A stretch of 63,058 nt of DNA, filler included, from Folioceros fuciformis (Eukaryota): NCBI GenBank assembly GCA_049999805.1. It is 7 parts of 7 records of this genome, joined end to end, with 100 filler letters (N's around TTAATTAATTAA, not from the genome) between each part and the next. Parts side by side here need not be neighbours in the genome. Positions count along the whole stretch, not along the records: positions 11,662 to 22,235 come from JBNGIO010006477.1; 6 more parts are not named here. The stretch is one strand, 5' to 3'. Shown piece by piece: positions 1 to 63,058 of the stretch; within the stretch, counting starts at the first letter, position 1, and each line of letters begins with the position of its first letter. A model generated the notes under the pieces. That model saw nothing but the letters and a program-made list of their open reading frames with translations. It was not told the DNA's origin and did no database searches. The translations under genes and the position numbers were made by a program.

Positions 1-11
1 TGTTCAGCAAG

Positions 12-347
12 ATGCCGAGGAGAGGGCCATCAGCACGTGCGCCTAGAAGGAGGGTGTTTGTAGAAGGGGTACCAACCCCCACGTTGAGGACAGACTTCGT
101 GTGCCCAAGTTGTCAGGAAGGTAAGGATTCGCCTATCCCGAGGTCAAGACGCGCAGTCTCTCCCATCACCCTCAGGCGCAGTGCTAGCCCGGCTCCCAGA
201 ATCTGCAAACCCTCTTCGGATGTTCTGGACAGCCTTATGCTCAGCATCAAGCAATTGCATCTGACTTGCGAGACCCATCAGTGCGCTAGGCGTTCTCATA
301 TGGCTTCTCTTCAAGCAGCGCGCCGCCAGTCAGTGGTTGATTACTGA
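12..347 (+). CDS. ORF0, extra 111-aa basic protein upstream of gag (CPSC motif)
   Basis: Homologous to 42871-43296 (APRRRV.EG, RT.F.C.S, DVL..L...I.QL.L.C, ARRS) at the same position in the element. Confidence 0.7.
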   Translation: MPRRGPSARAPRRRVFVEGVPTPTLRTDFVCPSCQEGKDSPIPRSRRAVSPITLRRSASPAPRICKPSSDVLDSLMLSIKQLHLTCETHQCARRSHMASLQAARRQSVVDY

Positions 348-3300
348 CAAGCTTCTCAGTTCTCATGTCATGCCGCCCAGGAGACACCCGGCGGCTCCAT
401 CTGATGATGAATTTGATCTCGATGCTGGAGGTATAGTGCATCCCGACGAGGAGGAGACACCGTACCAAGCTGAAGACGAAGGGGCTGAGCAGCAGACTTA
501 CTACCAGCCTCCATCTGTCCAGCGAACACCTTTCAACTTTGATTTTGGCCTGAGTCGAGATCAAACAGGTGGTGCGCGTGAAGGACGACAACGGGAAGGA
601 TTTGGGCTATACAATTCCCGAAGGACCAGCCCTGAACAGCAGACAGAAGATCAGCCTGCGCAGCAGACACGCAGGGAACCCTTCATCTCGACTGGGTCAG
701 TTCGCACGACATCTGCCACTACTACTGCTGGTACTGTCGCTGCCTCAATCACATCCACTTCAACCATGGCAGCTCTTCCTCAACAACCCCTGAAGATTGA
801 GTTCAGGGATAAGGATCGTTTCAATGGGAACGACTACAACACTTGGTCACTGAGGTTGACACAGATGTTTGAGGAGCAAGAGCTTATGTCCGTGGTGGAT
901 GGGAGTGAGAGATGCCCTGCAGCTACAAACACCAATGCTGCCGACGTTCTCGACTGGAAACGAAAGGACAGGAGAGCACGTTCCATTCTCATTACCTCAC
1001 TGGATAGGAATATGATTCCTCACACTCTTGGTGCTAACACCTCTGCAGCTGTGTGGCATAGTTTCTCTCAGATTTACAAGGACAAGAGCAATGCTTCCCA
1101 AGTCTTTGCACACAGGGACTTTTATGGGCTGAGAATGAAGGACAGTGATTCTGTCGAGTCCTATATTAACCGCTTCAGAACTGCACGTGCAACTTTGGCA
1201 TATTGTGGTACTATTCTTACCGAAGAACAAGCGGGGACCAGTCTGCTGGCTTCGTTACCTCCAAGCTACAGCCACTTCATGAGCTCGCAGTTTGCCCGAG
1301 CATCGTCTGCAGCAGCTGGAGGTCAGCCTGCTATAACCTTGGATGAGTTGATTGGAGCCCTTCTAGCTGAGGAGCGATCCAAGGGTTTCCACAAAGGAGG
1401 CAAAGGAGATTCTCAGCAACACTCGAGAGTTTTATTTTCGGGTCGAGGCAGAGGTAGTTTCCGTGGACGTGGCCGTGGAGGACAAGGACGTGGTGGTTAC
1501 CCCACAGCCAAGCAACCGAACCTACAGAGGAAAATCTTCACCTGCAATTGGTGCAAGATCCCGGGTCATTTTGAGAAGGACTGTAGGAAGAAACGTGCTG
1601 GGGAACCCCGTAAGGAAGGCACTTCCCATGAGTCCAACTTGACCACTTCAAAAGCTACAAACTCGGCTAAGTCCCCTTCCATCCTCGCAGTCTGTCTATC
1701 TTCTGTTCATATTCAGGCAGATATGTGGTTCTTGGATTCAGGTGCCACTAGCCACATTTGTTATGATAGGAGAGCTTTCAGTAATTTCACGTCTACTCCT
1801 GACAGCCTGCAGTTTGTTTTGCTAGGGGACGACAGTGGTCTGGCCATCAAGGGTTCAGGTTCAGTCAGTATTGAGTTACCTAGTTCAGAGGTCATGACTC
1901 TGTCAGGTGTGCTTTTTGTTCCAGCAATGACCAAGAATCTTATGTCCGTCATGAAGTTAGCTGAGGAGCATTCTTGTAGGATTTGTTTTGACCACACTGG
2001 TTGCTCCATATCCCGTATACCTGGTTGGGATGACATCTTTTCTGGCACTCCCTTTAATGACCTGTACCTTTTGAATGTGCGGACTTTACCTAATCAGCCC
2101 ACTGTCAACGTTAGCCAGTCTCCGTCTCTGTCTCCTACGCAGTTGTGGCACTGTCGTCTTGGTCATGTCAACTTTCAGAAGCTTTCACGTTTGGTGAATA
2201 ACACAGTCTTCCGTGATCAGTTGTCCTTTCCTTTTGATAGCCATGCCTTTTGTGACTCCTGCCAGGTTAGTAAGGCAGTATCACAGCCCTTCCGAGATCA
2301 GAACCTGTCACGAGCCACATCCCTCTTGCATACAGTCCATAGTGATTTGTGTGGTCCCATGTCCACAGCGTCTTTTGGAGGTGCCCTTTATTTCCTTACC
2401 TTCATCGACGAATGGAGTCGTTATTGCACAGTTTATGTACTTCACAGCAAGGGAGACACCTTCAACTGCTTTCAAGACTACGTGGCCATGGCACAGCGAC
2501 AGACTGGTTGCAAGCTTAAGATATTTCGATCTGACAATGGAGGAGAGTATATCAGTCATGCCTTCTCCGAGTTTTGTTCGACAGAGGGAGTTATTCATCA
2601 ATTCACGGTCCCTTATACCCCTGCTCAGAACTCTTTTGCTGAACGCAAGAATAGAACACTCCAGGAGGCTGCCCTTTCTAGCTTGTCTTTTGCTGGTTTG
2701 ACTCGTGGATATTGGGCAGAGGCATTAGTGGCCGCCAACTATGTGCAGAATCGGCTCCCCACTAAGGAGCTCGGTCTCATCACACCTTACGAGAGGTGGA
2801 CAGGCAAGAAACCTCGTATCACTCATTTACGGATTTTTGGCAGCCCTGCATATGCCTTGGTTCCTTCCCAACTGCGCAGCAAGCTGGATCCCAAGGCCGT
2901 TCGCCGCATCTTTGTGGGTTATGCTGAAGACGTTAAGGGCTACAAACTCTTTGACCCGAGTACCCGTCAACTTTCCTATTCTCGTAGTGTCATCTTTCAT
3001 GAACATGCCTTGTTACGACGCCATGATAGTTTGCTAGCCCCCTCTTCTATTCTGCCCCCTGCCACCATCCAAGGAGTAGATGATGCCCTCGATTTTACCA
3101 CTGACCAGGATGCTGACGTTGCCATCTTTGATTTTGATGATATACCTGTAGGTCCTCCTACTTCAGCTTCACGGGGGCCACACATACAGTCACCTTCCAG
3201 CAGCAGTCACACAGACTATTCCCACAGTTCAGATGAGTTACCTCCACCTCGTGTTCTTGCTGATCCTGTGCCTGTTGTTGAACCTGCAATAGTAGACCCT

Positions 3301-5093
3301 CCTGTCGTAGACCCTCTTGTAGATACCTTGGTAGATACTCCTACTGTTACTGAGCAAGAACCTCCTCCTGTTGTTGTAGATGAGCCCTCTTCTCCAGTCC
3401 TTCGTAGATCTTCTCGTCCCGTCCTCCTAGGCGTGAATGGAAAGAACCTCCTTTTGCCGCAGGTGTAGCTTTCACACCCCCTAAACTCAACTTCAACACT
3501 CATGAGCCTTTGACCTACCTAGAAGCCACTTCTGGTCCGGAAGCAGATTTCTGGAAGGAGTCTATTCAATCTGAATATGACTCCCTCATCACCAATGGTA
3601 CTTGGAAGCTGGTTGATCTGCCTGAAGGACGGAAGCCAGTTTCCTGCAAGTGGGTCTTCAAGAAAAAGCTCAACACCGATGGGAGTGTGGGTCGTTACAA
3701 ATCTCGGCTTGTGGCAAAGGGTTACAGTCAGGTAGCTGGACTGGACTATAATGAGACGTTTGCTCCAGTGGTTAAATCCACATCTGTAAGGATACTGCTA
3801 TCTCTAGCTGCTCATTATGGTTTGCATGTTCATCAACTTGATGTGAAAACCGCTTTCCTTAATGGCACCTTAGAAGAAGAGATCTATATGCAGCAGCCTG
3901 AGGGTTTTGTGATAGACGAGCAGAAAGTATGCTTGTTACTTAAAACGTTATATGGTCTCAAACAATCAAGCCGAGCTTGGAATGAGACGTTTCATGCGTT
4001 GTTGATTGAGCTTGGATTTACCTGTTTGGATGCTGACAATACTGTATACATACTTTGGGATGGTGATGACTTTCTTATCCTGTCAGTTTATGTGGACGAC
4101 AATTTTCTCTTTAGCACTTCTCTTGGTTTGATGGCTAGGATTAAGAGTGCCCTTCTTTCACATTTTGATATGACTGATTTAGGGCAGCTCAGTTTTTCCT
4201 TGGGTGTCCAGTTCCAGTTCTCCGAGGACAGACACACTGTCGAGCTTCATCAGGAGCATTTTGTGACGCAGCTACTTCAGCGTTTCAATATGGGAGAGGC
4301 TCGACCAGTTTCAACTCCTATGTCCACCAGTAAGAAGTTATCAAAGGAGGACTGTCCCACTACTCAGGAAGAGAAGGATTTGATGGCTACTCGTCCCTAC
4401 AGGCAGGCAGTAGGTAGTCTTTTGTATTTAGCAGCCTGGACTAGGCTTGATATTTCAAGGGCAGTTAGTAATGTTTCGCAGTTCTTAGAAAATCCGGGTG
4501 AGGTGCATTGGTCAGCTGTGAAGAGGATATTCCGGTATCTTAAGGGCACGCCCCGTCTTGGTTTGAAGTATACTAAGCAACCTGCTGGTTTGGAGCTTGT
4601 TAGCTATTGTGACGCTGATTGGGCAGGTGACCCTGATTCACGACGAAGCATAGCAGCCTATTGCAATATTTTGGAAGGAGCAGTGGTATCGTGGTCGAGT
4701 AAGAAGCTAACGACCATCTGCTTATCCTCTACTGAAGCAGAGTACGGAGCTCTATCCCAGGCTGCTCGTGAAGTCATATGGATCCGCTCTTTTCTTCGAG
4801 GCCTTCAGCAACTTCCAACAGGAGCTACAAGATTATGGTGTGATAATCAGTCGGCCATTGCCCTTACGAAAAATCCAGTTTTTCATGCCCGTTCTAAGCA
4901 CATTGAAATCACTCACCATTTTATCAGGCAAGCCTATGATACAGGTGAGGTGGATGTAAGGTATGTGCCCACTGGAGACAATGTAGCTGATGTTTTGACT
5001 AAGTCCTTGCCTAAACTGCTGCACTCTAAGCATGTAACTGCAGCGGGACTTAGCCAAATCTCTCCCACTCAAAAGCTAGGAACTGCCCACTAG
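337..5093 (+). CDS. Copia gag-pol with one -1 frameshift at ~3419 (ORFs 337-3468 and 3510-5093; likely start ATG 370, MPPRR)
   Basis: Motifs CNWCKIPGHFEKDC, FLDSGAT, HCRLGH..CDSC, HSDLCGP/SDNGGEY/AERKN, YVDD, DADWAG. After SSR the shifted frame reads RPPRREWKEPPFAAG, matching RPPRHAWSEPPFVAG in A2. Confidence 0.93.
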
Positions 5094-5942
5094 TCTGCTA
5101 TTTTCTGGACAGCATGCTGATAAATTGATGTGGTACCCCTGGTCCTTAATTTTCTTCTTCAGAGTCTGCAGCAGCTCATGCGACTTCTTCAGCTCGTCCA
5201 GGAGTGCTGCAAGTTTGTAGACAACAAGGTCAGGCATGTCAGTTCATAGCATGGACCAGAAGTCAGCAGATCACTAGAGGACAGGTGGATGAAGAAGTCA
5301 CGCACATGTAAGCACTTGTCCTTCTTCGTCAGGGTCGTCGTATCTTCTCCTTTTGCCTTTCACGCTAGCAGAGGGAGCTCCAGCATTTTTCCCAAGTACT
5401 TTGGTAGCCCGCATGAGAATAACCTGATCCTCTTTGCTCAATTTTTCTTTGTCACCTGCCTTGCATGTCAAGCGATATGTGTAATAGTAGTCCAGCTCAT
5501 CTTCCTCCTTGGGCATAGCTCTTAACATTGCAGCTTGGTATTCACTCTTGGACATTCTGCCCTCGAAGGATACCTGGTGAGGTGTGTCATATGGTTGAAC
5601 CTTCTCACCCACTGGAGTCCACCTTTTGAGGTCAACCTTGTTGTAATCCTTCTGAGCTTGCTGTTCAGCTGTCTTGGGTGCGTCCATACTTGTGGCTGGA
5701 TGATCACATATTGTTTGATGAAGCATCCACTGCCTAGGAGTATATTTGGGGGCACGAGCCCATTCTCTGCCGTAGTGAATGCATTCCAGGCCACTCGGGA
5801 CAACCTCACATTTCTTTTCCATCAGTAGATAGCAGTGTTTGTAGCTCAGCAGCCAGAATGCTATGATGCTGATTGCGAACCAAGCCAAGAGGAGAGCAGC
5901 AGCGAGGTTGCAGAGTTCGAAGACTGAACACTGGAGCACCAT
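5076..5942 (-). CDS. Antisense two-exon gene of A1 (exon 1 5942-5306, intron 5305-5207, exon 2 5206-5076; 255 aa): TM helix, C2HC-like finger, C-terminal helix
   Basis: Hydrophobic LAAALLLAWFAISIIAFWLL. Donor T|GTGCGT, CTGAC branch-like site, acceptor TTGCAG|. Exon 2 SLLDELKKSHELLQTLKKKIKDQGYH is conserved in A2. Confidence 0.72.
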
Positions 5943-6184
5943 TGCCTTATAGCGGGGAGAGCAGCGTAACAAGCTGGAATTCAGGAGGACAGCGTGAGCT
6001 GTGAGCTGGATGAGTGCAAGGACTGAGCTTGAGCGTGCGTTGAGGACACGGGATGTGGGCGCAACAACTTAGCCCGTATCCCATTCAAGTGTTTTGTTGG
6101 AGTTCTTGTCTGTACATGAACCCGTTCTAGGGGTTTTATATTCTTCACATACTTTTATATCTGTTCATTGTAACCAAGAGGGAG

Positions 6185-6390
6185 TAATGAAATAGATGTG
6201 TCACCTAAAGTTAAGTTGACTAGATATTAGTGGTTTTATGAACAGTTATAACCACCTACAAATGCTTTGTATATATGTAGAATTTCCCGTGAACAATAAT
6301 AACCGTTTTTTATTCTTCTCTTCCTTGTCCTTGCTTAGCATCGCCGCTTCACACACCTGCTCGTGCCCCTCGCGATCATGAATCGCATTT
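6185..6390 (+). repeat. 3' LTR of A1 (starts TAATG; end approximate)
   Basis: Follows the PPT directly. Its 3' part (GCTCGTGCCCCT...GCATT) matches the A2 LTR. Confidence 0.8.
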
Positions 6391-6442
6391 ATAAGTTCCA
6401 GGCTTCATGGAGACTTGCATGCTCCCACTTGCTAGGCTAGGT

Positions 6443-9400
6443 TTATGTAGGTTGAGAATCTGGACAGCCTTCATGGCTGCCCATACCAAGGCTTTTCATG
6501 TGCCTTTTGTGTATGTCCCTGCTGAGGGACTTAGTAAAGATGTCCGCTGGGTTGTCTGCAATTGGTACATACTCAAGAGCAATCTGGTCTGATTTAACAA
6601 GATCCCTGATGAAATGGTACTCCACTTCCACGTGTTTTTTACGAGAATGAAATACTGGATTCTGTGCCAAGTTCATTGATCCTTGGTTGTCAGTTTTGAT
6701 GGTTGTGCAGGTTGGGAGAGGTTGCCCAAGCTCCTTAAACACCAGCTTACACCAGGCAATCTCCTTAGCAGCAGCGGTAAGGACTCGATACTCAGCTTCT
6801 GTGCTTGAGGTAGCTACGGTAGGTTGTTTCTTGCTGGACCAGCAAATAGGTCCTCTAGCAACCATAACTACATAACCAGATACTGACCTACATGTATCAG
6901 TGTCACCAGCGTAGTCAGAATACGTAAAAACATCCAGCTCAAGATGTGAACCAGGTATGTATCTGAAGTTGAGTCCAACATCTGACGTTCCTTTCAAATA
7001 CCTAACAACTCTTTTAACCCCTGTCTAGTGCAACTGTCCAGGGTTCTCAAGGTACTGAGAAAGTACACTGGTGGCATAGGCAACATCAGGTCGTGTTGTT
7101 TTGGCTGCGTAAATAAGTTTGCCCACACCCTTCCTATAAGGGACTGANNNNNNNNNNNNNNNNNNNNNNNNNNNNNNNNNNNNNNNNNNNNNNNNNNNNN
7201 NNNNNNNNNNNNNNNNNNNNNNNNNNNNNNNNNNNNNNNNNNNNNNNCTCCAACAAGTACCGAGGCTGGGTGAGAGATATAGATTTGTTTTTCCTGTCTC
7301 TCTTGATGAGAACTCCTAGGCAGCTTTGAAGAGCTCCAAGGTTTGTCATTTCAAACTTGGTAGCTAACAACTTGTTGATTTCTGTGATGAATGTAGGGCT
7401 GTTGCAGGACAGAATCAAATCATCAACATAAACTGCAAGGTAGCAAACAATATCTCCAGATCGGTAAATATATAAGCTGCTGTCTGAAATACACTTGATG
7501 AAACCCAACGCGTGCAGCTCTTCATCAAGGACTGCATTCCACTCAAGGGCTGATTGCTTCAGCCCATACAGTGTCTTCTTAAGAAGTAAGACATGATCCT
7601 CTTTACCTTTGACTTCATATCCTGTGGGTTGTTGCATGTAGATATTTGTATCTAGTTTCCCATGTTAAAACGCTGTTTTCACATCAAACATGTCTAACTC
7701 ATAATCATGATATGCTGCCAGGGCACAGATAATCCGAAAGGTGGCAAGCTTCATGACTAGAGCATATGTCTCAAAGTAATCAAGCCCAGGCACTTGTGAA
7801 AAACCATGAGCAACAAGTCGTGCTTTGTATCTATCAAAAGAGCCATCAGCTTTTACCTTGAGCTTGAAAACCCATTTGCAGGATACAACCTTCCGTCCAG
7901 GAGGTAATTTAGCGAGTTCCCATGTTCCATTCTTTATCAAAGAGTCATATTCTGATTGTATAGCCTTTTTCCACTTAGCAACATCAGGACGGCTAAGAGC
8001 TTCTTCATAGGACTGAGGTTCAAGGGGATCCAGAAGAGTAGCTTCATTAGCTGTTGGTTTTCTAAAGTCCTGTGATTGGTAGTAATCAGGAGCTTGTCTA
8101 TCTCTTGTAGGATAACAGCGAGCAGGTGGTAAAGGCTAGATAGGCTGCAAAGGCTGATCAAATTCACCTTCTACATCACTGTCTGGAGGATCAGCAGCAT
8201 CAGCAACTGCATCCTCATCAGAATTTGGAATGGGATCGGGTGGATCAGGTAAAATGTCGGGTGGATAAATAGGATTGACAGCATCAGGAGGAGGTTGCTG
8301 CTGCAAGTTAGCAGGAACATCTAATTCCTCTCCAAGATTGTCTAACACTGGTTCATGCTGTTCTTCCCCCCCTACAGGAGCAACCTCCTCAGGAGCATTG
8401 TCAGGAAAAATGGTAACAGCAGGCAACAAAGAGAAATCAGTGTCCCACTGAGACCCCCCCTCAGTAGGAACAACTCCCACTGGCTGCCAAAAGTGAGCTT
8501 CATCAAAGGTCACGCTGCGGGCATATATAACTTTATTATGAGTTACGTTTTATAGCTTATAAGCTTTAATACCTTCAGTATACCCAAGCATAAGAAGCTT
8601 GAGAGCCTTAGCAGCTAACTTAGATTGTTTGGCTGTTGGAATGAAAGCATAGGCAATACAACCAAAGGTTCGAAGATGAAGAATGGCTGGCTTCCGACCA
8701 TAGAAGGCTTCATATGGAGTCTGTCCAGGGACAGCAGTTGTAGGCAACCTGTTGCGGAGATACACAGCTGTCATAAGGGCTTCAGCCCAATAGGATAAAG
8801 GCATTGAAGCTTGATGGAGCATGGAGGAAACCATCTCCTGCAGAGTCAAATTAAGGCGCTCAACAACACCATTTTGTTGAGGTGTGTACACAACTGTGAG
8901 TTGTCTGCCAATGCCTTCTTCTCTACAAAATGTCTAAACTCATTGGAGATGAATTCTGCACCATTATCAGAATGGAGTGTCTCGAGCGGCTTGCCAGTGC
9001 ACCGTTCTACAAGTTTCAGGTAATCCTTAAACAGAGAAAAACATTCATGCTTAGCCTTCAAGATGTAAGCCATAACAAATCTGGTTTTGTCATCTGTGAA
9101 GGTAAGGAAATAGCGGCCTCCTCCAATTGAAGGCTGAGACAGAGGCCCACATATGTCAGTGTGCACAAGTTCAAGAACATCATAGGCTCTATGAGGTGTC
9201 TTGTTCTTGAAGGCTGCCTGGTGGCGTTTAGATATGACACACGCCTCACATAAGGGTAAGGGCGGCAAGCTGCCAATTTTTCCATCACTGTATAGGTCAC
9301 TAACAGCAAGTTTCTGCAACTTAGAGTTGTGAGGATGACCTAATCTGTTGTGCCATAACATGGCTTTAGTTTCCTGCTCAACGACTATTTTAGATGAAGC

Positions 9401-10800
9401 AAGAGTTGCTTTAACATCACTGATGTGAGTATGTAACATGAACAGGTCACTATCTGAAGAACCATATGCTAAGACCTTGCGATGATCAAAAGCATCAATG
9501 ATTCTACATTCTGTTGGGGTAAACAGGATGTGTGTGTTGTTGTCCTGATCAAGTTTCCTGACAGAAATGAGGTTTATTGTCATCTCAGGAACATGATACA
9601 CATTTGTAAGCAAGAGTGTAACGCCAGGAAGTCTAACTGTTCCAATACGTGGGCACACAAGTTTGCTATCATCACCCAGGTGAACAAAACGATTTGTTAC
9701 TGGTTTATATGTGATGAAAGCATTTCTATCTAGGCATATGTGCGCAGTAGCACCTGTATCAAGGAACCACTCCTGCAGAGGCTTTCCTTGAGTACTCATA
9801 AATAGACAAGTGGGATTGACAAGGGGAGAAGTGAACTTCCTGGTGCCAACAGTAAGGGCTAACGGTGAGCCATGCTTTGTAACAACATGTGTTTGAGAAG
9901 TGGAGTTGCTCTCCTTGCGAGGTACTCCGGCCATCTTCTTCCGACACTCATTTTCCCAGTGGCCTGGAATTTGGCACCAATGGCACTTTCCAGCCTTTTT
10001 GGGTTTCTTCAGTGTAGAGGCTCCCTGTGAGCCACTAGCACTTGAGGTATTCTGTCTACCTCTGAAATTCGGCTTTTTGTTTTTGCCTTTGTTGTTGTTG
10101 ATATACAAAGCTTGCTGCTTACCAGGACATTTGAATTGTCCTCTTGTTGCTTCTTCTTGAAGAAGAGCTCCAACAAATTTTGAGAATGTGGTCTTGGGAA
10201 GGTCTACTCCAGCAGCTTTGGCTATCTTCCGCCCTTGCAACTGTGAAGTGTTGTAGGAGGTAACAAAATGTTGCCATGACTCTGGGAGGCTCATCATAAA
10301 GTGTAAGATAAGTGATGAATCCTTAACACTTTCCTGTGAAGCACTTTCGAGTTTAGAAACAAGAGATCTGAAAACAATTAAATGTCTTTCAATAGATTCT
10401 TCTTCTTTCATTCGCAAAGTCTGTATGTTACGAAGAGCTGTCAGCTGAGTTGTGTCATCTGTGCTTGCATACAGGTCCTGAAGCCGAGACCAAATCTCAA
10501 AGGAAGTGCGGCAACCACATGTTTGCCTCAGCATGTCAGTTGTGAGTCCACTCCGAATCAAGTATTGTGCAGCTTCATCCTTGATTGTCCAGGCTTCCTG
10601 TGATTTCCTTTCTGCAGTGGTGGATGGAGTTCCAGCAGGTATAGTGGCTGGGAACTTTTCATCACCGTTTGCCCATTTCCACAGCTGTTTATTTTGCAGT
10701 GCCCCTTGCATTCTGATGACCCAGATATCATAATCTGACCCCCCAAACCTATCCTTCTCCCTAAACCCTCATCGGCTAGATTAGTGTGTGGATCACCCAT
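6443..10800 (-). pseudogene. Degenerate copia gag-pol, element B (several stops/frameshifts, gap 7148-7247)
   Basis: Motifs CHWCQIPGHWENEC, FLDTGAT, HNRLGH..CEAC, HTDICGP, YVDD, SDYAGD, spread over ORFs 8846-10711, 8550-8891, 7665-7940, 7134-7637 and 6443-6997. Confidence 0.92.
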
Positions 10801-10925
10801 GTTAGGAACAAAACACTAATCAGTCTGTCTGACCTAATCAATGCAAGTCAACAGAAATTGGGATAAAGGAAGAACTAAGATGCAACAAGTGCATCAGATG
10901 TGGGCTGCAAGCTACAACCTACAAA

Positions 10926-11468
10926 TCAAAGAGGTAAGACCGGCGCAAACTGTTGGTTAGCCATTTGTAAGTTGACCATTTGCTTATTAGTAATATGCAT
11001 TATGTTTTGATCCCTAATCTCCCAGCGATTAAAAGCGTAAGTTGAACATGATGGACATGAATTTGGATGATCAAACTTATAATGCTTGTTAGATTTACCT
11101 GCTGGCTTACATGCTGTTCCTTTAATTGCAGGGTTAGCAAGAAGGGCAGGTTTAAGTAAGGCAAGCAATTTAAAATCCAAATGTCCAATATGCTCAAGCA
11201 AACTTCGTAAGTCTACAACAATTGCAGCAAGTTTCTGGCTTATATACTGAAAACGCCTATCAACGTACTGCTGATGTGTTTCTAACCTCGAAGCTAACTG
11301 TGTAACACTGGTGTGTGGTGCAACGTTTGTGGTTAGAAACCCCCTAGGGTTGCCATTGCCATCAAAATCACGCTGAACACGAATTTCTGGAAGATTATTA
11401 GGATTCCTTGGTGGAAGGGCAAACGCCAGGTGTTGCTGTTCAGAAAAATAAAATAAAAAATGCTTCAA
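10926..11468 (-). CDS. ORF0 of element B (heptad-like helix followed by CPSC)
   Basis: 180-codon open frame on the gag strand directly upstream of gag. Start codon uncertain. Confidence 0.5.
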   Translation of the reverse strand: MKHFLFYFSEQQHLAFALPPRNPNNLPEIRVQRDFDGNGNPRGFLTTNVAPHTSVTQLASRLETHQQYVDRRFQYISQKLAAIVVDLRSLLEHIGHLDFKLLALLKPALLANPAIKGTACKPAGKSNKHYKFDHPNSCPSCSTYAFNRWEIRDQNIMHITNKQMVNLQMANQQFAPVLPL

Positions 11469-11561
11469 TAAGAGTGTTGAAGGATTCCTGAACTTCCAGC
11501 ACCATTACTGGTTGATTGCGGGTGCGCGCAGTCCATTCTGTTATTTGTTGATGGAGCCGCT

Positions 11562-11661
11562 NNNNNNNNNNNNNNNNNNNNNNNNNNNNNNNNNNNNNNN
11601 NNNNNTTAATTAATTAANNNNNNNNNNNNNNNNNNNNNNNNNNNNNNNNNNNNNNNNNNNN
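11562..11661. other. Artificial contig linker N44-TTAATTAATTAA-N44 (also 22236-22335, 42670-42769, 49059-49158, 53863-53962, 60743-60842)
   Basis: The same 100-nt spacer with stops in all six frames occurs six times. Confidence 0.97.
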
Positions 11662-11773
11662 ACTCCCTCTTAAGCTGGACAGGCTTAATGACGCGGGATG
11701 AGCACATGCGAGACTTTATGCCCAACAACCGAACTCGAGAATAGAAGGACACGACTGCAAAACGTGGCTAGCT

Positions 11774-12223
11774 ATGGCAGTCCGGATCGACGCTGCCCTC
11801 GCTTATATCCTGGCAGCCCTCTTTGCAATCACACATCTTTCGATCGTTGTTGTCACAAAGATGCAAGGCGGGCAGCTGTATGCGAGCAAGGCGAGCAGTA
11901 GCAGCAAACGGAGAGCCAGGAGGAAGACGGAGAGCAGATCTGAATCCAGCTGTCAGTCCAGTGCCCAAGAGCCTGAGATCGTGATTGAGGGGGACGAGCA
12001 TCGCTTGAGTCTTGGGCAGTACCTCACCATCATGGGGTACCGAGTCGAGTTGAACATCTCCATGAGCTGGAAGAGCCCAGCATCAACTGTTGAAGATGGG
12101 GCGGGCGAACTCCCGCCATGGACGGAGGAGGAGATAGAGCGGGAAGCTGGCCTGGTCGCGTGCCTCAGGGAGGCTGTGAAACTCCTGGCCCAGCTCAAGG
12201 AAGACGGCGAATATGGAAGTTGA
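11774..12223 (+). CDS. Antisense ORF of C1 (149 aa): N-terminal TM helix, Ser/Arg-rich linker, conserved C-terminal domain
   Basis: Hydrophobic AALAYILAALFAITHLSIVVV. GQYLTIMGYRVELNISM and GLVACLREAVKLL match ORF 25001-25405. Lies between pol and the PPT. Confidence 0.68.
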   Translation: MAVRIDAALAYILAALFAITHLSIVVVTKMQGGQLYASKASSSSKRRARRKTESRSESSCQSSAQEPEIVIEGDEHRLSLGQYLTIMGYRVELNISMSWKSPASTVEDGAGELPPWTEEEIEREAGLVACLREAVKLLAQLKEDGEYGS

Positions 12224-12454
12224 AAATGTCAATCAGCGAGGCGATAAGGTAGACGTCGAGCTTCATCCGCCTGCTGGTGACCATCACTGCTGTGCTGAGC
12301 ATACTGTACATGTCTGCTAACGATCCCACTGTCTCGCGGACTGCAGGTTTCACTGTCTGGCTGCAAGGAGGCAATTCGTTTTATCATGCATATCAGGGAG
12401 CAGGGCTCCCACCCCCCCCCCCCCCTTTTAACCACCAGATAAGTGCTTGGTTGC

Positions 12455-15400
12455 TCAGCCCAGCTCGTCGTTGAAGTATCCTGAAAACTCCTGTAGACCA
12501 AGTCCTGCCATATGCACGTAATGTTTATACTTGGGCAAGGCCTTAGTCAGGATGTCTGCAGTATTTTCTTCAGTACTCACGTAGCCGACTTTTACAACCC
12601 CTCGCTCAACGACATTCCTGATATAATGATGCTGGATCTCGATATGTTTTGTTCTTGCGTGAAAACGAGAATTTGCAACCAGGGCAAGTGCTGACATATT
12701 ATCACACAGGAGTGGAGTTGCTGCTGTCTGCTGTTGCCCAAGGTCTTGCAGAAAGGTACGTTCCCACTCTGCCTCTTTAGAGGCGTCCGTTAAGCTTTTA
12801 TATTCGGCTTCTGTGGATGATAAAGCTATTGATGTTTGCTTTTTGCAGCTCCAGCTTACCACCGCAGATGCTAATAGAAAGCAGTATGTAGATAGGCTTT
12901 TACGGCTGTCGTTATCGGATGCCCAATCTGCATCCGTAAACCCTCTTAGAGTAAGTTGCCCTTGTCCGCTCCTTTTATAAGCTAGTCCATAATACTGGGT
13001 CCCTTTTAGGTATCTATAAACACGTTTAGCAGCTACCCAGTGTGCTTTACCAGGTTTCTCTAGAAATTGTGACAGGGTACTGACAGAGTATTGTATATCT
13101 GGACGAGTCCAGTTTGCGACAAACAGCAGACTACCTACTGCATGACGGTAAGGGATATCTGCCATTTCCTTTTGTTCTTCAGCAGACTGGGGACACTGCA
13201 GGCTGGTAAGCTTGGCTCCTAAGGCAGATGGGGTAGATGCAGGGCGTGCCTCATCAAGTTTGAATTTGTTAAGGAGTTGCTGTATATACTTGTATTGGTG
13301 TATGAACAGCAGACCTTCAGATCTGACCCGGAGCAACTGGATGCCTAAACAGAATTTCAATTCCCCTATATCTTTCATTTCAAATTTGCTGCTTAACATT
13401 GTTTTGACTTCTGCTAACAGATCCTGGTTGTTTGTCGCCAGGATAACGTCATCAACGTATAAGGCGAGCACAACATAGGCATCACCTTTAGACAGTCTAT
13501 AAACATTGCTGTCTGCAGCATTTTGGATAAAGGAAACACTCAGCAAGTACTCATGAATGGTAAGGTACCACACTCTGCCACTTTGTTTCAAGCCGTAAAT
13601 TGTTTTGAGCAGCTTGAGGACTTTTCTAGGATGTGAAGGGTCTTCATAACCCTCTGGTTGTGTCATGTATAGGTCTTCATCGAGAGATCCGTATAAGAAG
13701 GCCGTGCATACGTCCATTTGGTGCAAGTCCAGATCATGCTCTGCGGCAAGTGCCAGTATTACCCTAATTGATTGAGATCTGACCACTGGGGAGAACGTTT
13801 CTTGGTAATCCAGGCCTTCAATTTGAGTGAAGCCTCTGGCTACCAAGCGTGCCTTGTATCGCGCTATCTCCCCTTTTGCGTTGAGCTTTAATCTAAACAC
13901 CCATTTACATGATATAGGCTTTCGACCAGGAGGGAGATCAACCAATCTCCAGGTTTGATTCTTTACCAAAGAGTTATATTCGTCTTCAATTGCAATTCTC
14001 CATTTTTCAGATTCTGGGCTTGAGCAAGCTTCCTTGTAGGATTGTGGCTCAAGATGTGAAGTCATAGATGCTGAATGGACAGCCTCAGCATAGGAAGTCC
14101 TAAAATCGATTGACTGATACCGTGGTTCTGTCCATTGATCTGGAGGTGGACGATATCTGGTTGAGCGCCTCAATGGTTCGGGTTCAGGTACAACTTGCAC
14201 AGGCTCATGAACATCAGCTATTTCTGCATGATCTTGGTCTCCATTCAGAAAGTCATACTCATCTCGTGCATTGTGATGTGCAGCATCTGCTCCCTCTAAA
14301 CCTAGCTCATCATGTTCAGCAACCAGGGGTTCACCATCAGGTGGTTCTGGATTATTGCCTGCTAATGGTATCTGTTGTACAGGTTGTGGATGCTGTACAG
14401 GTGGTGGATCATGAAGCACAATCTCAAAATCTTCTTCTTCTGCAGAAGCATCTTGTGGAAATTGTGATTCAGAAGTTTCTCCTTCAATGAGGTTAGTATC
14501 TCCCTCGGAAGCTAAATGAGACTGCAGTCCTGGTGTTACAGGCTTCACAGGTTCGATAAAAGTGACGGAACGGGCTAACACAATCTGTTGGGTTGCAGGA
14601 TTGTAAAGTTTGTAGGCCTTCACTTGTTCACTGTATCCGACAAAAATAAGAGCTTGGGCTCTCGGATCCAGTTTCTTTCTTTTCTCCTCTGGAATGAGAG
14701 CAAAAGCTCGTGAGCCAAAGACACGGAGATGGAGAAGGCTGGGTTTCCGATTCCAGAAAGCTTCAAAAGGCGTTTTCTTAGGAACTGAGTGAGTGAAGAG
14801 CCTGTTAAGCACATATGTGGCTGTAACGATGGCTTCAGCCCAGTATTTTTGTGGAAGGCCGGCCCATAACAACATGCTGCGTGTCATAGAGAGTAAGGTC
14901 TGATTCTTACGCTCTGCTACACCGTTCTGTTGCGGCGTATAAGGTACAGTGAGCTGCCTTTGAATGCCATGTTGCTGAAGTAGTTCATCAAAGGCATGAT
15001 TGATAAATTCAGTACCATTGTCTGTACGAAGAAACTTGAGAAGATGACCTGTTTGACGCTGAACAGTCACAAGCCATTCGCAAAATGTTTCAAAGGTATC
15101 ACTTTTCTGTTGTATAGGAAAAGTCCAAGTATATCTCGAGAAGTCGTCTGTTAGGCAGAGATAGTAATGAGATCCTCCTACAGAGGGGACATGTATCTTT
15201 CCTGAAATATCCGCGTGCACTAATTCGAGTATTTGTGTTGCTCGAAAGGTAGCCAAGGATGGAAAAGGCTGTTGCTTCTGTTTGGCAACAATACACGCCT
15301 CACAAGACGGAAGATCCTTAAAACAACGAGGTAGGGGCTCAAGATGACATTGCTGAAGAGACATGTCAACAAGTTTGTGTTTATTGACGTGTCCTAACCG

Positions 15401-16888
15401 TGCGTGCCACAGAACAGCCAGTTTTTGTGTATCCTTAGAAACCAGACTGGCCTGATGGCGCATAGGAAATATGTCCAACCTGTACAGGTCGTTGTCTGGT
15501 ATACCTTTGAACAAAAGGATCTGGTCATCATCCTTCTTGTAGAAGGAACATGTGTCATCCACGACGTGGAGTTTATAACATTTGAGTTGCATCAGCTTGC
15601 TCAGCGACATAAGGTTTTTAGCCATGGTCGGTACGTACAGCACATCAGCAAGAGTCAAAATGGAGCCATCATGTAAGGTAAACTTACAACTTCCATGTCC
15701 TCTGATGTGTAAACTGGTCTTGTTTTGTTCATCACCAAGCAACACCTTGTCAGCAGAATTGCTAAGATGTAGTGTGAAGAACTGATCCTTCTTAGTGCAT
15801 ATGTGCGAGGTAGCCCCAGAATCAAGGTACCAGCTGCCCTCTTCATACCATGCACTAGAGAGACAAATCGTAAGGATCTTCACCATAGGTTTGGTGTCAC
15901 CTGGTTTTGTCTCTTTGATAGCAACTGTAGCACTGCTTTTCTGAGTACGCTGAGGTTCTCCTGCCTTCTTTTTCTTGCATTCTCTTGCCCAGTGACCAGC
16001 GATTCCACACCAATTGCAGTTTCCCGGCCTCTTGGGAGATGAAAAAGATGAAGGTTCAGGTCTACCTCCAACCTTGCTTTTGGCTTTCCCTCTGTTGGGT
16101 TTAAAACCTGTCGCCAATGCCTTTTCTGCCTTGTTCCTAGGGACTCCAGCAGAGAGCATGCGGGCCTGCTCTTCTTGATACAAGGCCCCAATCACGTCTT
16201 CAACAGTGATTGTGCTTGTAGAAGAACCAGCAGCACCAGATGGTTTAATGGGCCCATTTTGGGTTGTCACAAAAGCTTGATATGAGGGAGGTAAACTGGA
16301 GAGGAGCTTTGCAACTGCTTGTGTTTCTGGTATTTTCTCACCAGTCAACAAAGTAATCTGAGCTCTAAGACGTCGGAACTTACTGGTATGTGCCGACACT
16401 TTCTCTCCCTCTCTCATACGCAACAAGAAGAACTCTGTTTGCAATGCACACAGAGACATCATGTTCTGCTGCTGATATGTTTTCTCTAGTTGTGCCCAAA
16501 TTGCAGAAGCCTCTGTCAAGGGTTCTATATCTGGCACAAGGTCTGTATCTATTCCGTTTATTAAAAGAGCAACTGCTATTCCATTATGCTGATCCCACTT
16601 AGCAATTTCATCTGCTGTAGGTGCTGGAGTAGTATTGGGATTCGGTTTAGCATATGTTTTGTCAACTATGGACCAAACACTACGAGCCAGCAAAATACTC
16701 TTCATTCTCACACGCCAAGTTTTGTAGTTCTGGCCGTTGAGACGGTCTTTCTCCTTCAAATCTGTTGTGAATACTGGAGAAGTGATAGTAGCCATGTTGT
16801 GTATTTGTGCAGAGAATGGCTGTATGCTCAAAGATTGAAATTGCTGTTCGAGAGATGCTAACAATGCATCCACGGGGTTTGAGGACAT
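12455..16888 (-). CDS. Intact copia gag-pol polyprotein, 1477 aa
   Basis: Motifs CNWCGIAGHWAREC, YLDSGAT, HARLGH..CEAC, HADISG/TDNGTEF/AERKN, YVDD, DADWAS; no stops. Confidence 0.97.
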   Translation of the reverse strand: MSSNPVDALLASLEQQFQSLSIQPFSAQIHNMATITSPVFTTDLKEKDRLNGQNYKTWRVRMKSILLARSVWSIVDKTYAKPNPNTTPAPTADEIAKWDQHNGIAVALLINGIDTDLVPDIEPLTEASAIWAQLEKTYQQQNMMSLCALQTEFFLLRMREGEKVSAHTSKFRRLRAQITLLTGEKIPETQAVAKLLSSLPPSYQAFVTTQNGPIKPSGAAGSSTSTITVEDVIGALYQEEQARMLSAGVPRNKAEKALATGFKPNRGKAKSKVGGRPEPSSFSSPKRPGNCNWCGIAGHWARECKKKKAGEPQRTQKSSATVAIKETKPGDTKPMVKILTICLSSAWYEEGSWYLDSGATSHICTKKDQFFTLHLSNSADKVLLGDEQNKTSLHIRGHGSCKFTLHDGSILTLADVLYVPTMAKNLMSLSKLMQLKCYKLHVVDDTCSFYKKDDDQILLFKGIPDNDLYRLDIFPMRHQASLVSKDTQKLAVLWHARLGHVNKHKLVDMSLQQCHLEPLPRCFKDLPSCEACIVAKQKQQPFPSLATFRATQILELVHADISGKIHVPSVGGSHYYLCLTDDFSRYTWTFPIQQKSDTFETFCEWLVTVQRQTGHLLKFLRTDNGTEFINHAFDELLQQHGIQRQLTVPYTPQQNGVAERKNQTLLSMTRSMLLWAGLPQKYWAEAIVTATYVLNRLFTHSVPKKTPFEAFWNRKPSLLHLRVFGSRAFALIPEEKRKKLDPRAQALIFVGYSEQVKAYKLYNPATQQIVLARSVTFIEPVKPVTPGLQSHLASEGDTNLIEGETSESQFPQDASAEEEDFEIVLHDPPPVQHPQPVQQIPLAGNNPEPPDGEPLVAEHDELGLEGADAAHHNARDEYDFLNGDQDHAEIADVHEPVQVVPEPEPLRRSTRYRPPPDQWTEPRYQSIDFRTSYAEAVHSASMTSHLEPQSYKEACSSPESEKWRIAIEDEYNSLVKNQTWRLVDLPPGRKPISCKWVFRLKLNAKGEIARYKARLVARGFTQIEGLDYQETFSPVVRSQSIRVILALAAEHDLDLHQMDVCTAFLYGSLDEDLYMTQPEGYEDPSHPRKVLKLLKTIYGLKQSGRVWYLTIHEYLLSVSFIQNAADSNVYRLSKGDAYVVLALYVDDVILATNNQDLLAEVKTMLSSKFEMKDIGELKFCLGIQLLRVRSEGLLFIHQYKYIQQLLNKFKLDEARPASTPSALGAKLTSLQCPQSAEEQKEMADIPYRHAVGSLLFVANWTRPDIQYSVSTLSQFLEKPGKAHWVAAKRVYRYLKGTQYYGLAYKRSGQGQLTLRGFTDADWASDNDSRKSLSTYCFLLASAVVSWSCKKQTSIALSSTEAEYKSLTDASKEAEWERTFLQDLGQQQTAATPLLCDNMSALALVANSRFHARTKHIEIQHHYIRNVVERGVVKVGYVSTEENTADILTKALPKYKHYVHMAGLGLQEFSGYFNDELG

Positions 16889-17311
16889 AAGAAACTATCA
16901 AGATGTACAGGAGCTATGGCTCTGACAATCCAGGTAAGTATCTATGTCTCTCTTACAAGGGTGTGTGGCTAACTGGTGTAGCTAACTGACATTTGTGTGT
17001 GAAAGAGACGGGGGGAGTCTTAGTTTGGAAGGCAACGAGTGCTGTGTGCCTGATGCTTTCTAAATTAATTTCCCCTATTAATTTTTAGGTTAGCGTTTCG
17101 GAAGAGCACATGTTTACATCAAAAAACCAGAACCCTAACTGCCATGCCACCTCCCCCTTTTTGAACAGGTGCATCTGTTGGCTGACAAATGGCATGCAGG
17201 GCAAGACTGAAGGACGAGAGGTCACGACAATGCATGCACCTCTTCGTATCTGGCACCAAGATTGTGCCTGTGCCTGGCGCTCCAGGCTCCCTCGCAGCGG
17301 AAGCTGGAAAT

Positions 17312-17935
17312 TCAATGAACTGGTGGAAGATCCTTCACACGGGTGAAGTGCTTTTCCAATTCCATCTTTAAACACAGGTTCTGAAATTGGTCAGAGAGTT
17401 TCTGAATGTCTCGCCTTGTGTCCAGGATTGATTGGGCGGCGAAATCCAAAGCCAAGTCCAATTCTTCCACTCTGTTCCTGAAGAGCTCTTGATTTGAGAT
17501 GACAACAGATAAGGATTTTTCCACTCTCATTGCTGCTGCCAGTGATCTATTTACAATACTCTGGCTGCTTTTTGGTGGATGATCAAAAACTGTATGTCTG
17601 AAAAGTGCAGGTCTGCAAACAGGTGTGGGTTTCTCCTGGGGCTTGTGCTCGAAACCATCAGGATTCACACTTCTCCTCAAACAGCGAGCTCTGAATTCGG
17701 CGTCAACTGCTTTGTTCCAGTCAGACTGTTGAGAGGGTGATTTATGTAGGCTACACCTTGAATGCTTGTCTGCAAACTTTCTCAGCCAAAGGTTCGAGAG
17801 ATCCTGTTCGTAGAGATTCGTAGCTTCTTGTAGAGACGATCCACGTGGTCGGTATTGAGGGAGTCTGTCCCCACGGCCACCGCGACCTCTCTTGCCTTGA
17901 TCTCTATTAGGATTCCTCGATCTTGGCATTCTCAC
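17312..17935 (-). CDS. ORF0 of C1 (~205 aa; MPRSRNPNR, RGRGGRG, C-terminal coiled-coil)
   Basis: Starts ~30 nt after the PBS on the gag strand. PQY.P....LYEQ recurs in the fragment at 60560-60706. Confidence 0.65.
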   Translation of the reverse strand: MRMPRSRNPNRDQGKRGRGGRGDRLPQYRPRGSSLQEATNLYEQDLSNLWLRKFADKHSRCSLHKSPSQQSDWNKAVDAEFRARCLRRSVNPDGFEHKPQEKPTPVCRPALFRHTVFDHPPKSSQSIVNRSLAAAMRVEKSLSVVISNQELFRNRVEELDLALDFAAQSILDTRRDIQKLSDQFQNLCLKMELEKHFTRVKDLPPVH

Positions 17936-17975
17936 AGAACTCGTTCAGATAGCAGAGCATTAGGCTCTGATACCA

Positions 17976-18190
17976 TATCAATTATCGGACATTGATATAT
18001 GTACGATGTGCAAACGAGAGCCTAATGAGCAAAGGCACGCGTCTTACCAAACAAACATGATTAATTAATTAGAAAAGTATCTCAAGTGTTTTTATACTAA
18101 ACCCTAATAATCAAAGGTCGTAAGATTAAAAGCGTATATCCGTAACCCCAAACGTGACTAACGTAAGCCGTCCAGGGTTAACTACTCACA
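17976..18190 (-). repeat. 5' LTR of C1 (TG...TA termini)
   Basis: Abuts the PBS. The other end interrupts the element D pre-integrase region after PTRAT. Start is at 18188 or 18190. Confidence 0.72.
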
Positions 18191-19773
18191 AAGTGGCTCT
18201 CGTTGGTGGATCAGTGGGGAACGAAGTCCGCTTGTGCTTGCCAAGGATGCAGGCTTCACATTTGCCGAAGTCCTTGTGTTCATCTAAGGTGAGCCCGTCC
18301 ACCATACGCTTCTGGTGCATGTCAACACGTTTTCTGAAATTGACATGGCCAAAGATAGGTCCTGGAAAGCCGTATAGGTTGCGAGGAATTGGCTGCATTG
18401 GCTTGTGCTGACTGGAGGTCAAGGTGGTACAGGTCATCGGACTCCAAGTGTCCAGTAGCCAGAAGGTTGCCATCAGCTGTCTCCACTATGCATTTGCCTC
18501 CTCCAAAACAAACATAACATCCCGACTGGTCGATTTTCCGAACGGAAACAAGGTTCTTTGTCAGGCCAGGTACGTACAGGACATCCGGAATTGCTATGTG
18601 CTGAGCTGGCTCCAGGTCAAGGTTTATGGTACCCTGTCCTTCAATTCTATGCTTGGTGTCGTCCCCAAGACATACATACTTAGCTGGCTCACTTTCATGC
18701 ATTTCAGTGAAGTAGGAGGCATGCGGGGTCATATGTTGTGATGCCCCGCTATCGATATACCAGGTATGCTCCTTCTGGCTGGCATAACAGGTGACCACAT
18801 TGCATTGGGAATTGGAAACTTTTGTGGAGGCGGCAACAGGGGTGACAGGTGACACGTTGGAGAAGAAGGCACGACTATACTTGTTCATAGTAACAGCAAG
18901 ATGTCCAGAGGGGCCAGAATGGCCACTTTCACCTGCCAACCGTTTCCTGCAGGTTTCCCATGAGTGGTTTGTCATACCACAGTGGCCGCATGGTGGTCTA
19001 GATCGTCCACCAGCAGAATTTTGAGGTCTGAAACCTCCTCGGCCTCCTCTGGCTCCTCGGCCTCCTCTCGTGAAAACTCCACGGCCTCTTTGGCCTCGAC
19101 CCCGTCCAGGTTTGTTCAACCATAAGGCCTTGTCATTAGAATATAGCGCTCTGTCGCTGTTAAGGCTAGTACTCGCAATTCTTTTCCGGGACTCCTCAGT
19201 TAGCATAGCAGCTATCACCCTGTTCACAGTGATTGGGCGGACTTCCTGCAGGCTGTGTACAACACCCGTCCAGGATTCGGGCAGCGTAGTCAGCAAGATT
19301 ACTGCTATTAATTCTTCAGCCAGGTCGAAGCCAGCAGAGATGAGCTTGGCTCTCCAGTTTCGGAAGTCAAGGACATGCTTGTCCACTGTATCCGCCTCCG
19401 TCATTTTCAGTCCTGCAAACTGTTTTAGCACATAAGTTTGCAGCATCAAGTCCCTCGAGTCGTAGACTTCATTTACTTGTTGCCAGTATTGTTCTGCTGT
19501 TTGTGCACCTTGGAAGACCCCAATGTGGGTACTCTTCACACTCAGCTGCAAAAGCGTTCTTGCAGTCTGATCAGCTTCTTCCCAAACAGCAAAGTCATCT
19601 TGTGCGACTGGCTTTGGGATAACGACAGGAGGTGTGCCTTGACCTCCAACATAGCCCCACAGCCTCCTGGATTTAAGGATCTCAACCATGCGATCTCTCC
19701 ACACATGGAAGTTAGTTCCATCAAACTTGTCTTCTTTGGCAATATTTAATGACAGAGTCTGCTGTACAGCCAT
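18191..19773 (-). pseudogene. Copia element D gag, protease and integrase N-terminus, truncated by the C1 insertion
   Basis: KEDKFDG, CGHCGMTNHSWETC, YIDSGAS, then a frameshift and FGHVN..CEAC. Confidence 0.88.
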
Positions 19774-20578
19774 CTGGGGGCTTCTCTCAATGCATAACAG
19801 ATGTGTAAGTAACTGTGCAGCACAGGTTCTCTCCTGCTGTGTCTTCTTGAACACATAGCGTGATTTGAATTATGTCCCTGCTTGATATGGGAAACTATGA
19901 GAGTATATTTGTTAGTATATATGCTGTATGCCGATGTACTAATTCCGCGGTTGGCTGCAGGTGCGTGGGTTCCCTAGCGAAGAGGACACACAGGTGTTCG
20001 TGAAGGTGGGCGTAGAGGTCGACTTCAGTCGACGGCCGGGAAACATAGTAGATACCCCTGCTAGGGAGTCTCATGGCATTTAGAGAAGGTTGCTGACGTC
20101 AAACTTGCTAAAATCATACCCGTCCAGAACCTCGTAGCCTTGAATGATGTTATGCGCCATCAAGCAAAGCATAATGGAGATCCAAACCCACACTTGCTGC
20201 CAACGCGTGGGCGCAAGCGATCGCTGGTACGCCTCTTCTCTCGTCAATCCAGTCTTGAAGTTCCTGAAGCCGCCTTGCTCTTCTCGCTAATCTTTCTTGC
20301 TTGCGCTGTCCAGCATGGTGGCACAGGGGCAATCAATTCGTGAGCATTCTCGCAGGCAAAGTGCCTGAAGGCATCTGCTCACGAAAAAGATGTCCCGCAT
20401 GCTTCTACAACCCGTGCAGAATTCAAGGCAGCAAGAAGAGAAAACTAAGGAGACGAGTTCGATGCAACTTAGGAAACTTCAAAAGTGCTGCGTGCACCGA
20501 AGTGCACACAGCCGATCCAAGCTGCTCGTGCGCTGGGAGTTAAACGCACGACATGGATCGCCGCACGCTCTGATACCA

Positions 20579-20733
20579 TGACATGTTCGCGTGTAGATAA
20601 AGAAGGGAATTGAATAGAATGTCACGATACATGTCATATGAACTTGACCAGGTGACGGTTATTGATTGTAACCGTCACCTAACCCCTAACCCTAACCTGA
20701 ACTTATAAAAAGAAAATTAAATATAACCTGTCA
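20579..20733 (-). repeat. 5' LTR of element D (155 bp); PBS at 20567-20578
   Basis: Perfect TGACA/TGTCA terminal inverted repeats, adjacent to GCTCTGATACCA. Confidence 0.85.
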
Positions 20734-21064
20734 AGAGGTGGCTAGTGCCAAGAGGGAGGTGGAGCAGGTCAAGAAAGAGGCTGAGGCTGCAGCCAAGATA
20801 GTGGAGCAGCAGGAGTCCAAGATGGAGGAGATGATGAGCAAGTTTGAGACGTTTCACCTCCATGCTGTCAAGGAACATGAGAGAAGGAGGGCTGCAACTA
20901 GTGGCAGGGCTAACTTGTTTTGCTCCATTTGTGGTGAGCAAGGCCACATCAAGACCCATTGTCAAGGGGCCAAGGTGCATTTGCTGGCCTGTGAAGGGGA
21001 AGAAGAGGAGTGGTCGGTGGAGGACTCCTATCAAATTCAGGAGTTTTCCCAAGGGAAGCAATAT
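20734..21064 (+). pseudogene. Retroelement gag fragment (probably Ty3/gypsy) cut on both sides by copia LTRs
   Basis: Coiled-coil followed by the knuckle CSICGEQGHIKTHC and an acidic linker. Confidence 0.6.
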
Positions 21065-21298
21065 TGTAAGAAATTACATGCAGATGTAGATTTATTATAA
21101 AAATAACATTGTATATATTTTAGAAAAAGAGTGTAAGTAAAACATTAAAGCTTAAACTTAACTATTCATGAATGGGTGTGACTATTACTAACAGTCGTAA
21201 CCCTAGCGAAGAGGTAAGACATTTTAAACTATACACACAATATGAAACTGGATATAATATAACCCTAATCTCATTATGCCAACATCAATACTCCTTCA
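21065..21298 (-). repeat. 3' LTR of element E (TGAAG...CTTACA); PPT AAGTGGGAG at 21299-21307 (-)
   Basis: Same PPT as elements F and G, immediately followed by TG. AT-rich, with AACCCTA motifs. Confidence 0.65.
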
Positions 21299-21444
21299 CT
21301 CCCACTTGTTGGATTATGATGATTCGGACGTCTCCTCTTCGCCTTCTCTAACACGGGTCGAATGTGAGACTGTGAGCTGAGCTGAAAGTTCCGCTGTGTG
21401 CATGTGCTGGGTTGCGCCGACACCTTTGCCTTTAAAGAAACGCG

Positions 21445-22091
21445 ATGGAGCGTATCTGCACAAACTTGGGTAGTAGGTGCGTCGCGACCCTTATAGCATC
21501 CCTCCTCGCTTCAAGTCCTTTATTTGTAAGCTGTTGGGGCGTAGGATCTCTGAGCTCAAGATGTCATCTTCAGCTACTGACTCCCCTCCTACAAAGCGCC
21601 GTGTCTGCCATCGTGACAAGCTAGGGTGGTTTGTGAGCAAGCCAACTAGAACAGCCGCCTCCTCTCAGCAGCAAGGATCGGCAAAGATGCCTGCTCCTGC
21701 TGCTCAAGGTGGCAGCGGCAGGAGGCGTTCGCGACGGAGGCCACGCGGCACCACCAAAGCTTTTCTTGATCAGCAGCGCTCGTCAAAGACTACAGCCTAT
21801 AAGACAAAGGCTGGTGTTGCGTGTAAGGCAACTCCCCGCAAGATGGCTACCCCTGAAGAGAAATCTCTTTCAAGGGATCAAAGTGCCAAGCTCCGCTTCA
21901 AAGCTGATGAGTTCGCGTATGCTGATTCTGACTATAGGCCTACTGTGCCGATAAGATTTCCAGTTTCAACACACTATGATGAGGAAACCAAGATTGTGAG
22001 CCTTGGTTCTTTTGCTATTCCTTGTACCCCTCTGTGGTATAAGTGCCTCTGTGAACCTCCAAAGTTTGGGGTAGTAGTTTGTTTTGGTTGA
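21445..22091 (+). CDS. Probable antisense ORF of element E (basic protein; N-terminal hydrophobic segment frameshifted)
   Basis: 204-codon ORF just inside the PPT and antisense to the LTR. ATG 21445 gives CVATLIASLL in another frame. Confidence 0.45.
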
Positions 22092-22335
22092 AAAAGGGTT
22101 AATAGTGGTATGGTTTGGTTTTCTTTTTCAACTTATTTTCCCTAATTTTCCTTGATTTTCTGGTCATTTTTCCTATTTTTCTTTGTGTTAATTAGGTTAA
22201 TTGACCAGGAAATAGTTGGTTTGGTTATAAGAGTGNNNNNNNNNNNNNNNNNNNNNNNNNNNNNNNNNNNNNNNNNNNNTTAATTAATTAANNNNNNNNN
22301 NNNNNNNNNNNNNNNNNNNNNNNNNNNNNNNNNNN

Positions 22336-22462
22336 GGGTAAGGTGGGGGGCAACGAAACGGGGTGTCCCATTCCGGGGGACGGCACACCCGATCAGCGGA
22401 ACGGCACACCCGTTTAACGGAATGGCACGCCCGTTCCGAACGGGTGCCACCCCGTTACTCTC
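22336..22462. repeat. Short GC-rich direct/inverted repeats (CGGCACACCCG-like), possible DNA-transposon subterminus
   Basis: About four copies of GGCAC(A/G)CCCG or CACCCG in both orientations at a contig end. Confidence 0.3.
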
Positions 22463-22699
22463 CAACAGGTTTAATATGTTTTTTTCTTTGACAGTTTTTT
22501 TTTCGCTAGTACCTGAGCAAAAAAAAAGAAGAGGAAGACGCTGAACATGAAGCACACCCATACCCCAAGAGAAATTAAAAGTAAGCAAGAGGGATAATTA
22601 TTTTCTTCGAGGATCTTCTGTCGGCACTTGTGGAGGAGGGACCCTTTGTTTTTTCGTTCACTTGCCACACCAATAGCCCGTGATGAGGACTCAACCTGA

Positions 22700-24506
22700 T
22701 GTCCTATGACCACAACTCACGGAGATGTGGTGAATCAGCTTATACAACACTTCAACTTACTTTCGCTTGATGCTACTGGCTGCCATGGCTAGTACTCCCT
22801 CCACCGGCTTGATTCCCATCTTCACCGACCATATTAGAGAGAAAGACTAATTCAACAGCCAGCACTACCTTGTGTGGCACATTCGGATGAAGTTGATCCT
22901 TATTGGCCGAGGCGTTTGGAAGATCATCGACGGCACCCTTCCAAAGCCCAAACCTTCTGCCACTCCACCCCCGCCAGTCGTCGTCGTTGAGAGATGGGAC
23001 TATTCGAATGGGATAGCTTTGGCACTCCTTATCAGCGGCATGGATTCAAGTCTTGTGCCTAGTGTTGAATTTCTCTCAGATGCATCTGCCATCTGGGACC
23101 TGTTGTCTAACACCTACAATGTTAACAATGTTCTAACCTTGTATAGTATAACGTAGGAATTCAACTCCTTAAGGATCAAGGAGACAGATACGATCTCTGC
23201 TCACACCTTGAAGTTCAGACAGCTGCGAGGGCAGCTCGCCTCCCTTGGCTCAACCATGTCGGAGACCGATGTTGCTGCACAACTGCTAATGAGCTTACCA
23301 CCGTCTTACCAGGATTTTGTTACTAGCCTGATGTTGGTATCAACTCAGGGTAAGCCGGGTACCGCCCCCACCCTAACAATAGAGGACATTATTGGCGCTC
23401 TGTATCAGCAGGAGAAGAGTTGCCTTAGCTCTGCAGGAGGGTCCAAGCCTAAAGCAGGCAAGGTGCTTTCCACCCGCTTCAAGCCCAGGAGGAATTCGAA
23501 GGGCGAGGCGAACTTCACCCCTAAAGGTGACTCAACCTCTGCCCCTCCTCGCCGAGCTGGNNNNNNNNNNNNNNNNNNNNNNNNNNNNNNNNNNNNNNNN
23601 NNNNNNNNNNNNNNNNNNNNNNNNNNNNNNNNNNNNNNNNNNNNNNNNNNNNNNNNNNNNCGGAGAGCCGTAGAAGGCTAACTTGTGATAGGCAGCCAGT
23701 ATTGCAGTTAAGGGGAACGCTAGCATAATGGAGACAAAAACTGTAAAGATACTTACGGTTTGCCTCAACACCAAGTTGCATCAAGATGTGGGGTGGTATC
23801 TGGATAGTGGAGCCACCACCCACACATGCAACGATCGTACTCTATTCACAAGCTGGATACTCGTCCTCTCAAGGAAAGGGTGTTACTTGGTGACAAATAG
23901 AGTAGATTCAGCTTGCCAATCATGGGACAAGGCAATTGCGAATTTCCCCTCGAGGACAGTTTGGTGCTTACCTTGGAGCCTGTGCTCCTAGTCCCACAAA
24001 TGGGCAAGAACCTGGTCTCCATGACATAGCTGCTGAAGTAAGGCGATCTTAATATGCTTGCTTCAAGGAGGTCATGCTACCTTTTGAGGACCACAAATCC
24101 TGACTTGTGCCTCTTTAGTGCCGTGCCTCAAGACGGCATGTACAAGCTCTCATTAGCCTTTAGAGGGAGCGCATCAAAGAGGAGCGTCACGCTCCATGGG
24201 AGATAGCCTTCACCGCTGGTTAGGTTACGTTCAGCTTAAGAGCGAGTGTTACGGAATGGATAATCTGCCCGTAACCCTGCCGTCTACCTAGTTACCGTAG
24301 ACTGTAATTAATAGTATTTAATAATTACGAACGGGTGTGCCTCTTCGGAAGAGACACCTAGTGACACTATTTAAGACACACTTTGTATACACCTTTTAGA
24401 GACTAACACGAAATATCTCTCTGAGCATTGCATCTTGATCATGTTAGACTAGATGCAATCCTAATCATGCTAGATTAGAAGCAATCCTATTGCTAGGATT
24501 TTATCA
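22700..24506 (+). mobile_element. Internally deleted copia C2: degenerate gag-protease joined to PPT and 3' LTR
   Basis: C1-like gag (TIEDIIGALYQQE, VKILTVCL, WYLDSGAT). PPT TTAAGAGCGAG is followed by LTR TGTTAC...TTATCA at 24247-24506. Confidence 0.75.
24247..24506 (+). repeat. LTR (260 bp, TG...CA) rich in inverted repeats
   Basis: Follows a PPT. An RNase H frame resumes right after the CA. Confidence 0.72.
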
Positions 24507-24933
24507 CTCCACATATTGCTATCTACTGTGCTCAACAGCCGTTACATGGAGCTGTAAAAAACAAGTATCTGTCGCTCTTAGTTCCTCTGAGGCTGAGTAT
24601 AAATCTTTAACAGAAGCAGTAAAAGAGGCCGAGTGGGAACGCAGCTTCCTCCAAGATTTGGGACATCCGCACGAGAAGCCCACTCTTGTGCTCTGTGACA
24701 ACACTGCAGCCCTTGAGTTAGTAGGGAGCTCAAAATTTCATGCTCGTACAAAACATATTGAAGTGCAACATCACTACATACGAGATGTAGTTCATAGAGG
24801 TGTTCTCAAATTGGAATACATACAGACAGATGAAAACACTACTGATATCCTCACGAAAGGTTTGACTAAACACAAACACTACTATCATATGGAGGGCATC
24901 GGACTGAGGGACTACTCTGCTTATTTTGAGTGA
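24507..24933 (+). pseudogene. RNase H 3' end of copia element C3
   Basis: WSCKKQ, SSEAEYKSL, LCDN, HARTKHIE; very similar to C1. Confidence 0.9.
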
Positions 24934-25000
24934 CAGCCAAAAACACAAGATCAGATGGATGAAGCGTGAGGGATATACCCAATCATCTATATACCTGTCT

Positions 25001-25508
25001 TTAGTCGTCAAAGTCCAACCCCTTGAACTTGTTAAGTATTCTGATGGTGCCCTCTAGCTGATTGACAAGGCCCTGTCTTCTTTCCTCAGTTTGCTCATGA
25101 GTTGGAGGTTCGGAGATGTGGGTGTCCCTATCTCTAACTCTGCCAATCAGCAAAGACACATTCAATTCCACATGGTAGTTCCCTAGGTGCACATGCTGGC
25201 CGACCACGTGCTTGTTGTCCCATTTCCAGCCTTTGATCGCCTCCTCTTTACTCAGGGGCGTAACCTCTGATGAGGAAGACGACCCTGTCCTCATTGCTGA
25301 TGGAGACTGCGAGTCAGTAGGATGGTTGCCAGTAGCTTCACTCCTTCTCTGCCTTCTTGCATAAGGTATTTGGACCTCCCTGTTGCTTCTCCTCCTCATG
25401 ATCAATCAGAAAATAAAGATACAAGAGCCTGAAGATGAAAAGCACGAGTTGCGATATGCCGACGAGGACTGCGAGGAGGAGCTCCATTCTTGTAGTTGCA
25501 GCCTTCAT
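25001..25508 (-). pseudogene. Antisense gene of C3, homolog of 11774-12223, frameshifted after the TM segment
   Basis: MELLLAVLVGISQLVLFIFRLLYLYFLI in one frame, then ORF 25001-25405 with GQHVHLGNYHVELNVSL and GLVNQLEGTIRIL. Confidence 0.62.
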
Positions 25509-25671
25509 TGCAGAGCAGAATCTGGATCGTCAGCTCCAACCACCGAGTTGCCTCCAAGCGTGTGGGGAGATGTGATTGTTCCTCGTGGTTCCTGTCCGTC
25601 ACCTTCTCATAAGGAGCCTTTATTCCAGGGTTCGAGTCTTAAAAATCAACTGTGGTTAGTTTAAGAGGGGG

Positions 25672-25933
25672 TGTTAGGATGGAAGTTAAACCTAACGCAC
25701 AGTTTATTATGATTAGGTTACCTTGACCTAGGGTTGTCTAGTCAAAAGACACATGGACAGTATTTAAACGTTTTTGACATTGAGATTGTTATTCTTTAAT
25801 TCTAATGAAAGTTGTATGTATGCTCTCGCCTACGCTCGTTTTACTCACACGCCCTAGTCGAAGTCCTCTCTAGAGTTTTCTTCTATAATGATCCTTCCCT
25901 TTTAGACCTATAAGCAGTTCAGCTTCTTTCACA
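25672..25933 (+). repeat. 3' LTR of C3 (3' end uncertain)
   Basis: PPT TTAAGAGGGGG at 25661-25671 followed by TGTTAG. Confidence 0.6.
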
Positions 25934-26649
25934 AGCCCTAAGACTTGGTTAATGGCTACCACAATAGACTTTGGCCTTGCCACTTCTACTTCAATCTAAA
26001 ATCAAAGAGCAAATCAAACATTAAAAATTAATAATAACAATAATCATAACAACTTCGGTCAACTGTACATGAGAGAGAGAGACTTCAAATAGTCCCAATT
26101 TATTATTTCCATATTGTACGACCAACCTTACTAGGGCATTGGAGGTTTGCTTCGTCCTAATAATTGCTGTTAATCCCAGTAGGATGTTGTTTTAATAGCA
26201 ACATGCCAAGGCACTAAGCCTCCAACTACCCTTAGCCAAAAAGGTAGATAAGATATATTACCTTTTGTTAAATGTGTACGAAGTTCAACCATCACGTTCT
26301 CTTTTGCTTGGTGTTTAAGGAGTTTGGCCACAAGGTTTCCTTATGCCATGTTTGTAAGAAGCTAAACCACACTGTTAGTGATCCAATGGTCCATGGTGCT
26401 CCAATGTCATGTGCGTTGTTCCACCATGGTCACCAGTGAATGTTTTGAAACCTACAACAGATAATGAACAAGATGTTCATTATCACAAGATATCAACAGA
26501 TAATGAACATATATGAATGCCAAGATGTTCATTATTGTCACATCTACACCTATTTTGTAATTAGAGGCAACGTTTCAAAAGTGTCTTTCTGTAAGAAGGA
26601 TTTATTTTTAAAGCGACGAGTACATTGATCTCAGTGTCCATTTGGGGTG

Positions 26650-27245
26650 AAAGTGGAATATTCCATCTGGAATGCTATGAGACTGGGTATGCCGGGCACG
26701 GGCTTGCTCGAACATGAAGCGCTAGTTGTGTGTGGACAATTGGAGCCAAAGGACCTCATTTTTGCTGACCATGTTACTTTGCTATGCTTAAAAAAGGCTG
26801 GTGCACAGCATTGGTGCCTTTCAGAAGAGCATGGAGGTGCACACGATGATTGCCCAAATACTAACTGTAGGGTATCAAAGGTGGGCAGCTGCCCGCGGAT
26901 ATGTATGCCCAAGCAAAATGTTGCAAGCTGAAGGATGCATGCCAGTTTTTTCACATCATGGCCACAAATGATGTGGTGACATGGAATGTCGTGATAGCGG
27001 GTTATGCAAAATGTGATGATTTGAGAGAGGCACGTCAAGTTTTTGACAGCATGAACTCGAAGAATGAGGTGACATGGAATGCCTGATAGCTGGGTACGCT
27101 TGGTACATTGGACAAGGGCTCGGACATGAGTACCTTGTCTTGAAGGGGAGGGCTGATTCTAGATGCTCATGCCTTTTCACTTGCCTCCTGAAGGCTAGTG
27201 CAAGTACTGGGGCCTTAAAGAAGGATAGGCAGCTGCACGCTATGT
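26650..27245 (+). pseudogene. PLS-class pentatricopeptide repeat protein fragment
   Basis: MYA..C.LKDA.QFF..M..NDVVTWNVVIAGYAK, EARQVFDSM..KNEVTWNA*IAGYA, SIWNAM; stops and frameshifts. Confidence 0.85.
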
Positions 27246-27829
27246 TTTTAACACCAACCATGCTGTCAGCAACTAGGTGCAAGCACACCATGATCTCACC
27301 TTGAAGCCCCAAGCTGGGCGTCCAATCTGTGCATGAAGCTGGGCGACCCAGCATGCGAATACGTAAGTGGCACACAAATATCTGATTCATTATCAGAGAA
27401 AGTCCATATCACCACATGTGGTCGAGGAAGCCTGCCACGGCAATCTCGCTTTGAGCGTTCTTCCTTCTTTCAGGCTGTCACACTTTTCATATACTAGTAG
27501 CCAATACTGTTGCCATGGACAGTAGACGAGACGAGGAAAGGAGGAAGAAGAGTTCGTACATATTTGGTGGGTGTTGAATTAATGCTGTGCGTGAAGATAA
27601 ATAGGAAGTCTGGGATTCCAAAGCAAATGGAATCTAGGCTGAATCTCTCATTCAGCGTCAAGCACTTTCCACAGCGGGGAAAATACCTACTTCGATCCTC
27701 GCTGTTTCAATCCAGAGGGGCAAGGAAGAAAACAGAGTACGTGTGCCTGTCGAGGTTCCCTGGCCCTCTTCACCTGTAATTGGATTGAGAATCGAAGGGT
27801 GCTAATCCCTCGAGCCGTGCTAGCAACAA

Positions 27830-27989
27830 TGATAATAAGTAAAAGCTTGTTGTAAACATTGAATGAATTAATTAAATACAAAAATGTGTATGTTTAAATT
27901 CTTACGGAAGTGCCTGTTCACTTTAATCTAACTAGCAGTAGGTTATAACAGGTTAATCTGTGTTAGGATATCTATTATAACCCTTAGCA
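27830..27989 (-). repeat. 3' LTR of element F
   Basis: TG...CA termini; direct repeat of 34765-34923. Confidence 0.88.
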
Positions 27990-28168
27990 CTCCCACTTAG
28001 CCGTAGACACAAATTAATGATTAGCAAACATTAAAACTCGCTATGCTTGGGCTACACGGGTTTCTCCACGACTGAACGGATCGGGCAGTGATCACTCCCA
28101 CTCTTCAAGAGTTGCACCTACTCTTCTGATTGTCATTCCTGACTCGTGTGGCTTCAAGGCCGTGAGCG

Positions 28169-28651
28169 ATGGAGCCATTTATGATTGTCTTTATATGCGT
28201 GCTCACCACTCTTCTAACACGCAGAGTTGAAGTGGCGCTGATCAACAAGATGGCGCCGACCAGGAATCGCGTTTTGCCTTGCCAAGAGCAACCTCCTGTG
28301 CACCAACCTAGAATAGGCCATCCAAGCTCAAGTCTGATGAAGACCGAAGATATTGGAGAGTCCTCGCTTCCAGATTCATAGCGACGACCGACTCTGGCTG
28401 ACAAGAACATGTTTAGTCACCTACACACTGTTCTGAAGAAGTGCGATGAGTTGGGAGAGGCCCTACAGGAATCAAGCTGCAAACTGTATGAGTTGTAAGA
28501 GTTGATATCTCCGAGGCCTGATCCTAAGGACCTTAACCATCCTGTGACAGAGATCGAGTGTCAGCACTTGGTGAAGGAGCTAGTCCTGATGGGTTACGTT
28601 GAAGAGGTTGACGGTGGAAAACCTTACAGCCCCACTCACATTTACTGGTAA
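28169..28651 (+). pseudogene. Antisense ORF of element F (hydrophobic N-terminus, two internal stops, ends on a GTAAGT donor)
   Basis: MEPFMIVFICVLTTLL. The frame continues through a TAG and a TAA to ...SPTHIYW, with donor TG|GTAAGT at 28648. Confidence 0.55.
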
Positions 28652-28853
28652 GTGATGGAGACTGCTACCATACAGTTTGCTGCAAAGAGTTTACGCTTCG
28701 TACTTTGACTTGTAGGCTTCATCCACTAAACTATTGCTACCTGAATTGCTTGTATCAGGAAGGACAACAATGGGAAGATATTTAAGCAATCAGGCTGGGC
28801 GTCTGGACCTCCTTAACCAATCGACAAAAAATACATCAAGTCCTTGGGTTTCT

Positions 28854-31800
28854 TCATCCTTCCTGCAGGGCAAGTAACGGCCTCAAGTTGTAGAAGAGGG
28901 AGTAGGCATAACAAAATCCTTCAGCCCAAGGGCTCAGCCCAAGGGCTGCCACATGTCTGTAGTGCTTTGTCTTAACAAGCCCCTTAGTCAAAACATCAGC
29001 AGTGTTTCTATCTGTATGTATGTGCTCAACTTTCACAACTCCTCTTTCTACTGCATCTCATATAAAATGATGATACAACTCTATATGTTTTGTACGTGCA
29101 TGAAATCTCAGATTTGAGACCAAGGCAATGGCACTCATATTATTGCAGAAGAGCTGGGTTGGTTCCTTCTAAGGTAAGTGAATATCATCCAGGAATTGCC
29201 TCTCCCACTTTGCTTCCTTACAAGCATCTGTTAAGGCTTTATACTCAGCTTCAGTACTTGACAGCGCTAACAATGCTTGCTTTTTATAGGACCAATTTAT
29301 AGATCCTGATGCTAGTTGAAACACATAGGCTGAAAGGCTCCGTCTGGTATCGGCATCTAAAGCCCAGTCGGCATCAGCCCAAGAGGTTAGTACCATTTGT
29401 TTATGTCCACTGGCTGTATAATGCAAGCCAAGATGAATTGTACCCTTAAGATATCGATAAATCCTCTTAACAGCAGCCCAATGAGCTCTACCTGGGCATT
29501 TGAAAAATTGACTAACAATACTCATTGCATAGGAGATATCGGGGTGAGTCCAATTGGCAATGAAGATAAGACAACCCACAGCCTCAGCATAAGGTACAGC
29601 TTGCATGTCAGCAAGATCTGTAGCATTTGTTGGGGACATGTCTGCTGTTAGCTTTACTCCCACTGCTGAGGGAGTGGATACAAGATGAGCAGCATCAAGG
29701 CCAAAACGTTTTAAAATCTCCTTGAAATATTTGGTTTGATGTAATATAATTGCTCCAACAGGCCTATCCCGTAGAATCTGAATTCCAAAGCAAAACTGTA
29801 ATTCTCCTTGGTCTGTCATTTCAAACTCTGCTCGAAGCAAGGCCTTTGCCTTATCTAACATTGAGGTATCGTTACTCAACAAGATGGTATCGTCGACATA
29901 AAAAGCAAGAATAATGAAGACGGCCCCTTTTGCAAAAGAAAACACATTGGAGTTTGCCCACATTGCACAAAGCCCTTTTGCTTAAGGTACTTCATAATTT
30001 GTTTATACTAAGCCCTCAGGCTCTGTTTCAATCCGTAGAGAGTTTTCATGAGCTTACATACTCGCTGAGGCCACTAGGTACACCCTAACAAAGCCCTCTG
30101 GCTGCTCCATGTACAGGACCTCCTCCAGCTCACCATGGAGAAACGATGTACAAACATCCATTTGATGAGCCTCAAGGTCAAACTCTGCAGCCATAGCAAG
30201 TAGAATCCAAATAGATGGTGGTTTAACGACAAGGGAAAACGTCTCCCTATAATCCACTCTAGGGATTTGGCTAAACCCTCTTGCAACCAGTCGAGACTTA
30301 TAGCGAGCAATTATGCCATCAGACTTTAGCTTTGTTTTAAACACCCACTTATAGGTGATGGGTTTACGACCAGAAGGTAAGTCCACCAATTCCCATGTAT
30401 TGTTCTTAATAAAGCTATTGTACTCCTCATTTATACTAATCCTCCAATGGTCACCATCAGGGCCATTGAGGGCTTCACTGTACGTCTGAGGATCAGGCCT
30501 CACTTTTGGAACAGATAAATCTGCCACATATGCTGATTTTCAAAAATCAACAGACTCATACGGCACTTCTGTCCATTTTGACCTTGGCCTCTATTATCTA
30601 ACAAGATAACGTGGAGAGGGAGGTTCAGCAGGAAAGTTAGCTCCCACTGAATCTGTTGGGTCTGATATATCATCTTTACCATCATCAGAACCGTCAGACT
30701 GTGAGCCATCACCAATTTGAGTCAAGGCCTTCATTAGAGCCGACAGGTTGATGAGAATCAGTATCCTCATCAACCTGAACATCGGAAGTTGCCTCTTCAC
30801 CATCCAAATCAGGATACTCATTTGGTAAAGGTGGTTGAATAGCGGGCAATCCAGTATCAAGTGAAGCAGATACTGGAGCATCACCAGAATAGTCAAGGAT
30901 AACCTCATTATCTGAATCATCATGTTCAACAGAGGTAACATCTCCCTCAAGTACTTCATTTGAAGGATCTGATCTAGGCGAGGTGAGTTCACAAAACGTG
31001 ACACTTCTTGCGAGCACCACCTTATGAGTTTTAGGATTAATCAACTTATAGGCCTTACTCTCCTTAGAGTAACCTAAGAACAAGTAAGGAACTACCCTGT
31101 CATCTAACTTCTTCCTTCTTTCTGCAGGAACATATACAAAGGCAGATGATCCAAATACTCTTAAGTGATTTATACTGGGCTTACGTCCCCAGAACACTTC
31201 ATAAGGAGTCCGTCCTCGAACAGCGGATGTAAGTAGCCTGTTCAATATATATGTTGTAGTAGTAATGGCTTCAACCCAATACTTCTTAGGTAATCCCGCA
31301 TAAGATAGCATACTCTGAGTCATGCCCATAAGTGTCTGGTTCTTACGTTCAGCAACACCGTTTAGCTGTTGTGTGTAAGGTGCAGCCAGTTGGCGAATGA
31401 TGCCACACTTTTAAACAGCTCATCATATTTGTAGCCAACAAACTCACCTCCATTGTCTGTTCTTAGGCATTTTACCAGGTAGCTGGTTTGGCGTTGAACC
31501 ATGACAATCCAGGATGAAATTTGATCAAAAGCGTCACTTTTGTGTTGCAATGGGTAAGTCCAAGTGTATCTTGAATAATCATTAATGATTGTTAGATAGT
31601 ACTTAGCACCTCCTAATGACTTAATTTGTAGTTTCCCAGCTATGTCAGCATGTACCAACTCTAACAAGGATGTTGCCCTTGCGGCATTCCTATTTTTGAA
31701 GGGTAGTTCTTTCTGTTTGGACAGGAACTACAAAAAGGAAGTGATTTGAAGCATGACGGCAACTTCTCTCTATAACAATCTAACGCTGACATAAGGTCAA

Positions 31801-33214
31801 GTTTGGTTTTATTTACATGACCTAATCTAGCATGCCACAAACTTAGCCTGATTCATAGAAGTGACTGCATAAGCTCATTCGAACCTCTTGGATGTAGTGA
31901 ACAGCTATTACAAGTCACCAACTACTGCAACTTCTGCTACATGATGGTCTGAATCATCTAAATTGTAAATGTAACAGTGGTTAGCTTCAAAATGGAAACC
32001 ATACAACTGACTACTTGTAATTGCTCGGATGGAGATCAAGTTCTTTGACATGGAGGGCACATAGAGGACATCTTCCAACTGAAGTGTCCCTCCACTCATT
32101 AAAGGTGTCACCACCCGTCCAGTACCTTTAACTGCAACTCCTCGAGCATCTCCCACATAAACTAACTGTGGTGAGGTTGTGTTCTAGAAAGTCGTGAATA
32201 ACTGCCGGTTGTTGCAAACATGTGCAGAGGCACCTGAGTCAATAAACCACAGTGATGGAAGCTCATGTGTAGCAGTGAAGCACACAGTTAAGGCTATTGC
32301 AGCACTCCTATGTGAAGGTAACTTTGAGTCCTTCACAGCAACATGAGCTTGTGATACTTTCACGTCCTTCTTTGGATCACCAGCTTGCTTCTTTTGACAA
32401 TCGCGCTCCCAATGTCCATGAATGCCACACCAGTGGCAAGTGCCAACTCGTTTGGTAGTCGAGGATGAAATGAAGGTAGGTTTCGTTCCTCCTTTATCTG
32501 GCCCCTTCCCAAACATTTTGCCCTTGGCTGCCAACAGCACTTTTTCACCTCGATTTCTAGAACTGGATCCAGACCTATGATGGCTTTGCTTCTCTTGAAG
32601 GAGTGCACCTATCACATTGTTGAGGTTGATAGTCGCTGGTTGACCAGCAGCAACAACAATATACGAAGACTGAAGAGCAGCATTCTATCCAGAAATGAAG
32701 GTTTGATAGGTGGGAGGCAAACTACCAAGCAACTGAGCAATAGCATCCACTTCGGACATTGTGTTGCCGAGCGTAGCAAGCTGTGACCCCCTCAGGTACC
32801 GAAACTTGGTTATATGTGCTCCCAAACTATCCCCTTCCTTCAAATGCATGCGATAGAATTGATTACGAACAGAGACCAACGTCAATATATTTTGAACCTG
32901 GTGAGTGTTTTTAAGTTGCTCCCACATAGCAGAAGCTGTAGGCAAGATTTCAACTTTTGTGACTGTAGTTTCTCCAAGGCCTAAAAGTATGATAGCTATG
33001 GCCACCTTGTTCCCTTTGACAAACTTGTCTTTAACATCTTGGGGATCAGTTAGTGCAGGAACAGGAATCGAGCCATTGGCATACTCCCACACATCACAAG
33101 CATCTAGGAATGCCTTCATCCTAGCTCGCCAGCTTTCATACTTGGTATGTGTACCATCGAAATGTCTTTTTCCTTGAATTCGCCTCCGAAAGATGCAGTT
33201 TGTACTGTAGTCAT
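28854..33214 (-). pseudogene. Degenerate gag-pol of element F
   Basis: CHWCGIHGHWERDC, FIDSGAS, HADIAG, TDNGGEF, YVDD, DADWAL in fragmented ORFs. Confidence 0.92.
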
Positions 33215-34764
33215 TTGTGCAATAACAACAGGGAGAACAGGTGCGGGAGGAGCAACGATAGAGGAAAATTGAGAAGTTAGAGATTGCAAAAATGACGCCT
33301 CTATTTTTGGGTATGTGTCAGGATCACTATTTGTCTCTTCAAAGAGAAGTGAGAGACCTGATATACAGAAAATATCTATGCATTCATGCAGAGAATACGT
33401 AGACGCATAAAATGTTTGCAGGCTATAAACTAATAAAAAAACAAATCAGAATTGAAACACCACCACGAAATGACATGGAGATTCGAAACCTTAAGTAAGT
33501 GAGCCCTATAAACACCAAACGTGCCCTAACTTACAAGTTTAAAGATATGACCAGTTGTATGTTCATGACAGGTGTACACAATCTATGAGCAATGTGCCTA
33601 CGTGTACATGACAACCAACTGTCAGTCATGCGCAAGGCGCCTGTTGGTGGCTGGCTGCAGACAGCGCCTGGAGTGGTGAGCTCTGTCCACCTCCAGCTGC
33701 AGCACGCCTCTCACCAATCTAATCAAGCAGCCTTTGTAGCATCACGCTCACGAATCGGAAGCAACAACGTTAGTAAGTAAAGGGCAGCTTGAGAATCCAT
33801 CACCGAGAGTCTTGGATCTGAAACTCTGAGAAAACGCGCTATTCTCTAAATAGTCACAGTTTGCACTTGAGAAGTCTCAGATTGCAAACGCAGATCCTCC
33901 GTGAGAGGGGCAATTGTTAAACAAGTAAATATTAGTTGTTAGTACATTACCTATACTCTTAGGGTTGTACCTTAGGTAGTTAGGTTTATCATAGCAGTTA
34001 CAACTGCTAGTGCCTAAGGGCATATGTATAGTGAACCTTGTCCTTAAATAACTAACTCTTTTGTGTGCATGCTTATGGACCAATTCATGCAGTACAATGT
34101 TTTCAGCAATAATTTGAATTGCTGAATCATTTTAAAGGGTGAGGTCTGATCTTGTTCTGAACAACAAAAGCTAAGTGTCTCGAATGGAACCATCCCTTGT
34201 TGAACGAGTCACTTTCAGGATCAAATCTTCATCTTCACAGGGTGACAACACTCTCGATGGTCGTCTTGCTAATCTTCGTCTTGAGCTTGGATGCAAATTT
34301 GCACAACAGATGCAGGAACGCTAATTCCTTTGTTCACCACAAGATATCTCTAATTTTGAGATACTATAGGGATGAACTCCTTGCGTGAGATCTGTCTAAA
34401 GATTCTCCTTGAAGAATCCTCAAGGTATCTGTTTGTAGTAGAGGACAATTCAGATTTAAACTCCCCTACGTACGGAACATGAGGCCTATTTTTTAGACCT
34501 ACGCGTCATCCTTGCTGCTCAGATGGGACCAACATAGTCTATTATGTAAAATGATCCCTCCATAGCTGGACTCATCAAATGCTATCTAGTGGACATTCCA
34601 ACATTGCTCAACATGCATAAATGAATGCACACTAAACTATGTTAAAAGACACCCTGTCTCATCTAGAGTACAGCATTTGCTCTGTTTTATAAAGTAGCCT
34701 AAATCTAGCCTAAATCTATGTACATATGAGCAGCATGGATCAAAGAGCCTGGGCTCTGATACCA

Positions 34765-34923
34765 GGATAATAAGCGGAAGCTTGTTGTAAACATTGGACG
34801 AATTAATTAAATGCAAAATTTTATATGTTTAAATACTTACTAAAGTTTTTGTTCACTTTAACCTAACTAACAGTAGGTTATAACAGGTTAATCTGTGTTA
34901 GATATCTATTATAACCCTTAATA
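34765..34923 (-). repeat. 5' LTR of element F
   Basis: Adjacent to the PBS; homologous to 27830-27989. Confidence 0.85.
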
Positions 34924-35272
34924 GATAGTCTCCTTGGAATTTATGTACATGGAATCGATGTGAATTGGTGGGGATCTGGAGTTGGTGGGTTCCGGAGTTG
35001 GTGTCTCTAGAGTCGGTCTCCATTCGTGGGATTCTGCGGTTGGTGTGTAAAATGTGTCTGAATTCGTGGGATTCTGATGTGGGTATTGTGAATTGGTGGG
35101 CTGGTGTTGAATTGTTGGGTTGTTGAATTGGCCTCAGTTCGTAGGATTCCGAAGTTGCGTTGAACTTGTGATGGAATGGGGAACGGGTCTTCCTGCATGC
35201 AAGACTGCCCACAACAGAATGGATTGGGGAGAAGGTGGTAGGACATGCAGCATGAAGGAGCAACACAGCAAA

Positions 35273-35665
35273 ATGGGCAGACAGGAAGGTGGGCTCCCAC
35301 AACACAAGGGTTCCAAGCCAAGAGCCAGGGGAGGCAGCAGAGAGAGGTGCTGGTGGTATGGAATTATGGCCATGACGTGATCCAGCTCCCGCCGCTTCAT
35401 CGATTTGGAGGAGGTTAGGCAGCGCACCTGCGTGACCGTGACGCAGGGTTGGGCTCAAGTCCCTTGTGCCGCCCTTCACTGCGAGGAGGTGGATCCGACC
35501 GGGGCCGGGGATTCCTTCCTGGCGGGATTCTGCACCGGGTTGCAGCACGGGCTGGAGGTGGGGAAGGTTGTGTTGATGGGGAAGTACTTCGGGCCTCTGG
35601 CCATGGCGCAGGTCGGGGTGCCCTCCTTCTCGACGCTGCAGCTGCAGATGCAGCTTCAGGCAAGT
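35273..35665 (+). pseudogene. MIK: pfkB-family myo-inositol kinase-like fragment with a large internal deletion
   Basis: pfkB signature VDPTGAGDSFLAG, with RFIDLEEVRQRTCVTVTQG before it. N-terminal VLVVWNYGHDV resembles the L.VGNYCHDV of plant inositol 3-kinase. Confidence 0.72.
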
Positions 35666-36469
35666 TGGACTACGGCTTTCTTCTTCCTGCTGGGTTTGCG
35701 TTGGGTGGAGGTTGATTGGTTGGAGGGTTTATGTGTTGTTGCTTAGATGCTGGATGTGTGCTTGATGATGTGCAGGGGTGGGGTTGCAACGGTCTGAGGC
35801 AGGGGATGTGCATGATCCTTGAGTCCAATGCTGTGTTGGGTATTAACGATGGCTGCACTCGTGGGCTGGGAGCAGGGAGTGTGTGCTCGCCGTAGCCCTC
35901 CTCGGCAGGAGAATGGCTGCCGAGAGCATGCTGGTGCAGCAGGCAAGATGATGAAGATGGAGGAGTAGGGTGCTGGGGTTAGGGCAACGGACGGACGTCC
36001 CTGCTTGCACTGAATGAATGTTGCAATGCTGCAGTATGTGTGCTCGGGCTTGAGACCTGAGAGAGAGCTGCTGGGGCCCTGTGATGAGATGGGCTCGAGG
36101 ATGGTGTGCTCAACTGTTGTCGGAGAAGAACCTTGTGCTTTCATAACAGCAGATAAGGATAAGGTGCCTATTTGATTTGATAAGGCTCATGCTCGTTTTT
36201 TCGATCCTCTCCTTCTCTGAAGATGTGTTCTGATGGGGGATTGGCTGTAACAGGTTGCTGCCTCGAACATAGAGAGTCAAAGTGAAGTGGAAGGACACAC
36301 AGTTCCTGGTGGTAGTGTGAGATGGCGTGCTAGAGGTAGAGGCAGAAGATGTTTGGTCCTTCATATCTATTTCGACAACCATTTTCCTGGAGGGATGGTC
36401 CGTAAGGAAATAGATGTGATTGGGTCTTGCCCAACTAGCCATGTTTGGCAAATCGTGGAGACTTATTGC

Positions 36470-37195
36470 TTGCTTACGAGACAAGCCTCTTGTGGTCAGT
36501 GACTATTGTCCAGTTTGATGAATAGACTTCGTTTCTCAATTGTTTCTATTTGGCAAATCAATTTGGGAGCCTTGATCTCGTCTTCAATTCTGTGTACATC
36601 CAAGGCACTTCGAGTTGGGCACTGGGATTTGGAATACCAGCAGGCGCCATCAATCTGGGAGGTCTGGGAGGTTTTGTGTCATGCTTAATTTGTTATACAT
36701 CCTAGACAATGTGATCTGGTTGGGTATTGGGATTTGAATACCACAGCGGCCATGGGAATTGTACTGTCTGACGCCATACAGACACCAGAAGGGGGCATTG
36801 TTTTGACCAGGATTGCCCAGGTCCTTGGTGTTGCGGAGAGAAAGTAGGGAGGTGGCTTCTGCTAAACTTTTGGATCAGGTGTGAGAAGATGAGTCATACA
36901 AGCACGAGCAGGCACGCAGAAAGCTTGAAACATACCCTACAGTTCACGTAAGTCTGTCCTCCTTGTGCTCCGTGTTGTTGCTCGGTCGCTATTATGTTGA
37001 TCAAGTAGTTTTAACGGAATCGGATGACGTTCGATCCGTTTCAGATTCCTGGAGAAGCCCGCCATTGACATACATGGCAGCTCTTCACACTCACTCGAGT
37101 GGAGGAGGTGAAGGTCAAACTGCACACCGAGGTTTCGAAGGATATGCATTGAGCTTGTGATGGGGACATTTGCCATGGTGGCAGGATAGAAGACA
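36470..37195 (+). pseudogene. NRT1/PTR (NPF) transporter pseudogene fragments
   Basis: Across frames: QFDE, SFLNCFY, INLGALISS, VYIQ..SWALGFGIP, TPYRHQK, LTRIAQVL, RKLKHT, WQLFTLTRVEEVK, RICIELV..FAMVA. Confidence 0.8.
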
Positions 37196-37725
37196 GCAGG
37201 CTCTTGTTTGAGTTATTCTTGCACCTCCGATCCCTTGGTTTCGCATCACCATGTCCAAGGATCAGTACCCAACATCAGTTGCAAAGACTGCATCGCTTTA
37301 TGGGTTGGGTGAAAGTACTCGTCATGATGGCCTTCGACTACCCTCATGGCAGAACCTGCCTTGTGGGCTGTGAAAGGGAGCTTTCTACACAACCTGCTCG
37401 TGGCCATCTCCAACCTGGGTGAAAACTGGGAGGTCAGTGGAAGTATGCCATCCCATTCCTGTCTTCAAGATATGGACGGGGATGGCTTGCTACGGTTTCT
37501 ACAACCCCATGCACTCAAAGTCCCTCGAGAAGCTATTCACTCAAAGTCTCTCGGCAGCGCATTCGCTCAACGTCGAGAAAGCTGTTGAGAAGGCTACCAT
37601 GGCCAAAACGCGTATGCACCGGCAAGATACGAAGTTGGAAACAAATACAGCAGACATTCTCTTTGTCCATAGTTCACAATTTGTGCACATTCTTTGTCCA
37701 TAGTTCATAGTTCACATCCTAATAG

Positions 37726-38667
37726 TCAAAAAGGTTGCTTCGAAATCTCTGAGTCATCCAAATTTATCACTAAGTGATAGCCTAGAGAGTCAGCTATGCA
37801 AACTATTGCCGAAGCTTGAGCAAATAATAGTGGAAACTTGGATATCTTCCATGCTCCATTCTGCCTTTCAAGTTGCGAAAGGGCACGAAATTTATCGTCA
37901 TGAAAATGGGCAGAAAGAATGTTGTACATATCCACAATGGCTCTAACTTGGTCATCAATTGATTGCCAACCTGCGGAGTTCTTGATACACTGAAACAACT
38001 TAGCATCTGCGGATAGAAAATATCGCCACCAATTAGCTCTGGTTCCTCTATCCTTGGTGTCTCCATACTTCCCCTTCAAGTGCTCTTCAAAGAGCTCAAA
38101 AACGCCTCTCTTGTTGTTGGCGCTTTTTGCCGCTAAGAGATCGAATTCAAGATCCCGAATTCTTCGTTCACAAAGAAAAATAGCCAGTTCCTTAGACCTC
38201 GAAGCTTCTATGGCCTGCTGCAACGCTTGCTTCCTAGCCCTCGAAGCTTCTATGGCCTGCTCCCTACTAGCCCTCGAAGCTTCTATGGCATGCTCCCTAC
38301 TAGCCCTCGAAGCTTCTATGGCCTGCTCCCTACTAGTCCTCGAAGCTTCTATGGCTTGTTGCAAGGCTTGCTCCCTAGCCCTTGAGACCTGGATGGTTTC
38401 TTCATGCAGCGTCTTGACTAAATCAATGAGCATATGTTGCTTCTCGGCGTCCTTCTCTGTTTCCAACAGGGTCAACAAAGGGTCCATATTAGAAGCTCTA
38501 ACACTGAAAGCCTTGACATGCCTATCCCGAGCATAATCTCTTCTTGGCATACTCAAGCCCATGAGTGATCCAGAAGCAAAGCCGCTAATCGGCAGCAGCA
38601 AAGCTGCCATAGATAAAGATGCCCACAATCGCACCAACAAAGCCGCCATAGACAAAGACGCCCGCAA
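37726..38667 (-). CDS. Orphan intronless protein (~300 aa): targeting-peptide-like N-terminus, repeat coiled-coil, helical C-terminal domain
   Basis: 313-codon ORF with ATG at 38649, FSVRAS, (EQAIEASRASR)n, RGVFE..RANWW..YNILSAHFH. Confidence 0.6.
   Translation of the reverse strand: MRASLSMAALLVRLWASLSMAALLLPISGFASGSLMGLSMPRRDYARDRHVKAFSVRASNMDPLLTLLETEKDAEKQHMLIDLVKTLHEETIQVSRAREQALQQAIEASRTSREQAIEASRASREHAIEASRASREQAIEASRARKQALQQAIEASRSKELAIFLCERRIRDLEFDLLAAKSANNKRGVFELFEEHLKGKYGDTKDRGTRANWWRYFLSADAKLFQCIKNSAGWQSIDDQVRAIVDMYNILSAHFHDDKFRALSQLERQNGAWKISKFPLLFAQASAIVCIADSLGYHLVINLDDSEISKQPF
38198..38385. repeat. 33-bp coding tandem repeat (about 5 copies)
   Basis: Units of CTCGAAGCTTCTATGGCCTGCTCCCTACTAGCC. 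Confidence 0.9.
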
Positions 38668-38733
38668 TCCTCAACCAGCAAAGGCTTCCCGATTCTCCCA
38701 CTACCTCTCACCCCGCGAGCTCAAGAGCAAAGC

Positions 38734-38888
38734 CCTCCCTCCAATTTGTCTCTCAAACAGGGCACAAACAAGGACAGCTCCCTCCAATTCGTCTCTCAAA
38801 CAAGGCATAGACAAGGACAGCTCCCTCCAATTCGTCTCTCAAACAAGGCATAGACAAGGACAGCTCCCTCCAATTCGTCTCTCAAACA
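38734..38888. repeat. 43-bp tandem repeat running into an assembly gap
   Basis: CAAACAAGGCATAGACAAGGACAGCTCCCTCCAATTCGTCTCT, at least 3.5 copies. Confidence 0.9.
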
Positions 38889-39879
38889 NNNNNNNNNNNN
38901 NNNNNNNNNNNNNNNNNNNNNNNNNNNNNNNNNNNNNNNNNNNNNNNNNNNNNNNNNNNNNNNNNNNNNNNNNNNNNNNNNNNNNNNNGACAACGGCTCC
39001 TTTCCCTCAGCACAGTGGCAGATAGTGGGCAGAAGGACGTGGCAAGCTCCCAAGATGCGAGAGTAGCACGAAGACTCAAATTCCCTTCTGCACCGAATTC
39101 AGCGGAGCTGTATGTAGAGCGGAAGACAGCGGGCGGGAGGGGAAAAGCGCCAGGGGGCAGGGAATTGCAGGAAGGCACATGCATAGGCGAGGGCCTAAAC
39201 ATTTGGAAGGAATGTGTTTACTCAAAATTGTGGCCCGTATTTACTCCAAAATTGTAGAAGAAGGTTCCTTTGGTAAAGTCAGCAATGAGGAGGAGTTGGG
39301 TGTAGTAAGGGTTTAGGGTAAAAGTAAATCTCAAGTACATATTCACATCTAAGTGCCCCCTTCATGAAAATATACAAGTTTAATATTCAACCATGCCCTA
39401 ATTGTATTTGAGTCTCAATAGTTCTAGCTTTGTAGGATGGGTAGTCGTACAAAGATGGAACCACTTGGAAAGCAATGCAATAATAAGAGCATGATAGAGT
39501 AGGTGGAATAAGATAGGCCATTAAGGTCGAGAGACTAAGTTTGGCATGGTAGGAAAAGCAAAGAAGGAGATAGAACCACCACACTTAATGAGAGGAAGAA
39601 GAAGAGCATGGACATCCTAATATAAGAAGGGGAGCTTTGGAATGAGAAATTGTGGAGCCTAAGCTTGCACTCTTAGACTTCATTGCTTAAAAGGGGAATT
39701 CGTAGAAAGATTGTTTATGAGGCATGCTAAAAGCACACACTAGGTGGTAAACTCAATGTATGGGGGTGATAATGAGATAATATAGGTATTATATCTCTAG
39801 ACAAACTTTAGACATAATATAGGGTTTGAAAGTAACCTTAATATATGTATTGCGAGGTCTATATATACTTATGTACATA

Positions 39880-41445
39880 TTAAGTATTGTACCATACATA
39901 CGTACTCATATCCAGAGAGACCCCCATGCATTTGCCATTCAACCCTCCTTTCTCTGCCACCAAATCCCCGGGCTCTTCTTCCATGCTGTTGATCAGGCAA
40001 ATCCTCCCATAAAATTTCCACCTTACTCCCATTGCTAGCTGACCTCTCCTGGCTGGGCAAGGTTGGGGCCTTGGGGTCCTTTCCTCCTCCACTAGCCGCC
40101 TGTTGTTAAGGACCATCACTGGTTCTTCCTCCACCCAAGCTTGTGCCTCCTCTTCCGTGAGCTCCTTCAAGACTACTTCCATATAACAAGAGGTTAATCC
40201 CCATATCTAGAAACAATGGAAGAAGCATCCATTATGGGTCCTCACTTGTGGACGGTGGGCCCTGGTCCCTCCTCTGACTGTCTACTCTCTGCCCACCAAG
40301 GATGATGGAGTGCCTCCTGTCGCTCTGCCTGCAGTTGTCTCCAATCCAGTCATCCTAGTGCGAATAGGGGTTTAAGCAACCCCAGTTGCTGGTTCCACGA
40401 TTGTCGCTGCTTCCCCGACCACGGTAGGACTTTCTACTACCGGAGTCGTCTCTCCCCTACCAGTAGCGGCTTCTGCTACCTCGGTTGTGGACTTGCTGTT
40501 CTATTTGACCTTGCCCTTCCCCTTCACTCAGTTTTTGGGCCTCATCCCGTTCCCGTTTGTAACAGTCCACTAGCTTCCAGACCTTCTCCACAATGGCTAG
40601 TTCCTGCTTTTATGCCCATAGCAACTCTTGCACCAGGCCCGGGTTCGCATAATTCCAGTGTTTTACGCAGCTTCTCCACCAGATCCCTTGCCCGGGCCCT
40701 CCAGTGGTCCATGCTGGACTAGAGGGCAATCTCGACTTGTGCCGTGGGTCCAGATGTGATGTTCCTGCAAGAATCAACCGCCGTTAGCTCAGCCGCTGCT
40801 TCCGCCATCCGTTGCCGCTCCAGGGTTTGCTTGCGCTCCACCACCACCGCCTGAGCCCACTTCTCACAGCCTCGCGTTTTCTCGAGCCTGTTAGGAGATG
40901 GCCGTTGTTGCAGTGCCTGTTGGCTCCTCCCTGGTCATTGCGTTCACCCAGTTCAGCCTGGATGCTTGCCCGTCCGTTTGCCCACATTCTGCTCCCCGAC
41001 ACCACTTCAGTCATGGTTGCGCTCCCCTTCGAAAATGCACCCAAGACACTTGGACTTCCTCTTAGGGCTTCCATGTTCCAAAAGTCGTTCCTGTTTCTAT
41101 GACCACTACCGGCTTCCACTACCGGTTGCGCCTTCTACGACCGCTTTCCCCATTCCATCACCGTCGTCGGGCTTCGACTACCTCCCTTCTCATACTAAGT
41201 GCACACACATACCATGACACTCTACTCCCGGTTCAACCTCAGTCACAAAATGACTCTGTCTATGGGGTCCCCCCCTTATATAGGCTTTTGCGAATTGTTC
41301 AAAGGCCAAAGGCCAAGGAACAATCAGCCCCTCTGGTCCAAGGACCAGTTATTGGTTAAACCAAACCTAAAACTAAAAACTCATAGGCCAAGGAACTTTT
41401 AAGTATAAATACCTCGGCCTACTCACAACCTAACTCGATTTCACA
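39880..41445 (-). mobile_element. Highly degenerate Ty3/gypsy-like gag-protease remnant with possible 5' LTR (41215-41445)
   Basis: KGGLNGKCMGVSLD resembles a protease start. Degenerate PBS TGGTAT lies next to a TG...CA segment. Confidence 0.4.
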
Positions 41446-41499
41446 CCAGACTTGGCAAAAAAAACAAAAAATCACTCCAACGCACACCTCAACAGGGAG

Positions 41500-41790
41500 T
41501 TCCTAGTCATCAAATCGTTCACACTAGCTACCAGACCTTTGTCTCCTTGCAAAATCAAGCAAAGAGACATGTTCACCAAGCTACTCGATTGGGTCAATTG
41601 CCCAATATTACTGTCTCCGAGATCGTTGGAGCTCTTTTGCAAGAGGAAGCTACCAAGTTCAACGTTGGTATGTCGAACCTCGGGGGAGATCGGGTCATGT
41701 TCATCGCCAAAGGACAATCCACATTTTAGCGCAAGAATTCCAACAACGCGCGTAAAAGCAACTGACCAGGTCAATTTAAGCTTCCTTCCT
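41500..41790 (+). pseudogene. Copia gag remnant
   Basis: SYQTFVSLQN...ITVSEIVGALLQEEAT matches the gag motif of the other elements. Confidence 0.75.
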
Positions 41791-42816
41791 TCCCTCACAG
41801 ATTTTGACACGACGACAAGGAAAGACATCGTGACCATGTTGCAACGGACTTGGGGGTTCACCCAACAGCATCCCACCGGTAGACAAGTGCCACGCAAGAT
41901 ACTTGGCATGCTCTTTCCTCATCCTGGCCAATCCAATGGCATTTACCTTGATACCACACATCGCCTTACGCCACGTCGTGCCATGCCATGCCATGCCCAT
42001 CCTTGGGGCCACCTTGCTAGCCACACAAGCAACCACCTCCATTAAAACCGTGGTTGTTTTCCGACCTTGACGCCTTGGGTGAGGCCTCCGGAGGCTAAAC
42101 AGGTCAGCCAATAACTTCAACTACATTTACAATCAACATGATAAACGCACACAAATTTATGTCAAGTCCAATGGACCTTGTCTTGGGCAACTTGCTTTCC
42201 GCATTCGGCAGAAACTACACATTGAGGATATGCAGCCTATCCAACAATTGAGGACAGGTCTAGGCTTCAAGGATTACATTATTAAAAAGGAGTTGGGGAT
42301 TCCATCCACCAAAAGGAGGAACAGCCACGAAAAGAGACGAAGGCCGAAACATACTAGCTTCTTCAAATATTATTTTTGATAACTACTTACCTACTACCAC
42401 ATGTGCTGAAGTCCGTGGGCCTATACTTGCATTTGTTTTGAAAAATTGCATTCGCCAGGGCCTACAGTTGTCCTGTTTTGAAAGTCAAAAACTACATTTG
42501 TGAAGCCTGCAGTTGGACTAGTCTCTTTCTTTGAAAAACTGCATTCGCCACACTTACATTCGTCCTTGGTCAAAAAGACTACATAGGCCAACACCCTTTG
42601 CAGATCGATGGAGCATTTGTCCTTGTTTTAAAATATTGCATTTATCATACCTACATTTGTCCTTGCTTTNNNNNNNNNNNNNNNNNNNNNNNNNNNNNNN
42701 NNNNNNNNNNNNNTTAATTAATTAANNNNNNNNNNNNNNNNNNNNNNNNNNNNNNNNNNNNNNNNNNNNTCTTGCCACCCGCACGCTCGTGCCCCTCCGC
42801 ATCCTGGATTGCATTA

Positions 42817-42829
42817 TGGTATCAGAGCC
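42817..42829 (+). promoter_or_regulatory. Primer binding site, tRNA-iMet type
   Basis: TGGTATCAGAGCC directly after the LTR; also at 17963, 20567, 34752 and 54241. Confidence 0.95.
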
Positions 42830-42870
42830 AGATTAATAGCCGTACCAGCGTCCATGAGTGGTATGATACG

Positions 42871-43296
42871 ATGCCTAAGTGTGGAGGAGCCTTAGGCGCA
42901 CCTAGAAGGAGAGTCATCCTAGAAGGAGAAGACTCGTCCTTCCCGAGGACAAGCTTTAGATGTACAAGTGCCACAGATGGTGAATCTACTGTACGCAGGC
43001 AATCTTCTCGTCCTCATAGGCGCAGTGTCGTGAGCCCTGTTTTTAGTCCTCGCGTGGGCTCACCCGTAAGGCCGTCCACACCCTGCATCTCGGAAAGACG
43101 CCGTCCAGATCATCAAGCCAAGGTGAATGAACTCCTTGCTGCCAGCGCACAGATTCGCGTTCTGCAAGATGTTTTGGAGTGTCTTACCGCTGGCATCAAT
43201 CAGCTCTTCTTGATCTGTCAAAGCCCCCGAAGCGCTCGGCGTTCTACGTTTGCTGTTCTTAGAGTTGCAAGCCGCGTGAGCGGCACTCCTTTCTGA
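42871..43296 (+). CDS. ORF0 of A2 (141 aa)
   Basis: Homolog of 12-347; ends 20 nt before the gag ATG. Confidence 0.7.
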   Translation: MPKCGGALGAPRRRVILEGEDSSFPRTSFRCTSATDGESTVRRQSSRPHRRSVVSPVFSPRVGSPVRPSTPCISERRRPDHQAKVNELLAASAQIRVLQDVLECLTAGINQLFLICQSPRSARRSTFAVLRVASRVSGTPF

Positions 43297-43316
43297 TATT
43301 TGTTTGTCCTAATGTC

Positions 43317-46300
43317 ATGCCGCCTAGGAGAAACCCAAGGGCGGCGACTTCAGATGATGAGTTTGATCTCGACTCTCAAGGTATAATCGAGCCTGACGAG
43401 CCGCCTCATCGCCCATCAGCCGACGACGAAGGACTTCAACAGCACCCTTCTTACCGTGCGGCACCTCAGCGAACTGCTTTTGAATTTGACTTTGGCCACC
43501 CTACACATCCCACCGCTGGGACTGTAGAGGGCAGGGCTCGAGGTGAGCCTGATACCCATCACGGCCGTCAACAACCTCTGGGTCGACATGACCATCAACA
43601 GCTAGGAACGACTTCGACGTCTTCTATGGCTGTTGCCACAACCTCTGCTTCAACCGGGGCTTCTTCATCGGCCATGGCAGCATTACCTCCTTCTACCCTG
43701 AAAATTGAGTTCAGGGACAAGGATCGTTTCAACGGAAACGACTACAACACTTGGTCAATGCGTTTGACACAAATTCTGGAGGAGAATGAACTGATGTCTG
43801 TTGTTGATGGATCTGAACCCATTCCAGCAGTTCAGCCTGCCCATGCTACGGCAGCGACAGCTATTAATGCGGCAGACATTCTGGCCTGGCAGAGGAAAGA
43901 CAGGAGGGCCAGATCTATTCTCATTGCCTCGCTCGACCGGAACATGATGCCACACACACTGGGTGCTAACACTTCTGCAGCTGTTTGGCACAGTTTCAAC
44001 CAAATCTATAAGGACAAAAGCAGTGCATCACAAGTGTATGCACACAGAGATTTTTATGGCATGAGAATGAAGGAAAACGAGACAGTGGAGTCCTACATCA
44101 ATCGTTTTCGAACAGCACGTGCGACGTTGGCCTATTGTGGAACAACCCTAACGGAGCCTCAGGCTGCTACCAGCCTTTTAGCCTCCCTGCCTGACAGCTA
44201 CAGTCACTTCGTAAGCTCACAATTCGCACGGTCTTCTGCAGCAGTGGCTGGAGGACTACCAGGCCTGAGTCTGGAAGAGCTACTAGGTGCCTTACTGGCT
44301 GAGGAACGTACCAAGGGTTTTCACAAGAATAAGCAAGGTACGCACAATAATTCGAGAGTGCTGTTTACCGGTCGAGGCAGAGGCAGTTTTAGAGGACGTG
44401 GGCGTGGAGGACAAGGCCGCGGTAGCAATTCAACGGCGAAACAGCCCAACCTTCAGCGGAAGATTTTCACTTGCAATTGGTGCAAGATCCCAGGACATCT
44501 GGAGAAGGATTGTCGGAAGAAACGTTCTGGTGAACCTAGAAGGGACACGCCTGTTCCTGAATCTAATATTTCCACTTCTAAACCTACATCTGCTAAGTCT
44601 CCCTCTATACTTGCAGTCTGTTTATCTTCCATTCAAATTCAAATTGATATGTGGTTCTTAGATTCAGGGGCCACAAGCCATATTTGTTTTGATAGACATG
44701 CTTTCCACAGTTTTATCCCTTCACCTGATCCTCATCAGTTCGTGTTGCTTGGGGATGACAGTGGACTCTCCATAAAGGGCACCGGTTCAGTCACAGTTCA
44801 GTTACCAGATTCAAGCGTCATGACCCTCACAGGTGTGTTATTTGTCCCAGCCATGACCAAGAATTTGATGTCTGTCATTAAGCTAGCAGAAGAACACTCT
44901 TGCAGGATCTGTTTTGATCACACTGGTTGTTCAATCTCTCGTATACCTGGCTGGGATGATATATTTTCTGGTACTCCCTACAATGATTTGTACTTGTTAA
45001 ATGTTAGGACTTTACCTCAGCATTCTGCCCATGTGAGCCAGTCCATGTCTCTTTCACCTACCCAGCTTTGGCACTGCAGATTAGGCCACGTTAATTTTCA
45101 GCGACTCTCCACTTTAGTAAACAACACAGTTTTTAGAGATCAGTTGTCCTTTCCAATTGATAACCATGCCTTCTGTGACTCCTGCCAAATTAGCAAAGCC
45201 ATTTCACAACCCTTTCGAGATCAGAACCTCTCCAGAGCTGATTCACTGCTGCATACTGTCCACAGCGACATCTGTGGGCCAATGTCTACTGCTTCCTTAG
45301 GCGGTGCCAGTTATTTCCTCACCTTTATTGACGAGTGGAGTCGTTACTGTACTGTTTATCTTCTGCATAGCAAGAGTGATACCTTTTCTTGTTTTCAAGA
45401 ATATTATGCTATGGCACAACGACAGACTGGTTCTAAGCTGAAGATCCTCCGTTCTGACAATGGAGGCGAATATATAAGTCATGCTTTTTCTGACTTCTGC
45501 CAGACGGAGGGAGTGGTACACCAGTTTACTGTGCCATACACTCCTGCTCAGAATTCCTTTGCTGAACGCAAGAACCGCACTCTTCAGGAAGCTACTCTTT
45601 CAAGCCTATCATTTGCTGGACTGACCCGTGGTTACTGGGCTGAAGCCCTTGTTGCAGCCAATTACGTTCAGAATCGTCTTCCCACTAAGGAGCTTGGCCT
45701 CATCACTCCATATGAGCGCTGGACAGGCAAGAAACCACGTATTACTCATCTACGAATTTTTGGCAGCCCTGCATATGCCTTTGTTCCTTCTAAGCTGCGT
45801 AGTAAGTTGGACCCCAAGGCTGTCCGTCGCATTTTTGTTGGCTACGGCGAGGACGTCAAGGGTTACAAACTTTTTGACCCCACTACCCGCCATATCTCTT
45901 ATTCCCGCAGTGTGATATTTCATGAGAATGCACTATTACGTCGACATGACAGCCTTTTGCAGCCCACATCCTTGCCTGTTCCTGCATCCATTCATGGTAT
46001 TGATGACTCTGCTGATTATTCTACTGACCAAGACGCTGACGTCTCTCTTTTTGATTTTGAGGATACACCAGGCATCACACCTTCTTCAGCTTCCGGGGGG
46101 AATGGTATACATTCGCAGCTTTCATCAGATGAGTCACCTGCTTCACCTGTTAGTGAACCTTTAGAAGCTGTTTCTGCTGTTTCTCCTGACTCTGATCTTA
46201 GGTTAGATGCAACAATTACTATTCCTACTCAATCCATTCCAGCTGAGCCTTCTTCTGAATCTGATCCACCTCAACCTGACTCACCTGTCCTGCGTAGATC

Positions 46301-47984
46301 TACTCGTGTTAGACCCCCTCGTCATGCCTGGTCAGAACCCCCTTTTGTGGCTGGCCTAGCTTCCAAGCCTGTTACACCCAACTATGATACTTCAGAACCA
46401 GCCACCTACCTTGAAGCTATCACTGGTCCTGAAGCAGAATTTTGGAAGGAAGCCATAGACTCGGAGTATAACTCCCTTATGGCCAATGGGACATGGAAGC
46501 TTGTCGATCTACCTCAAGGCCGTAAACCAGTCTCCTGCAAGTGGGTGTTTAAGAAGAAGCTCAACACAGATGGGAGCGTAGGCCGATATAAGGCAAGGCT
46601 CGTTGCAAAGGGGTACAGTCAAGTAGCAGGCCTGGATTATAATGAGACATTCGCCCCTGTGGTGAAGTCTACATCCATTAGAATCCTGCTATCTCTGGCT
46701 GCACACTATGGCCTTCACGTTCACCAACTTGATGTGAAGACTGCTTTCCTTAATGGGTCATTGGACGAGGAGATTTATATGACACAGCCTGAAGGATATC
46801 AAGCGGATATGGAGAAAGTTTGCCTTCTGCTCAAGACTTTATATGGTTTAAAACAGTCCAGCAGAGCCTGGAACGAGACATTTCATTCCTTACTAGTTGA
46901 GCTAGGGTTTACATGTTTGGATGCAGATAGCAGTGTTTACATACTTTGGGATGGCGATGACTTTCTAATTCTAACAGTCTATGTCGATGACAATTTTCTT
47001 TTTAGTACCTCTTTGGACCTAATGTCTAGAATTAAGAGTGTTTTGTTGTCACGTTTCGACATGACTGACCTAGGACAACTTAGGTTTTCACTTGGTGTTC
47101 AGTTTCAATTCTCAGATGACAGGCACACAGTGGAGATCCACCAGGAGCACTTTGTTCACCAACTGCTTCAACGTTTCAACATGTTAGAAGCTCGTCCTGT
47201 CACAACTCCCATGTCTACCAGCGAGAAATTGTCTAAGGAGCACTGTCCTACAACACAAGAAGAAAAGGATTTAATGTCAACTCGACCCTACAGGCAGGCA
47301 GTAGGAAGTTTGATTTATTTGGCAGCCTGGACAAGACTGGACATCTCTCGGGCTGTTAGCAATGTATCACAATTTTTGGAGAATCCGGGTGAAGTGCACT
47401 GGGCAGCGGTTAAAAGGATCTTTCGTTATCTTAAGGGAACCCCTAGGCTAGGACTAAAGTACTCTAAGCAGCCTTCAGGGCTTGAGCTGGTTGCCTATTG
47501 CGATGCAGATTGGGCTGGTGACCCGGATAGTAGACGGAGCATCGCTGCCTATTGTAATCTTTTTGGAGGTTCAGCCATTTCCTGGAGCAGCAAGAAACTG
47601 GCCACTGTTTGTCTTTCGTCGACTGAAGCGGAATATGGTGCACTCTCTCAAGCAGCCAGGGAGATCATATGGCTGAGATCATTCCTCAAGGGACTTCAAC
47701 AGCTTGGGGCAGGGCCTACACAACTCTGGTGTGACAATCAGTCGGCAATTGCACTTACCAAAAACCCGGTTTTTCACTCAAGGTCGAAGCATATCGACAT
47801 TTCTCACCACTTTATAAGGCAGGCACATGACACTGGCGAGGTTGAGGTAAAGTACATCTCCACCAGTGATAATGTTGCGGACGTTCTAACAAAAGCTCTG
47901 TCTAAGATGCTCCACACAAAGCATGTCAGTGCTGCAGGTCTGTGCATAGCTTCTCCTTCTAGCAGACTAGGTGCAGCACACTGA
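43317..47984 (+). CDS. Intact copia gag-pol polyprotein, 1555 aa
   Basis: All motifs present: CCHC, DSGA, HHCC, D-D-E, YVDD, DADWA. Confidence 0.97.
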   Translation: MPPRRNPRAATSDDEFDLDSQGIIEPDEPPHRPSADDEGLQQHPSYRAAPQRTAFEFDFGHPTHPTAGTVEGRARGEPDTHHGRQQPLGRHDHQQLGTTSTSSMAVATTSASTGASSSAMAALPPSTLKIEFRDKDRFNGNDYNTWSMRLTQILEENELMSVVDGSEPIPAVQPAHATAATAINAADILAWQRKDRRARSILIASLDRNMMPHTLGANTSAAVWHSFNQIYKDKSSASQVYAHRDFYGMRMKENETVESYINRFRTARATLAYCGTTLTEPQAATSLLASLPDSYSHFVSSQFARSSAAVAGGLPGLSLEELLGALLAEERTKGFHKNKQGTHNNSRVLFTGRGRGSFRGRGRGGQGRGSNSTAKQPNLQRKIFTCNWCKIPGHLEKDCRKKRSGEPRRDTPVPESNISTSKPTSAKSPSILAVCLSSIQIQIDMWFLDSGATSHICFDRHAFHSFIPSPDPHQFVLLGDDSGLSIKGTGSVTVQLPDSSVMTLTGVLFVPAMTKNLMSVIKLAEEHSCRICFDHTGCSISRIPGWDDIFSGTPYNDLYLLNVRTLPQHSAHVSQSMSLSPTQLWHCRLGHVNFQRLSTLVNNTVFRDQLSFPIDNHAFCDSCQISKAISQPFRDQNLSRADSLLHTVHSDICGPMSTASLGGASYFLTFIDEWSRYCTVYLLHSKSDTFSCFQEYYAMAQRQTGSKLKILRSDNGGEYISHAFSDFCQTEGVVHQFTVPYTPAQNSFAERKNRTLQEATLSSLSFAGLTRGYWAEALVAANYVQNRLPTKELGLITPYERWTGKKPRITHLRIFGSPAYAFVPSKLRSKLDPKAVRRIFVGYGEDVKGYKLFDPTTRHISYSRSVIFHENALLRRHDSLLQPTSLPVPASIHGIDDSADYSTDQDADVSLFDFEDTPGITPSSASGGNGIHSQLSSDESPASPVSEPLEAVSAVSPDSDLRLDATITIPTQSIPAEPSSESDPPQPDSPVLRRSTRVRPPRHAWSEPPFVAGLASKPVTPNYDTSEPATYLEAITGPEAEFWKEAIDSEYNSLMANGTWKLVDLPQGRKPVSCKWVFKKKLNTDGSVGRYKARLVAKGYSQVAGLDYNETFAPVVKSTSIRILLSLAAHYGLHVHQLDVKTAFLNGSLDEEIYMTQPEGYQADMEKVCLLLKTLYGLKQSSRAWNETFHSLLVELGFTCLDADSSVYILWDGDDFLILTVYVDDNFLFSTSLDLMSRIKSVLLSRFDMTDLGQLRFSLGVQFQFSDDRHTVEIHQEHFVHQLLQRFNMLEARPVTTPMSTSEKLSKEHCPTTQEEKDLMSTRPYRQAVGSLIYLAAWTRLDISRAVSNVSQFLENPGEVHWAAVKRIFRYLKGTPRLGLKYSKQPSGLELVAYCDADWAGDPDSRRSIAAYCNLFGGSAISWSSKKLATVCLSSTEAEYGALSQAAREIIWLRSFLKGLQQLGAGPTQLWCDNQSAIALTKNPVFHSRSKHIDISHHFIRQAHDTGEVEVKYISTSDNVADVLTKALSKMLHTKHVSAAGLCIASPSSRLGAAH

Positions 47985-48004
47985 ACAGTCAGTCTTATCC
48001 ATGC

Positions 48005-48613
48005 CTATATCGTTACATGATAGCCACCATCTCTTATTTTCTTTTTCAGCGTCTGCATGAGTTCCTCTGTTTTCTAGAGTTCGTCCAGCAGAGCTGTTAT
48101 CATCACAAGCATAGAGGTTAGATAGTTGTAAACAGGCATGGAGGGACAAGTCCGTCAAACAGGATGGCAGGTAGGATGAAGAAGTCACTCACATGTAAGC
48201 TCCTGACCATCCTCACTGGGGTCGTCGTATTTTATTCTTTTTTTTATTTTTTTTCGCTTCTGTTTTTTCCCTTCAGAGGGAGCATTCTCACTCTTGTCAT
48301 AGACTTTGTTCCAGTCTTTCAGTTGCTGCTCCTCTCGCGTCTTAGCTGCATCAAAGTCAGTTGCTGGGTGTTCGCACACCATCCGATGGAGAGTCCACTG
48401 CCTAGCGGAGTATTTAGATGCAGGAATCCATTCCCTACCACAGTGAACACACTCGATGCCTCTTGAGGCATTCTCCCTCCTTGACTTATCCATCAGAATA
48501 CAGCAGTGTTTGCAATCAAGTAGCTTGGTAGCCAGCAGTATGATAAGGAACCAGGCCAGCAGGAGGACAGCGGCGAGGTTACACAGCTCAGATGTGGAAG
48601 TTTGGAGCGCCAT
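48005..48613 (-). CDS. Antisense two-exon gene of A2 (exon 1 48613-48193, intron 48192-48094, exon 2 from 48093; premature TAG at 48074-48076)
   Basis: TM LAAVLLLAWFLIILLATKLL, CKHC, CVHC-x17-H-x3-C. Donor GTGAGT, branch CTAAC, acceptor ACAG. Exon 2 reads SLLDEL*KTEELMQTLKKKIRDGGYH. Confidence 0.72.
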
Positions 48614-48859
48614 GAATTTTAAGGGCGTTGGATTGTAGCAGCAGCGTAAAAGGAACCAGCGCGCGAAAGCTTGCGGGTGGAGCGTAGCAGTTCACGTGGA
48701 GCACGCACAGACCCGGCGAAGGAAATTCTTACTCAAATTTCTATGATGAGTTTCCTTTTTCGTTTGAGTTTTTGGAAACCCGTTTTTGGGTACAAGCTTT
48801 ATAAGAGTTTTTTTTAATTCCCGATATTCTCTCAATTGTTTATATCGACTAAGAGGGAG

Positions 48860-49058
48860 TAAAGGAATAGAACTTTTACCTACTAATAGGTTAAGTTAAT
48901 TACACGTAGTCTCATAAACAGTTATAATAGGTTAGATGAGACTTCTATATACTCTTCTATTTCTGCTGACATAGATAACCGTTTTTACTCTCCTCTCGGC
49001 TGCTCACGCGCTCTTGCCACCCGCACGCTCGTGCCCCTCCGCATCCTGGATTGCATTA
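48860..49058 (+). repeat. 3' LTR of A2 (199 bp, TA...TA)
   Basis: Follows the PPT; ends GCATTA like the 5' LTR. Confidence 0.88.
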
Positions 49059-49679
49059 NNNNNNNNNNNNNNNNNNNNNNNNNNNNNNNNNNNNNNNNNN
49101 NNTTAATTAATTAANNNNNNNNNNNNNNNNNNNNNNNNNNNNNNNNNNNNNNNNNNNNCTGGCGAGGAATCGGGTCTGTGGCTGGTTTCCTGATGTTGGG
49201 CTGTGTCTCTGCAGGCTGCGCGCACTGGAGAGACATTCGAGCTGTAAAGGCTGCAGGTATCCCCTTGCGTGCCTGCTCCAGAGACTGCAGCTCTTTTTCT
49301 CTCGTTTGTGCAAGGTGGTGAAAAGATCGGATCTGCGTCTTGGCTCTTGATCTGTATGTTGGCAAGCCGCAGGCGCCATGGTATGCTGTTGGATCCTAGC
49401 GGTACTGAGGCCAGATGCTTATATCAACGCTGAAGCTTCATCCATCTGGTAAGTCAGTTTTGGTTGCGGGCGGGCATCGTAGCTTGACCACTGATAACCA
49501 GCGATGCCTGGTTGTATCTCGTTGGTTAGGTTTAGCTGATCGGCATAGCCGTGCACCCTCGTGTGACAGGTGAGTGTGGAAGCTGGGCTGTAGGGGCTGC
49601 AGGGGGAATATGCGGCATCAGCTCGGTCAGCCGTCCGCAGGTAGCTTGCTGGTTTCCCCCTCTCATTCACGCAGCCCTT

Positions 49680-52600
49680 TCATGTGTCAATGTGGGCAGA
49701 ATAGTCACTGAGGCCAAGCCCCTGCATATGTAGATAGTGGGGGAGCTTGGGCAAACCCTTTGTAAAAATGTCTGCCGTGTTTGAGTCTGTACTTACGTGA
49801 CTAACCTTGATGATGCCCCTGGATACCAGATCTCGAATATAGTGATGGTGCACTTCGATGTGCTTCGTTCGTGCGTGGAAGGTTGGCTTGGATACAAGCT
49901 CCAGGGCTGAAGTATTGTCACATAAGATAATTGTGGGATCTAGTTGCGGGTGGCCAAGACCTGTAAGGAAACTTCTTTCCCACTCTGCTTCTTTGGCTGC
50001 TTCAGTCAGCGACTTATATTCAGCTTCAGTGGAGCTAAGGGCAATGGTGGTCTGTTTTTTGCTGCTCCAGGTGACTGCTACTGAAGCAAGAAGAAAACAA
50101 TAAGAGGAAATGCTACGCCTGGAGTCTGAATCCGAGGCCCAATCAGCATCTGAGTAACCAGATAAGGTGAGTCATTGGTCCCCACTTCTCCTGTACATGA
50201 GGCCATAGTTTATCGTGCCTTGGAGATAACGAAAAATTCGTTTCACTGTTGTCCAGTGAATTCTCCCGGGACACTCAAGGAATTGGGATACTGTGCTGAC
50301 AGCGTACTGTATATCGGGCCGTGTCCAGTTGGCGACGAACAACAAGCTACCCACTGCGTGCCTATAAGGTACACCCTCCATGTCCTTCAATTCATCTGGG
50401 GTTTGTGGGCTCTGCCGGCGAGTTAATTTGGTGCCAACTGCATATGGAGTCGTGGCAGGTCTTGCCTGGTCTAGATGGAACTTGCGTAGGATTTCAGTTA
50501 TATACTTTCTCTGGTGTATATACATGATCCCAGCATCGCGAACTCGCAGAATTTGAATGCCTAGGCAGTACCTCAACTCTCCAATGTCCTTCATGTCAAA
50601 CCTCTGGTGTAGCTGCTTCTTTACGTCTGCTAACAGTGCATGGTCGTTTGTAGCAAGGATCAAGTCGTCGACGTAGAGAGCAAGGAGCACAGTAGAGGTT
50701 CCTCTCATGAGCATGTATACGTTTGTGTCAGCAGTATTCTAAACGAAGTCAATGCTGATTAGGTAAACATGCATTGTAAGATACCATACCCTGCCGCTTT
50801 GCTTCAGTCCGTAGATACATTTCAATAACCTGAGAACTTGATGCGGGTGTGCAGGGTCTTCGTAGCCTTCGGGCTGAAACATATACAGCTCCTCCTCAAG
50901 GATCCCATACAAGAAGGCAGTGCATACGTCCATTTGCTCGAGGTCAAGGTCAAACTCTGTGGCATAAGCAAGGATGAGGCGAATGGATTGGCTGCGAACT
51001 ACAGGTGAGAATGTTTCCTGGTAGTCCAGCCCTTCCACTTGAGTGAATCCTCGCGCCACAAGTCGTGCTTTGAACCTGGCGACTTCACCTTTGGCATTTA
51101 ATTTTAGTTTGAATGTCCATTTGCAGGATATGGCTTTCCTGCCTGGAGGGAGATCAGTGAGCGTCCAGGTTTTGTTCTTCACCAAGGATTGGTATTCTTC
51201 CTCAACTGCCTGCTTCCATTGCTCACGTTGAGGACCTGTGAATGCCTGAGTTAATGTAGTGGGTTCCTCAGGTAAGGACAAAGCTGGTCCGAGGGAGGGG
51301 ACTGCATGGGTTCGAGAATCAGTGGATGCATAGGGAGGTTCCTTCCATTCAGATGGAGGAGGTCTGTGACATGTGGAACGGTGGGGGAGATCGACATCTG
51401 GGTCAACCTGGGGTGGAGGCTGTGCAGGGTTAGCCAAGGTATGTGTATCATCAGCTAGCCCTACATCCCCCTCTGCGTCCAACACAGGTTGAGCAGGGAT
51501 GGCATCCATGGTGTCTGCATCTATGGTTTCGCCTTCAACATATGCATCTGCGTCTGCCTCAATGTGGTGGGGAAGGTCTAAATTGTGACTTTCTGCAGGC
51601 ACAGGAGGTGGAACCACGGGTTCAGGCTCATCATCATCAAGGGGGAAAACAGCAGGTTGATCAGCCGGAGAGGAAGTTGTAGGGTCCTCTGGTGGGCTGT
51701 GTTCGGAGGCAGGACTATGGAGTTCAACAAAGGTGACGCTCCTAGCAAGAACAATAGTATCAGTGTCTGGGTTATACAGCTTGTAGGCTTTTGAGTGTTC
51801 ACTGTAGCCAACCAGGATAAGTGCCTCAGCGCGGCTGTCTAACTTATGTCTTTTCTCCTTAGGTATATAGGCATAAGCGCGGGATCCAAAGACCCGGAGG
51901 TGGAAGAGGCTGGGCTTCTTGTTCCAAAATACCTCAAATGGGGTTTTGTTTGGGACAGTGCTGGTGAGGACACGGTTGACGATGTACGTCGTTGTCACTA
52001 TAGCCTCCGCCCAATAACCCTGAGGTAAGCCTGCCCATAACAACATGCTTCTTGTCATGGACAGTAAAGCCTGATTTTTCCTTTCTGATACTCCGTTTTA
52101 TTGGGGCGTATAGGGCACTGTTGTCTGGTGCGGTATCCCATGAGACTGCAGCAGGTCTTCAAAGTTGGAGTTAACAAATTAAGTGCCATTGTCTGTCCTA
52201 AAGGTCTTCAAGAGCTGCCCAGACTGTCGCTGAGCAGTGGTAAGCCAATCCTTGAAAAATCCATAAGTGTCACTCTTGAGTTCCATTGGAAATGTCCATG
52301 TGTACCGGCTGTAGTCATCAGTGATAGTGAAGAAGTAGCGGGCACCTCCTAGTGAGGGCTCATGGACCTTGCCTGAGATGTCAGCATGGACTAACTCAAG
52401 GGCTCTTGTGGCTCTCTGTGCAGGTGAGTTAGGGAGTGGCAGCTCCTTTTGCTTGGCTAGTATGCAAGGTTCACACACAGGTAGTTGTTTAAAGCATTTC
52501 GGTAGAGGCTCACGATGGCATCCTAAGACTGACATGTCTATCAACTTGGACTTGTTGATGTGGCCCAAACGGGCGTGCCAAAGCAAGGCCTGCTGTTCTT

Positions 52601-53862
52601 GACTTAGGTTAAAAGATGAGGTTGAGTGAGTAGCCTCATATGAGTAGCCTGTACAGGTAATGTTAAGTCTGTACAGGTTACTTTCGGGCAGACCCTCGAA
52701 AACACATGTGTGGGGAGATGACTGCCTGTAGAAACAGCAGTGTTCAGAGTCTGCATGCATGTAGAACATGCGTTGACGCATGATCTGACTCATAGACATG
52801 AGGTTTTTGGCCATGCTTGGGACATAGATGACATCATCTAGGGTTAACTCTGTGCCATCATGCAGTGTGAAGACACAAGTGCCTCTACCCTGAATAGGTA
52901 AGCTTGACTTACTTTGTTCATCCGCAAGAAATACCTGACCTCCTGTTTGCGTCAGGTCTAGGGTTCTGAAAAGTTCCTTTTTCTTGCAGATGTGAGTGGT
53001 GGCCCCCGAATCAAGATACCAGCAGTTGTCATCACTCTGTGTGCTGAACAGGCATACTGTAAGTATCTTCACGGGGGCCTTGGAGTCTGATTTGCTCTGC
53101 TTCACTGCTACATTTGCTGTAGCCTTTGGCTGACGTTGGGGCTCACCTGCCTTCCGTTTGCGGCATTCTCTTGCCCAGTGGCCAGGGAGGCCACACCAGT
53201 TGCAACTGCCAGGGCGTTTGGCAGCATTGGAGGGTTCTCCCCTCTGTCCTTGTGCTATTCCTCCTCGGAACCTTGACTTGCCTTTGCGGAAATTGGTCAC
53301 TAATGCTTTCTCCCCTCTGTTCTTGGCAGCTGAGGAGAAAGTGCAACTCTGCTCCTCCTGGAACAGTGCACCAATCACCTCCTCCAGGGTGATGGTCACT
53401 GACTGGCCGGAGGCAGCAGCTGCAGCACGTATGGGACCGTTTTGACTTGTCACAAAGGTCTGGTACGAGGCAGGGAGACTGGTCAGGAGCTGGGCGATAG
53501 CGTCCACTTCCGACATCTTCTCTCCTGTCATAGCTGTAAGTTGAGCACGTAGGTGTCTAAACTTGCAGACGTGGGAAGCTACTTTGTCTCCCTCCTTCAT
53601 TTTCAGAGAGTAGAACTCCTGCCTTACTTCGCATAGAGTCATCATGTTCTGAATTTTGTAGGTTTTCTCTAACTGATCCCATATGGCGTGTGCAGATGTG
53701 AGGTATTCCACATCAGGGACAAGGTCTGAGTCCAGTCCACCAATAATCAGCGCGACAGCAATTGCATTGAACTACTCCCATTTGGCAATCTCTTCTGGGG
53801 TTGGTGCTGGGCTGTTGGACGGGTCAGGTTTGAGGTATGTTCCATCTACAGTGGTCCAAACT
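49680..53862 (-). pseudogene. Degenerate copia gag-pol, element C4 (C1 family, in-frame stops)
   Basis: CNWCGLPGHWAREC, YLDSGAT, HADISG, YVDD in ORFs 52179-53711, 50739-52058 and 50172-50714. Confidence 0.93.
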
Positions 53863-53962
53863 NNNNNNNNNNNNNNNNNNNNNNNNNNNNNNNNNNNNNN
53901 NNNNNNTTAATTAATTAANNNNNNNNNNNNNNNNNNNNNNNNNNNNNNNNNNNNNNNNNNNN

Positions 53963-54240
53963 TGTGGAAAATGCGTGAATAGTTAGGTTTAACATTTAAT
54001 AGCCAGACTTAATTATTTATTTATTTATTAGGGCGAAAGTCGGGGTATGAAACGCTGGGAGCGTTTCATAGAGTCATAGTTTTTCATAAGGGTCGCAACC
54101 CTAACCAACAGCCACCACCGAACCGGTGCACGCACTCTCTCTCCTGGCTTAAGGCCACTTTTGGCCACGCCTAATCTTAATCTTGTTTTTTTTCTACTAA
54201 TGATGTGCATGTAATTCGATCCTAGACCACAAATTTGTTA
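53963..54240 (+). repeat. 5' LTR of G (TG...TA)
   Basis: Direct repeat of 60284-60559; abuts the PBS. Confidence 0.95.
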
Positions 54241-54538
54241 TGGTATCAGAGCTTTGTTAAGGCATTGAAGCGGTCCACCGCCTTCTGTCGAGAGCATCAC
54301 ATTTCTGAACAGAACGAGGATGGACATCTTCAAGTGATTAGAAGGAAAAAATGGATCCAGCATCTCCTCCTGGCAGTTGCGCTGTCTGCAAAAGCACAAA
54401 CTGTATTAAAAGCCTGTCGCATGCTCAATTCTGCAGTCTAATTTCTGCATTAGAGCAAGCACTTAGCAGTTTTGGAGAGATGTCGGATGCATTCCTTGCA
54501 GAAGCTGTTGCACACTATTACAGTTAGTGTCTAGCATT

Positions 54539-55153
54539 ATGCCGAGAGCTCGAGGGAAGGGTAAATTACCCGTAGACCCGTTTGCATGCAGTTCTGGCCT
54601 GAGTGTAGAAGCACAACATAAGAACCTTCAACACTTCTTTAACCTGTGTCCCAGACCTGCATCACACAAATATTCTAATCAGAACCAGAGACAGGCTAAT
54701 CCTGATCCCCTAGCGGGTCTTAGGCAGCAAATTTGCAAGGAAATAAATCAATCTCTTGCAATTAGTGCACAAAGAGCAAGAGAAACACCCACCTGTAAAA
54801 TTTGTGCGAGTACATATCCTCCCAAGCCTAATCTAACCCTCCGGGATTTATACAATAGTTTCAGGTCTGAATCAGAGTGGCACAGGCAGCAGGTGTCCGA
54901 TCTGACAGATAGAGTTATAAACTCTCAAAGGCATATAGTGACCCTCACCCGTCAGATAGAATTGCTGGCCAGACACCCTGCATTCAATAAATCTGCCAAG
55001 CAGCCTGACCTGACTAGTTCAGACCCTGAGATAGACGAATCCCAGCCAGTTTCCTTGAGTCATGGGAACGAGAAACCATTTCTTGGTCAACTCATGATAA
55101 GGCATCTTTGTAACCTGGCTCATGTCCAGCAGCAACCGAGGAAGGGGGACTAG
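54539..55153 (+). CDS. ORF0 of G (204 aa; MPRARGKGK, CKIC, coiled-coil), overlapping the gag start
   Basis: Open frame between PBS and gag, overlapping gag by 32 nt in another frame. Confidence 0.62.
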   Translation: MPRARGKGKLPVDPFACSSGLSVEAQHKNLQHFFNLCPRPASHKYSNQNQRQANPDPLAGLRQQICKEINQSLAISAQRARETPTCKICASTYPPKPNLTLRDLYNSFRSESEWHRQQVSDLTDRVINSQRHIVTLTRQIELLARHPAFNKSAKQPDLTSSDPEIDESQPVSLSHGNEKPFLGQLMIRHLCNLAHVQQQPRKGD

Positions 55154-58100
55154 AAATCCAAGAGGCAGGCGTAGAGGTCGTGGAGCAGGAAGGGGAGGAA
55201 ACACAAATCCAGATCCATTCCTAGTTGATCCACTAGGCCTGAACCAAGAGGCTGCCTCCTCCCAGTCAAACACAGGCCCTTCAACTGTATCGGTTGCACA
55301 GCTAGTCGAGGCATACACATTAGCACAAGCGGGCCAATCTCTTGCACATCAAACGGTTGGAAATATGGGAACCAATCAACCACAGACTGTCACAAACAAT
55401 ACAACCACTGTTACAAACTTTAAGATAGACTTCAAGGAAAAGGACAGGTTCAGTGGTACCCAATTTGACATCTGGGCACTCAGAGTTCAGACCATCTTGA
55501 GAGAACACGATCTTTGGGAGATCGTGACGGGCACAGTGCCCAAACCTCCGCAAGGAGCAGCCCAGGCAGACGTAGATAAATGGGCAAAATCAGATCTTCG
55601 AGCTCTAGGCATCATTCAGGCAGCCCTCGATGGGTCGATGATGCATCATACTCAAGATGCTGCAACAACAAAAGATGTGTGGGACTCTCTAAACCAGATC
55701 TACAGAGTGTCAAATGGCTCATCGATGGTGAGTGCTACCCGTGCCTTCTACAATTGCAAGATGAAAGAGCACGAGTCAGTGGAACAGCATGTCATAAAAT
55801 TCAGAATGCTAAGGTCCAAGCTAACCTCTAGCGGGACGACCACGACGGAGATGCAGGCTGCTGTGGCCCTTCTCCTATCTCTGCCTGACAGTTACCGTGT
55901 CTTCGTAAGCAACCACTGCACACACATGAGGAATGTGGCCCAGGCCACACCAGCCGGTGGAACACCTGCAGTTTCCCTCTCAGACTTAATTGGAGCCTTG
56001 CTTGAGGAAGAATCCACAAGGATCGCAAGCAGGGGTGGTACCTCCTCCAGGGGAGAGTCCTCAAATCGAGTTCTCTACACTAACAGAGGCTCAAAGAGAC
56101 AGCCACCACGACAGGGAAAACAGTATCAGAATGCTGGAAGCAGTGGGAGCTTCAATCGTCGACCACCAACTGCAGCTACAAAGAAGAAGGGCACCTGCAA
56201 TTGGTGCCTCATCCTAGGTCACTGGGAGGCAGAATGCAGGAAAAAGAAGGCAGGAGAGCCTCGGAGGACAACTCCACCCGAAGCCAACATGGCATCTAGA
56301 AAGTCCAACACTGTTCTAGCAGTCTACATGGTGTCAACACCGCAATCTAGATATGCGTGGTACCTCGATTCAGGTGCATCGTCGCACATTTGTCATACTA
56401 GATCAGCATTCTCCGAATATAGAAAGGTGCCGAGTGGTCAGGTTGTACTACTTGGTGACGATCGGGGTCTGCCCATCAAAGGAATAGGCAAGGTCCCTGT
56501 CCAGTCCACAACTGGAAGAGTGGAAGTGCTTTTAGAAGTACTGCATGTACCAACCCTGGTCAAGAATCTTGTGTCAGTCTACCTGCTAGACACACAACAC
56601 AAGCTAAGCACCGTTTGTGCCGATGGCAAGTGCCATATAATCGACCAGGCAAACAAATCTGAGTTGTTTGCAATAGGAACACCAGAGCATAACCTGTACA
56701 GGCTGGATCTCGAGTATGGACATGGCAGTCCAGTGGCAAACCTGACACAAGCACAGAAGGACGAACGAGATGTCAGACTGTGGCATGCTCGTTTGGGTCA
56801 TACAAACTTTGATAAGTTAAAACTGATGGCCAAGAGTGACACTCTTTACCGTGAAAAATTCCAACTGAAGTCTGTGGAGAAGCCTTTCTGTGAGGCATGT
56901 GTGTTTGGGAAACACCACCGAGCTCCATACAAGGACAGCAACCCAACACGTGCTACCAAGCTCCTGGAGCTTGTGCATACGGAAATCTGTGGACCCATGT
57001 CCACAATGTCACTCGGAGGAGCTAGGTACTTCTTGTCATTCATAGATGACTGGAGCCGATACACAGTGGTGTATCCCATCAAACAAAAGAGTCAGACACT
57101 TGACTGCTTCATGGAGTTTGTGATGTTTGCACAAAGGCAAACAGGCCAGCTGCTTAAAACCTTGAGGAGTGATAATGGAGGCGAGTACATTTCAGATGCA
57201 TTCGCCAGTTTCTGCAAGGGAGAAGGCATAGCCAGGCAGCTGACAACTCCATATACGTCAGCACAAAATCCCATTGCTGAAATCTCAAACAGGCACACAC
57301 AAGAATCAGCCAAGTCAATGCTTCAGCAGGCACGTCTCTCGAGAGGATACTGGGCTGAAGCAGTATGTACAGCTGTGTACATTAGGAACAGAGTTCCAAC
57401 CAGCGCATTCACTGGTGCAACACCATATGAGCGCTGGACAAATCACAAACCGAGAATCAACCATCTCAGGATTTTCGGTGCAACTGCATATGCTCACCTG
57501 GCGGAGGAACAACGAGTCAAACTCGACTACAAAGCCCGCAAGTACGTCTTTGTAGGTTACCCGGAAGGAATTAAGGGGTACAAACTGATGGACCCCAGTA
57601 CCAGGAGCGTAACACACTGTCGGAGTGTGGTGTTTGATGAGTTGTCACTGCTCGCACCTCAACCTGAGCTCACAGAGCGGATTCCTGCATAAGAGGCCTC
57701 CACAAGCGAGGTGTCAGAAGGAGAAACCAGTGAGGAAACCCTCCAGCACACAACAACTACAACGCAGCATGTGCACATACCTGCTGCAGTTGGAAACTTG
57801 TCAGCAAGTGTTTTCCCAGATGATGAAGAGGGAGAATCATCCTATGACACCCAAACTGAAACACCGGCTGACAATGAAGATGCTGAGGATACAGAGGGTT
57901 CTCATGCAGGCAGTCATCACGAGGCTGCCGAATCACAGACTGAACAAGGGCAGTCTTCTGAAGTGGTGGTGGAGTCAGCTCCAGAACCTGAAGGTCCAAG
58001 ACGGAGCAGCAGGAGACATACTGCCTCACCTGACGAATGGTTTGAACCACCTCTCACATACAGTTCCTTCCTGGTGCAGGATGATAGTGAGCTGGGCAAC

Positions 58101-59690
58101 CTGTACGAGCCACAGTCATACAGAGAAGCAGTTAGTGGACCTGAAGCTGAAAAATGGAATGCAGCAATTGCATCTGAGTACCAGTCTCTATTAGATAATG
58201 GGACATGGGAATTGGTGGACCTACCTGCTGGCAGGAAACCTGTAACCTGCAAGTGGGTATTTAAGAAAAAGCTTGCAGCTGACGGAAGTATAGCAAGATT
58301 TAAAGCTCGACTTGTAGCAAGAGGGTATAGCCAGGTGGAAGGCCTGGACTATACAGAAACCTTCTCACCAGTTGTCAGGGCAACTTCAGTTCGCACCCTG
58401 TTCGCAATTGCAGCACAAAGAGACTACGCCATGGAACACATGGACGTAAAAACTGCATTCTTAAACGGGAACCTGGAGGAAACGATTTTTATGAGTCAGC
58501 CTGAGGGTTTTGTAGATGCTAAGCATCCAGGAAAGGTATGCAGGCTCATAAAAACCATCTATGGACTGAAGCAGTCCCCTCGAGCCTGGTACAAACGCAT
58601 TGATACATACCTCAAACAGTCAGGTTTCCTCCAATCAGAATCGGACTCAAATGTGTACAAGTTGGAGGACAAAGACGGAGTTGTCTTCCTGGCACTCTAT
58701 GTGGATGATGCTGTACTTATTGCGAGTAACCCGAATATAATGACCAAGGTGAAATCTATACTCACCTCTGAGTTCTCCATGACAGACTTGGGGAAACTCA
58801 CATGGTTCCTTGGCATTGAGATCCTGCAAGACATGTCACAACACACCATCCACATACATCAGGCTCAGTACATCAGTCAGGTACTAGCCAGATACAGAAT
58901 GTCAGAGTGCAAACCTGCTGCAACGCCAATGGCTGTTGGAGAAAAATTGAGTGTTGAGCAGGCACCTAAAACAGAAATGGAGAGACGGCAAATGGAAAGC
59001 ATCCCGTACAGGTCAGCAGTGTGCTCGCTCATCTATTGCAGGAACTGGACGAGGCCTGACTTGTCCTACGCAGTGGGAGTAACATCTCAATTCTTGACAT
59101 GCTATGGACAAGCTCATTGGGCAGTAGTGCAGAGAGTGATGAGGTACCTGAAGGGTACGCTGAGGCTTGGACTGCTGTATAGGCAAAGGCCAAAGAACCT
59201 GCTCCTGACATGCTTCTGCGATGCTGACTGGGCAGCAGATGCTGACACACGCAGGTCCATCTCTGCCAATTGCCTTCTACTGGGAGCCCATGAATATGAG
59301 GCCACAGTAGTTTCCTGGCATTCCAAGAAACAGCAAGTTGTGGCCCTATCATCAATAGAGGCAGAGTACGCTGCTACAGCTACTGCTGCCCAAGACATTG
59401 TATATGCAAGGGAGCTGCTCTCCTCACTAGGTGAAAACCAAACTGCACCCACGCTCTTACTGTGTGATAATCAGTCCGCTATAGGATTAGCACAGAATCC
59501 TATCATGCATGCTAGAACTAAACACATAGAAGTGAAGCATCACTTCATTAGACAGGTGCTACTAAATGGGCAGGCTACTTTACAGTATGTGCCTACCAAC
59601 GACAATGTGTCGGACCTGCTAACCAAAGCCTTAGCAAAAGAAAAACACGACAGCTTCTGTAGAGCACTAGGCCTGGTAGTAGGAAAATAG
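55122..59690 (+). CDS. Copia gag-pol with one in-frame TAA (57690-57692)
   Basis: ORFs 55122-57692 and 57711-59690 share a frame. The first integrase Asp reads Glu (HTEICGP). Confidence 0.93.
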
Positions 59691-60192
59691 CACTAAGAAA
59701 CCATCCCACGAGGTCAGCACTTGCAAGGACTTCATGTATACCTTCAGGACTGCAAGCTAGCTGCTCTGAAAGCGGCGAGTTGGCATCTTTGTGGAGCACA
59801 AGTACCAGGGTTCTGCGCAAGGCAGAAAAAGGTCAGGACTTCACCAAAAACAGGAGGAAAACCAGCAGCAAGTACCTTGCAGAAGCCTGTGGCGGCGCAT
59901 CATAGCGAAGAATGAGCCACCCCTCGTCTGTGAAGTCTGATCCGGCGTACAAGAAGCAGTCCATACAATTGGGCAGCATTCTGAAGGACGCATCTGGTGC
60001 TAGCTGAGGAAATCCCTGAAGGCGCTTCCAACGAGCGTACGCGGCCTCCAGTTCAGCCTCAGCAGTGTACAAATTTGCAAACTCAACGCACAAGGAGCAG
60101 GGTCTCCGCCGACGGAGCTCAAGAACAACCAGCACGATGACCAGCAACATCACGCAAGCGACCAAAACCTGGCCATCAGCAGAGGAATCCAT
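59593..60192 (-). CDS. Antisense gene of G (exon 1 60192-59876, 63-nt intron 59875-59813, exon 2 59812-59593; 178 aa)
   Basis: TM VLVACVMLLVIVLVVL-RRRR, CSLC, CMDC. Donor AAG|GTACTT, CTGAC, polypyrimidine tract and GCAG| join two ORF-track ORFs in frame. Confidence 0.6.
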
Positions 60193-60283
60193 GGCGGCGG
60201 CAGTAAGCGCAAGCGAAAACCCTAGCTGCAGATCGAAAACCGGCGAGACATGAAGAATTAACGAAGTTCTGGCTAAGTGGGAG

Positions 60284-60559
60284 TGTGGAAAATGCGTGAA
60301 TAGTTAGGTTTAACATTTAATAGCCAGACTTAATTAATTATTTATTTATTAGGGCGAAAGTCGGGGTATGAAATGCTGGGAGCGTTTCATAGAGTCATAG
60401 CTTTTCATAAGGGTCGCAACCCTAACCAACAGCCACCACCGAACCGGTGCACGCACTCTCTCTCCTGGCTTAAGGCCACTTTTGGCCACGCCTAATCTTA
60501 ATCTTGTCATTTCTACTAATGATGTGCATGTAATTCGATCCTAGACCACAAATTTGTTA
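60284..60559 (+). repeat. 3' LTR of G
   Basis: Follows PPT CTAAGTGGGAG; repeat of the 5' LTR. Confidence 0.95.
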
Positions 60560-60706
60560 TAAACAAGACTCAAGGTAGTTCTGCTCATATAGGTCTAGCA
60601 CGGTTTCTATAGGTACATACTGCCTAGGGACTTGTCTTTCACGACAATCCCTCTTGTTAGCACCTATATGACGTGCATTCCTAGTAGACACTCCCTGCCT
60701 AGGCAT
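60560..60706 (-). pseudogene. N-terminus of ORF0 of a C1-like element, interrupted by element G
   Basis: MPRQG...PRQYVPIETVLDLYEQ resembles C1 ORF0. The upstream sequence resembles the post-PBS leader of C1. Confidence 0.55.
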
Positions 60707-60944
60707 TTTGCATGGATAATGCTGAGATACAGAGCACAAGCTNNNNNNNNNNNNNNNNNNNNNNNNNNNNNNNNNNNNNNNNNNNNTTAATTAATTAANN
60801 NNNNNNNNNNNNNNNNNNNNNNNNNNNNNNNNNNNNNNNNNNTATGGGCTCTGAATGTCCATAATCTCTGGATGCCTGATCTGCCAATGTCTATGATGCT
60901 GCGCATCGCGTGCGCGCTGTTTGCTTCTCCTACTAACTTGAAAA

Positions 60945-61690
60945 ATGCCTAGAAGACGGAGAGCTGCACGGTGCATGGCCCCTCCCATTTTGCACCTGCC
61001 AAGGGAACAATCCCATAACAATTCTCACAGGAATTGAGCGCCTCCATAGCGTGATCAAGGGAGGGTCACTACCCATCGAAATTGGGTATCCCATGCTAGG
61101 GAACAGGGCACGACAAGTCTCTCTGAAATTCTTAGTGAAAGGAGACAATTTCTACGTTGGGAGAATCCTAACAACAAAATTGCAGCATGGGAACAACACG
61201 GCCTTACCTTGCCCAGGCAAGGAGATGTGCCTCCCTATATCAATCCCAGAGCAATGGTTCATTGCTTCAATGAGATCAGTGAAAGGATCGATGCTGTAAT
61301 CTGTATGCTTGAGAGCCTGCAGCAACCGAGAGAGGAAACCCTAAATGTTCGGAGGCCACAGACGCCTCCACCACCCAAAAATTGGAACGATAAAACTTGA
61401 ACGTTGCATCGTTTGGAGCCACGAGACATACCTGCCAGAGAAGGTCATGTCTGTTGGTGATGAATTGGCTTCATGTGAAGCTTGATAACCATGCAAGCTA
61501 CTAAATAACCAACCAAGTGGTGCCAAAATACCTAGAAGGTTGTTGCTATAGCTGGTGTTGTAAGGATCATAATTCTCACTGTCCACCTACAAGCACAATA
61601 GGGCAGGTATTAACACACTTCTTCCGCTGCAATGGCAACTAACACAGCCAACATATCAGGAGTCGATTACAGAGATCGATTCAATGGAAA
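60945..61690 (+). pseudogene. 5' remnant of copia element H: degenerate ORF0 (60945-61400) and gag start (ATG 61632)
   Basis: 152-codon frame starting MPRRRRAAR with two stops (TGA, TAG), then MATNTANISGVDYRDRFNG matching the gag KDRFNG motif. Confidence 0.55.
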
Positions 61691-62271
61691 GGAACAACCC
61701 GTTTGCTTTTGAAATTTTCCTTGCCTTCACCAACTTGAGCTTGCCGTTATCAATATCAGCCTACCCAAATCTATGGTTCCTAGAAGGATTAAAATGAGTA
61801 CACTTCTCCCTAAGCTTCGGTACGGCATATCATAGCGACATCGACTTCGAGGCCTTCCCTAGTTGATGGTTGTCCGCTTTGGGGCCTTCCCTTGTTCGCT
61901 CCAAGGCCTTGCCCAAAGCAGTCAATTTCCACTTAGATTGTTCTAGCAACAAGCCAATTTTATTGTTAACAAAGCCGGCTCCCCAAGCCCCCTGTGAACA
62001 AGGGACGATTCCCCAGGTATGGGGTGAAACCACAAAGGAGAAGTACACTAAACTATCTTTTATAGATATAGAATTTAGGAACAATGCTCCAAGCATAATG
62101 ATAATCCATGCCCATGCGGGAAGTACTTATGCTAAAAAACCCATCCATCCAGCTCTTAATCCACCTATCGAAAATCTTTGCCTGAATACATTGTAACAAA
62201 CAATTTTATTTTTTTAGATTATATTCTATAGTTATTTTGAAAAATTTGCAAACAAACACCCACCCAATCCA

Positions 62272-62320
62272 ATGTGCCATGTGCCATGTGCCATGTGCCA
62301 TGTGCCATGTGCCATGTGCT
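62272..62320. repeat. Heptamer microsatellite (ATGTGCC)x7
   Basis: Read directly from the sequence. Confidence 0.95.
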
Positions 62321-63058
62321 GGTTGGTGCACTTAAGAATATGCGTACCTTTTCTTTGCACCACTCAATTCAGAAATAAAAAGGAAGTCATCTTCCAATGT
62401 CATGAAACACAAGTTGGAACTTTGTAATATTTTTGGCAGTTGAATATTTTGGATATTCTATTTCTACTTCAGCAAAAGAAAAGAAGTGCAACCGAGTCCA
62501 ATCCGAAACTAAACGTTGTTTCAATAACATTTAACTTCTTCGCCTGCCTTCGTTATCCACATCTTCATAGTACTCACATTTAGCTCTCTCTGGCTAGACA
62601 ACTTCTTTTAGTGCTGATAGCATTATTTTATATGCTTGCCTTGCCTACATCACTTGGTGGCAAATAGATTGAGACGGTTCGACCCAAAGTGGCGGCTGTT
62701 TACTAAGATAGTGTTAATGGCACAACGAATTTCTGCATTTCCTACGGAAGTTTTGTGCAAGGCATACGAATACCACGGAGAACCTCAGCACCTACCTAGT
62801 GCATCTCTGGGCAGGGCAAGGGCAGACTGCAGTAATTGAACTGAATTGCAGTAATTGAATCCGTTCGGTGTCCTCATAAAGCGAGTCCCGTTAACACACG
62901 TGGTCGAACGAAACGAACAAGAACAAGAACAAAAACTCAAGAGAACTCAAGAGATCAGCAGGTGATAAGGAAGCAAATATTTGAGTTGGGTACATATGGG
63001 ATATATGTATACCCACCTAGCTTAGCCACCTGTACGGCCTTCCTTCATGTCAATCAAT

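Follow-up and report, generated by a model that had tools for sequence, protein, structure and literature searches.

A candidate two-exon antisense gene between pol and the polypurine tract of a Ty1/copia retrotransposon family in Folioceros fuciformis

Does a copia retrotransposon family of Folioceros fuciformis carry a third gene on its antisense strand, and could this gene be read through a short intron? The question is raised by two diverged elements, A1 and A2, in the window, by which we mean the whole 63,058-nucleotide stretch of DNA analysed (filler included). The first-pass annotation had described in both elements an antisense open reading frame (ORF) that stops just past a GT at the same codon, followed by a 99-nt interval and then by renewed protein similarity, and had interpreted it as an accessory gene under purifying selection.

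The two host elements and their boundary motifs are the following.

1..6391, plus strand: copia element A1; its 5' LTR and PBS lie beyond the window, and it ends at the 3' LTR end, ...GAATCGCATTTA
6176..6187, plus strand: polypurine tract (PPT)-like motif AAGAGGGAGTAA of A1, then the probable 3' LTR to 6391
42770..49058, plus strand: copia element A2, one entire contig, with PBS TGGTATCAGAGC at 42817-42828 and an intact gag-pol frame at 43263-47984
48851..48862, plus strand: PPT-like motif AAGAGGGAGTAA of A2, then the probable 3' LTR to 49058

A1 and A2 are about 70% identical at the DNA level. In Pfam, the first ORF of A1 matches Retrotran_gag_2 (1.7e-28), Pol_BBD, gag_pre-integrs, rve, and SH3_retrovirus, and the second matches RVT_2 (1.5e-77), which places integrase ahead of reverse transcriptase; no Pfam model matched an RNase H of A1. 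This order of gag, protease barrel, integrase, and RVT_2 agrees with the copia host proposed in the first-pass annotation. Pol of A1 is broken, such that gag-pol appears as ORFs 337-3468 and 3510-5093 in different frames; pol ends at 5093 in A1 and at 47984 in A2. The PBS of A2 lies 3 nt beyond the LTR end, and we take it to be a match to the 3' end of initiator tRNA-Met. The PPT-like motif is identical in A1 and A2, and for comparison, AAGTGGGAG immediately precedes the LTR start of a third element, C. The window holds 3' LTRs for A1 and A2 and just the last 47 nt of the A2 5' LTR; the LTR ends of A1 and A2 align with each other, and the LTR starts of both are probable positions. Because the ends of the A2 contig share 47 identical nt, the contig corresponds to a collapsed LTR-plus-internal unit. 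Judged by domain order and by the PBS and PPT, A1 and A2 are Ty1/copia (Pseudoviridae) elements, and their nearest pol relatives, which are 34-52% identical, come from oomycetes, an arachnid, flowering plants, and green algae.

In A1 and A2 alike, the antisense ORF is located between pol and the PPT-like motif. Its parts are as follows.

5306..5942, minus strand: A1 exon 1, from an ATG at 5942 to T5306; 212 full codons and the first base of a split codon
5207..5305, minus strand: A1 candidate intron, 99 nt, GTGCGT...TTGCAG, with CTGAC 27 nt ahead of the AG
5076..5206, minus strand: A1 exon 2, 42 codons past the split codon, with TAG at 5078-5076
48193..48613, minus strand: A2 exon 1, from an ATG at 48613 to T48193; 140 codons and one base
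48094..48192, minus strand: A2 candidate intron, 99 nt, GTGAGT...TAACAG, with CTAAC 28 nt ahead of the AG
48005..48093, minus strand: A2 exon 2, degenerate, with in-frame TAGs at 48076-48074 and 48007-48005
5287..5313, minus strand: conserved block spanning the A1 donor, identical to A2 at 26 of 27 nt

These positions confirm the extents given in the first-pass annotation for A1 (5942-5076) and A2 (48613-48005), together with the stop just past the GT, the 99-nt interval, its CAG acceptor, and the CTGAC/CTAAC branch-like site 27-28 nt from the AG. Exon 1 of A1 lies inside an open frame at 5298-5972 and contains no stops, the other frames containing 1-9; the final 18 nt of A1 exon 2 overlap the end of pol on the opposite strand. 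Exon 1 of A2, inside an open frame at 48185-48691, is about 73 codons shorter. The exon 1 proteins align at 55% identity, and the second cysteine of a CxxC motif is present in A2, with tyrosine at the same place in A1. A tblastn search of the whole window with both exons returns A1 and A2 only (E 1.5e-34 and 5.6e-10; next best E at least 0.5), so that the gene is present in two of the two family copies in the window. Its position, orientation, and conservation suggest placing it in the antisense aORF-3R class.

Whether the two exons encode protein was assessed from the pattern of differences between A1 and A2. In exon 1, the differences fall at codon positions 1, 2, and 3 in the numbers 16, 14, and 38 (binomial p 1e-4). 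Over 25 codons of exon 2, counted from the AG, they number 5, 2, and 17 (binomial p 2e-4). The interval between the exons gives 16, 16, and 17 (p 0.47), with no bias. The coding signature thus halts at the GT and resumes at the AG, in the phase of a GT-AG splice. Comparison of A1 with A2 gives pS 0.754 and pN 0.251 for exon 1 codons 1-103, pS 0.64 and pN 0.146 for the last 14 codons of exon 1, and pS about 1.0 and pN 0.13-0.145 for 24-25 codons of exon 2. In the other frames, pS does not exceed pN, except in the mirror frame, which shares wobble positions with the antisense frame. In exon 2, the mirror frame has three stops when both copies are counted, every one of them in A2; in each exon 1 block it has 1-7. 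Because pol ends where it does in both elements, and because the mirror frame is out of phase with pol of A1, sense coding does not explain exon 2.

A different reading of this conservation is that it is noncoding, owing to a cis-acting element (RNA or DNA) of the sense genome, or that the ORF arose by chance. At the start of the interval, 19-24 nt are conserved although they encode nothing, which indicates some noncoding constraint at that place, and a pyrimidine-rich antisense strand near the PPT would tend to produce hydrophobic open frames. Neither possibility accounts for the three-base periodicity of the differences in both exons or for the absence of stops across 212 codons in A1. Moreover, an Rfam search gave no matches, and RNA around the intron folds no better than shuffled sequence (z -0.16 and +0.24). 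This reading is largely refuted, and we regard it as very improbable.

The per-exon dN/dS comparison suggested in the first-pass annotation was made, for A1 versus A2 only, as pN/pS; it gives 0.33 for exon 1 and about 0.15 for exon 2. The corresponding gag-pol values for the same two copies are 0.24 and 0.12, and the antisense gene lies in the gag-pol range. The claim of purifying selection stands to this extent but was overstated for the copies as they are now. Selection applies to the lineages that separate A1 and A2 and not to the present copies: exon 1 of A2 is shortened and its exon 2 contains two stops, and A1 has tyrosine in place of a cysteine. Likewise, protein similarity does resume at the acceptor, as had been described, but the first dot of the consensus SLLDEL.K conceals the A2 TAG at 48076-48074.

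The interval itself has several features of an intron. Unspliced, the frame ends at a TGA two codons past the GT (T/GTGCGT in A1 and T/GTGAGT in A2, the slash marking the junction). Since this stop follows the GT in both copies, it is probably ancestral, and exon 2 is nevertheless constrained. Four in-frame stops in A1, as had been noted, and two in A2 lie inside the interval and make read-through of the stop unlikely. The C+T content of the interval is 61% in A1 and 62% in A2, versus 36-44% in the exons (44% in A1 exon 1). Overall, the two intervals are 29% identical, but this identity is unevenly distributed: nt 1-19 differ at one position, and past nt 19-22 identity is at chance level, except for TCCATGC at nt 50-56, which is consistent with the divergence beyond the start of the interval reported in the first-pass annotation. 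The donor-spanning block is tied for the best 27-nt window in the whole A1/A2 element alignment, and among the 27 windows with at least 24 of 27 identical positions, it is the sole one outside gag-pol. Its pattern occurs twice in the window and never in shuffled sequence.

Spliceosomal GT-AG introns have well-known consensus forms. Both intervals begin with GT, end with AG, contain a branch-like CTRAY within 18-40 nt upstream of the AG, and restore the frame when removed, with a phase-1 join. A second GT, 4 nt downstream, would give a frame that hits a stop; the conserved frame is maintained only if the first donor (T/GTRNGT) is paired with the CAG. The A1 donor, GTGCGT, is weaker than the A2 donor, GTGAGT. 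Because A1 and A2 share ancestry, the GT, the AG, and the phase count as one observation and not two (two copies). These data suggest that the interval is a candidate spliceosomal GT-AG intron, for which splicing is predicted.

The same region could instead hold two separate, unspliced antisense ORFs, the first ending at the TGA and the second starting at an ATG within the interval (53 codons in A1). An ATG-CCT does occur in frame in both intervals, as the first-pass annotation had pointed out, and TCCATGC is retained at the same nucleotides in both; in A2, the ATG there is open into exon 2. The positions of the two ATG-CCTs differ, however, being nt 53 in A2 and nt 68 in A1. In A1, the ATG at nt 53 meets a TGA after one codon, and the usable ATG is 15 nt further on; the start is therefore not positionally conserved between A1 and A2. 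In addition, the 10-15 codons from ATG to AG have neither protein similarity nor a position-3 bias. In eukaryotic scanning, an ORF behind a 214-codon ORF with many ATGs is not reached by ribosomes, and by these rules the second ORF would need a separate promoter inside exon 1. Two ORFs would also leave the donor block, the pyrimidine-rich composition, and the CTRAC motif unexplained. We consider this alternative unlikely.

No relatives or domains of the predicted protein were detected. A Pfam search gives no families at E 0.01 and, at E 10, only COE1_HLH (E 0.19). None of 120 candidates in a homologous-protein search is related to the antisense protein, and phmmer finds none of 1.84 billion library representatives at E 0.001. 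A metagenome scan with the two-sequence A1/A2 alignment yields 206 pattern matches and a scan of viral contigs 244, with none confirmed in either; the donor-block DNA pattern has no occurrence in the viral contigs. The best ESM Atlas score, 0.85, is under the meaningful level, and the best E value of a profile search of the PDB is 0.75. When the pol C-terminus of A2 was used as the metagenome query, 37 loci were recovered, with identity reaching no more than 57% in a short segment and 48% over most of the query; none of these 37 copia loci contains coding sequence resembling exon 1 or exon 2 (best E 1.5 and 0.086, respectively). In an AlphaFold model of the antisense protein, the mean pLDDT is 43.1, and the N-terminal helix alone is confident.

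These searches bear on the possibility that the gene is a passenger, namely a piece of a host gene, intron included, that an ancestor of A1 and A2 picked up in antisense orientation and that is of no use to the element and now decaying. Gene capture by LTR elements is described in the available part of PMC7264820, a captured genomic fragment would bring an intron with it, and both copies are damaged, A2 by stops and a deletion and A1 by the tyrosine in place of a CxxC cysteine. Against this, synonymous sites are near saturation while pN between A1 and A2 is 0.13-0.25, which indicates that two lineages, both retrotransposing, retained the frame during most of their divergence, and no protein search produced a host-like relative. 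A captured gene, moreover, usually occurs once or in a few copies and not across diverged lineages (PMC7264820, in part). A useless passenger is thus rather improbable. Capture as an origin is compatible with an element-encoded gene; it is only the lack of use that competes with it.

We favor the reading that the element itself encodes an antisense accessory gene of two exons, on which purifying selection has acted to a degree comparable to gag; on present sequence evidence, this is probable. The A1/A2 family would then have a third gene, an antisense one, lying in the stretch that separates pol from the polypurine tract. It would be transcribed from the 3' side, with a promoter in the spacer of about 235 nt or in the 3' LTR, as a pre-mRNA with one 99-nt GT-AG intron. 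Splicing would join exon 1, whose predicted product has a hydrophobic helix at its N-terminus together with a Cys/His cluster and a basic stretch, to the short exon 2, which would contribute a conserved amphipathic helix; unspliced RNA would yield a protein ending two codons past the donor. On the sense genomic RNA, the intron would read CT...AC, and would thus not be removed and would be inherited by every new copy. We tentatively suggest that the product may be a regulatory or nucleic-acid-binding accessory protein, by analogy with proposals for the gypsy antisense ORFs.

Some observations count against an element-encoded gene. Exon 2 of A2 carries two stops although gag-pol of A2 is intact. 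Since the A2 contig resembles a collapsed multicopy unit, these stops may be common in the A2 subfamily, in which case the gene, or its exon 2, may be dispensable there. The lack of relatives, the poor fold, the in-frame ATG in both intervals, the roughly 73 codons missing from exon 1 of A2, and the weaker donor of A1 also speak against it.

Two further copia elements in the window, each of another family, have antisense ORFs at this position.

59596..60192, minus strand: antisense ORF of element C, a copia family distinct from A, with LTRs at 53963-54241 and 60284-60560
59875-59813, minus strand: candidate intron of element C, 63 nt, AAG/GTACTT...CTGAC...GCGCAG/A
11774..12223, plus strand: antisense ORF of element D, a minus-strand copia with gag-pol at 12455-16894

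Removal of the 63-nt interval would join the ORF of C in frame to 73 more codons, as seen in a single copy. The ORF of D, between pol and the contig end, is uninterrupted over 149 codons. The products of A, C, and D were compared by Smith-Waterman alignment against 500 shuffles and show no significant mutual similarity: A1-C, z 1.88 (24/500 shuffles as good); A2-C, z 1.49 (51/500); A1-D, z 0.52 (135/500); A2-D, z 0.71 (109/500); and C-D, z -0.51 (355/500). Likenesses noted by eye, RYD(D/A)P before the donor, L(S)AC(C/S)PE, and LL.QLK..G.Y, were unsupported by the shuffles and were dropped. None of 32 candidates is a relative of C exon 1. It is conceivable, though doubtful, that copia elements of this genome generally carry a PPT-adjacent third, antisense gene for a small protein with an N-terminal hydrophobic helix, and that at least two lineages (A with 99 nt and C with 63 nt) express it via a short GT-AG intron. 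If so, Pseudoviridae would possess an unrecognized class of accessory genes that are antisense and spliced, a counterpart of HBZ in deltaretroviruses and of the Tat/Retand ORFs, and antisense orientation would be what lets an intron persist in a retroelement.

The arrangement in A1 and A2 most resembles the aORF-3R of Tat/Retand elements (maize Grande gene23, rice RIRE2, Silene Retand, and bean pvRetro13 with its relatives), which has the same pol-to-3' LTR position and orientation and, like the A1/A2 gene, is conserved to a degree comparable to the element's own proteins. The first-pass annotation had placed 3' antisense ORFs mainly in gypsy elements, and antisense extra ORFs are indeed described for the Ty3/gypsy elements Grande, RIRE2, and Retand and for 15 bean families including pvRetro13 in the available parts of PMC7264820 and PMC4093653; there, the extra ORFs of copia families in the bean survey are all sense and env-like. 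The named examples of antisense extra ORFs are all Ty3/gypsy in what is available of PMC7264820, PMC11963269, and PMC4093653, where a basic, possibly nuclear protein is proposed for those of Tat/Retand. Tat/Retand elements are Ty3/gypsy, whereas A1 and A2 are assigned to Ty1/copia, and the pol-to-LTR region, 2.9-6.6 kb in Tat/Retand (PMC11963269, in part), is about 1.1 kb in A1/A2. The TRP28 domain (PF04195) is encoded by 97% of Retand clusters, whereas the A1/A2 protein is without any Pfam match; Pfam indicates no homology to TRP28 or to SMC-like ORF2 proteins, which places the A1/A2 protein outside the Retand/Tat family. The word "intron" is absent in connection with the Tat/Retand antisense ORFs from the available parts of PMC7264820 and PMC11963269. 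In the literature searched, mostly outside subscription journals, neither an antisense coding gene nor an antisense intron turned up in any copia element, in line with the first-pass annotation, which knew of no copia equivalent; a prior report may exist. If a copia family does have such a gene, the arrangement has either more than one origin or a greater age than has been assumed.

HBZ of HTLV-1 is likewise antisense, at the 3' end of a retroelement, and made from a spliced mRNA, splicing in A1/A2 being predicted; on the sense genomic RNA its intron goes unrecognized, as the candidate intron of A1/A2 would. HBZ is a bZIP protein whose main exon is spliced to a very small exon in the LTR. In A1/A2, by contrast, the gene opens with its large exon, and its short exon encodes the C-terminus, and Pfam detects no bZIP domain in the antisense protein. 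The likeness to HBZ is therefore one of layout only. HBZ is described as nuclear and as driven by an antisense promoter in the 3' LTR (PMC7264820 and PMC11963269, both in part). Host splicing is also used for an extra or downstream frame in Ogre, which has an intron between gag-prot and RT, and in the spliced env-like mRNAs of Bagy2 and SIRE-type elements (PMC7264820 and PMC6317226, both in part). Those introns, however, lie on the strand of the genomic RNA and are inherited only if splicing is partial, a conflict that an antisense intron escapes. A 2020 review calls the functions of antisense extra ORFs unknown and asks that antisense and spliced transcripts be sought (PMC7264820, in part). 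An intron that persists only by being antisense would be the natural counterpart of the artificial antisense-intron cassettes with which retrotransposition is scored.

Two diverged copies of one Ty1/copia family, elements A1 and A2, each contain a minus-strand ORF between pol and a polypurine tract (PPT)-like motif. From the sequence, we consider it reasonably likely that this ORF belongs to a two-exon antisense accessory gene. The antisense ORF, GT donor, 99-nt interval, branch-like site, and CAG acceptor described in the first-pass annotation are all present in both copies.

Antisense gene in A1 and A2
ATG: A1 5942, A2 48613; minus strand
Last base of exon 1: A1 T5306, A2 T48193; minus strand
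Donor: A1 GTGCGT, A2 GTGAGT; minus strand
Interval (candidate intron): A1 5305-5207, A2 48192-48094; minus strand; 99 nt each
Branch-like site: A1 CTGAC 27 nt before AG, A2 CTAAC 28 nt before AG; minus strand
Acceptor: A1 TTGCAG, A2 TAACAG; minus strand
In-frame stops within the interval: A1 4, A2 2

When the exons are joined, the final T of exon 1 and the first two bases past the AG encode Ser, and the frame continues as LLDEL... The unspliced frame meets a TGA two codons past the GT in A1 and A2 alike. Protein similarity does resume at the AG, as claimed for the motif SLLDEL.K; however, the dot conceals an in-frame TAG in A2 (codon seven of exon 2, 48076-48074), and a second TAG lies at 48007-48005. 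Exon 1 of A2 is shorter than that of A1 by ~73 codons.

Synonymous and nonsynonymous differences between A1 and A2 were counted in all six frames.

Differences in the antisense-gene frame
Exon 1, codons 1-43: pS 0.65, pN 0.24, stops 0
Exon 1, codons 44-103: pS 0.84, pN 0.26, stops 0; differences at codon positions 1, 2, 3: 16, 14, 38 (p = 1e-4)
Exon 1, final 14 codons: pS 0.64, pN 0.15, stops 0
Interval past its conserved head: differences at positions 1, 2, 3: 16, 16, 17 (p = 0.47); identity 29%
Exon 2: pS about 1.0, pN 0.13-0.145, with one stop codon, the TAG of A2, excluded from the count; differences at codon positions 1, 2, 3: 5, 2, 17 (p = 2e-4)

Similar pN/pS elsewhere is found only in the opposite-strand (mirror) frame, which has wobble positions in common with the antisense gene. 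It carries 1-7 stops in each exon 1 block and, over both copies, 3 stop codons in exon 2, all in A2. The other remaining frames show pS ≤ pN. Because pN/pS between A1 and A2 is 0.24 for gag-PR-INT and 0.12 for RT-RH, the antisense gene has, on these counts, been constrained about as strongly as gag. Exon 2 is not an extension of pol; pol ends at 5093 in A1 and 47984 in A2, and the mirror frame shares its phase with pol only in A2, which rules out this assignment.

The case for the interval as a putative intron comes from comparing the two copies. The TGA that follows the donor is probably ancestral, because it is common to A1 and A2, and its presence together with strong constraint past the AG suggests that exon 2 must have been translated despite it. 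Stop read-through fails, because the interval contains further in-frame stops. Exon 2 might instead be initiated separately at an ATG inside the interval. The in-frame ATG-CCT reported for both intervals is indeed present in each, but at different positions (53 in A2, 68 in A1). The sequence TCCATGC occupies interval positions 50-56 in both copies (A1 5250-5256, A2 48137-48143, minus strand), between flanks that match no better than chance. Its ATG shares the exon 2 frame; reading from it stays open in A2 and meets a stop after one codon in A1. Separate initiation would, however, depend on an additional promoter or on reinitiation of an unusual kind, and it does not account for the splice-like features of the interval. 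The AG, and neither of the internal ATGs, marks the point where protein similarity and wobble bias set in.

Several features are consistent with splicing of the interval. Two GTs overlap at the donor, and only the first, paired with this AG, yields the constrained frame. Pyrimidine content is 61-62% in the interval versus 36-44% in the exons, and the spacing from the branch-like CTRAC to the AG is alike in both copies. The 27 bases at the donor (5287-5313) are identical at 26 of 27 positions, an equal-best window of the whole 6-kb alignment and the sole one outside gag-pol among the 27 windows scoring at least 24/27. This conserved stretch extends 19-24 nt into the interval, beyond what the donor alone requires; the RNA fold at the intron region was not better than those of shuffled sequences, and Rfam gave no match. 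Given the common ancestry of A1 and A2, the GT, AG, and phase count as one observation (n = 2 copies). The earlier proposal of a spliced accessory gene is partly supported: it gains from coding constraint on both sides of the GT-AG interval and loses from the damaged exon 2, which belongs to A2, the copy with intact gag-pol.

Copia-type elements crowd the window, a chain of separate contigs joined by six N44-TTAATTAATTAA-N44 linkers and three 100-N gaps, so the neighboring of elements across these joins carries no meaning.

Linkers and host elements
11562-11661, 22236-22335, 42670-42769, 49059-49158, 53863-53962, 60743-60842: N44-TTAATTAATTAA-N44 linkers (six-frame stop spacers)
1 to ~6391: element A1, with 5' LTR and PBS outside the window
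42770-49058: element A2, one entire contig

Gag-pol of A1 is split over two ORFs that do not share a frame, 337-3468 (copia gag, protease barrel, and pre-integrase and integrase domains by Pfam) and 3510-5093 (RVT_2), and the A2 frame is intact (1573 codons, 43263-47984). The two copies are 72-76% identical in pol (BLAST) and 70% over the entire aligned element. The ends of the A2 contig (42770-42816 and 49012-49058) are the same 47 bases of the LTR end, and the contig is therefore a unit in which a single LTR and the internal region have been collapsed together. It is probably a collapsed multi-copy repeat, and its sequence may be nearer the population average than a single insertion. Exon 2 is damaged in A2, the copy that has this probably multi-copy contig and an intact gag-pol, so its subfamily may be able to do without the C-terminal exon or the entire antisense gene, or may have it provided in trans. 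The A2 PBS, TGGTATCAGAGC, lies at 42817 (5 motif matches in the window versus 0.21 expected). The sequence AAGAGGGAGTAA, common to A1 (6176) and A2 (48851), is likely their PPT; element C, of another copia family, has AAGTGGGAG immediately 5' of its LTR, and where exactly the LTR begins in A1 and A2 is inferred. A minus-strand copia pol fragment (6392-7147; ORF 6443-6997) begins right after the A1 LTR end, so A1 adjoins or sits inside another element. Both copies also have a plus-strand sense ORF upstream of gag (A1 12-347, 111 codons; A2 42871-43296, 142 codons) that stops shortly before MPPRR, where gag starts. No other frame in the block tested is free of stops, and the signature of this ORF is weak (pS 0.64, pN 0.35, 38 codons).

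Translated conceptually, the A1 gene yields a 255-residue product. Its N-terminal hydrophobic helix (residues 11-30, pLDDT 81-85) is the only part predicted confidently by AlphaFold, the overall mean being 43. Cysteines and histidines invariant between A1 and A2 are C37, C54, H56, H75, C79, and H81, and in the cluster C-x2-C ... H-x3-C-x-H the second Cys of A2 is Tyr in A1. A basic stretch (KGKRRR in A1, KKQKRKKIKKRIK in A2) and a conserved exon 2 helix, LLDELKKSHELLQTLKKKIKDQGYH, are also present. Searches returned neither a Pfam family nor a PDB relative, and none of the protein collections searched contained a relative; the motifs alone suggest a protein that could be zinc-binding, nuclear, or dimeric.

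Two further copia families, represented by elements C and D, have antisense ORFs at the equivalent position.

Other copia elements with antisense ORFs
53963-54241 and 60284-60560: LTRs of element C, 97.5% identical; pol end 59690
59596-60192, minus strand: element C antisense ORF; ATG 60192, 83 nt inside the PPT
59875-59813, minus strand: element C candidate intron, 63 nt, AAG|GTACTT ... CTGAC ... GCGCAG|A, with pyrimidine tract
12455-16894, minus strand: element D gag-pol
11774-12223, plus strand: element D antisense ORF, 149 codons, uninterrupted, between pol stop and contig end
27826-27966 and 34761-34901, minus strand: LTR-like repeats of a fifth copia-like element, 87% identical; PBS 34753

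The candidate intron of element C has textbook-looking signals, and without it the frame runs on for 73 codons; none of 32 candidates was homologous to its product. At its N-terminus the element D product has a hydrophobic helix, and its C-terminus is helical and acidic; it also contains a KRRARRK stretch; a run of ~14 C lies close to the D pol end, at about 12419-12432. The A1/A2, C, and D products all start with a hydrophobic helix that leads into basic residues, and pairwise comparison gave no significant similarity. Antisense strands beside a PPT are pyrimidine-rich, and composition alone may favor such frames. Elements C and D, a single copy each, are leads and not support for the A1/A2 gene. 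Close to its 3' end, the fifth element has a 70-codon antisense ORF (28169-28381, plus strand) with a hydrophobic start and then RR.

Grande, RIRE2, Retand, pvRetro13, and fungal Boty are described as having an antisense ORF in the region that separates pol from the 3' LTR (PMC7264820, PMC11963269). In a bean survey, pvRetro13 and 14 sister families are Ty3/gypsy, and in the two copia families that have an extra ORF, it is sense and env-like (PMC4093653). The word "intron" is absent from the additional-ORF review (PMC7264820) and the 2025 Retand survey (PMC11963269), and a plant LTR survey names introns for Ogre only, on the sense strand (PMC6317226). In the literature searched, largely open-access main texts, neither an antisense coding gene nor an antisense intron was found for any copia element. 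The A1/A2 case is directly testable, with good sequence support resting on two copies. By sequence, the gene is a family member of neither the gypsy antisense ORFs nor HBZ, the spliced antisense gene of HTLV-1; it would work like the former and resembles the latter in layout only.

Follow-up and report, generated by a model that had tools for sequence, protein, structure and literature searches.

Does an open reading frame (ORF) that runs antisense behind the pol end of a copia element belong to that element as a gene, and if so, what would it encode? The question is raised by two ORFs, C1 and C3, in a 63,058-nt stretch of the Folioceros fuciformis genome (assembly GCA_049999805.1), hereafter the window, which consists of contigs joined by artificial N44-TTAATTAATTAA-N44 linkers and in which most of the long ORFs are Ty1/copia polyproteins. 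Since C1 and C3 lie on different contigs, their nearness in the window is meaningless. The original prediction held that they form a second antisense protein family, here family B, distinct in its core from another such family (family A) and located at a fixed place in the element, and this general picture was borne out. The features of C1 and its host element are listed here.

11774..12223, plus strand: C1 antisense ORF (family B), an open frame of 149 aa
11855..11863, plus strand: second start region of C1, K28-M30; a Met at codon 28-31 with a basic motif is found in most relatives
12455..16894, minus strand: C1 copia gag-pol in one open frame (Gag, zinc knuckle, protease, integrase, RT, RNase H)
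11662..11671, minus strand: C1 polypurine tract; the contig ends at the first 3' LTR base
17964..17975, minus strand: C1 primer-binding site TGGTATCAGAGC, presumably of the initiator-Met tRNA type
17976..18190, minus strand: C1 5' LTR of ~215 bp, with a telo-box-like TTAGGGTTT beside TATAAAA
17312..17929, minus strand: extra sense ORF of C1, 205 aa, between primer-binding site and gag, with 53 genome matches

C1 had been proposed to be coding, and it does form an open 149-aa frame on the plus strand, starting ~110 nt from the polypurine tract and lying antisense to and 3' of a single-ORF gag-pol (16894-12455, minus), on which Gag, protease, integrase, RT and RNase H follow in this order (Pfam matches, with the RNase H end placed by position and motif). 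The protein begins with Met1 and a hydrophobic helix (approximately residues 9-27), followed by a second Met region, a basic and Ser-containing linker, a beta-hairpin core and a C-terminal amphipathic helix. The ends of the 5' LTR match those of the paired LTRs in a complete relative. C1 is itself nested in another copia element (18190-19869, minus), which it breaks near the start of the integrase region. No Pfam family was found at cut-off for the 205-aa sense ORF, nor for two further sense ORFs of ~200 aa upstream of gag (54539-55153, plus; 11504-10926, minus), and the N-terminus is basic in both 17929-17312 (minus) and 54539-55153 (plus). The corresponding features of C3 are as follows.

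22815..24933, plus strand: C3 copia coding remnant, with Gag/protease and the RNase H end; assembly gap at 23561-23660
25663..25679, plus strand: C3 polypurine tract and start of the 3' LTR, with TGTTAGGA at 25672
25338..25487, minus strand: C3 Met1 frame, a 49-aa hydrophobic peptide that overlaps the main ORF in another frame
25001..25399, minus strand: C3 Met2 ORF, open, 132 aa, bearing the family B core

C3 had to be redrawn. It was initially described as one ORF from 25508 to 25001, with a transmembrane-like start joined to the shared domain; reading in frame from 25508 meets stops, and this single 169-codon ORF was rejected. The Met homologous to the C1 start is at 25487, the hydrophobic frame that it opens ends after 49 aa, and the core lies in a separate 132-aa frame whose Met, at 25399, is 88 nt downstream and out of frame. 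No integrase-RT match was found in the remnant at 22815..24933. Elsewhere in the window, a decayed PPR gene fragment lies between two elements (26600-27400, plus; PPR match at 26913-27083, which we take to be of the plant-type motif), and, together with the features of the elements, it suggests a land plant as host. A non-copia ORF of 314 aa (37726-38670, minus), which contains an internal repeat of 33 nt and a region resembling a coiled coil, matched no Pfam family at cut-off.

The kinship of the two proteins is real in spite of this rearrangement. C1 and C3 match in BLASTP at E 4e-8, and their Smith-Waterman score of 76 was not reached by any of 5000 shuffles (mean 28 +/- 5). Little similarity had been seen at the DNA level, and indeed the longest blastn match is 11 nt. 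The motifs GQ..Y.VELN.S and GLV..L...L..K, from which the kinship had been proposed, are present in both proteins, and the zinc-finger pattern, said to be lacking, was not seen in the family B alignments.

Further homologs at the same position in the element were a matter for the whole 87-Mb assembly, in which genome searches returned 100 family B loci representing at least 61 distinct places, a lower bound given that the best candidates alone were scored and some matches were left unfetched. The loci were picked through the antisense ORF itself. At 56 of the 61, this ORF is antisense and convergent on the RNase H end, at a median distance of 228 nt, and at the remaining five the RNase H end is absent from the fetched stretch. 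Two of six longer stretches that were fetched hold complete elements: their LTR pairs are 98% and 97% identical, they are flanked by 5-bp target duplications, and the family B ORF lies within them. A captured host gene was considered and rejected, because every locus with sufficient flanking sequence proved to lie in an element and the searches turned up no homologue outside.

In a quick tree of RT/RNase H sequences (74 rows, each with at least 200 aligned residues), elements carrying family B fall together with those of family D, another antisense family, in a single clade (SH-aLRT 99), with families A and C apart from it. Distances between family B cores correlate with those between the RT/RNase H regions (Mantel r 0.6 across 38 loci; 0 of 2000 permutations as high), and the core evolves far faster than pol, with a median identity of 25% vs 67%. 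Judging from these comparisons, the antisense gene is evidently inherited with the element, with occasional swapping. At two loci (L021 and L047) the nearest neighbour of the antisense ORF is not that of RT/RNase H, a mismatch that suggests swapping or recombination between families. One element inside the family B clade, ending at 49680, has no family B ORF in the 520 nt left before the contig end (49159-49680). We see about an even chance that the family B gene is a lineage-wide antisense accessory gene of a single Ty1/copia clade.

Coding constraint, which had been suspected from the two founding copies, is evident in the codons of the wider family. Pooled dN/dS (Nei-Gojobori, transition bias ignored) is 0.36 over 11 non-overlapping pairs from 30 copies, and by part it is 0.42 for the hydrophobic start (p 3e-6), 0.42 for the linker, and 0.29 for the core, which was counted together with the linker in two of the 11 pairs. 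Diverged pairs range from 0.14 to 0.3, and three very recent pairs have values of 0.9-3.9, as expected from decay after insertion. For comparison, values were 0.76-1.21 in the control non-coding frames and 0.44 in the shadow frame; all of these are rich in stops, each of the other five frames carrying 69-189, vs five in the coding frame. Third codon positions are the most variable. All parts of the family B ORF are under purifying selection, the hydrophobic start included. That the hydrophobic stretch is a mere pyrimidine tract was rejected on its dN/dS and on the conservation of Met1. We are highly confident that family B is a real gene.

These results also bear on the view that the conserved entity is an antisense RNA, or a set of overlapping cis-signals of the genomic RNA, with the protein as a by-product. 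The stretch between the ORF and pol holds non-coding motifs that show nucleotide-level conservation, some with single-base indels, and copies with broken ORFs have multiplied, both of which would fit an RNA function; however, synonymous changes exceed non-synonymous ones in one frame only, and the protein motifs persist at a median core identity of ~25% without DNA similarity. The dN/dS analysis largely refutes an RNA-only function, and we regard it as highly improbable.

What a family B gene would make is complicated by the presence of two candidate starts. Met1 was found in 48 loci and has a purine at -3 in 46 of them (where several ATGs were possible, the choice of Met1 favoured a -3 purine), and Met2, at about codon 28-31, was found in 51 of the 61 loci, 50 of them with a -3 purine; at internal pol Met codons the figure is 67 of 123. 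Met2 opens MxTRSG, MAPKR or MPSKR-like motifs, which are typical of the true N-termini of nuclear proteins. Within ~27 residues after Met1, 29 of 30 copies have a 19-residue stretch with a hydropathy of at least 1.6, directly followed by three or more K/R in 25 of the 30; the anchor was called by hydropathy and K/R count, hydropathy being no topology predictor, and the stretch often contains E/Q, H or R. Met1 continues into Met2 in frame and without a stop in 33 of 48 copies. In the other 15 the anchor is uncoupled from the core, eight times by a frame offset and seven times by an intervening stop. The same frame offset occurs in C3, L028 and L033, and a stop just before Met2 is common to C3, L027, L028, L033, L034 and L036, so the uncoupling was inherited among the relatives of C3. 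We lean towards two products from the family B gene. The route by which ribosomes would reach Met2 is unexplained, since the strong context of Met1 should limit leaky scanning.

The uncoupled copies can also be read in another way, with the Met2 protein as the sole effector, a nuclear regulator comparable to the protein that gene23 of maize Grande encodes, and the Met1 stretch as a peptide-encoding upstream ORF (uORF), rather than an anchor, that controls translation from Met2 or targets the mRNA to the ER. After uncoupling, the Met2 ORF of the C3 group has a dN/dS of 0.19-0.26 (p<=1e-4), and the Met1 stretch, now separate in C3, L028, L033, L034 and L036, retains ~0.2-0.4 in most pairs, an estimate that is noisy over 22 codons. 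The conserved Met2 context fits this reading as well, as does the nuclear localisation of GENE23 reported in PMC7264820. On the other hand, Met1 reads without a stop into Met2 in the 33 fused copies, and the basic residues after the hydrophobic stretch are placed as in an anchor, and we consider it unlikely that Met1 serves only a uORF. A cleavable signal peptide, which would make the long form secreted or lumenal, seems quite improbable to us: the hydrophobic stretch does sit at the extreme N-terminus, and Ala often stands one or two residues before Met2, but the net charge is ~0 before the stretch and strongly positive after it, which favours a cytosolic C-terminus, and Met2 has a start context of its own.

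Behind the stop codon, the antisense strand carries further conserved signals, which resemble those of an intron.

12249..12346, plus strand: inferred 98-nt spliceosomal intron of C1 in the antisense 3' UTR, donor AAG/GTAGAC, acceptor TGCAG
24957..24978, minus strand: donor-like site GG/GTATAT and CTTCATCC motif of C3, after the stop; acceptor uncertain

In C1 the donor lies 25 nt after the stop, with the conserved CTTCATCC at 12261-12268 and a branch sequence, CTAAC, at 12317. On the antisense strand CTTCATCC sits 11-14 nt inside the intron-like segment; as GGATGAAG, its counterpart after the pol end, it was found in 48 of 53 family B, 10 of 11 family A and 10 of 10 family D loci, and at that place in none of 13 family C and none of 23 metagenome loci. 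Of 57 loci, a splice donor was called in 50, vs 12% of shuffles and none on the reverse strand, and both a branch and an acceptor in 29, vs 6% of shuffles and six on the reverse strand; the patterns were defined after viewing the sequences, and the counts are not independent because the copies are related. Among the 35 loci where both ends were called, 30 have their donor 18-49 nt downstream of the stop, a range that avoids nonsense-mediated decay. Splicing of the family B antisense transcript is, in our judgement, likely. The transcript of HBZ, an antisense gene of HTLV-1, is spliced. Between the putative intron and the pol stop, positions 12390-12445 hold conserved non-coding motifs (ATCAGGGAGCA-like, a C-run, and ACCAGATAAG); read on the pol strand they make up a G-rich tract, and they may represent a cis-signal or the remnant of an exon.

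Three other antisense families were recognised, represented in the window as follows.

48613-48000 and 5942-5100, minus strand: family A antisense genes, with apparent coding-sequence introns at 48192-48094 and 5305-5207
28169-28670, plus strand: family D antisense ORF, broken by stops; Met, 27 mostly hydrophobic residues, second Met, different cargo
60192-59833, minus strand: family C antisense ORF; hydrophobic stretch and RRRR, without a second Met or the CTTCATCC motif

Families A (34 matches), C (57) and D (10) are antisense after RNase H in most fetched loci, and they too begin with a hydrophobic stretch. Among the copies of family D listed, seven of eight have the second Met at codon 28, and a profile comparison of families B and D was not significant (probability 0.3%). 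Some of the 57 family C matches are nearly identical, a sign of recent activity. In family A, the intron-like segment measures 94-109 nt and at nine of 11 loci examined is followed, in phase, by a conserved coding exon (a GT donor was called in six of the nine), so that these genes appear longer than their visible ORFs, with a second exon encoding a predicted amphipathic helix. Family A is an internal control for the intron, and it may not be wholly unrelated to family B: its exon 2 helix aligns weakly with the last helix of family B (probability 56%, E 1e-4). The claim that the cargo of family B differs from that of family A is accordingly right for the core and needs softening for the rest, given this weak alignment and the intron motif common to the two.

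A search for relatives with an HMM was productive in one instance. Among 1.84 billion representatives, the sole outside HMMER hit (P0002; E 9e-4, 91 aa) comes from one Logan contig of 1188 nt, carries the family B core motif, and may derive from the same or a related plant; nothing else matched in that set. A word-index search found no family B member among 3437 candidates and none among 8000 longer proteins, phage records held no match, and the ESM Atlas gave no usable hit. The best E against PDB sequences was 0.033, Pfam gave nothing at cut-off, and none of 27 family B members had a TRP28 (PF04195) or SMC-like Pfam hit at E<=0.1. In 67 metagenome copia loci, mostly <50% identical in the RNase H region, no family B hit was found (best E 0.14). 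Structure prediction likewise gave part of an answer. In the AlphaFold model, a helix at the N-terminus is followed by a disordered linker, a long beta-hairpin and a final helix at the C-terminus, and a model of the core, with the hairpin and helix, reaches pLDDT 80, but no fold match emerged: the full-length model (pLDDT 66) found generic helices only (best Z 4.5), and the core found no Foldseek match at E<=0.001 (best Z 2.9), a null that establishes neither a new fold nor a lack of relatives.

Conserved signals point to the following mechanism. Family B would be transcribed by RNA polymerase II in antisense direction, starting in the region of the 3' LTR, and the transcript would lose a short intron immediately downstream of the stop and be translated from two AUGs. 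Initiation at Met1 would give a single-pass protein of 140-160 aa whose N-terminus is very short and whose cytosolic side is basic (an N-out/C-in signal anchor), probably located at the ER or nuclear envelope, and initiation at Met2 a soluble protein of 110-130 aa with a basic start (MxTRSG, MAPKR, MPSKR), likely nuclear or nucleic-acid binding. The beta-hairpin and amphipathic helix common to both forms would act as an interaction module. In the least certain step, the products would work in trans, placing or escorting the RNA or particles of the element, or else a host factor, at endomembranes and the nucleus. Such action would account for the multiplication of copies whose own gene is broken; a trans-acting accessory role at endomembranes and nucleus is nonetheless speculative, and we put it forward tentatively, as a suggestion that may well prove wrong.

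Other small membrane proteins invite different functions. The double gene block of carmoviruses, as described in PMC5651262, pairs a small basic protein with a beta element (DGBp1) and a small membrane protein (DGBp2), and family B could be a cell-to-cell movement module of this kind, with membrane and basic RNA-binding proteins at plasmodesmata. The sizes and the pairing of hydrophobic and basic parts agree with that description, the C3 lineage is naturally split into two ORFs with the same two-part layout, and the hydrophobic start is kept in four antisense families. However, family B is usually one fused frame, its basic tract is predicted to be disordered rather than a central helix, and no sequence, Pfam or fold link between the two was found; searches of Pfam, BFVD and PDB gave no hit for DGBp1/DGBp2 kinship, an absence compatible with kinship. 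The only two papers found on copia together with movement proteins and plasmodesmata both deal with endogenous caulimovirids. We consider a movement module very unlikely, and equally so a broader reading in which plant-lineage copia elements carry a general antisense spliced cassette, combining a hydrophobic module with exchangeable cargo (at least four families), for virus-like movement or membrane trafficking between cells, with the C3 lineage as a natural split into a two-protein form like the double gene block.

A cell-cell fusogen of the FAST/sORF2 type, as in insect MDG1 retrotransposons, would also be a small retrotransposon protein with a single hydrophobic segment, a polybasic tract and an amphipathic tail, and by hydropathy family B fits some of the criteria in bioRxiv 10.1101/2025.03.14.642691. 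It lacks both the myristoylation motif (MGxxxS/T in 0 of 30 copies) and the 10-50-aa ectodomain described there, its hydrophobic window starting at residue 2-12 with almost no ectodomain before it. It is also antisense, has a second start codon, and resides in a copia element of what is, by inference, a walled plant. We regard a fusogen as extremely improbable. A membrane-anchored and a soluble form of one protein remain the reading that we prefer.

Antisense ORFs between pol and the 3' LTR (aORF-3R or eORF-3'R) are a known class, described chiefly in Ty3/gypsy elements, conserved across copies and of unknown function according to PMC7264820. Examples in PMC7264820, PMC11963269 and PMC4093653 are maize Grande gene23, rice RIRE2, Silene Retand, bean pvRetro13 ORF2 and Botrytis Boty; Retand and pvRetro13 are Ty3/gypsy elements, and the bean antisense ORF2s measure 211-939 aa (PMC11963269/PMC4093653). 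In the available text of PMC6317226, eORF-3'R occurs in 47-86% of Athila, Ogre and Retand elements, and REXdb gives 1% for SIRE and a dash for 13 other copia lineages, in a survey that counted only ORFs of 250+ codons and whose Bianca and Ikeros rows are incomplete in that text. Family B is of the aORF-3R class by position, and it shares the orientation and the conservation across copies. It differs in its Ty1/copia host, its length of 110-160 aa, its hydrophobic N-terminus, its two starts, its inferred intron and its lack of a Pfam hit, aORF-3R ORFs often carrying TRP28 or SMC-like domains. The env-like ORF of SIRE/Sirevirus, a Ty1/copia eORF-3'F, is a sense ORF of 381-393 aa in bean, whereas family B is antisense and shorter, and no sequence match between the two was found. 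HTLV-1 HBZ has its promoter in the 3' LTR (PMC7264820), whereas the promoter and transcript of family B are inferred only, and the proteins are unrelated. New here are the second in-frame Met, the antisense splice signals after the stop, and three other antisense families with hydrophobic starts. The literature covered, mostly open-access papers, gave no account of a small antisense membrane ORF in plant copia elements, and the accessible parts of PMC12477816 and PMC9804982 contained nothing further on such ORFs.

Copia elements other than SIRE have been treated as consisting of gag and pol only, and what antisense ORFs do in the LTR elements of plants is an acknowledged open question. A selected and probably spliced antisense gene with two starts, together with an extra sense gene before gag, would make this copia clade as gene-rich as complex retroviruses, and suggests that size cut-offs, such as the 250 codons of the main survey, have hidden such genes. 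Family B is small, exists in many diverged natural copies, and offers a natural split between anchor and core, which makes it easy to test. Should the membrane form mediate cell-to-cell movement, plant retrotransposons would have a path into the germ line that resembles the insect sORF2 case.

Follow-up and report, generated by a model that had tools for sequence, protein, structure and literature searches.

We propose that a monophyletic group of Ty1/copia retrotransposons in a land-plant-like genome carries three genes instead of one, and that the antisense gene among them encodes a membrane accessory factor (probability roughly 65%). The layout itself and its excess over chance are directly established, and among the copia loci examined the layout is restricted to the clade found here. 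In the proposed arrangement, the first gene would be ORF0, lying between the PBS and gag, with a Met-Pro-Arg/Lys start, a basic-rich composition and a predicted helical tail. The second would be an ordinary gag-pol as a single ORF, and the third a small opposite-strand gene in the pol–PPT spacer, starting 91–246 nt inside the 3′ LTR boundary. Such elements would bring to copia a combination of leader gene and antisense membrane-protein gene described until now mainly in Ty3/gypsy.

The window, meaning the whole 63,058-nucleotide stretch that was analysed, is made up of seven contigs with runs of N between them. The contigs are short, were assembled from repeats and may each represent several copies collapsed into one. 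Pfam identifies every pol-bearing piece in the window as Ty1/copia. All eight elements of the window group together in a single clade (SH-aLRT 97), separate from 80 metagenomic copia relatives (37–46% identity) that served as an outside control, 52 of them with at least 1,000 nt past the pol stop. A2 and C1 have the three-gene layout intact; in A1 it is almost complete, and in two further window elements it is present in a decayed state. Its recurrence across distinct copia families, proposed in an initial annotation of this DNA, is borne out by its presence in families with only about 52% RT-RH identity.

In element G the layout can be read directly between paired LTRs (positions 53963-60559), as had been described. 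The 5′ LTR (53963-54240, + strand, 278 bp) begins where its contig begins and is 97.5% identical to the 3′ LTR (60284-60559, + strand, 276 bp) over 279 aligned positions (3′ side 60284-60560), or 98% over 229. The tRNA-Met-type PBS, TGGTATCAGAGC (54241-54252, + strand, 12 nt), is found without mismatch five times in the window (0.21 expected), each time adjoining an LTR or leader. The PPT, TAAGTGGGAG (60274-60283, + strand), lies directly before the 3′ LTR, and all four exact matches to TAAGNGGGAG in the window lie immediately beside the start of an LTR or, at an LTR boundary, the end of a contig. The gag-pol (55122-59690, + strand) comprises gag, a protease-like barrel, integrase, RT and RNase H (Pfam: Retrotran_gag_2, 1.2e-29; Pol_BBD; gag_pre-integrs; rve; SH3_retrovirus; RVT_2, 1.6e-77). 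It had at first been read as frameshifted, a reading we correct: the defect is a single in-frame TAA at 57690-57692. G-like copies are present in runs of three organisms. Elsewhere in the window, gag-pol is intact in A2 (43317-47984, + strand, 1,555 aa) and in C1 (12455-16888, − strand, 1,477 aa), the latter inserted into the integrase of another element.

An ORF0, as previously claimed, is present in A1, A2, C1 and G, where it measures 111–205 aa, with E2 retaining only a start-less remnant. In G it spans 54539-55153 (+ strand, 204 aa), opens with MPR and shares its last 32 nt with the start of gag, which is read in a different frame; contigs of run X1 have an extra T after 55054, with which it would end near 55113. 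The C1 copy (17312-17929, − strand, 205 aa) lies 423 nt from gag, downstream of a PBS at 17975-17964 and a 5′ LTR at about 18186-17976. In the A family, the stop of ORF0 is 20–22 nt from the gag ATG, 20 nt in A2, whose ORF0 spans 42871-43296 (+ strand, 141 aa; PBS 42817-42828); the A1 ORF0 spans 12-347 (+ strand, 111 aa), with the gag ATG at 370. The A1 and A2 products share 32% identity (E 9e-14). The E2 remnant (10926-11504, − strand) is a leader frame open for 192 codons with no start codon, containing PRNPN. Leader shuffles matched the observed length in 0/2,000 cases for G and A2, 1/2,000 for C1 and 13/2,000 for A1, and an MP[RK] start occurs in 4 of the 183 window ORFs of at least 50 aa, exactly the four ORF0s. 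No upstream sense ORF longer than 66 aa was found in the six control loci with an intact polyprotein and 1,000 nt upstream. The G protein has no Pfam family and no homologue in the protein databases searched. A 58-aa ORF further upstream in the G leader (54351-54527, + strand) is of doubtful status, with no Pfam family and no counterpart seen in the other families.

The evidence for ORF0 is weaker than that for the A-family antisense gene, and it is possible, if doubtful, that ORF0 is no independent gene, being either a detached or alternative Gag N-terminal leader or a long regulatory uORF that throttles gag-pol. The RNP-type basic starts (MPRSRNPN in C1, PRNPN in E2) resemble the RG-rich N-terminus of G Gag as well as the A-family gag itself, which opens Met-Pro-Pro-Arg-Arg, a likeness that would fit some ORF0s being gag leaders that became detached. 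The close spacing or overlap with gag in A1, A2 and G points the same way, as do small ATG-started frames ahead of ORF0 in G, C1 and A2. Codon periodicity is absent between the A1 and A2 ORF0s (36/111, 37/111 and 42/110 differences by position), the one comparable pair for such tests, and many of their alignment gaps are not multiples of three. Against this reading, by our arithmetic ORF0 and gag do not stand in a constant frame relation (+1 in A1 and G, −1 in A2), which leaves no conserved frameshift fusion, and in C1 the two are far apart. The Pro that follows the ATG is constant while the third base of its codon changes (G, A or T), and a search with C1 ORF0 returned no fused relatives of greater length, which counts only weakly.

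On the opposite strand, an ATG-initiated ORF starts 91–246 nt inside the LTR boundary in all six pol-verified elements with a pol–PPT spacer (A1, A2, C1, G, E6 and E5). The initial annotation had ascribed such an ORF to every element with a readable 3′ region, which holds for these six but not for the basal E2, where a PPT-like motif (6431-6422) follows 11 nt after the pol stop (6443-6445), leaving no spacer and no antisense ORF. The contig of E8 ends before any PPT, and a seventh antisense candidate (21299-22235) is not assignable to a pol. Four of the ORFs are intact: A1 (5298-5942, − strand, 214 aa; PPT-like motif 6175-6184, 3′ LTR about 6185-6391), A2 (48185-48613, − strand, 142 aa; PPT 48850-48859, 3′ LTR 48860-49058), C1 (11774-12223, + strand, 149 aa; PPT 11672-11663, then contig end) and G (59833-60192, − strand, 119 aa; ATG 91 nt inside the boundary). 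E6, with LTRs 88% alike (27831-27986 and 34766-34920), has a short one (28169-28381, + strand, 70 aa; PPT 27999-27990). The decayed E5 gene (25001-25508, − strand; PPT-like motif 25662-25671) is split by a frameshift into a 56-aa ORF with a hydrophobic start (25508-25338) and a 132-aa ORF in another frame (25399-25001), and is related to the C-terminal half of the C1 ORF (E 5e-7). The best N-terminal Kyte-Doolittle 19-residue scores of the six range from 1.76 to 2.94. The base after the ATG is G in 6/7 cases, and basic residues directly follow the helix in 5/7, with acidic residues there in E5. AF2 confidence for the antisense proteins is highest at the N-terminal helix.

The A-family antisense gene is under protein-level purifying selection. 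Its A1 and A2 products are 50% identical (E 7e-40), with pN 0.32 against pS 0.73. When the DNA of the first 104 codons is aligned without regard to frame, differences fall 18/99, 22/99 and 51/100 by codon position (chi-square p 3e-7), and the antisense frame is the only one free of stops in both elements, the other five holding 1–10. At least this one of the accessory genes, then, evolves as a protein. These observations also bear on the possibility that the spacer harbours an antisense RNA or a cis-acting RNA or DNA element near the PPT, involved for example in copy-number control or siRNA production, with the ORFs as untranslated passengers. Precedents exist in the antisense promoters described, without known proteins, for copia AtRE1 and Mdoryco1-1 and for micropia (PMC7264820), and the sequences of the antisense proteins here are not conserved between families. 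We consider this unlikely, because RNA constraint predicts neither the third-position excess and the single open frame of six nor a hydrophobic helix whose position stays the same across all families.

As the initial annotation had noted, the accessory proteins look unrelated between families, and A, C and G indeed show no sequence relationship in them, yet position, orientation and hydrophobic N-terminus are kept. They have no Pfam family and no homologues among 5.8 billion clustered or 1.84 billion representative proteins, and a profile-profile comparison (hhalign) between the families' accessory proteins found nothing. Since no homologues were found, common ancestry of the accessory genes is argued from position and architecture only. 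Each family could instead have transduced unrelated host gene fragments into its spacer and leader, in line with the lack of relatedness between families and with the suggestion of the REXdb authors that heterogeneous extra ORFs are possibly multi-source acquisitions (PMC6317226). Such independent captures are very unlikely in our judgement: orientation, PPT distance, size class and N-terminal membrane helix are alike across all families of the clade, the MP[RK] start is common to all ORF0s, and neither host nor other homologues appeared in the databases searched.

Dinucleotide shuffles of the pol–PPT spacer (2,000 per element) reached the observed antisense length in 0 cases for A1, 1 for A2, 16 for C1 and 45 for G; for E6 the length is not unusual (403/2,000). 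Length combined with N-terminal hydrophobicity was reached in 0/2,000 for each of G, A2, A1 and C1, and in 4/2,000 for E6. N-terminal hydrophobicity of at least 2.3 occurs in 4 of the 41 window ATG-ORFs of at least 100 aa, exactly the four intact antisense ORFs, a coincidence with a chance of 1 in 101,270, or 1 in 9,880 with A1 and A2 counted once (our arithmetic). Within 1,500 nt past pol, 8 of the 52 control loci have an antisense ORF of at least 100 aa; none of the 52 combines this with a hydrophobic start, and 1/52 does at a threshold of 60 aa. The longest sense-strand spacer ORFs are 38 aa in G, 77 aa in C1, 78 aa in A1 and 100 aa in A2, those of A1 and A2 overlapping the antisense ORF. 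An origin by chance and composition, in which an A-poor, T-rich antisense strand yields few stops and many hydrophobic codons and ORF0 is a random leader ORF, draws on the G strand (16% A, 30.5% T), the E6 length and the lack of database relatives, but is highly improbable given the joint shuffle result, the A1/A2 periodicity and single open frame despite saturated silent divergence, the lack of the combination in all 52 control loci and the antisense strands of A2, A1 and C1, which at 24–31% A are not A-poor.

The G antisense ORF is less well supported than that of the A family; its evidence comes from one copy, and its length is just modestly unusual because the strand is A-poor. The protein, with no homologue in the databases searched, has an acidic 7-residue N-terminus, a hydrophobic helix at about residues 8–25 (pLDDT 72–78 in the AF2 model, the remainder low) and then four arginines. 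In an 87%-alike G contig, all five indels fall within 59704-59858 and none within 59859-60162 (calculated p about 0.013). Two of the five hit the last 8 codons of the ORF, and of the two substitutions shown within it, by our reading of the codons, that at Leu10 is silent and the other turns Cys79 into Arg.

The antisense product is predicted to be a single-pass membrane protein with a short neutral or acidic N-terminus and one hydrophobic helix. Given that N-terminus and the basic residues after the helix, it would lie with its N-terminus outward or luminal and its variable C-terminal domain in the cytosol. We infer that the ancestor shared by the A, G, C and E6 families, once the E2 lineage had branched off, already had the gene, which may since have diverged beyond recognition except for the membrane anchor. 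The promoter of the gene would lie either within the 3′ LTR or at the end of the internal region nearest the PPT; among four elements, a TATAAA box lies upstream of the ORF in A1 and A2 only, and none of the four has a canonical poly(A) signal within 500 nt past the antisense stop. The protein may be an accessory factor, encoded by the element itself, that works at a membrane to tether or regulate some step in the retrotransposition cycle. ORF0 would be translated from the genomic RNA, and gag-pol then through reinitiation or leaky scanning.

Antisense extra ORFs are known from plant Ty3/gypsy elements, not from copia. The aORF-3R genes (gene23 of maize Grande, and those of rice RIRE2, Silene Retand, with a TRP28 domain, and Phaseolus pvRetro13, ORF2) are described as likewise lying between pol and the 3′ LTR, antisense to gag-pol, with no assigned function; they are retained in most copies of a lineage, and the Grande ORF is driven by its own upstream promoter (PMC7264820, PMC11963269, PMC4093653). 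In those accounts the elements are Ty3/gypsy (Tat/Retand-type) with spacers of 2.9–6.6 kb, the ORFs mostly exceed 200 aa, and many of the proteins have TRP28 or SMC domains or are nuclear, whereas here a Ty1/copia backbone with a 0.6–1.1-kb spacer encodes proteins of 119–214 aa that have a membrane helix at the N-terminus and match no Pfam domain. The eORF-3′F of SIRE/Sirevirus is also a fast-diverging extra ORF after pol in a copia lineage, often with transmembrane segments, but this env-like ORF is described as sense-oriented and running to hundreds of residues, and the LTRs of those elements exceed 1 kb (PMC6317226, PMC7264820). The ORF here is small and antisense, and the LTRs are about 200–280 bp.

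Ogre ORF1, like ORF0, is read in sense and precedes gag on the side of the 5′ LTR; it is not known to have relatives outside its family. The same holds for the position of rice Retrosat2 ORF0, with relatives reported only within its family (PMC3485330, PMC4093653). Both have a gypsy backbone and very long LTRs and represent one family each, whereas here several copia families have an ORF0 of 111–205 aa with a common MP[RK] start. The likeness to a complex retrovirus suggested in the initial annotation is an analogy only. HIV-1 Vpu is a small, sense-encoded protein in which a short N-terminus leads into a single membrane helix, followed by a cytoplasmic tail. HBZ of HTLV-1 is a nuclear bZIP protein rather than a membrane protein. 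The likeness to either would be one of function, with no relation in sequence and no demonstrated one in structure. The HBZ gene is described as read in antisense from the 3′ end of the provirus, out of the 3′ LTR (PMC7264820). Lindauer et al. reportedly described in 1993 a second ORF of opposite polarity between ORF1 and the 3′ LTR of Osser, a copia-like element of Volvox. The PBS of Osser is listed as half-tRNA-Met (REXdb, PMC6317226), as against the full 12-nt PBS here.

The copia element at 53963-60559 (G) carries the complete layout proposed in the initial annotation, with ORF0 (the leader ORF between PBS and gag), gag-pol and an antisense ORF (on the opposite strand of the pol-PPT spacer) all located between paired LTRs. 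Its 5′ LTR (53963-54240), which starts at the first base of its contig piece (53963-60742), and its 3′ LTR (60284-60559) are 97.5% identical over 279 aligned positions (98% over 229 in a second comparison). The 12-nt PBS, TGGTATCAGAGC, directly follows the 5′ LTR and the PPT, TAAGTGGGAG, adjoins the 3′ LTR, and this combination of paired LTRs, PBS and PPT is that of Ty1/copia (Pseudoviridae) elements. The PBS motif has five exact matches in the window against 0.21 expected, and the PPT motif is exact at four LTR boundaries (11663-11672, 27990-27999, 48850-48859 and 60274-60283). A 58-aa ORF (54351-54527) lies between the PBS and ORF0 (54539-55153; 204 aa), followed by gag-pol (55122-59690) and the antisense ORF (60192-59833; 119 aa). 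A gag-pol split into frames, as the ORF list suggests, was rejected, the polyprotein occupying one frame with a single in-frame TAA (57690-57692). Pfam places Retrotran_gag_2 (123-301), Pol_BBD (413-491) and rve (628-712) in the first part of this polyprotein and RVT_2 in the second, and the copia order of gag, protease, integrase, RT and RNase H, with integrase before RT, is found alike by Pfam in G and in the elements A2 and C1. The extra ORFs of G have no Pfam match.

A2 (42770-49058) and C1 (about 18186-11663, minus strand) are likewise complete, each with PBS and PPT: A2 encodes an ORF0 of 141 aa, an intact gag-pol of 1555 aa and an antisense ORF of 142 aa, and C1 encodes 205, 1477 (also intact) and 149 aa, respectively. 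A1, which together with A2 makes up family A, retains an ORF0 of 111 aa, a frameshifted gag-pol, an antisense ORF of 214 aa, a PPT-like motif and a 3′ LTR of ~207 bp, and the ORF0 previously noted in A1, A2, C1 and G was recovered in each of them. Element E6, whose LTRs are 88% alike, has an antisense ORF of 70 aa, the start of which is moderately hydrophobic. E5 contains a 56-aa hydrophobic-start ORF and a 132-aa ORF in a different frame, the latter showing similarity to the C-terminal half of the C1 antisense protein (E 5e-7). At about 200-280 bp the LTRs are unusually short, and their last bases are TTA or ATA in place of the canonical CA; the PPT core TAAG[A/T]GGGAG and the 12-nt PBS are common to families only ~52% identical in RT-RH.

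The antisense ATG lies inside the LTR boundary by 91 nt in G, 111 in C1, 163 in E5, 179-182 in E6, 242 in A1 and 246 in A2. An antisense ORF with a hydrophobic start is present in 6/6 pol-verified elements having a readable pol-PPT spacer, a count that leaves out E8, whose contig ends before the PPT, and a candidate at 21299-22235 that has a PPT-like motif, a hydrophobic-start ORF and a further 176-aa ORF with no pol tied to it. Such recurrence between pol and the 3′ LTR, in all six readable spacers, is also what defines the plant aORF-3R class. The earlier claim that every element with a readable 3′ region carries this ORF therefore stands for these six spacers, at 91-246 nt inside the boundary, and fails for the minus-strand element E2. 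In E2, a PPT-like motif (6431-6422) lies 11 nt after the pol stop (6443-6445), so that the element has neither spacer nor antisense gene; about 30 nt further on, the end of the A1 LTR interrupts it. The E2 leader contains a 192-codon open frame without a start codon. No similarity to the C1 antisense protein was found in the E8 3′ region.

Chance could supply some of these ORFs by length alone: among 2000 dinucleotide shuffles of each spacer, the observed antisense length was reached 45 times for G, 16 for C1, 403 for E6, once for A2 and never for A1. Length together with N-terminal hydrophobicity was reached in 0/2000 shuffles for G, A2, A1 and C1 and in 4/2000 for E6, which speaks against the alternative, raised in the initial annotation, that shuffled spacers yield such ORFs as often. 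Shuffled leaders matched the ORF0 length 0 times per 2000 for G and A2, once for C1 and 13 times for A1, the leader of which is truncated. Among the 41 ATG-ORFs of at least 100 aa in the window, exactly the four intact antisense ORFs score at least 2.3 on the Kyte-Doolittle scale over the N-terminal 19 residues, and an MP[RK] start occurs only in the four ORF0s among 183 window ORFs of at least 50 aa. Outside the window, we compared 80 metagenomic copia loci with 37-46% identity to the RT-RH query, 52 of which extend at least 1000 nt beyond the pol stop. Eight of these 52 have an antisense ORF of at least 100 aa within 1500 nt of that stop, and the first residues of some of these suggest neighbouring genes or fragments of other copia elements. 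None of the eight has a hydrophobic start (one locus does if ORFs of at least 60 aa are admitted). Six control loci retain an intact polyprotein together with 1000 nt of upstream sequence, and none of them has an upstream sense ORF longer than 66 aa.

In a maximum-likelihood tree of RT-RH, built from rows projected onto G coordinates with a short search and with window and control loci only, all 80 control loci fall outside a single group made up of the eight window elements (SH-aLRT 97), in which the branching order is E2, (A1,A2), G, (E6,(C1,E8,E5)). Neither the antisense proteins nor the ORF0s show a detectable relationship between families A, C and G, and hhalign gives a probability below 1% for the A-family antisense profile against G and C1, in agreement with the proposal that the accessory proteins are unrelated across families while the position, orientation and hydrophobic N-terminus of the antisense ORF are kept. 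Database searches were equally empty: no homologue of the G antisense protein or the G ORF0 in protein collections, no match to the A1 antisense protein among 1.84 billion representatives, no relative of the C1 ORF0 among longer proteins, a best score of 0.86 or no usable match in the ESM Atlas for the A2 and G antisense proteins, and no relative in a scan of viral contigs. With E cut-offs of 0.01 or 0.1, no antisense protein matches a Pfam family, apart from one sub-threshold match of C1 to SHR3_chaperone (E 0.054). What is kept across families is an architecture, namely a short neutral or acidic N-terminus followed by one hydrophobic helix; in both AF2 models of antisense proteins (mean pLDDT 54 and 59), this helix is predicted with the highest confidence. 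Basic residues directly follow the helix in 5/7 cases, which by the positive-inside rule suggests that the C-terminal domain faces the cytosol.

A1 and A2 are the sole pair in the window close enough for a coding comparison. Their RT-RH proteins are 87% identical with silent sites saturated (pS 0.80), and their antisense proteins are 50% identical (E 7e-40) with pN 0.32 against pS 0.73. In a frame-blind DNA alignment of the first 104 antisense codons, differences fall at 18/99, 22/99 and 51/100 of first, second and third codon positions (p 3e-7), and the antisense frame is the sole stop-free frame of six in both elements. The identity, the excess of silent over replacement change, the periodicity and the single open frame together are good evidence that the A-family antisense ORF is a translated, constrained gene. 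Conserved between A1 and A2 are the membrane helix and a Cys/His-bearing stretch, which AF2 models at low confidence as a hairpin and helix; this beta-hairpin and helix after the A2 membrane helix hint, and no more, at a zinc-finger-like unit. A1 and A2 have in common two TATAAA boxes located 190-231 nt ahead of the antisense ATG, and a motif scan found none upstream of that ATG in other families.

Support for the G antisense ORF is indirect and comes from contigs of public runs. G-like copies occur among those of three organisms, compared here through 40 of 1968 substitutions and 12 of 67 indels. Among the variants listed, all five indels of a contig 87% alike to G fall within 59704-59858, leaving the 304-nt body of the antisense ORF free of them; two of the five hit the last eight codons of the ORF. 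Of the listed substitutions within the ORF, one is silent and one is not (n=2). No RNA run is listed as containing the element, and one public run, guessed to be RNA, contains three contigs less than 90% alike to G, all in gag/integrase. Separately, a sense-strand ORF begins right after the pol stop in A2 (48164-48466) and A1 (5289-5525); the first dozen residues are alike and the remainder diverges completely. These ORFs overlie the conserved C-terminus of the antisense ORF, and we regard them as a by-product.

The case for ORF0 is weaker than that for the antisense gene. The A1 and A2 ORF0s are 32% identical (E 9e-14; pN 0.44 against pS 0.72), and their frame-blind alignment lacks codon periodicity and contains many gaps of a length not divisible by three. 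The MPR-type start of ORF0 resembles the start of gag in family A and the RG-rich N-terminus of the G Gag. An Arg/Gly-rich basic N-terminus is located on Gag in G (55122-55200) and on ORF0 in C1 (17860-17929), and a PRNPN-type motif occurs both in the leader frame of E2 and where gag begins in A1 and A2. It seems that a basic leader module has shifted between ORF0 and gag as the clade evolved. We rejected a conserved programmed frameshift that would join the two ORFs, as the offsets differ (+1, -1, +1) and provide for no conserved fusion. Both contigs (2/2) of the public DNA run that best matches G have one extra T in the T-run after 55054 relative to the window. With this T, the G ORF0 would no longer overlap the gag ATG but would stop about 9 nt short of it. 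The T reflects either a difference between copies or, in one assembly, a homopolymer error, and it changes the last ORF0 codons.

Our overall picture, to which we assign a probability of about 65%, is that an antisense membrane accessory gene, ORF0 and gag-pol are combined in one copia clade; we are more confident of the A-family antisense gene, and less so of ORF0 and of any particular function. The antisense gene would have had a single origin after the E2 branch and diverged rapidly since. It may be transcribed from the PPT-proximal spacer or the 3′ LTR and supply a membrane-anchored accessory factor, while ORF0 would be read from the genomic RNA and gag-pol then reached via reinitiation or leaky scanning.

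Complex retroviruses differ in structure from simple retrotransposons mainly by their extra genes. A more far-reaching proposal, which we consider unlikely, is that an ancient and very fast-evolving antisense accessory gene defines a copia clade of non-seed plants, accompanied by an RNA-binding ORF0, and that these are the first 'complex' copia elements. The antisense product, read in reverse from the 3′ end, would then be a small protein that crosses the membrane once and has its tail in the cytosol. By analogy with the small hydrophobic proteins (movement or viroporin-type) of plant viruses and complex retroviruses, it might, for example, bring virus-like particles to membranes or plasmodesmata or blunt host silencing. 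ORF0 would be an RNA-binding accessory protein coupled to gag translation by termination-reinitiation.

Osser of Volvox reportedly carries an ORF of opposite polarity. In the Ty3/gypsy elements Grande, RIRE2, Retand and pvRetro13, antisense ORFs are described from the interval between pol and the 3′ LTR; they are long, often nuclear or DNA-binding, and lie in multi-kb spacers (PMC7264820, PMC11963269, PMC4093653). The window elements differ from this aORF-3R class in having a copia instead of a Ty3/gypsy (Tat/Retand) backbone and, according to Pfam, no TRP28 (PF04195) or SMC domain in the antisense protein. For copia, the relevant sections document only the sense env-like ORF of SIRE (PMC7264820, PMC6317226, PMC4093653, PMC11963269), a sense extra ORF between pol and the 3′ LTR (eORF-3′F) being given for 74% of SIRE elements (PMC6317226); here, the longest sense spacer ORF is 38 aa in G and 77-100 aa in others. 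The Bryco and Osser lineages of REXdb are described with a PBS complementary to a half-molecule of tRNA-Met (PMC6317226), unlike the 12-nt PBS directly after the LTR found here. In common bean, 63/65 copia families are reported to have the polyprotein ORF alone and the other two a sense env-like ORF in addition (PMC4093653), and a 5′ ORF0 is recorded from rice Retrosat2, a gypsy element (PMC4093653, PMC3485330). The REXdb survey, as its text states, counted only extra ORFs of at least 250 codons (PMC6317226), so genes of 110-210 codons would have been missed systematically; small copia ORFs may appear in its Additional files 1, 4 and 5. A literature search covering the main texts of papers available without subscription found no published copia lineage with a small antisense or transmembrane extra ORF, or with an ORF0. 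Antisense extra ORFs as such are already known from Ty3/gypsy, and what would be new here is a copia clade with a small antisense membrane-protein gene and an ORF0. If correct, this clade keeps an opposite-strand membrane-protein gene and a leader gene across families ~50% diverged, and its 6.6-kb elements with 200-280-bp LTRs would form a compact system in which to study the function of accessory genes. Such a clade would further suggest that plant retrotransposons have more small accessory ORFs than are annotated.

The elements lie in a mosaic of seven pieces (1-11561, 11662-22235, 22336-42669, 42770-49058, 49159-53862, 53963-60742 and 60843-63058). The joints have the form N44-TTAATTAATTAA-N44 (11562-11661, 22236-22335, 42670-42769, 49059-49158, 53863-53962 and 60743-60842); the order of pieces across them carries no meaning and ORFs entering them are artefacts. 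Three further gaps of 100 N lie within the window. An LTR boundary coincides exactly with the start or end of several pieces, as is expected when short assemblies break at repeats. A tblastn search with the intact A2 polyprotein identified nine pol-bearing regions. Nesting is evident in two places. At 17976-18340, the 5′ LTR of C1 (TGTGAG...) begins within the integrase-coding region of E4, a minus-strand copia fragment with gag-protease-integrase at 19758-18337 and its own PBS at 20578-20567. The 3′ LTR of A1 (about 6185-6391) ends ~30 nt inside the apparent 3′ LTR of E2, and A1 thus appears inserted into E2. Between the E4 PBS and the PPT-like motif at 21299, a plus-strand ORF (20822-21100) has a CCHC zinc-knuckle-like motif and represents part of the gag of one more retroelement. 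A degenerate PPR-repeat gene fragment, which suggests that the host is a land plant, occupies 26677-27400, where a 61-aa frame surrounded by stop-rich frames matches PPR_2 (E 2.2e-10).
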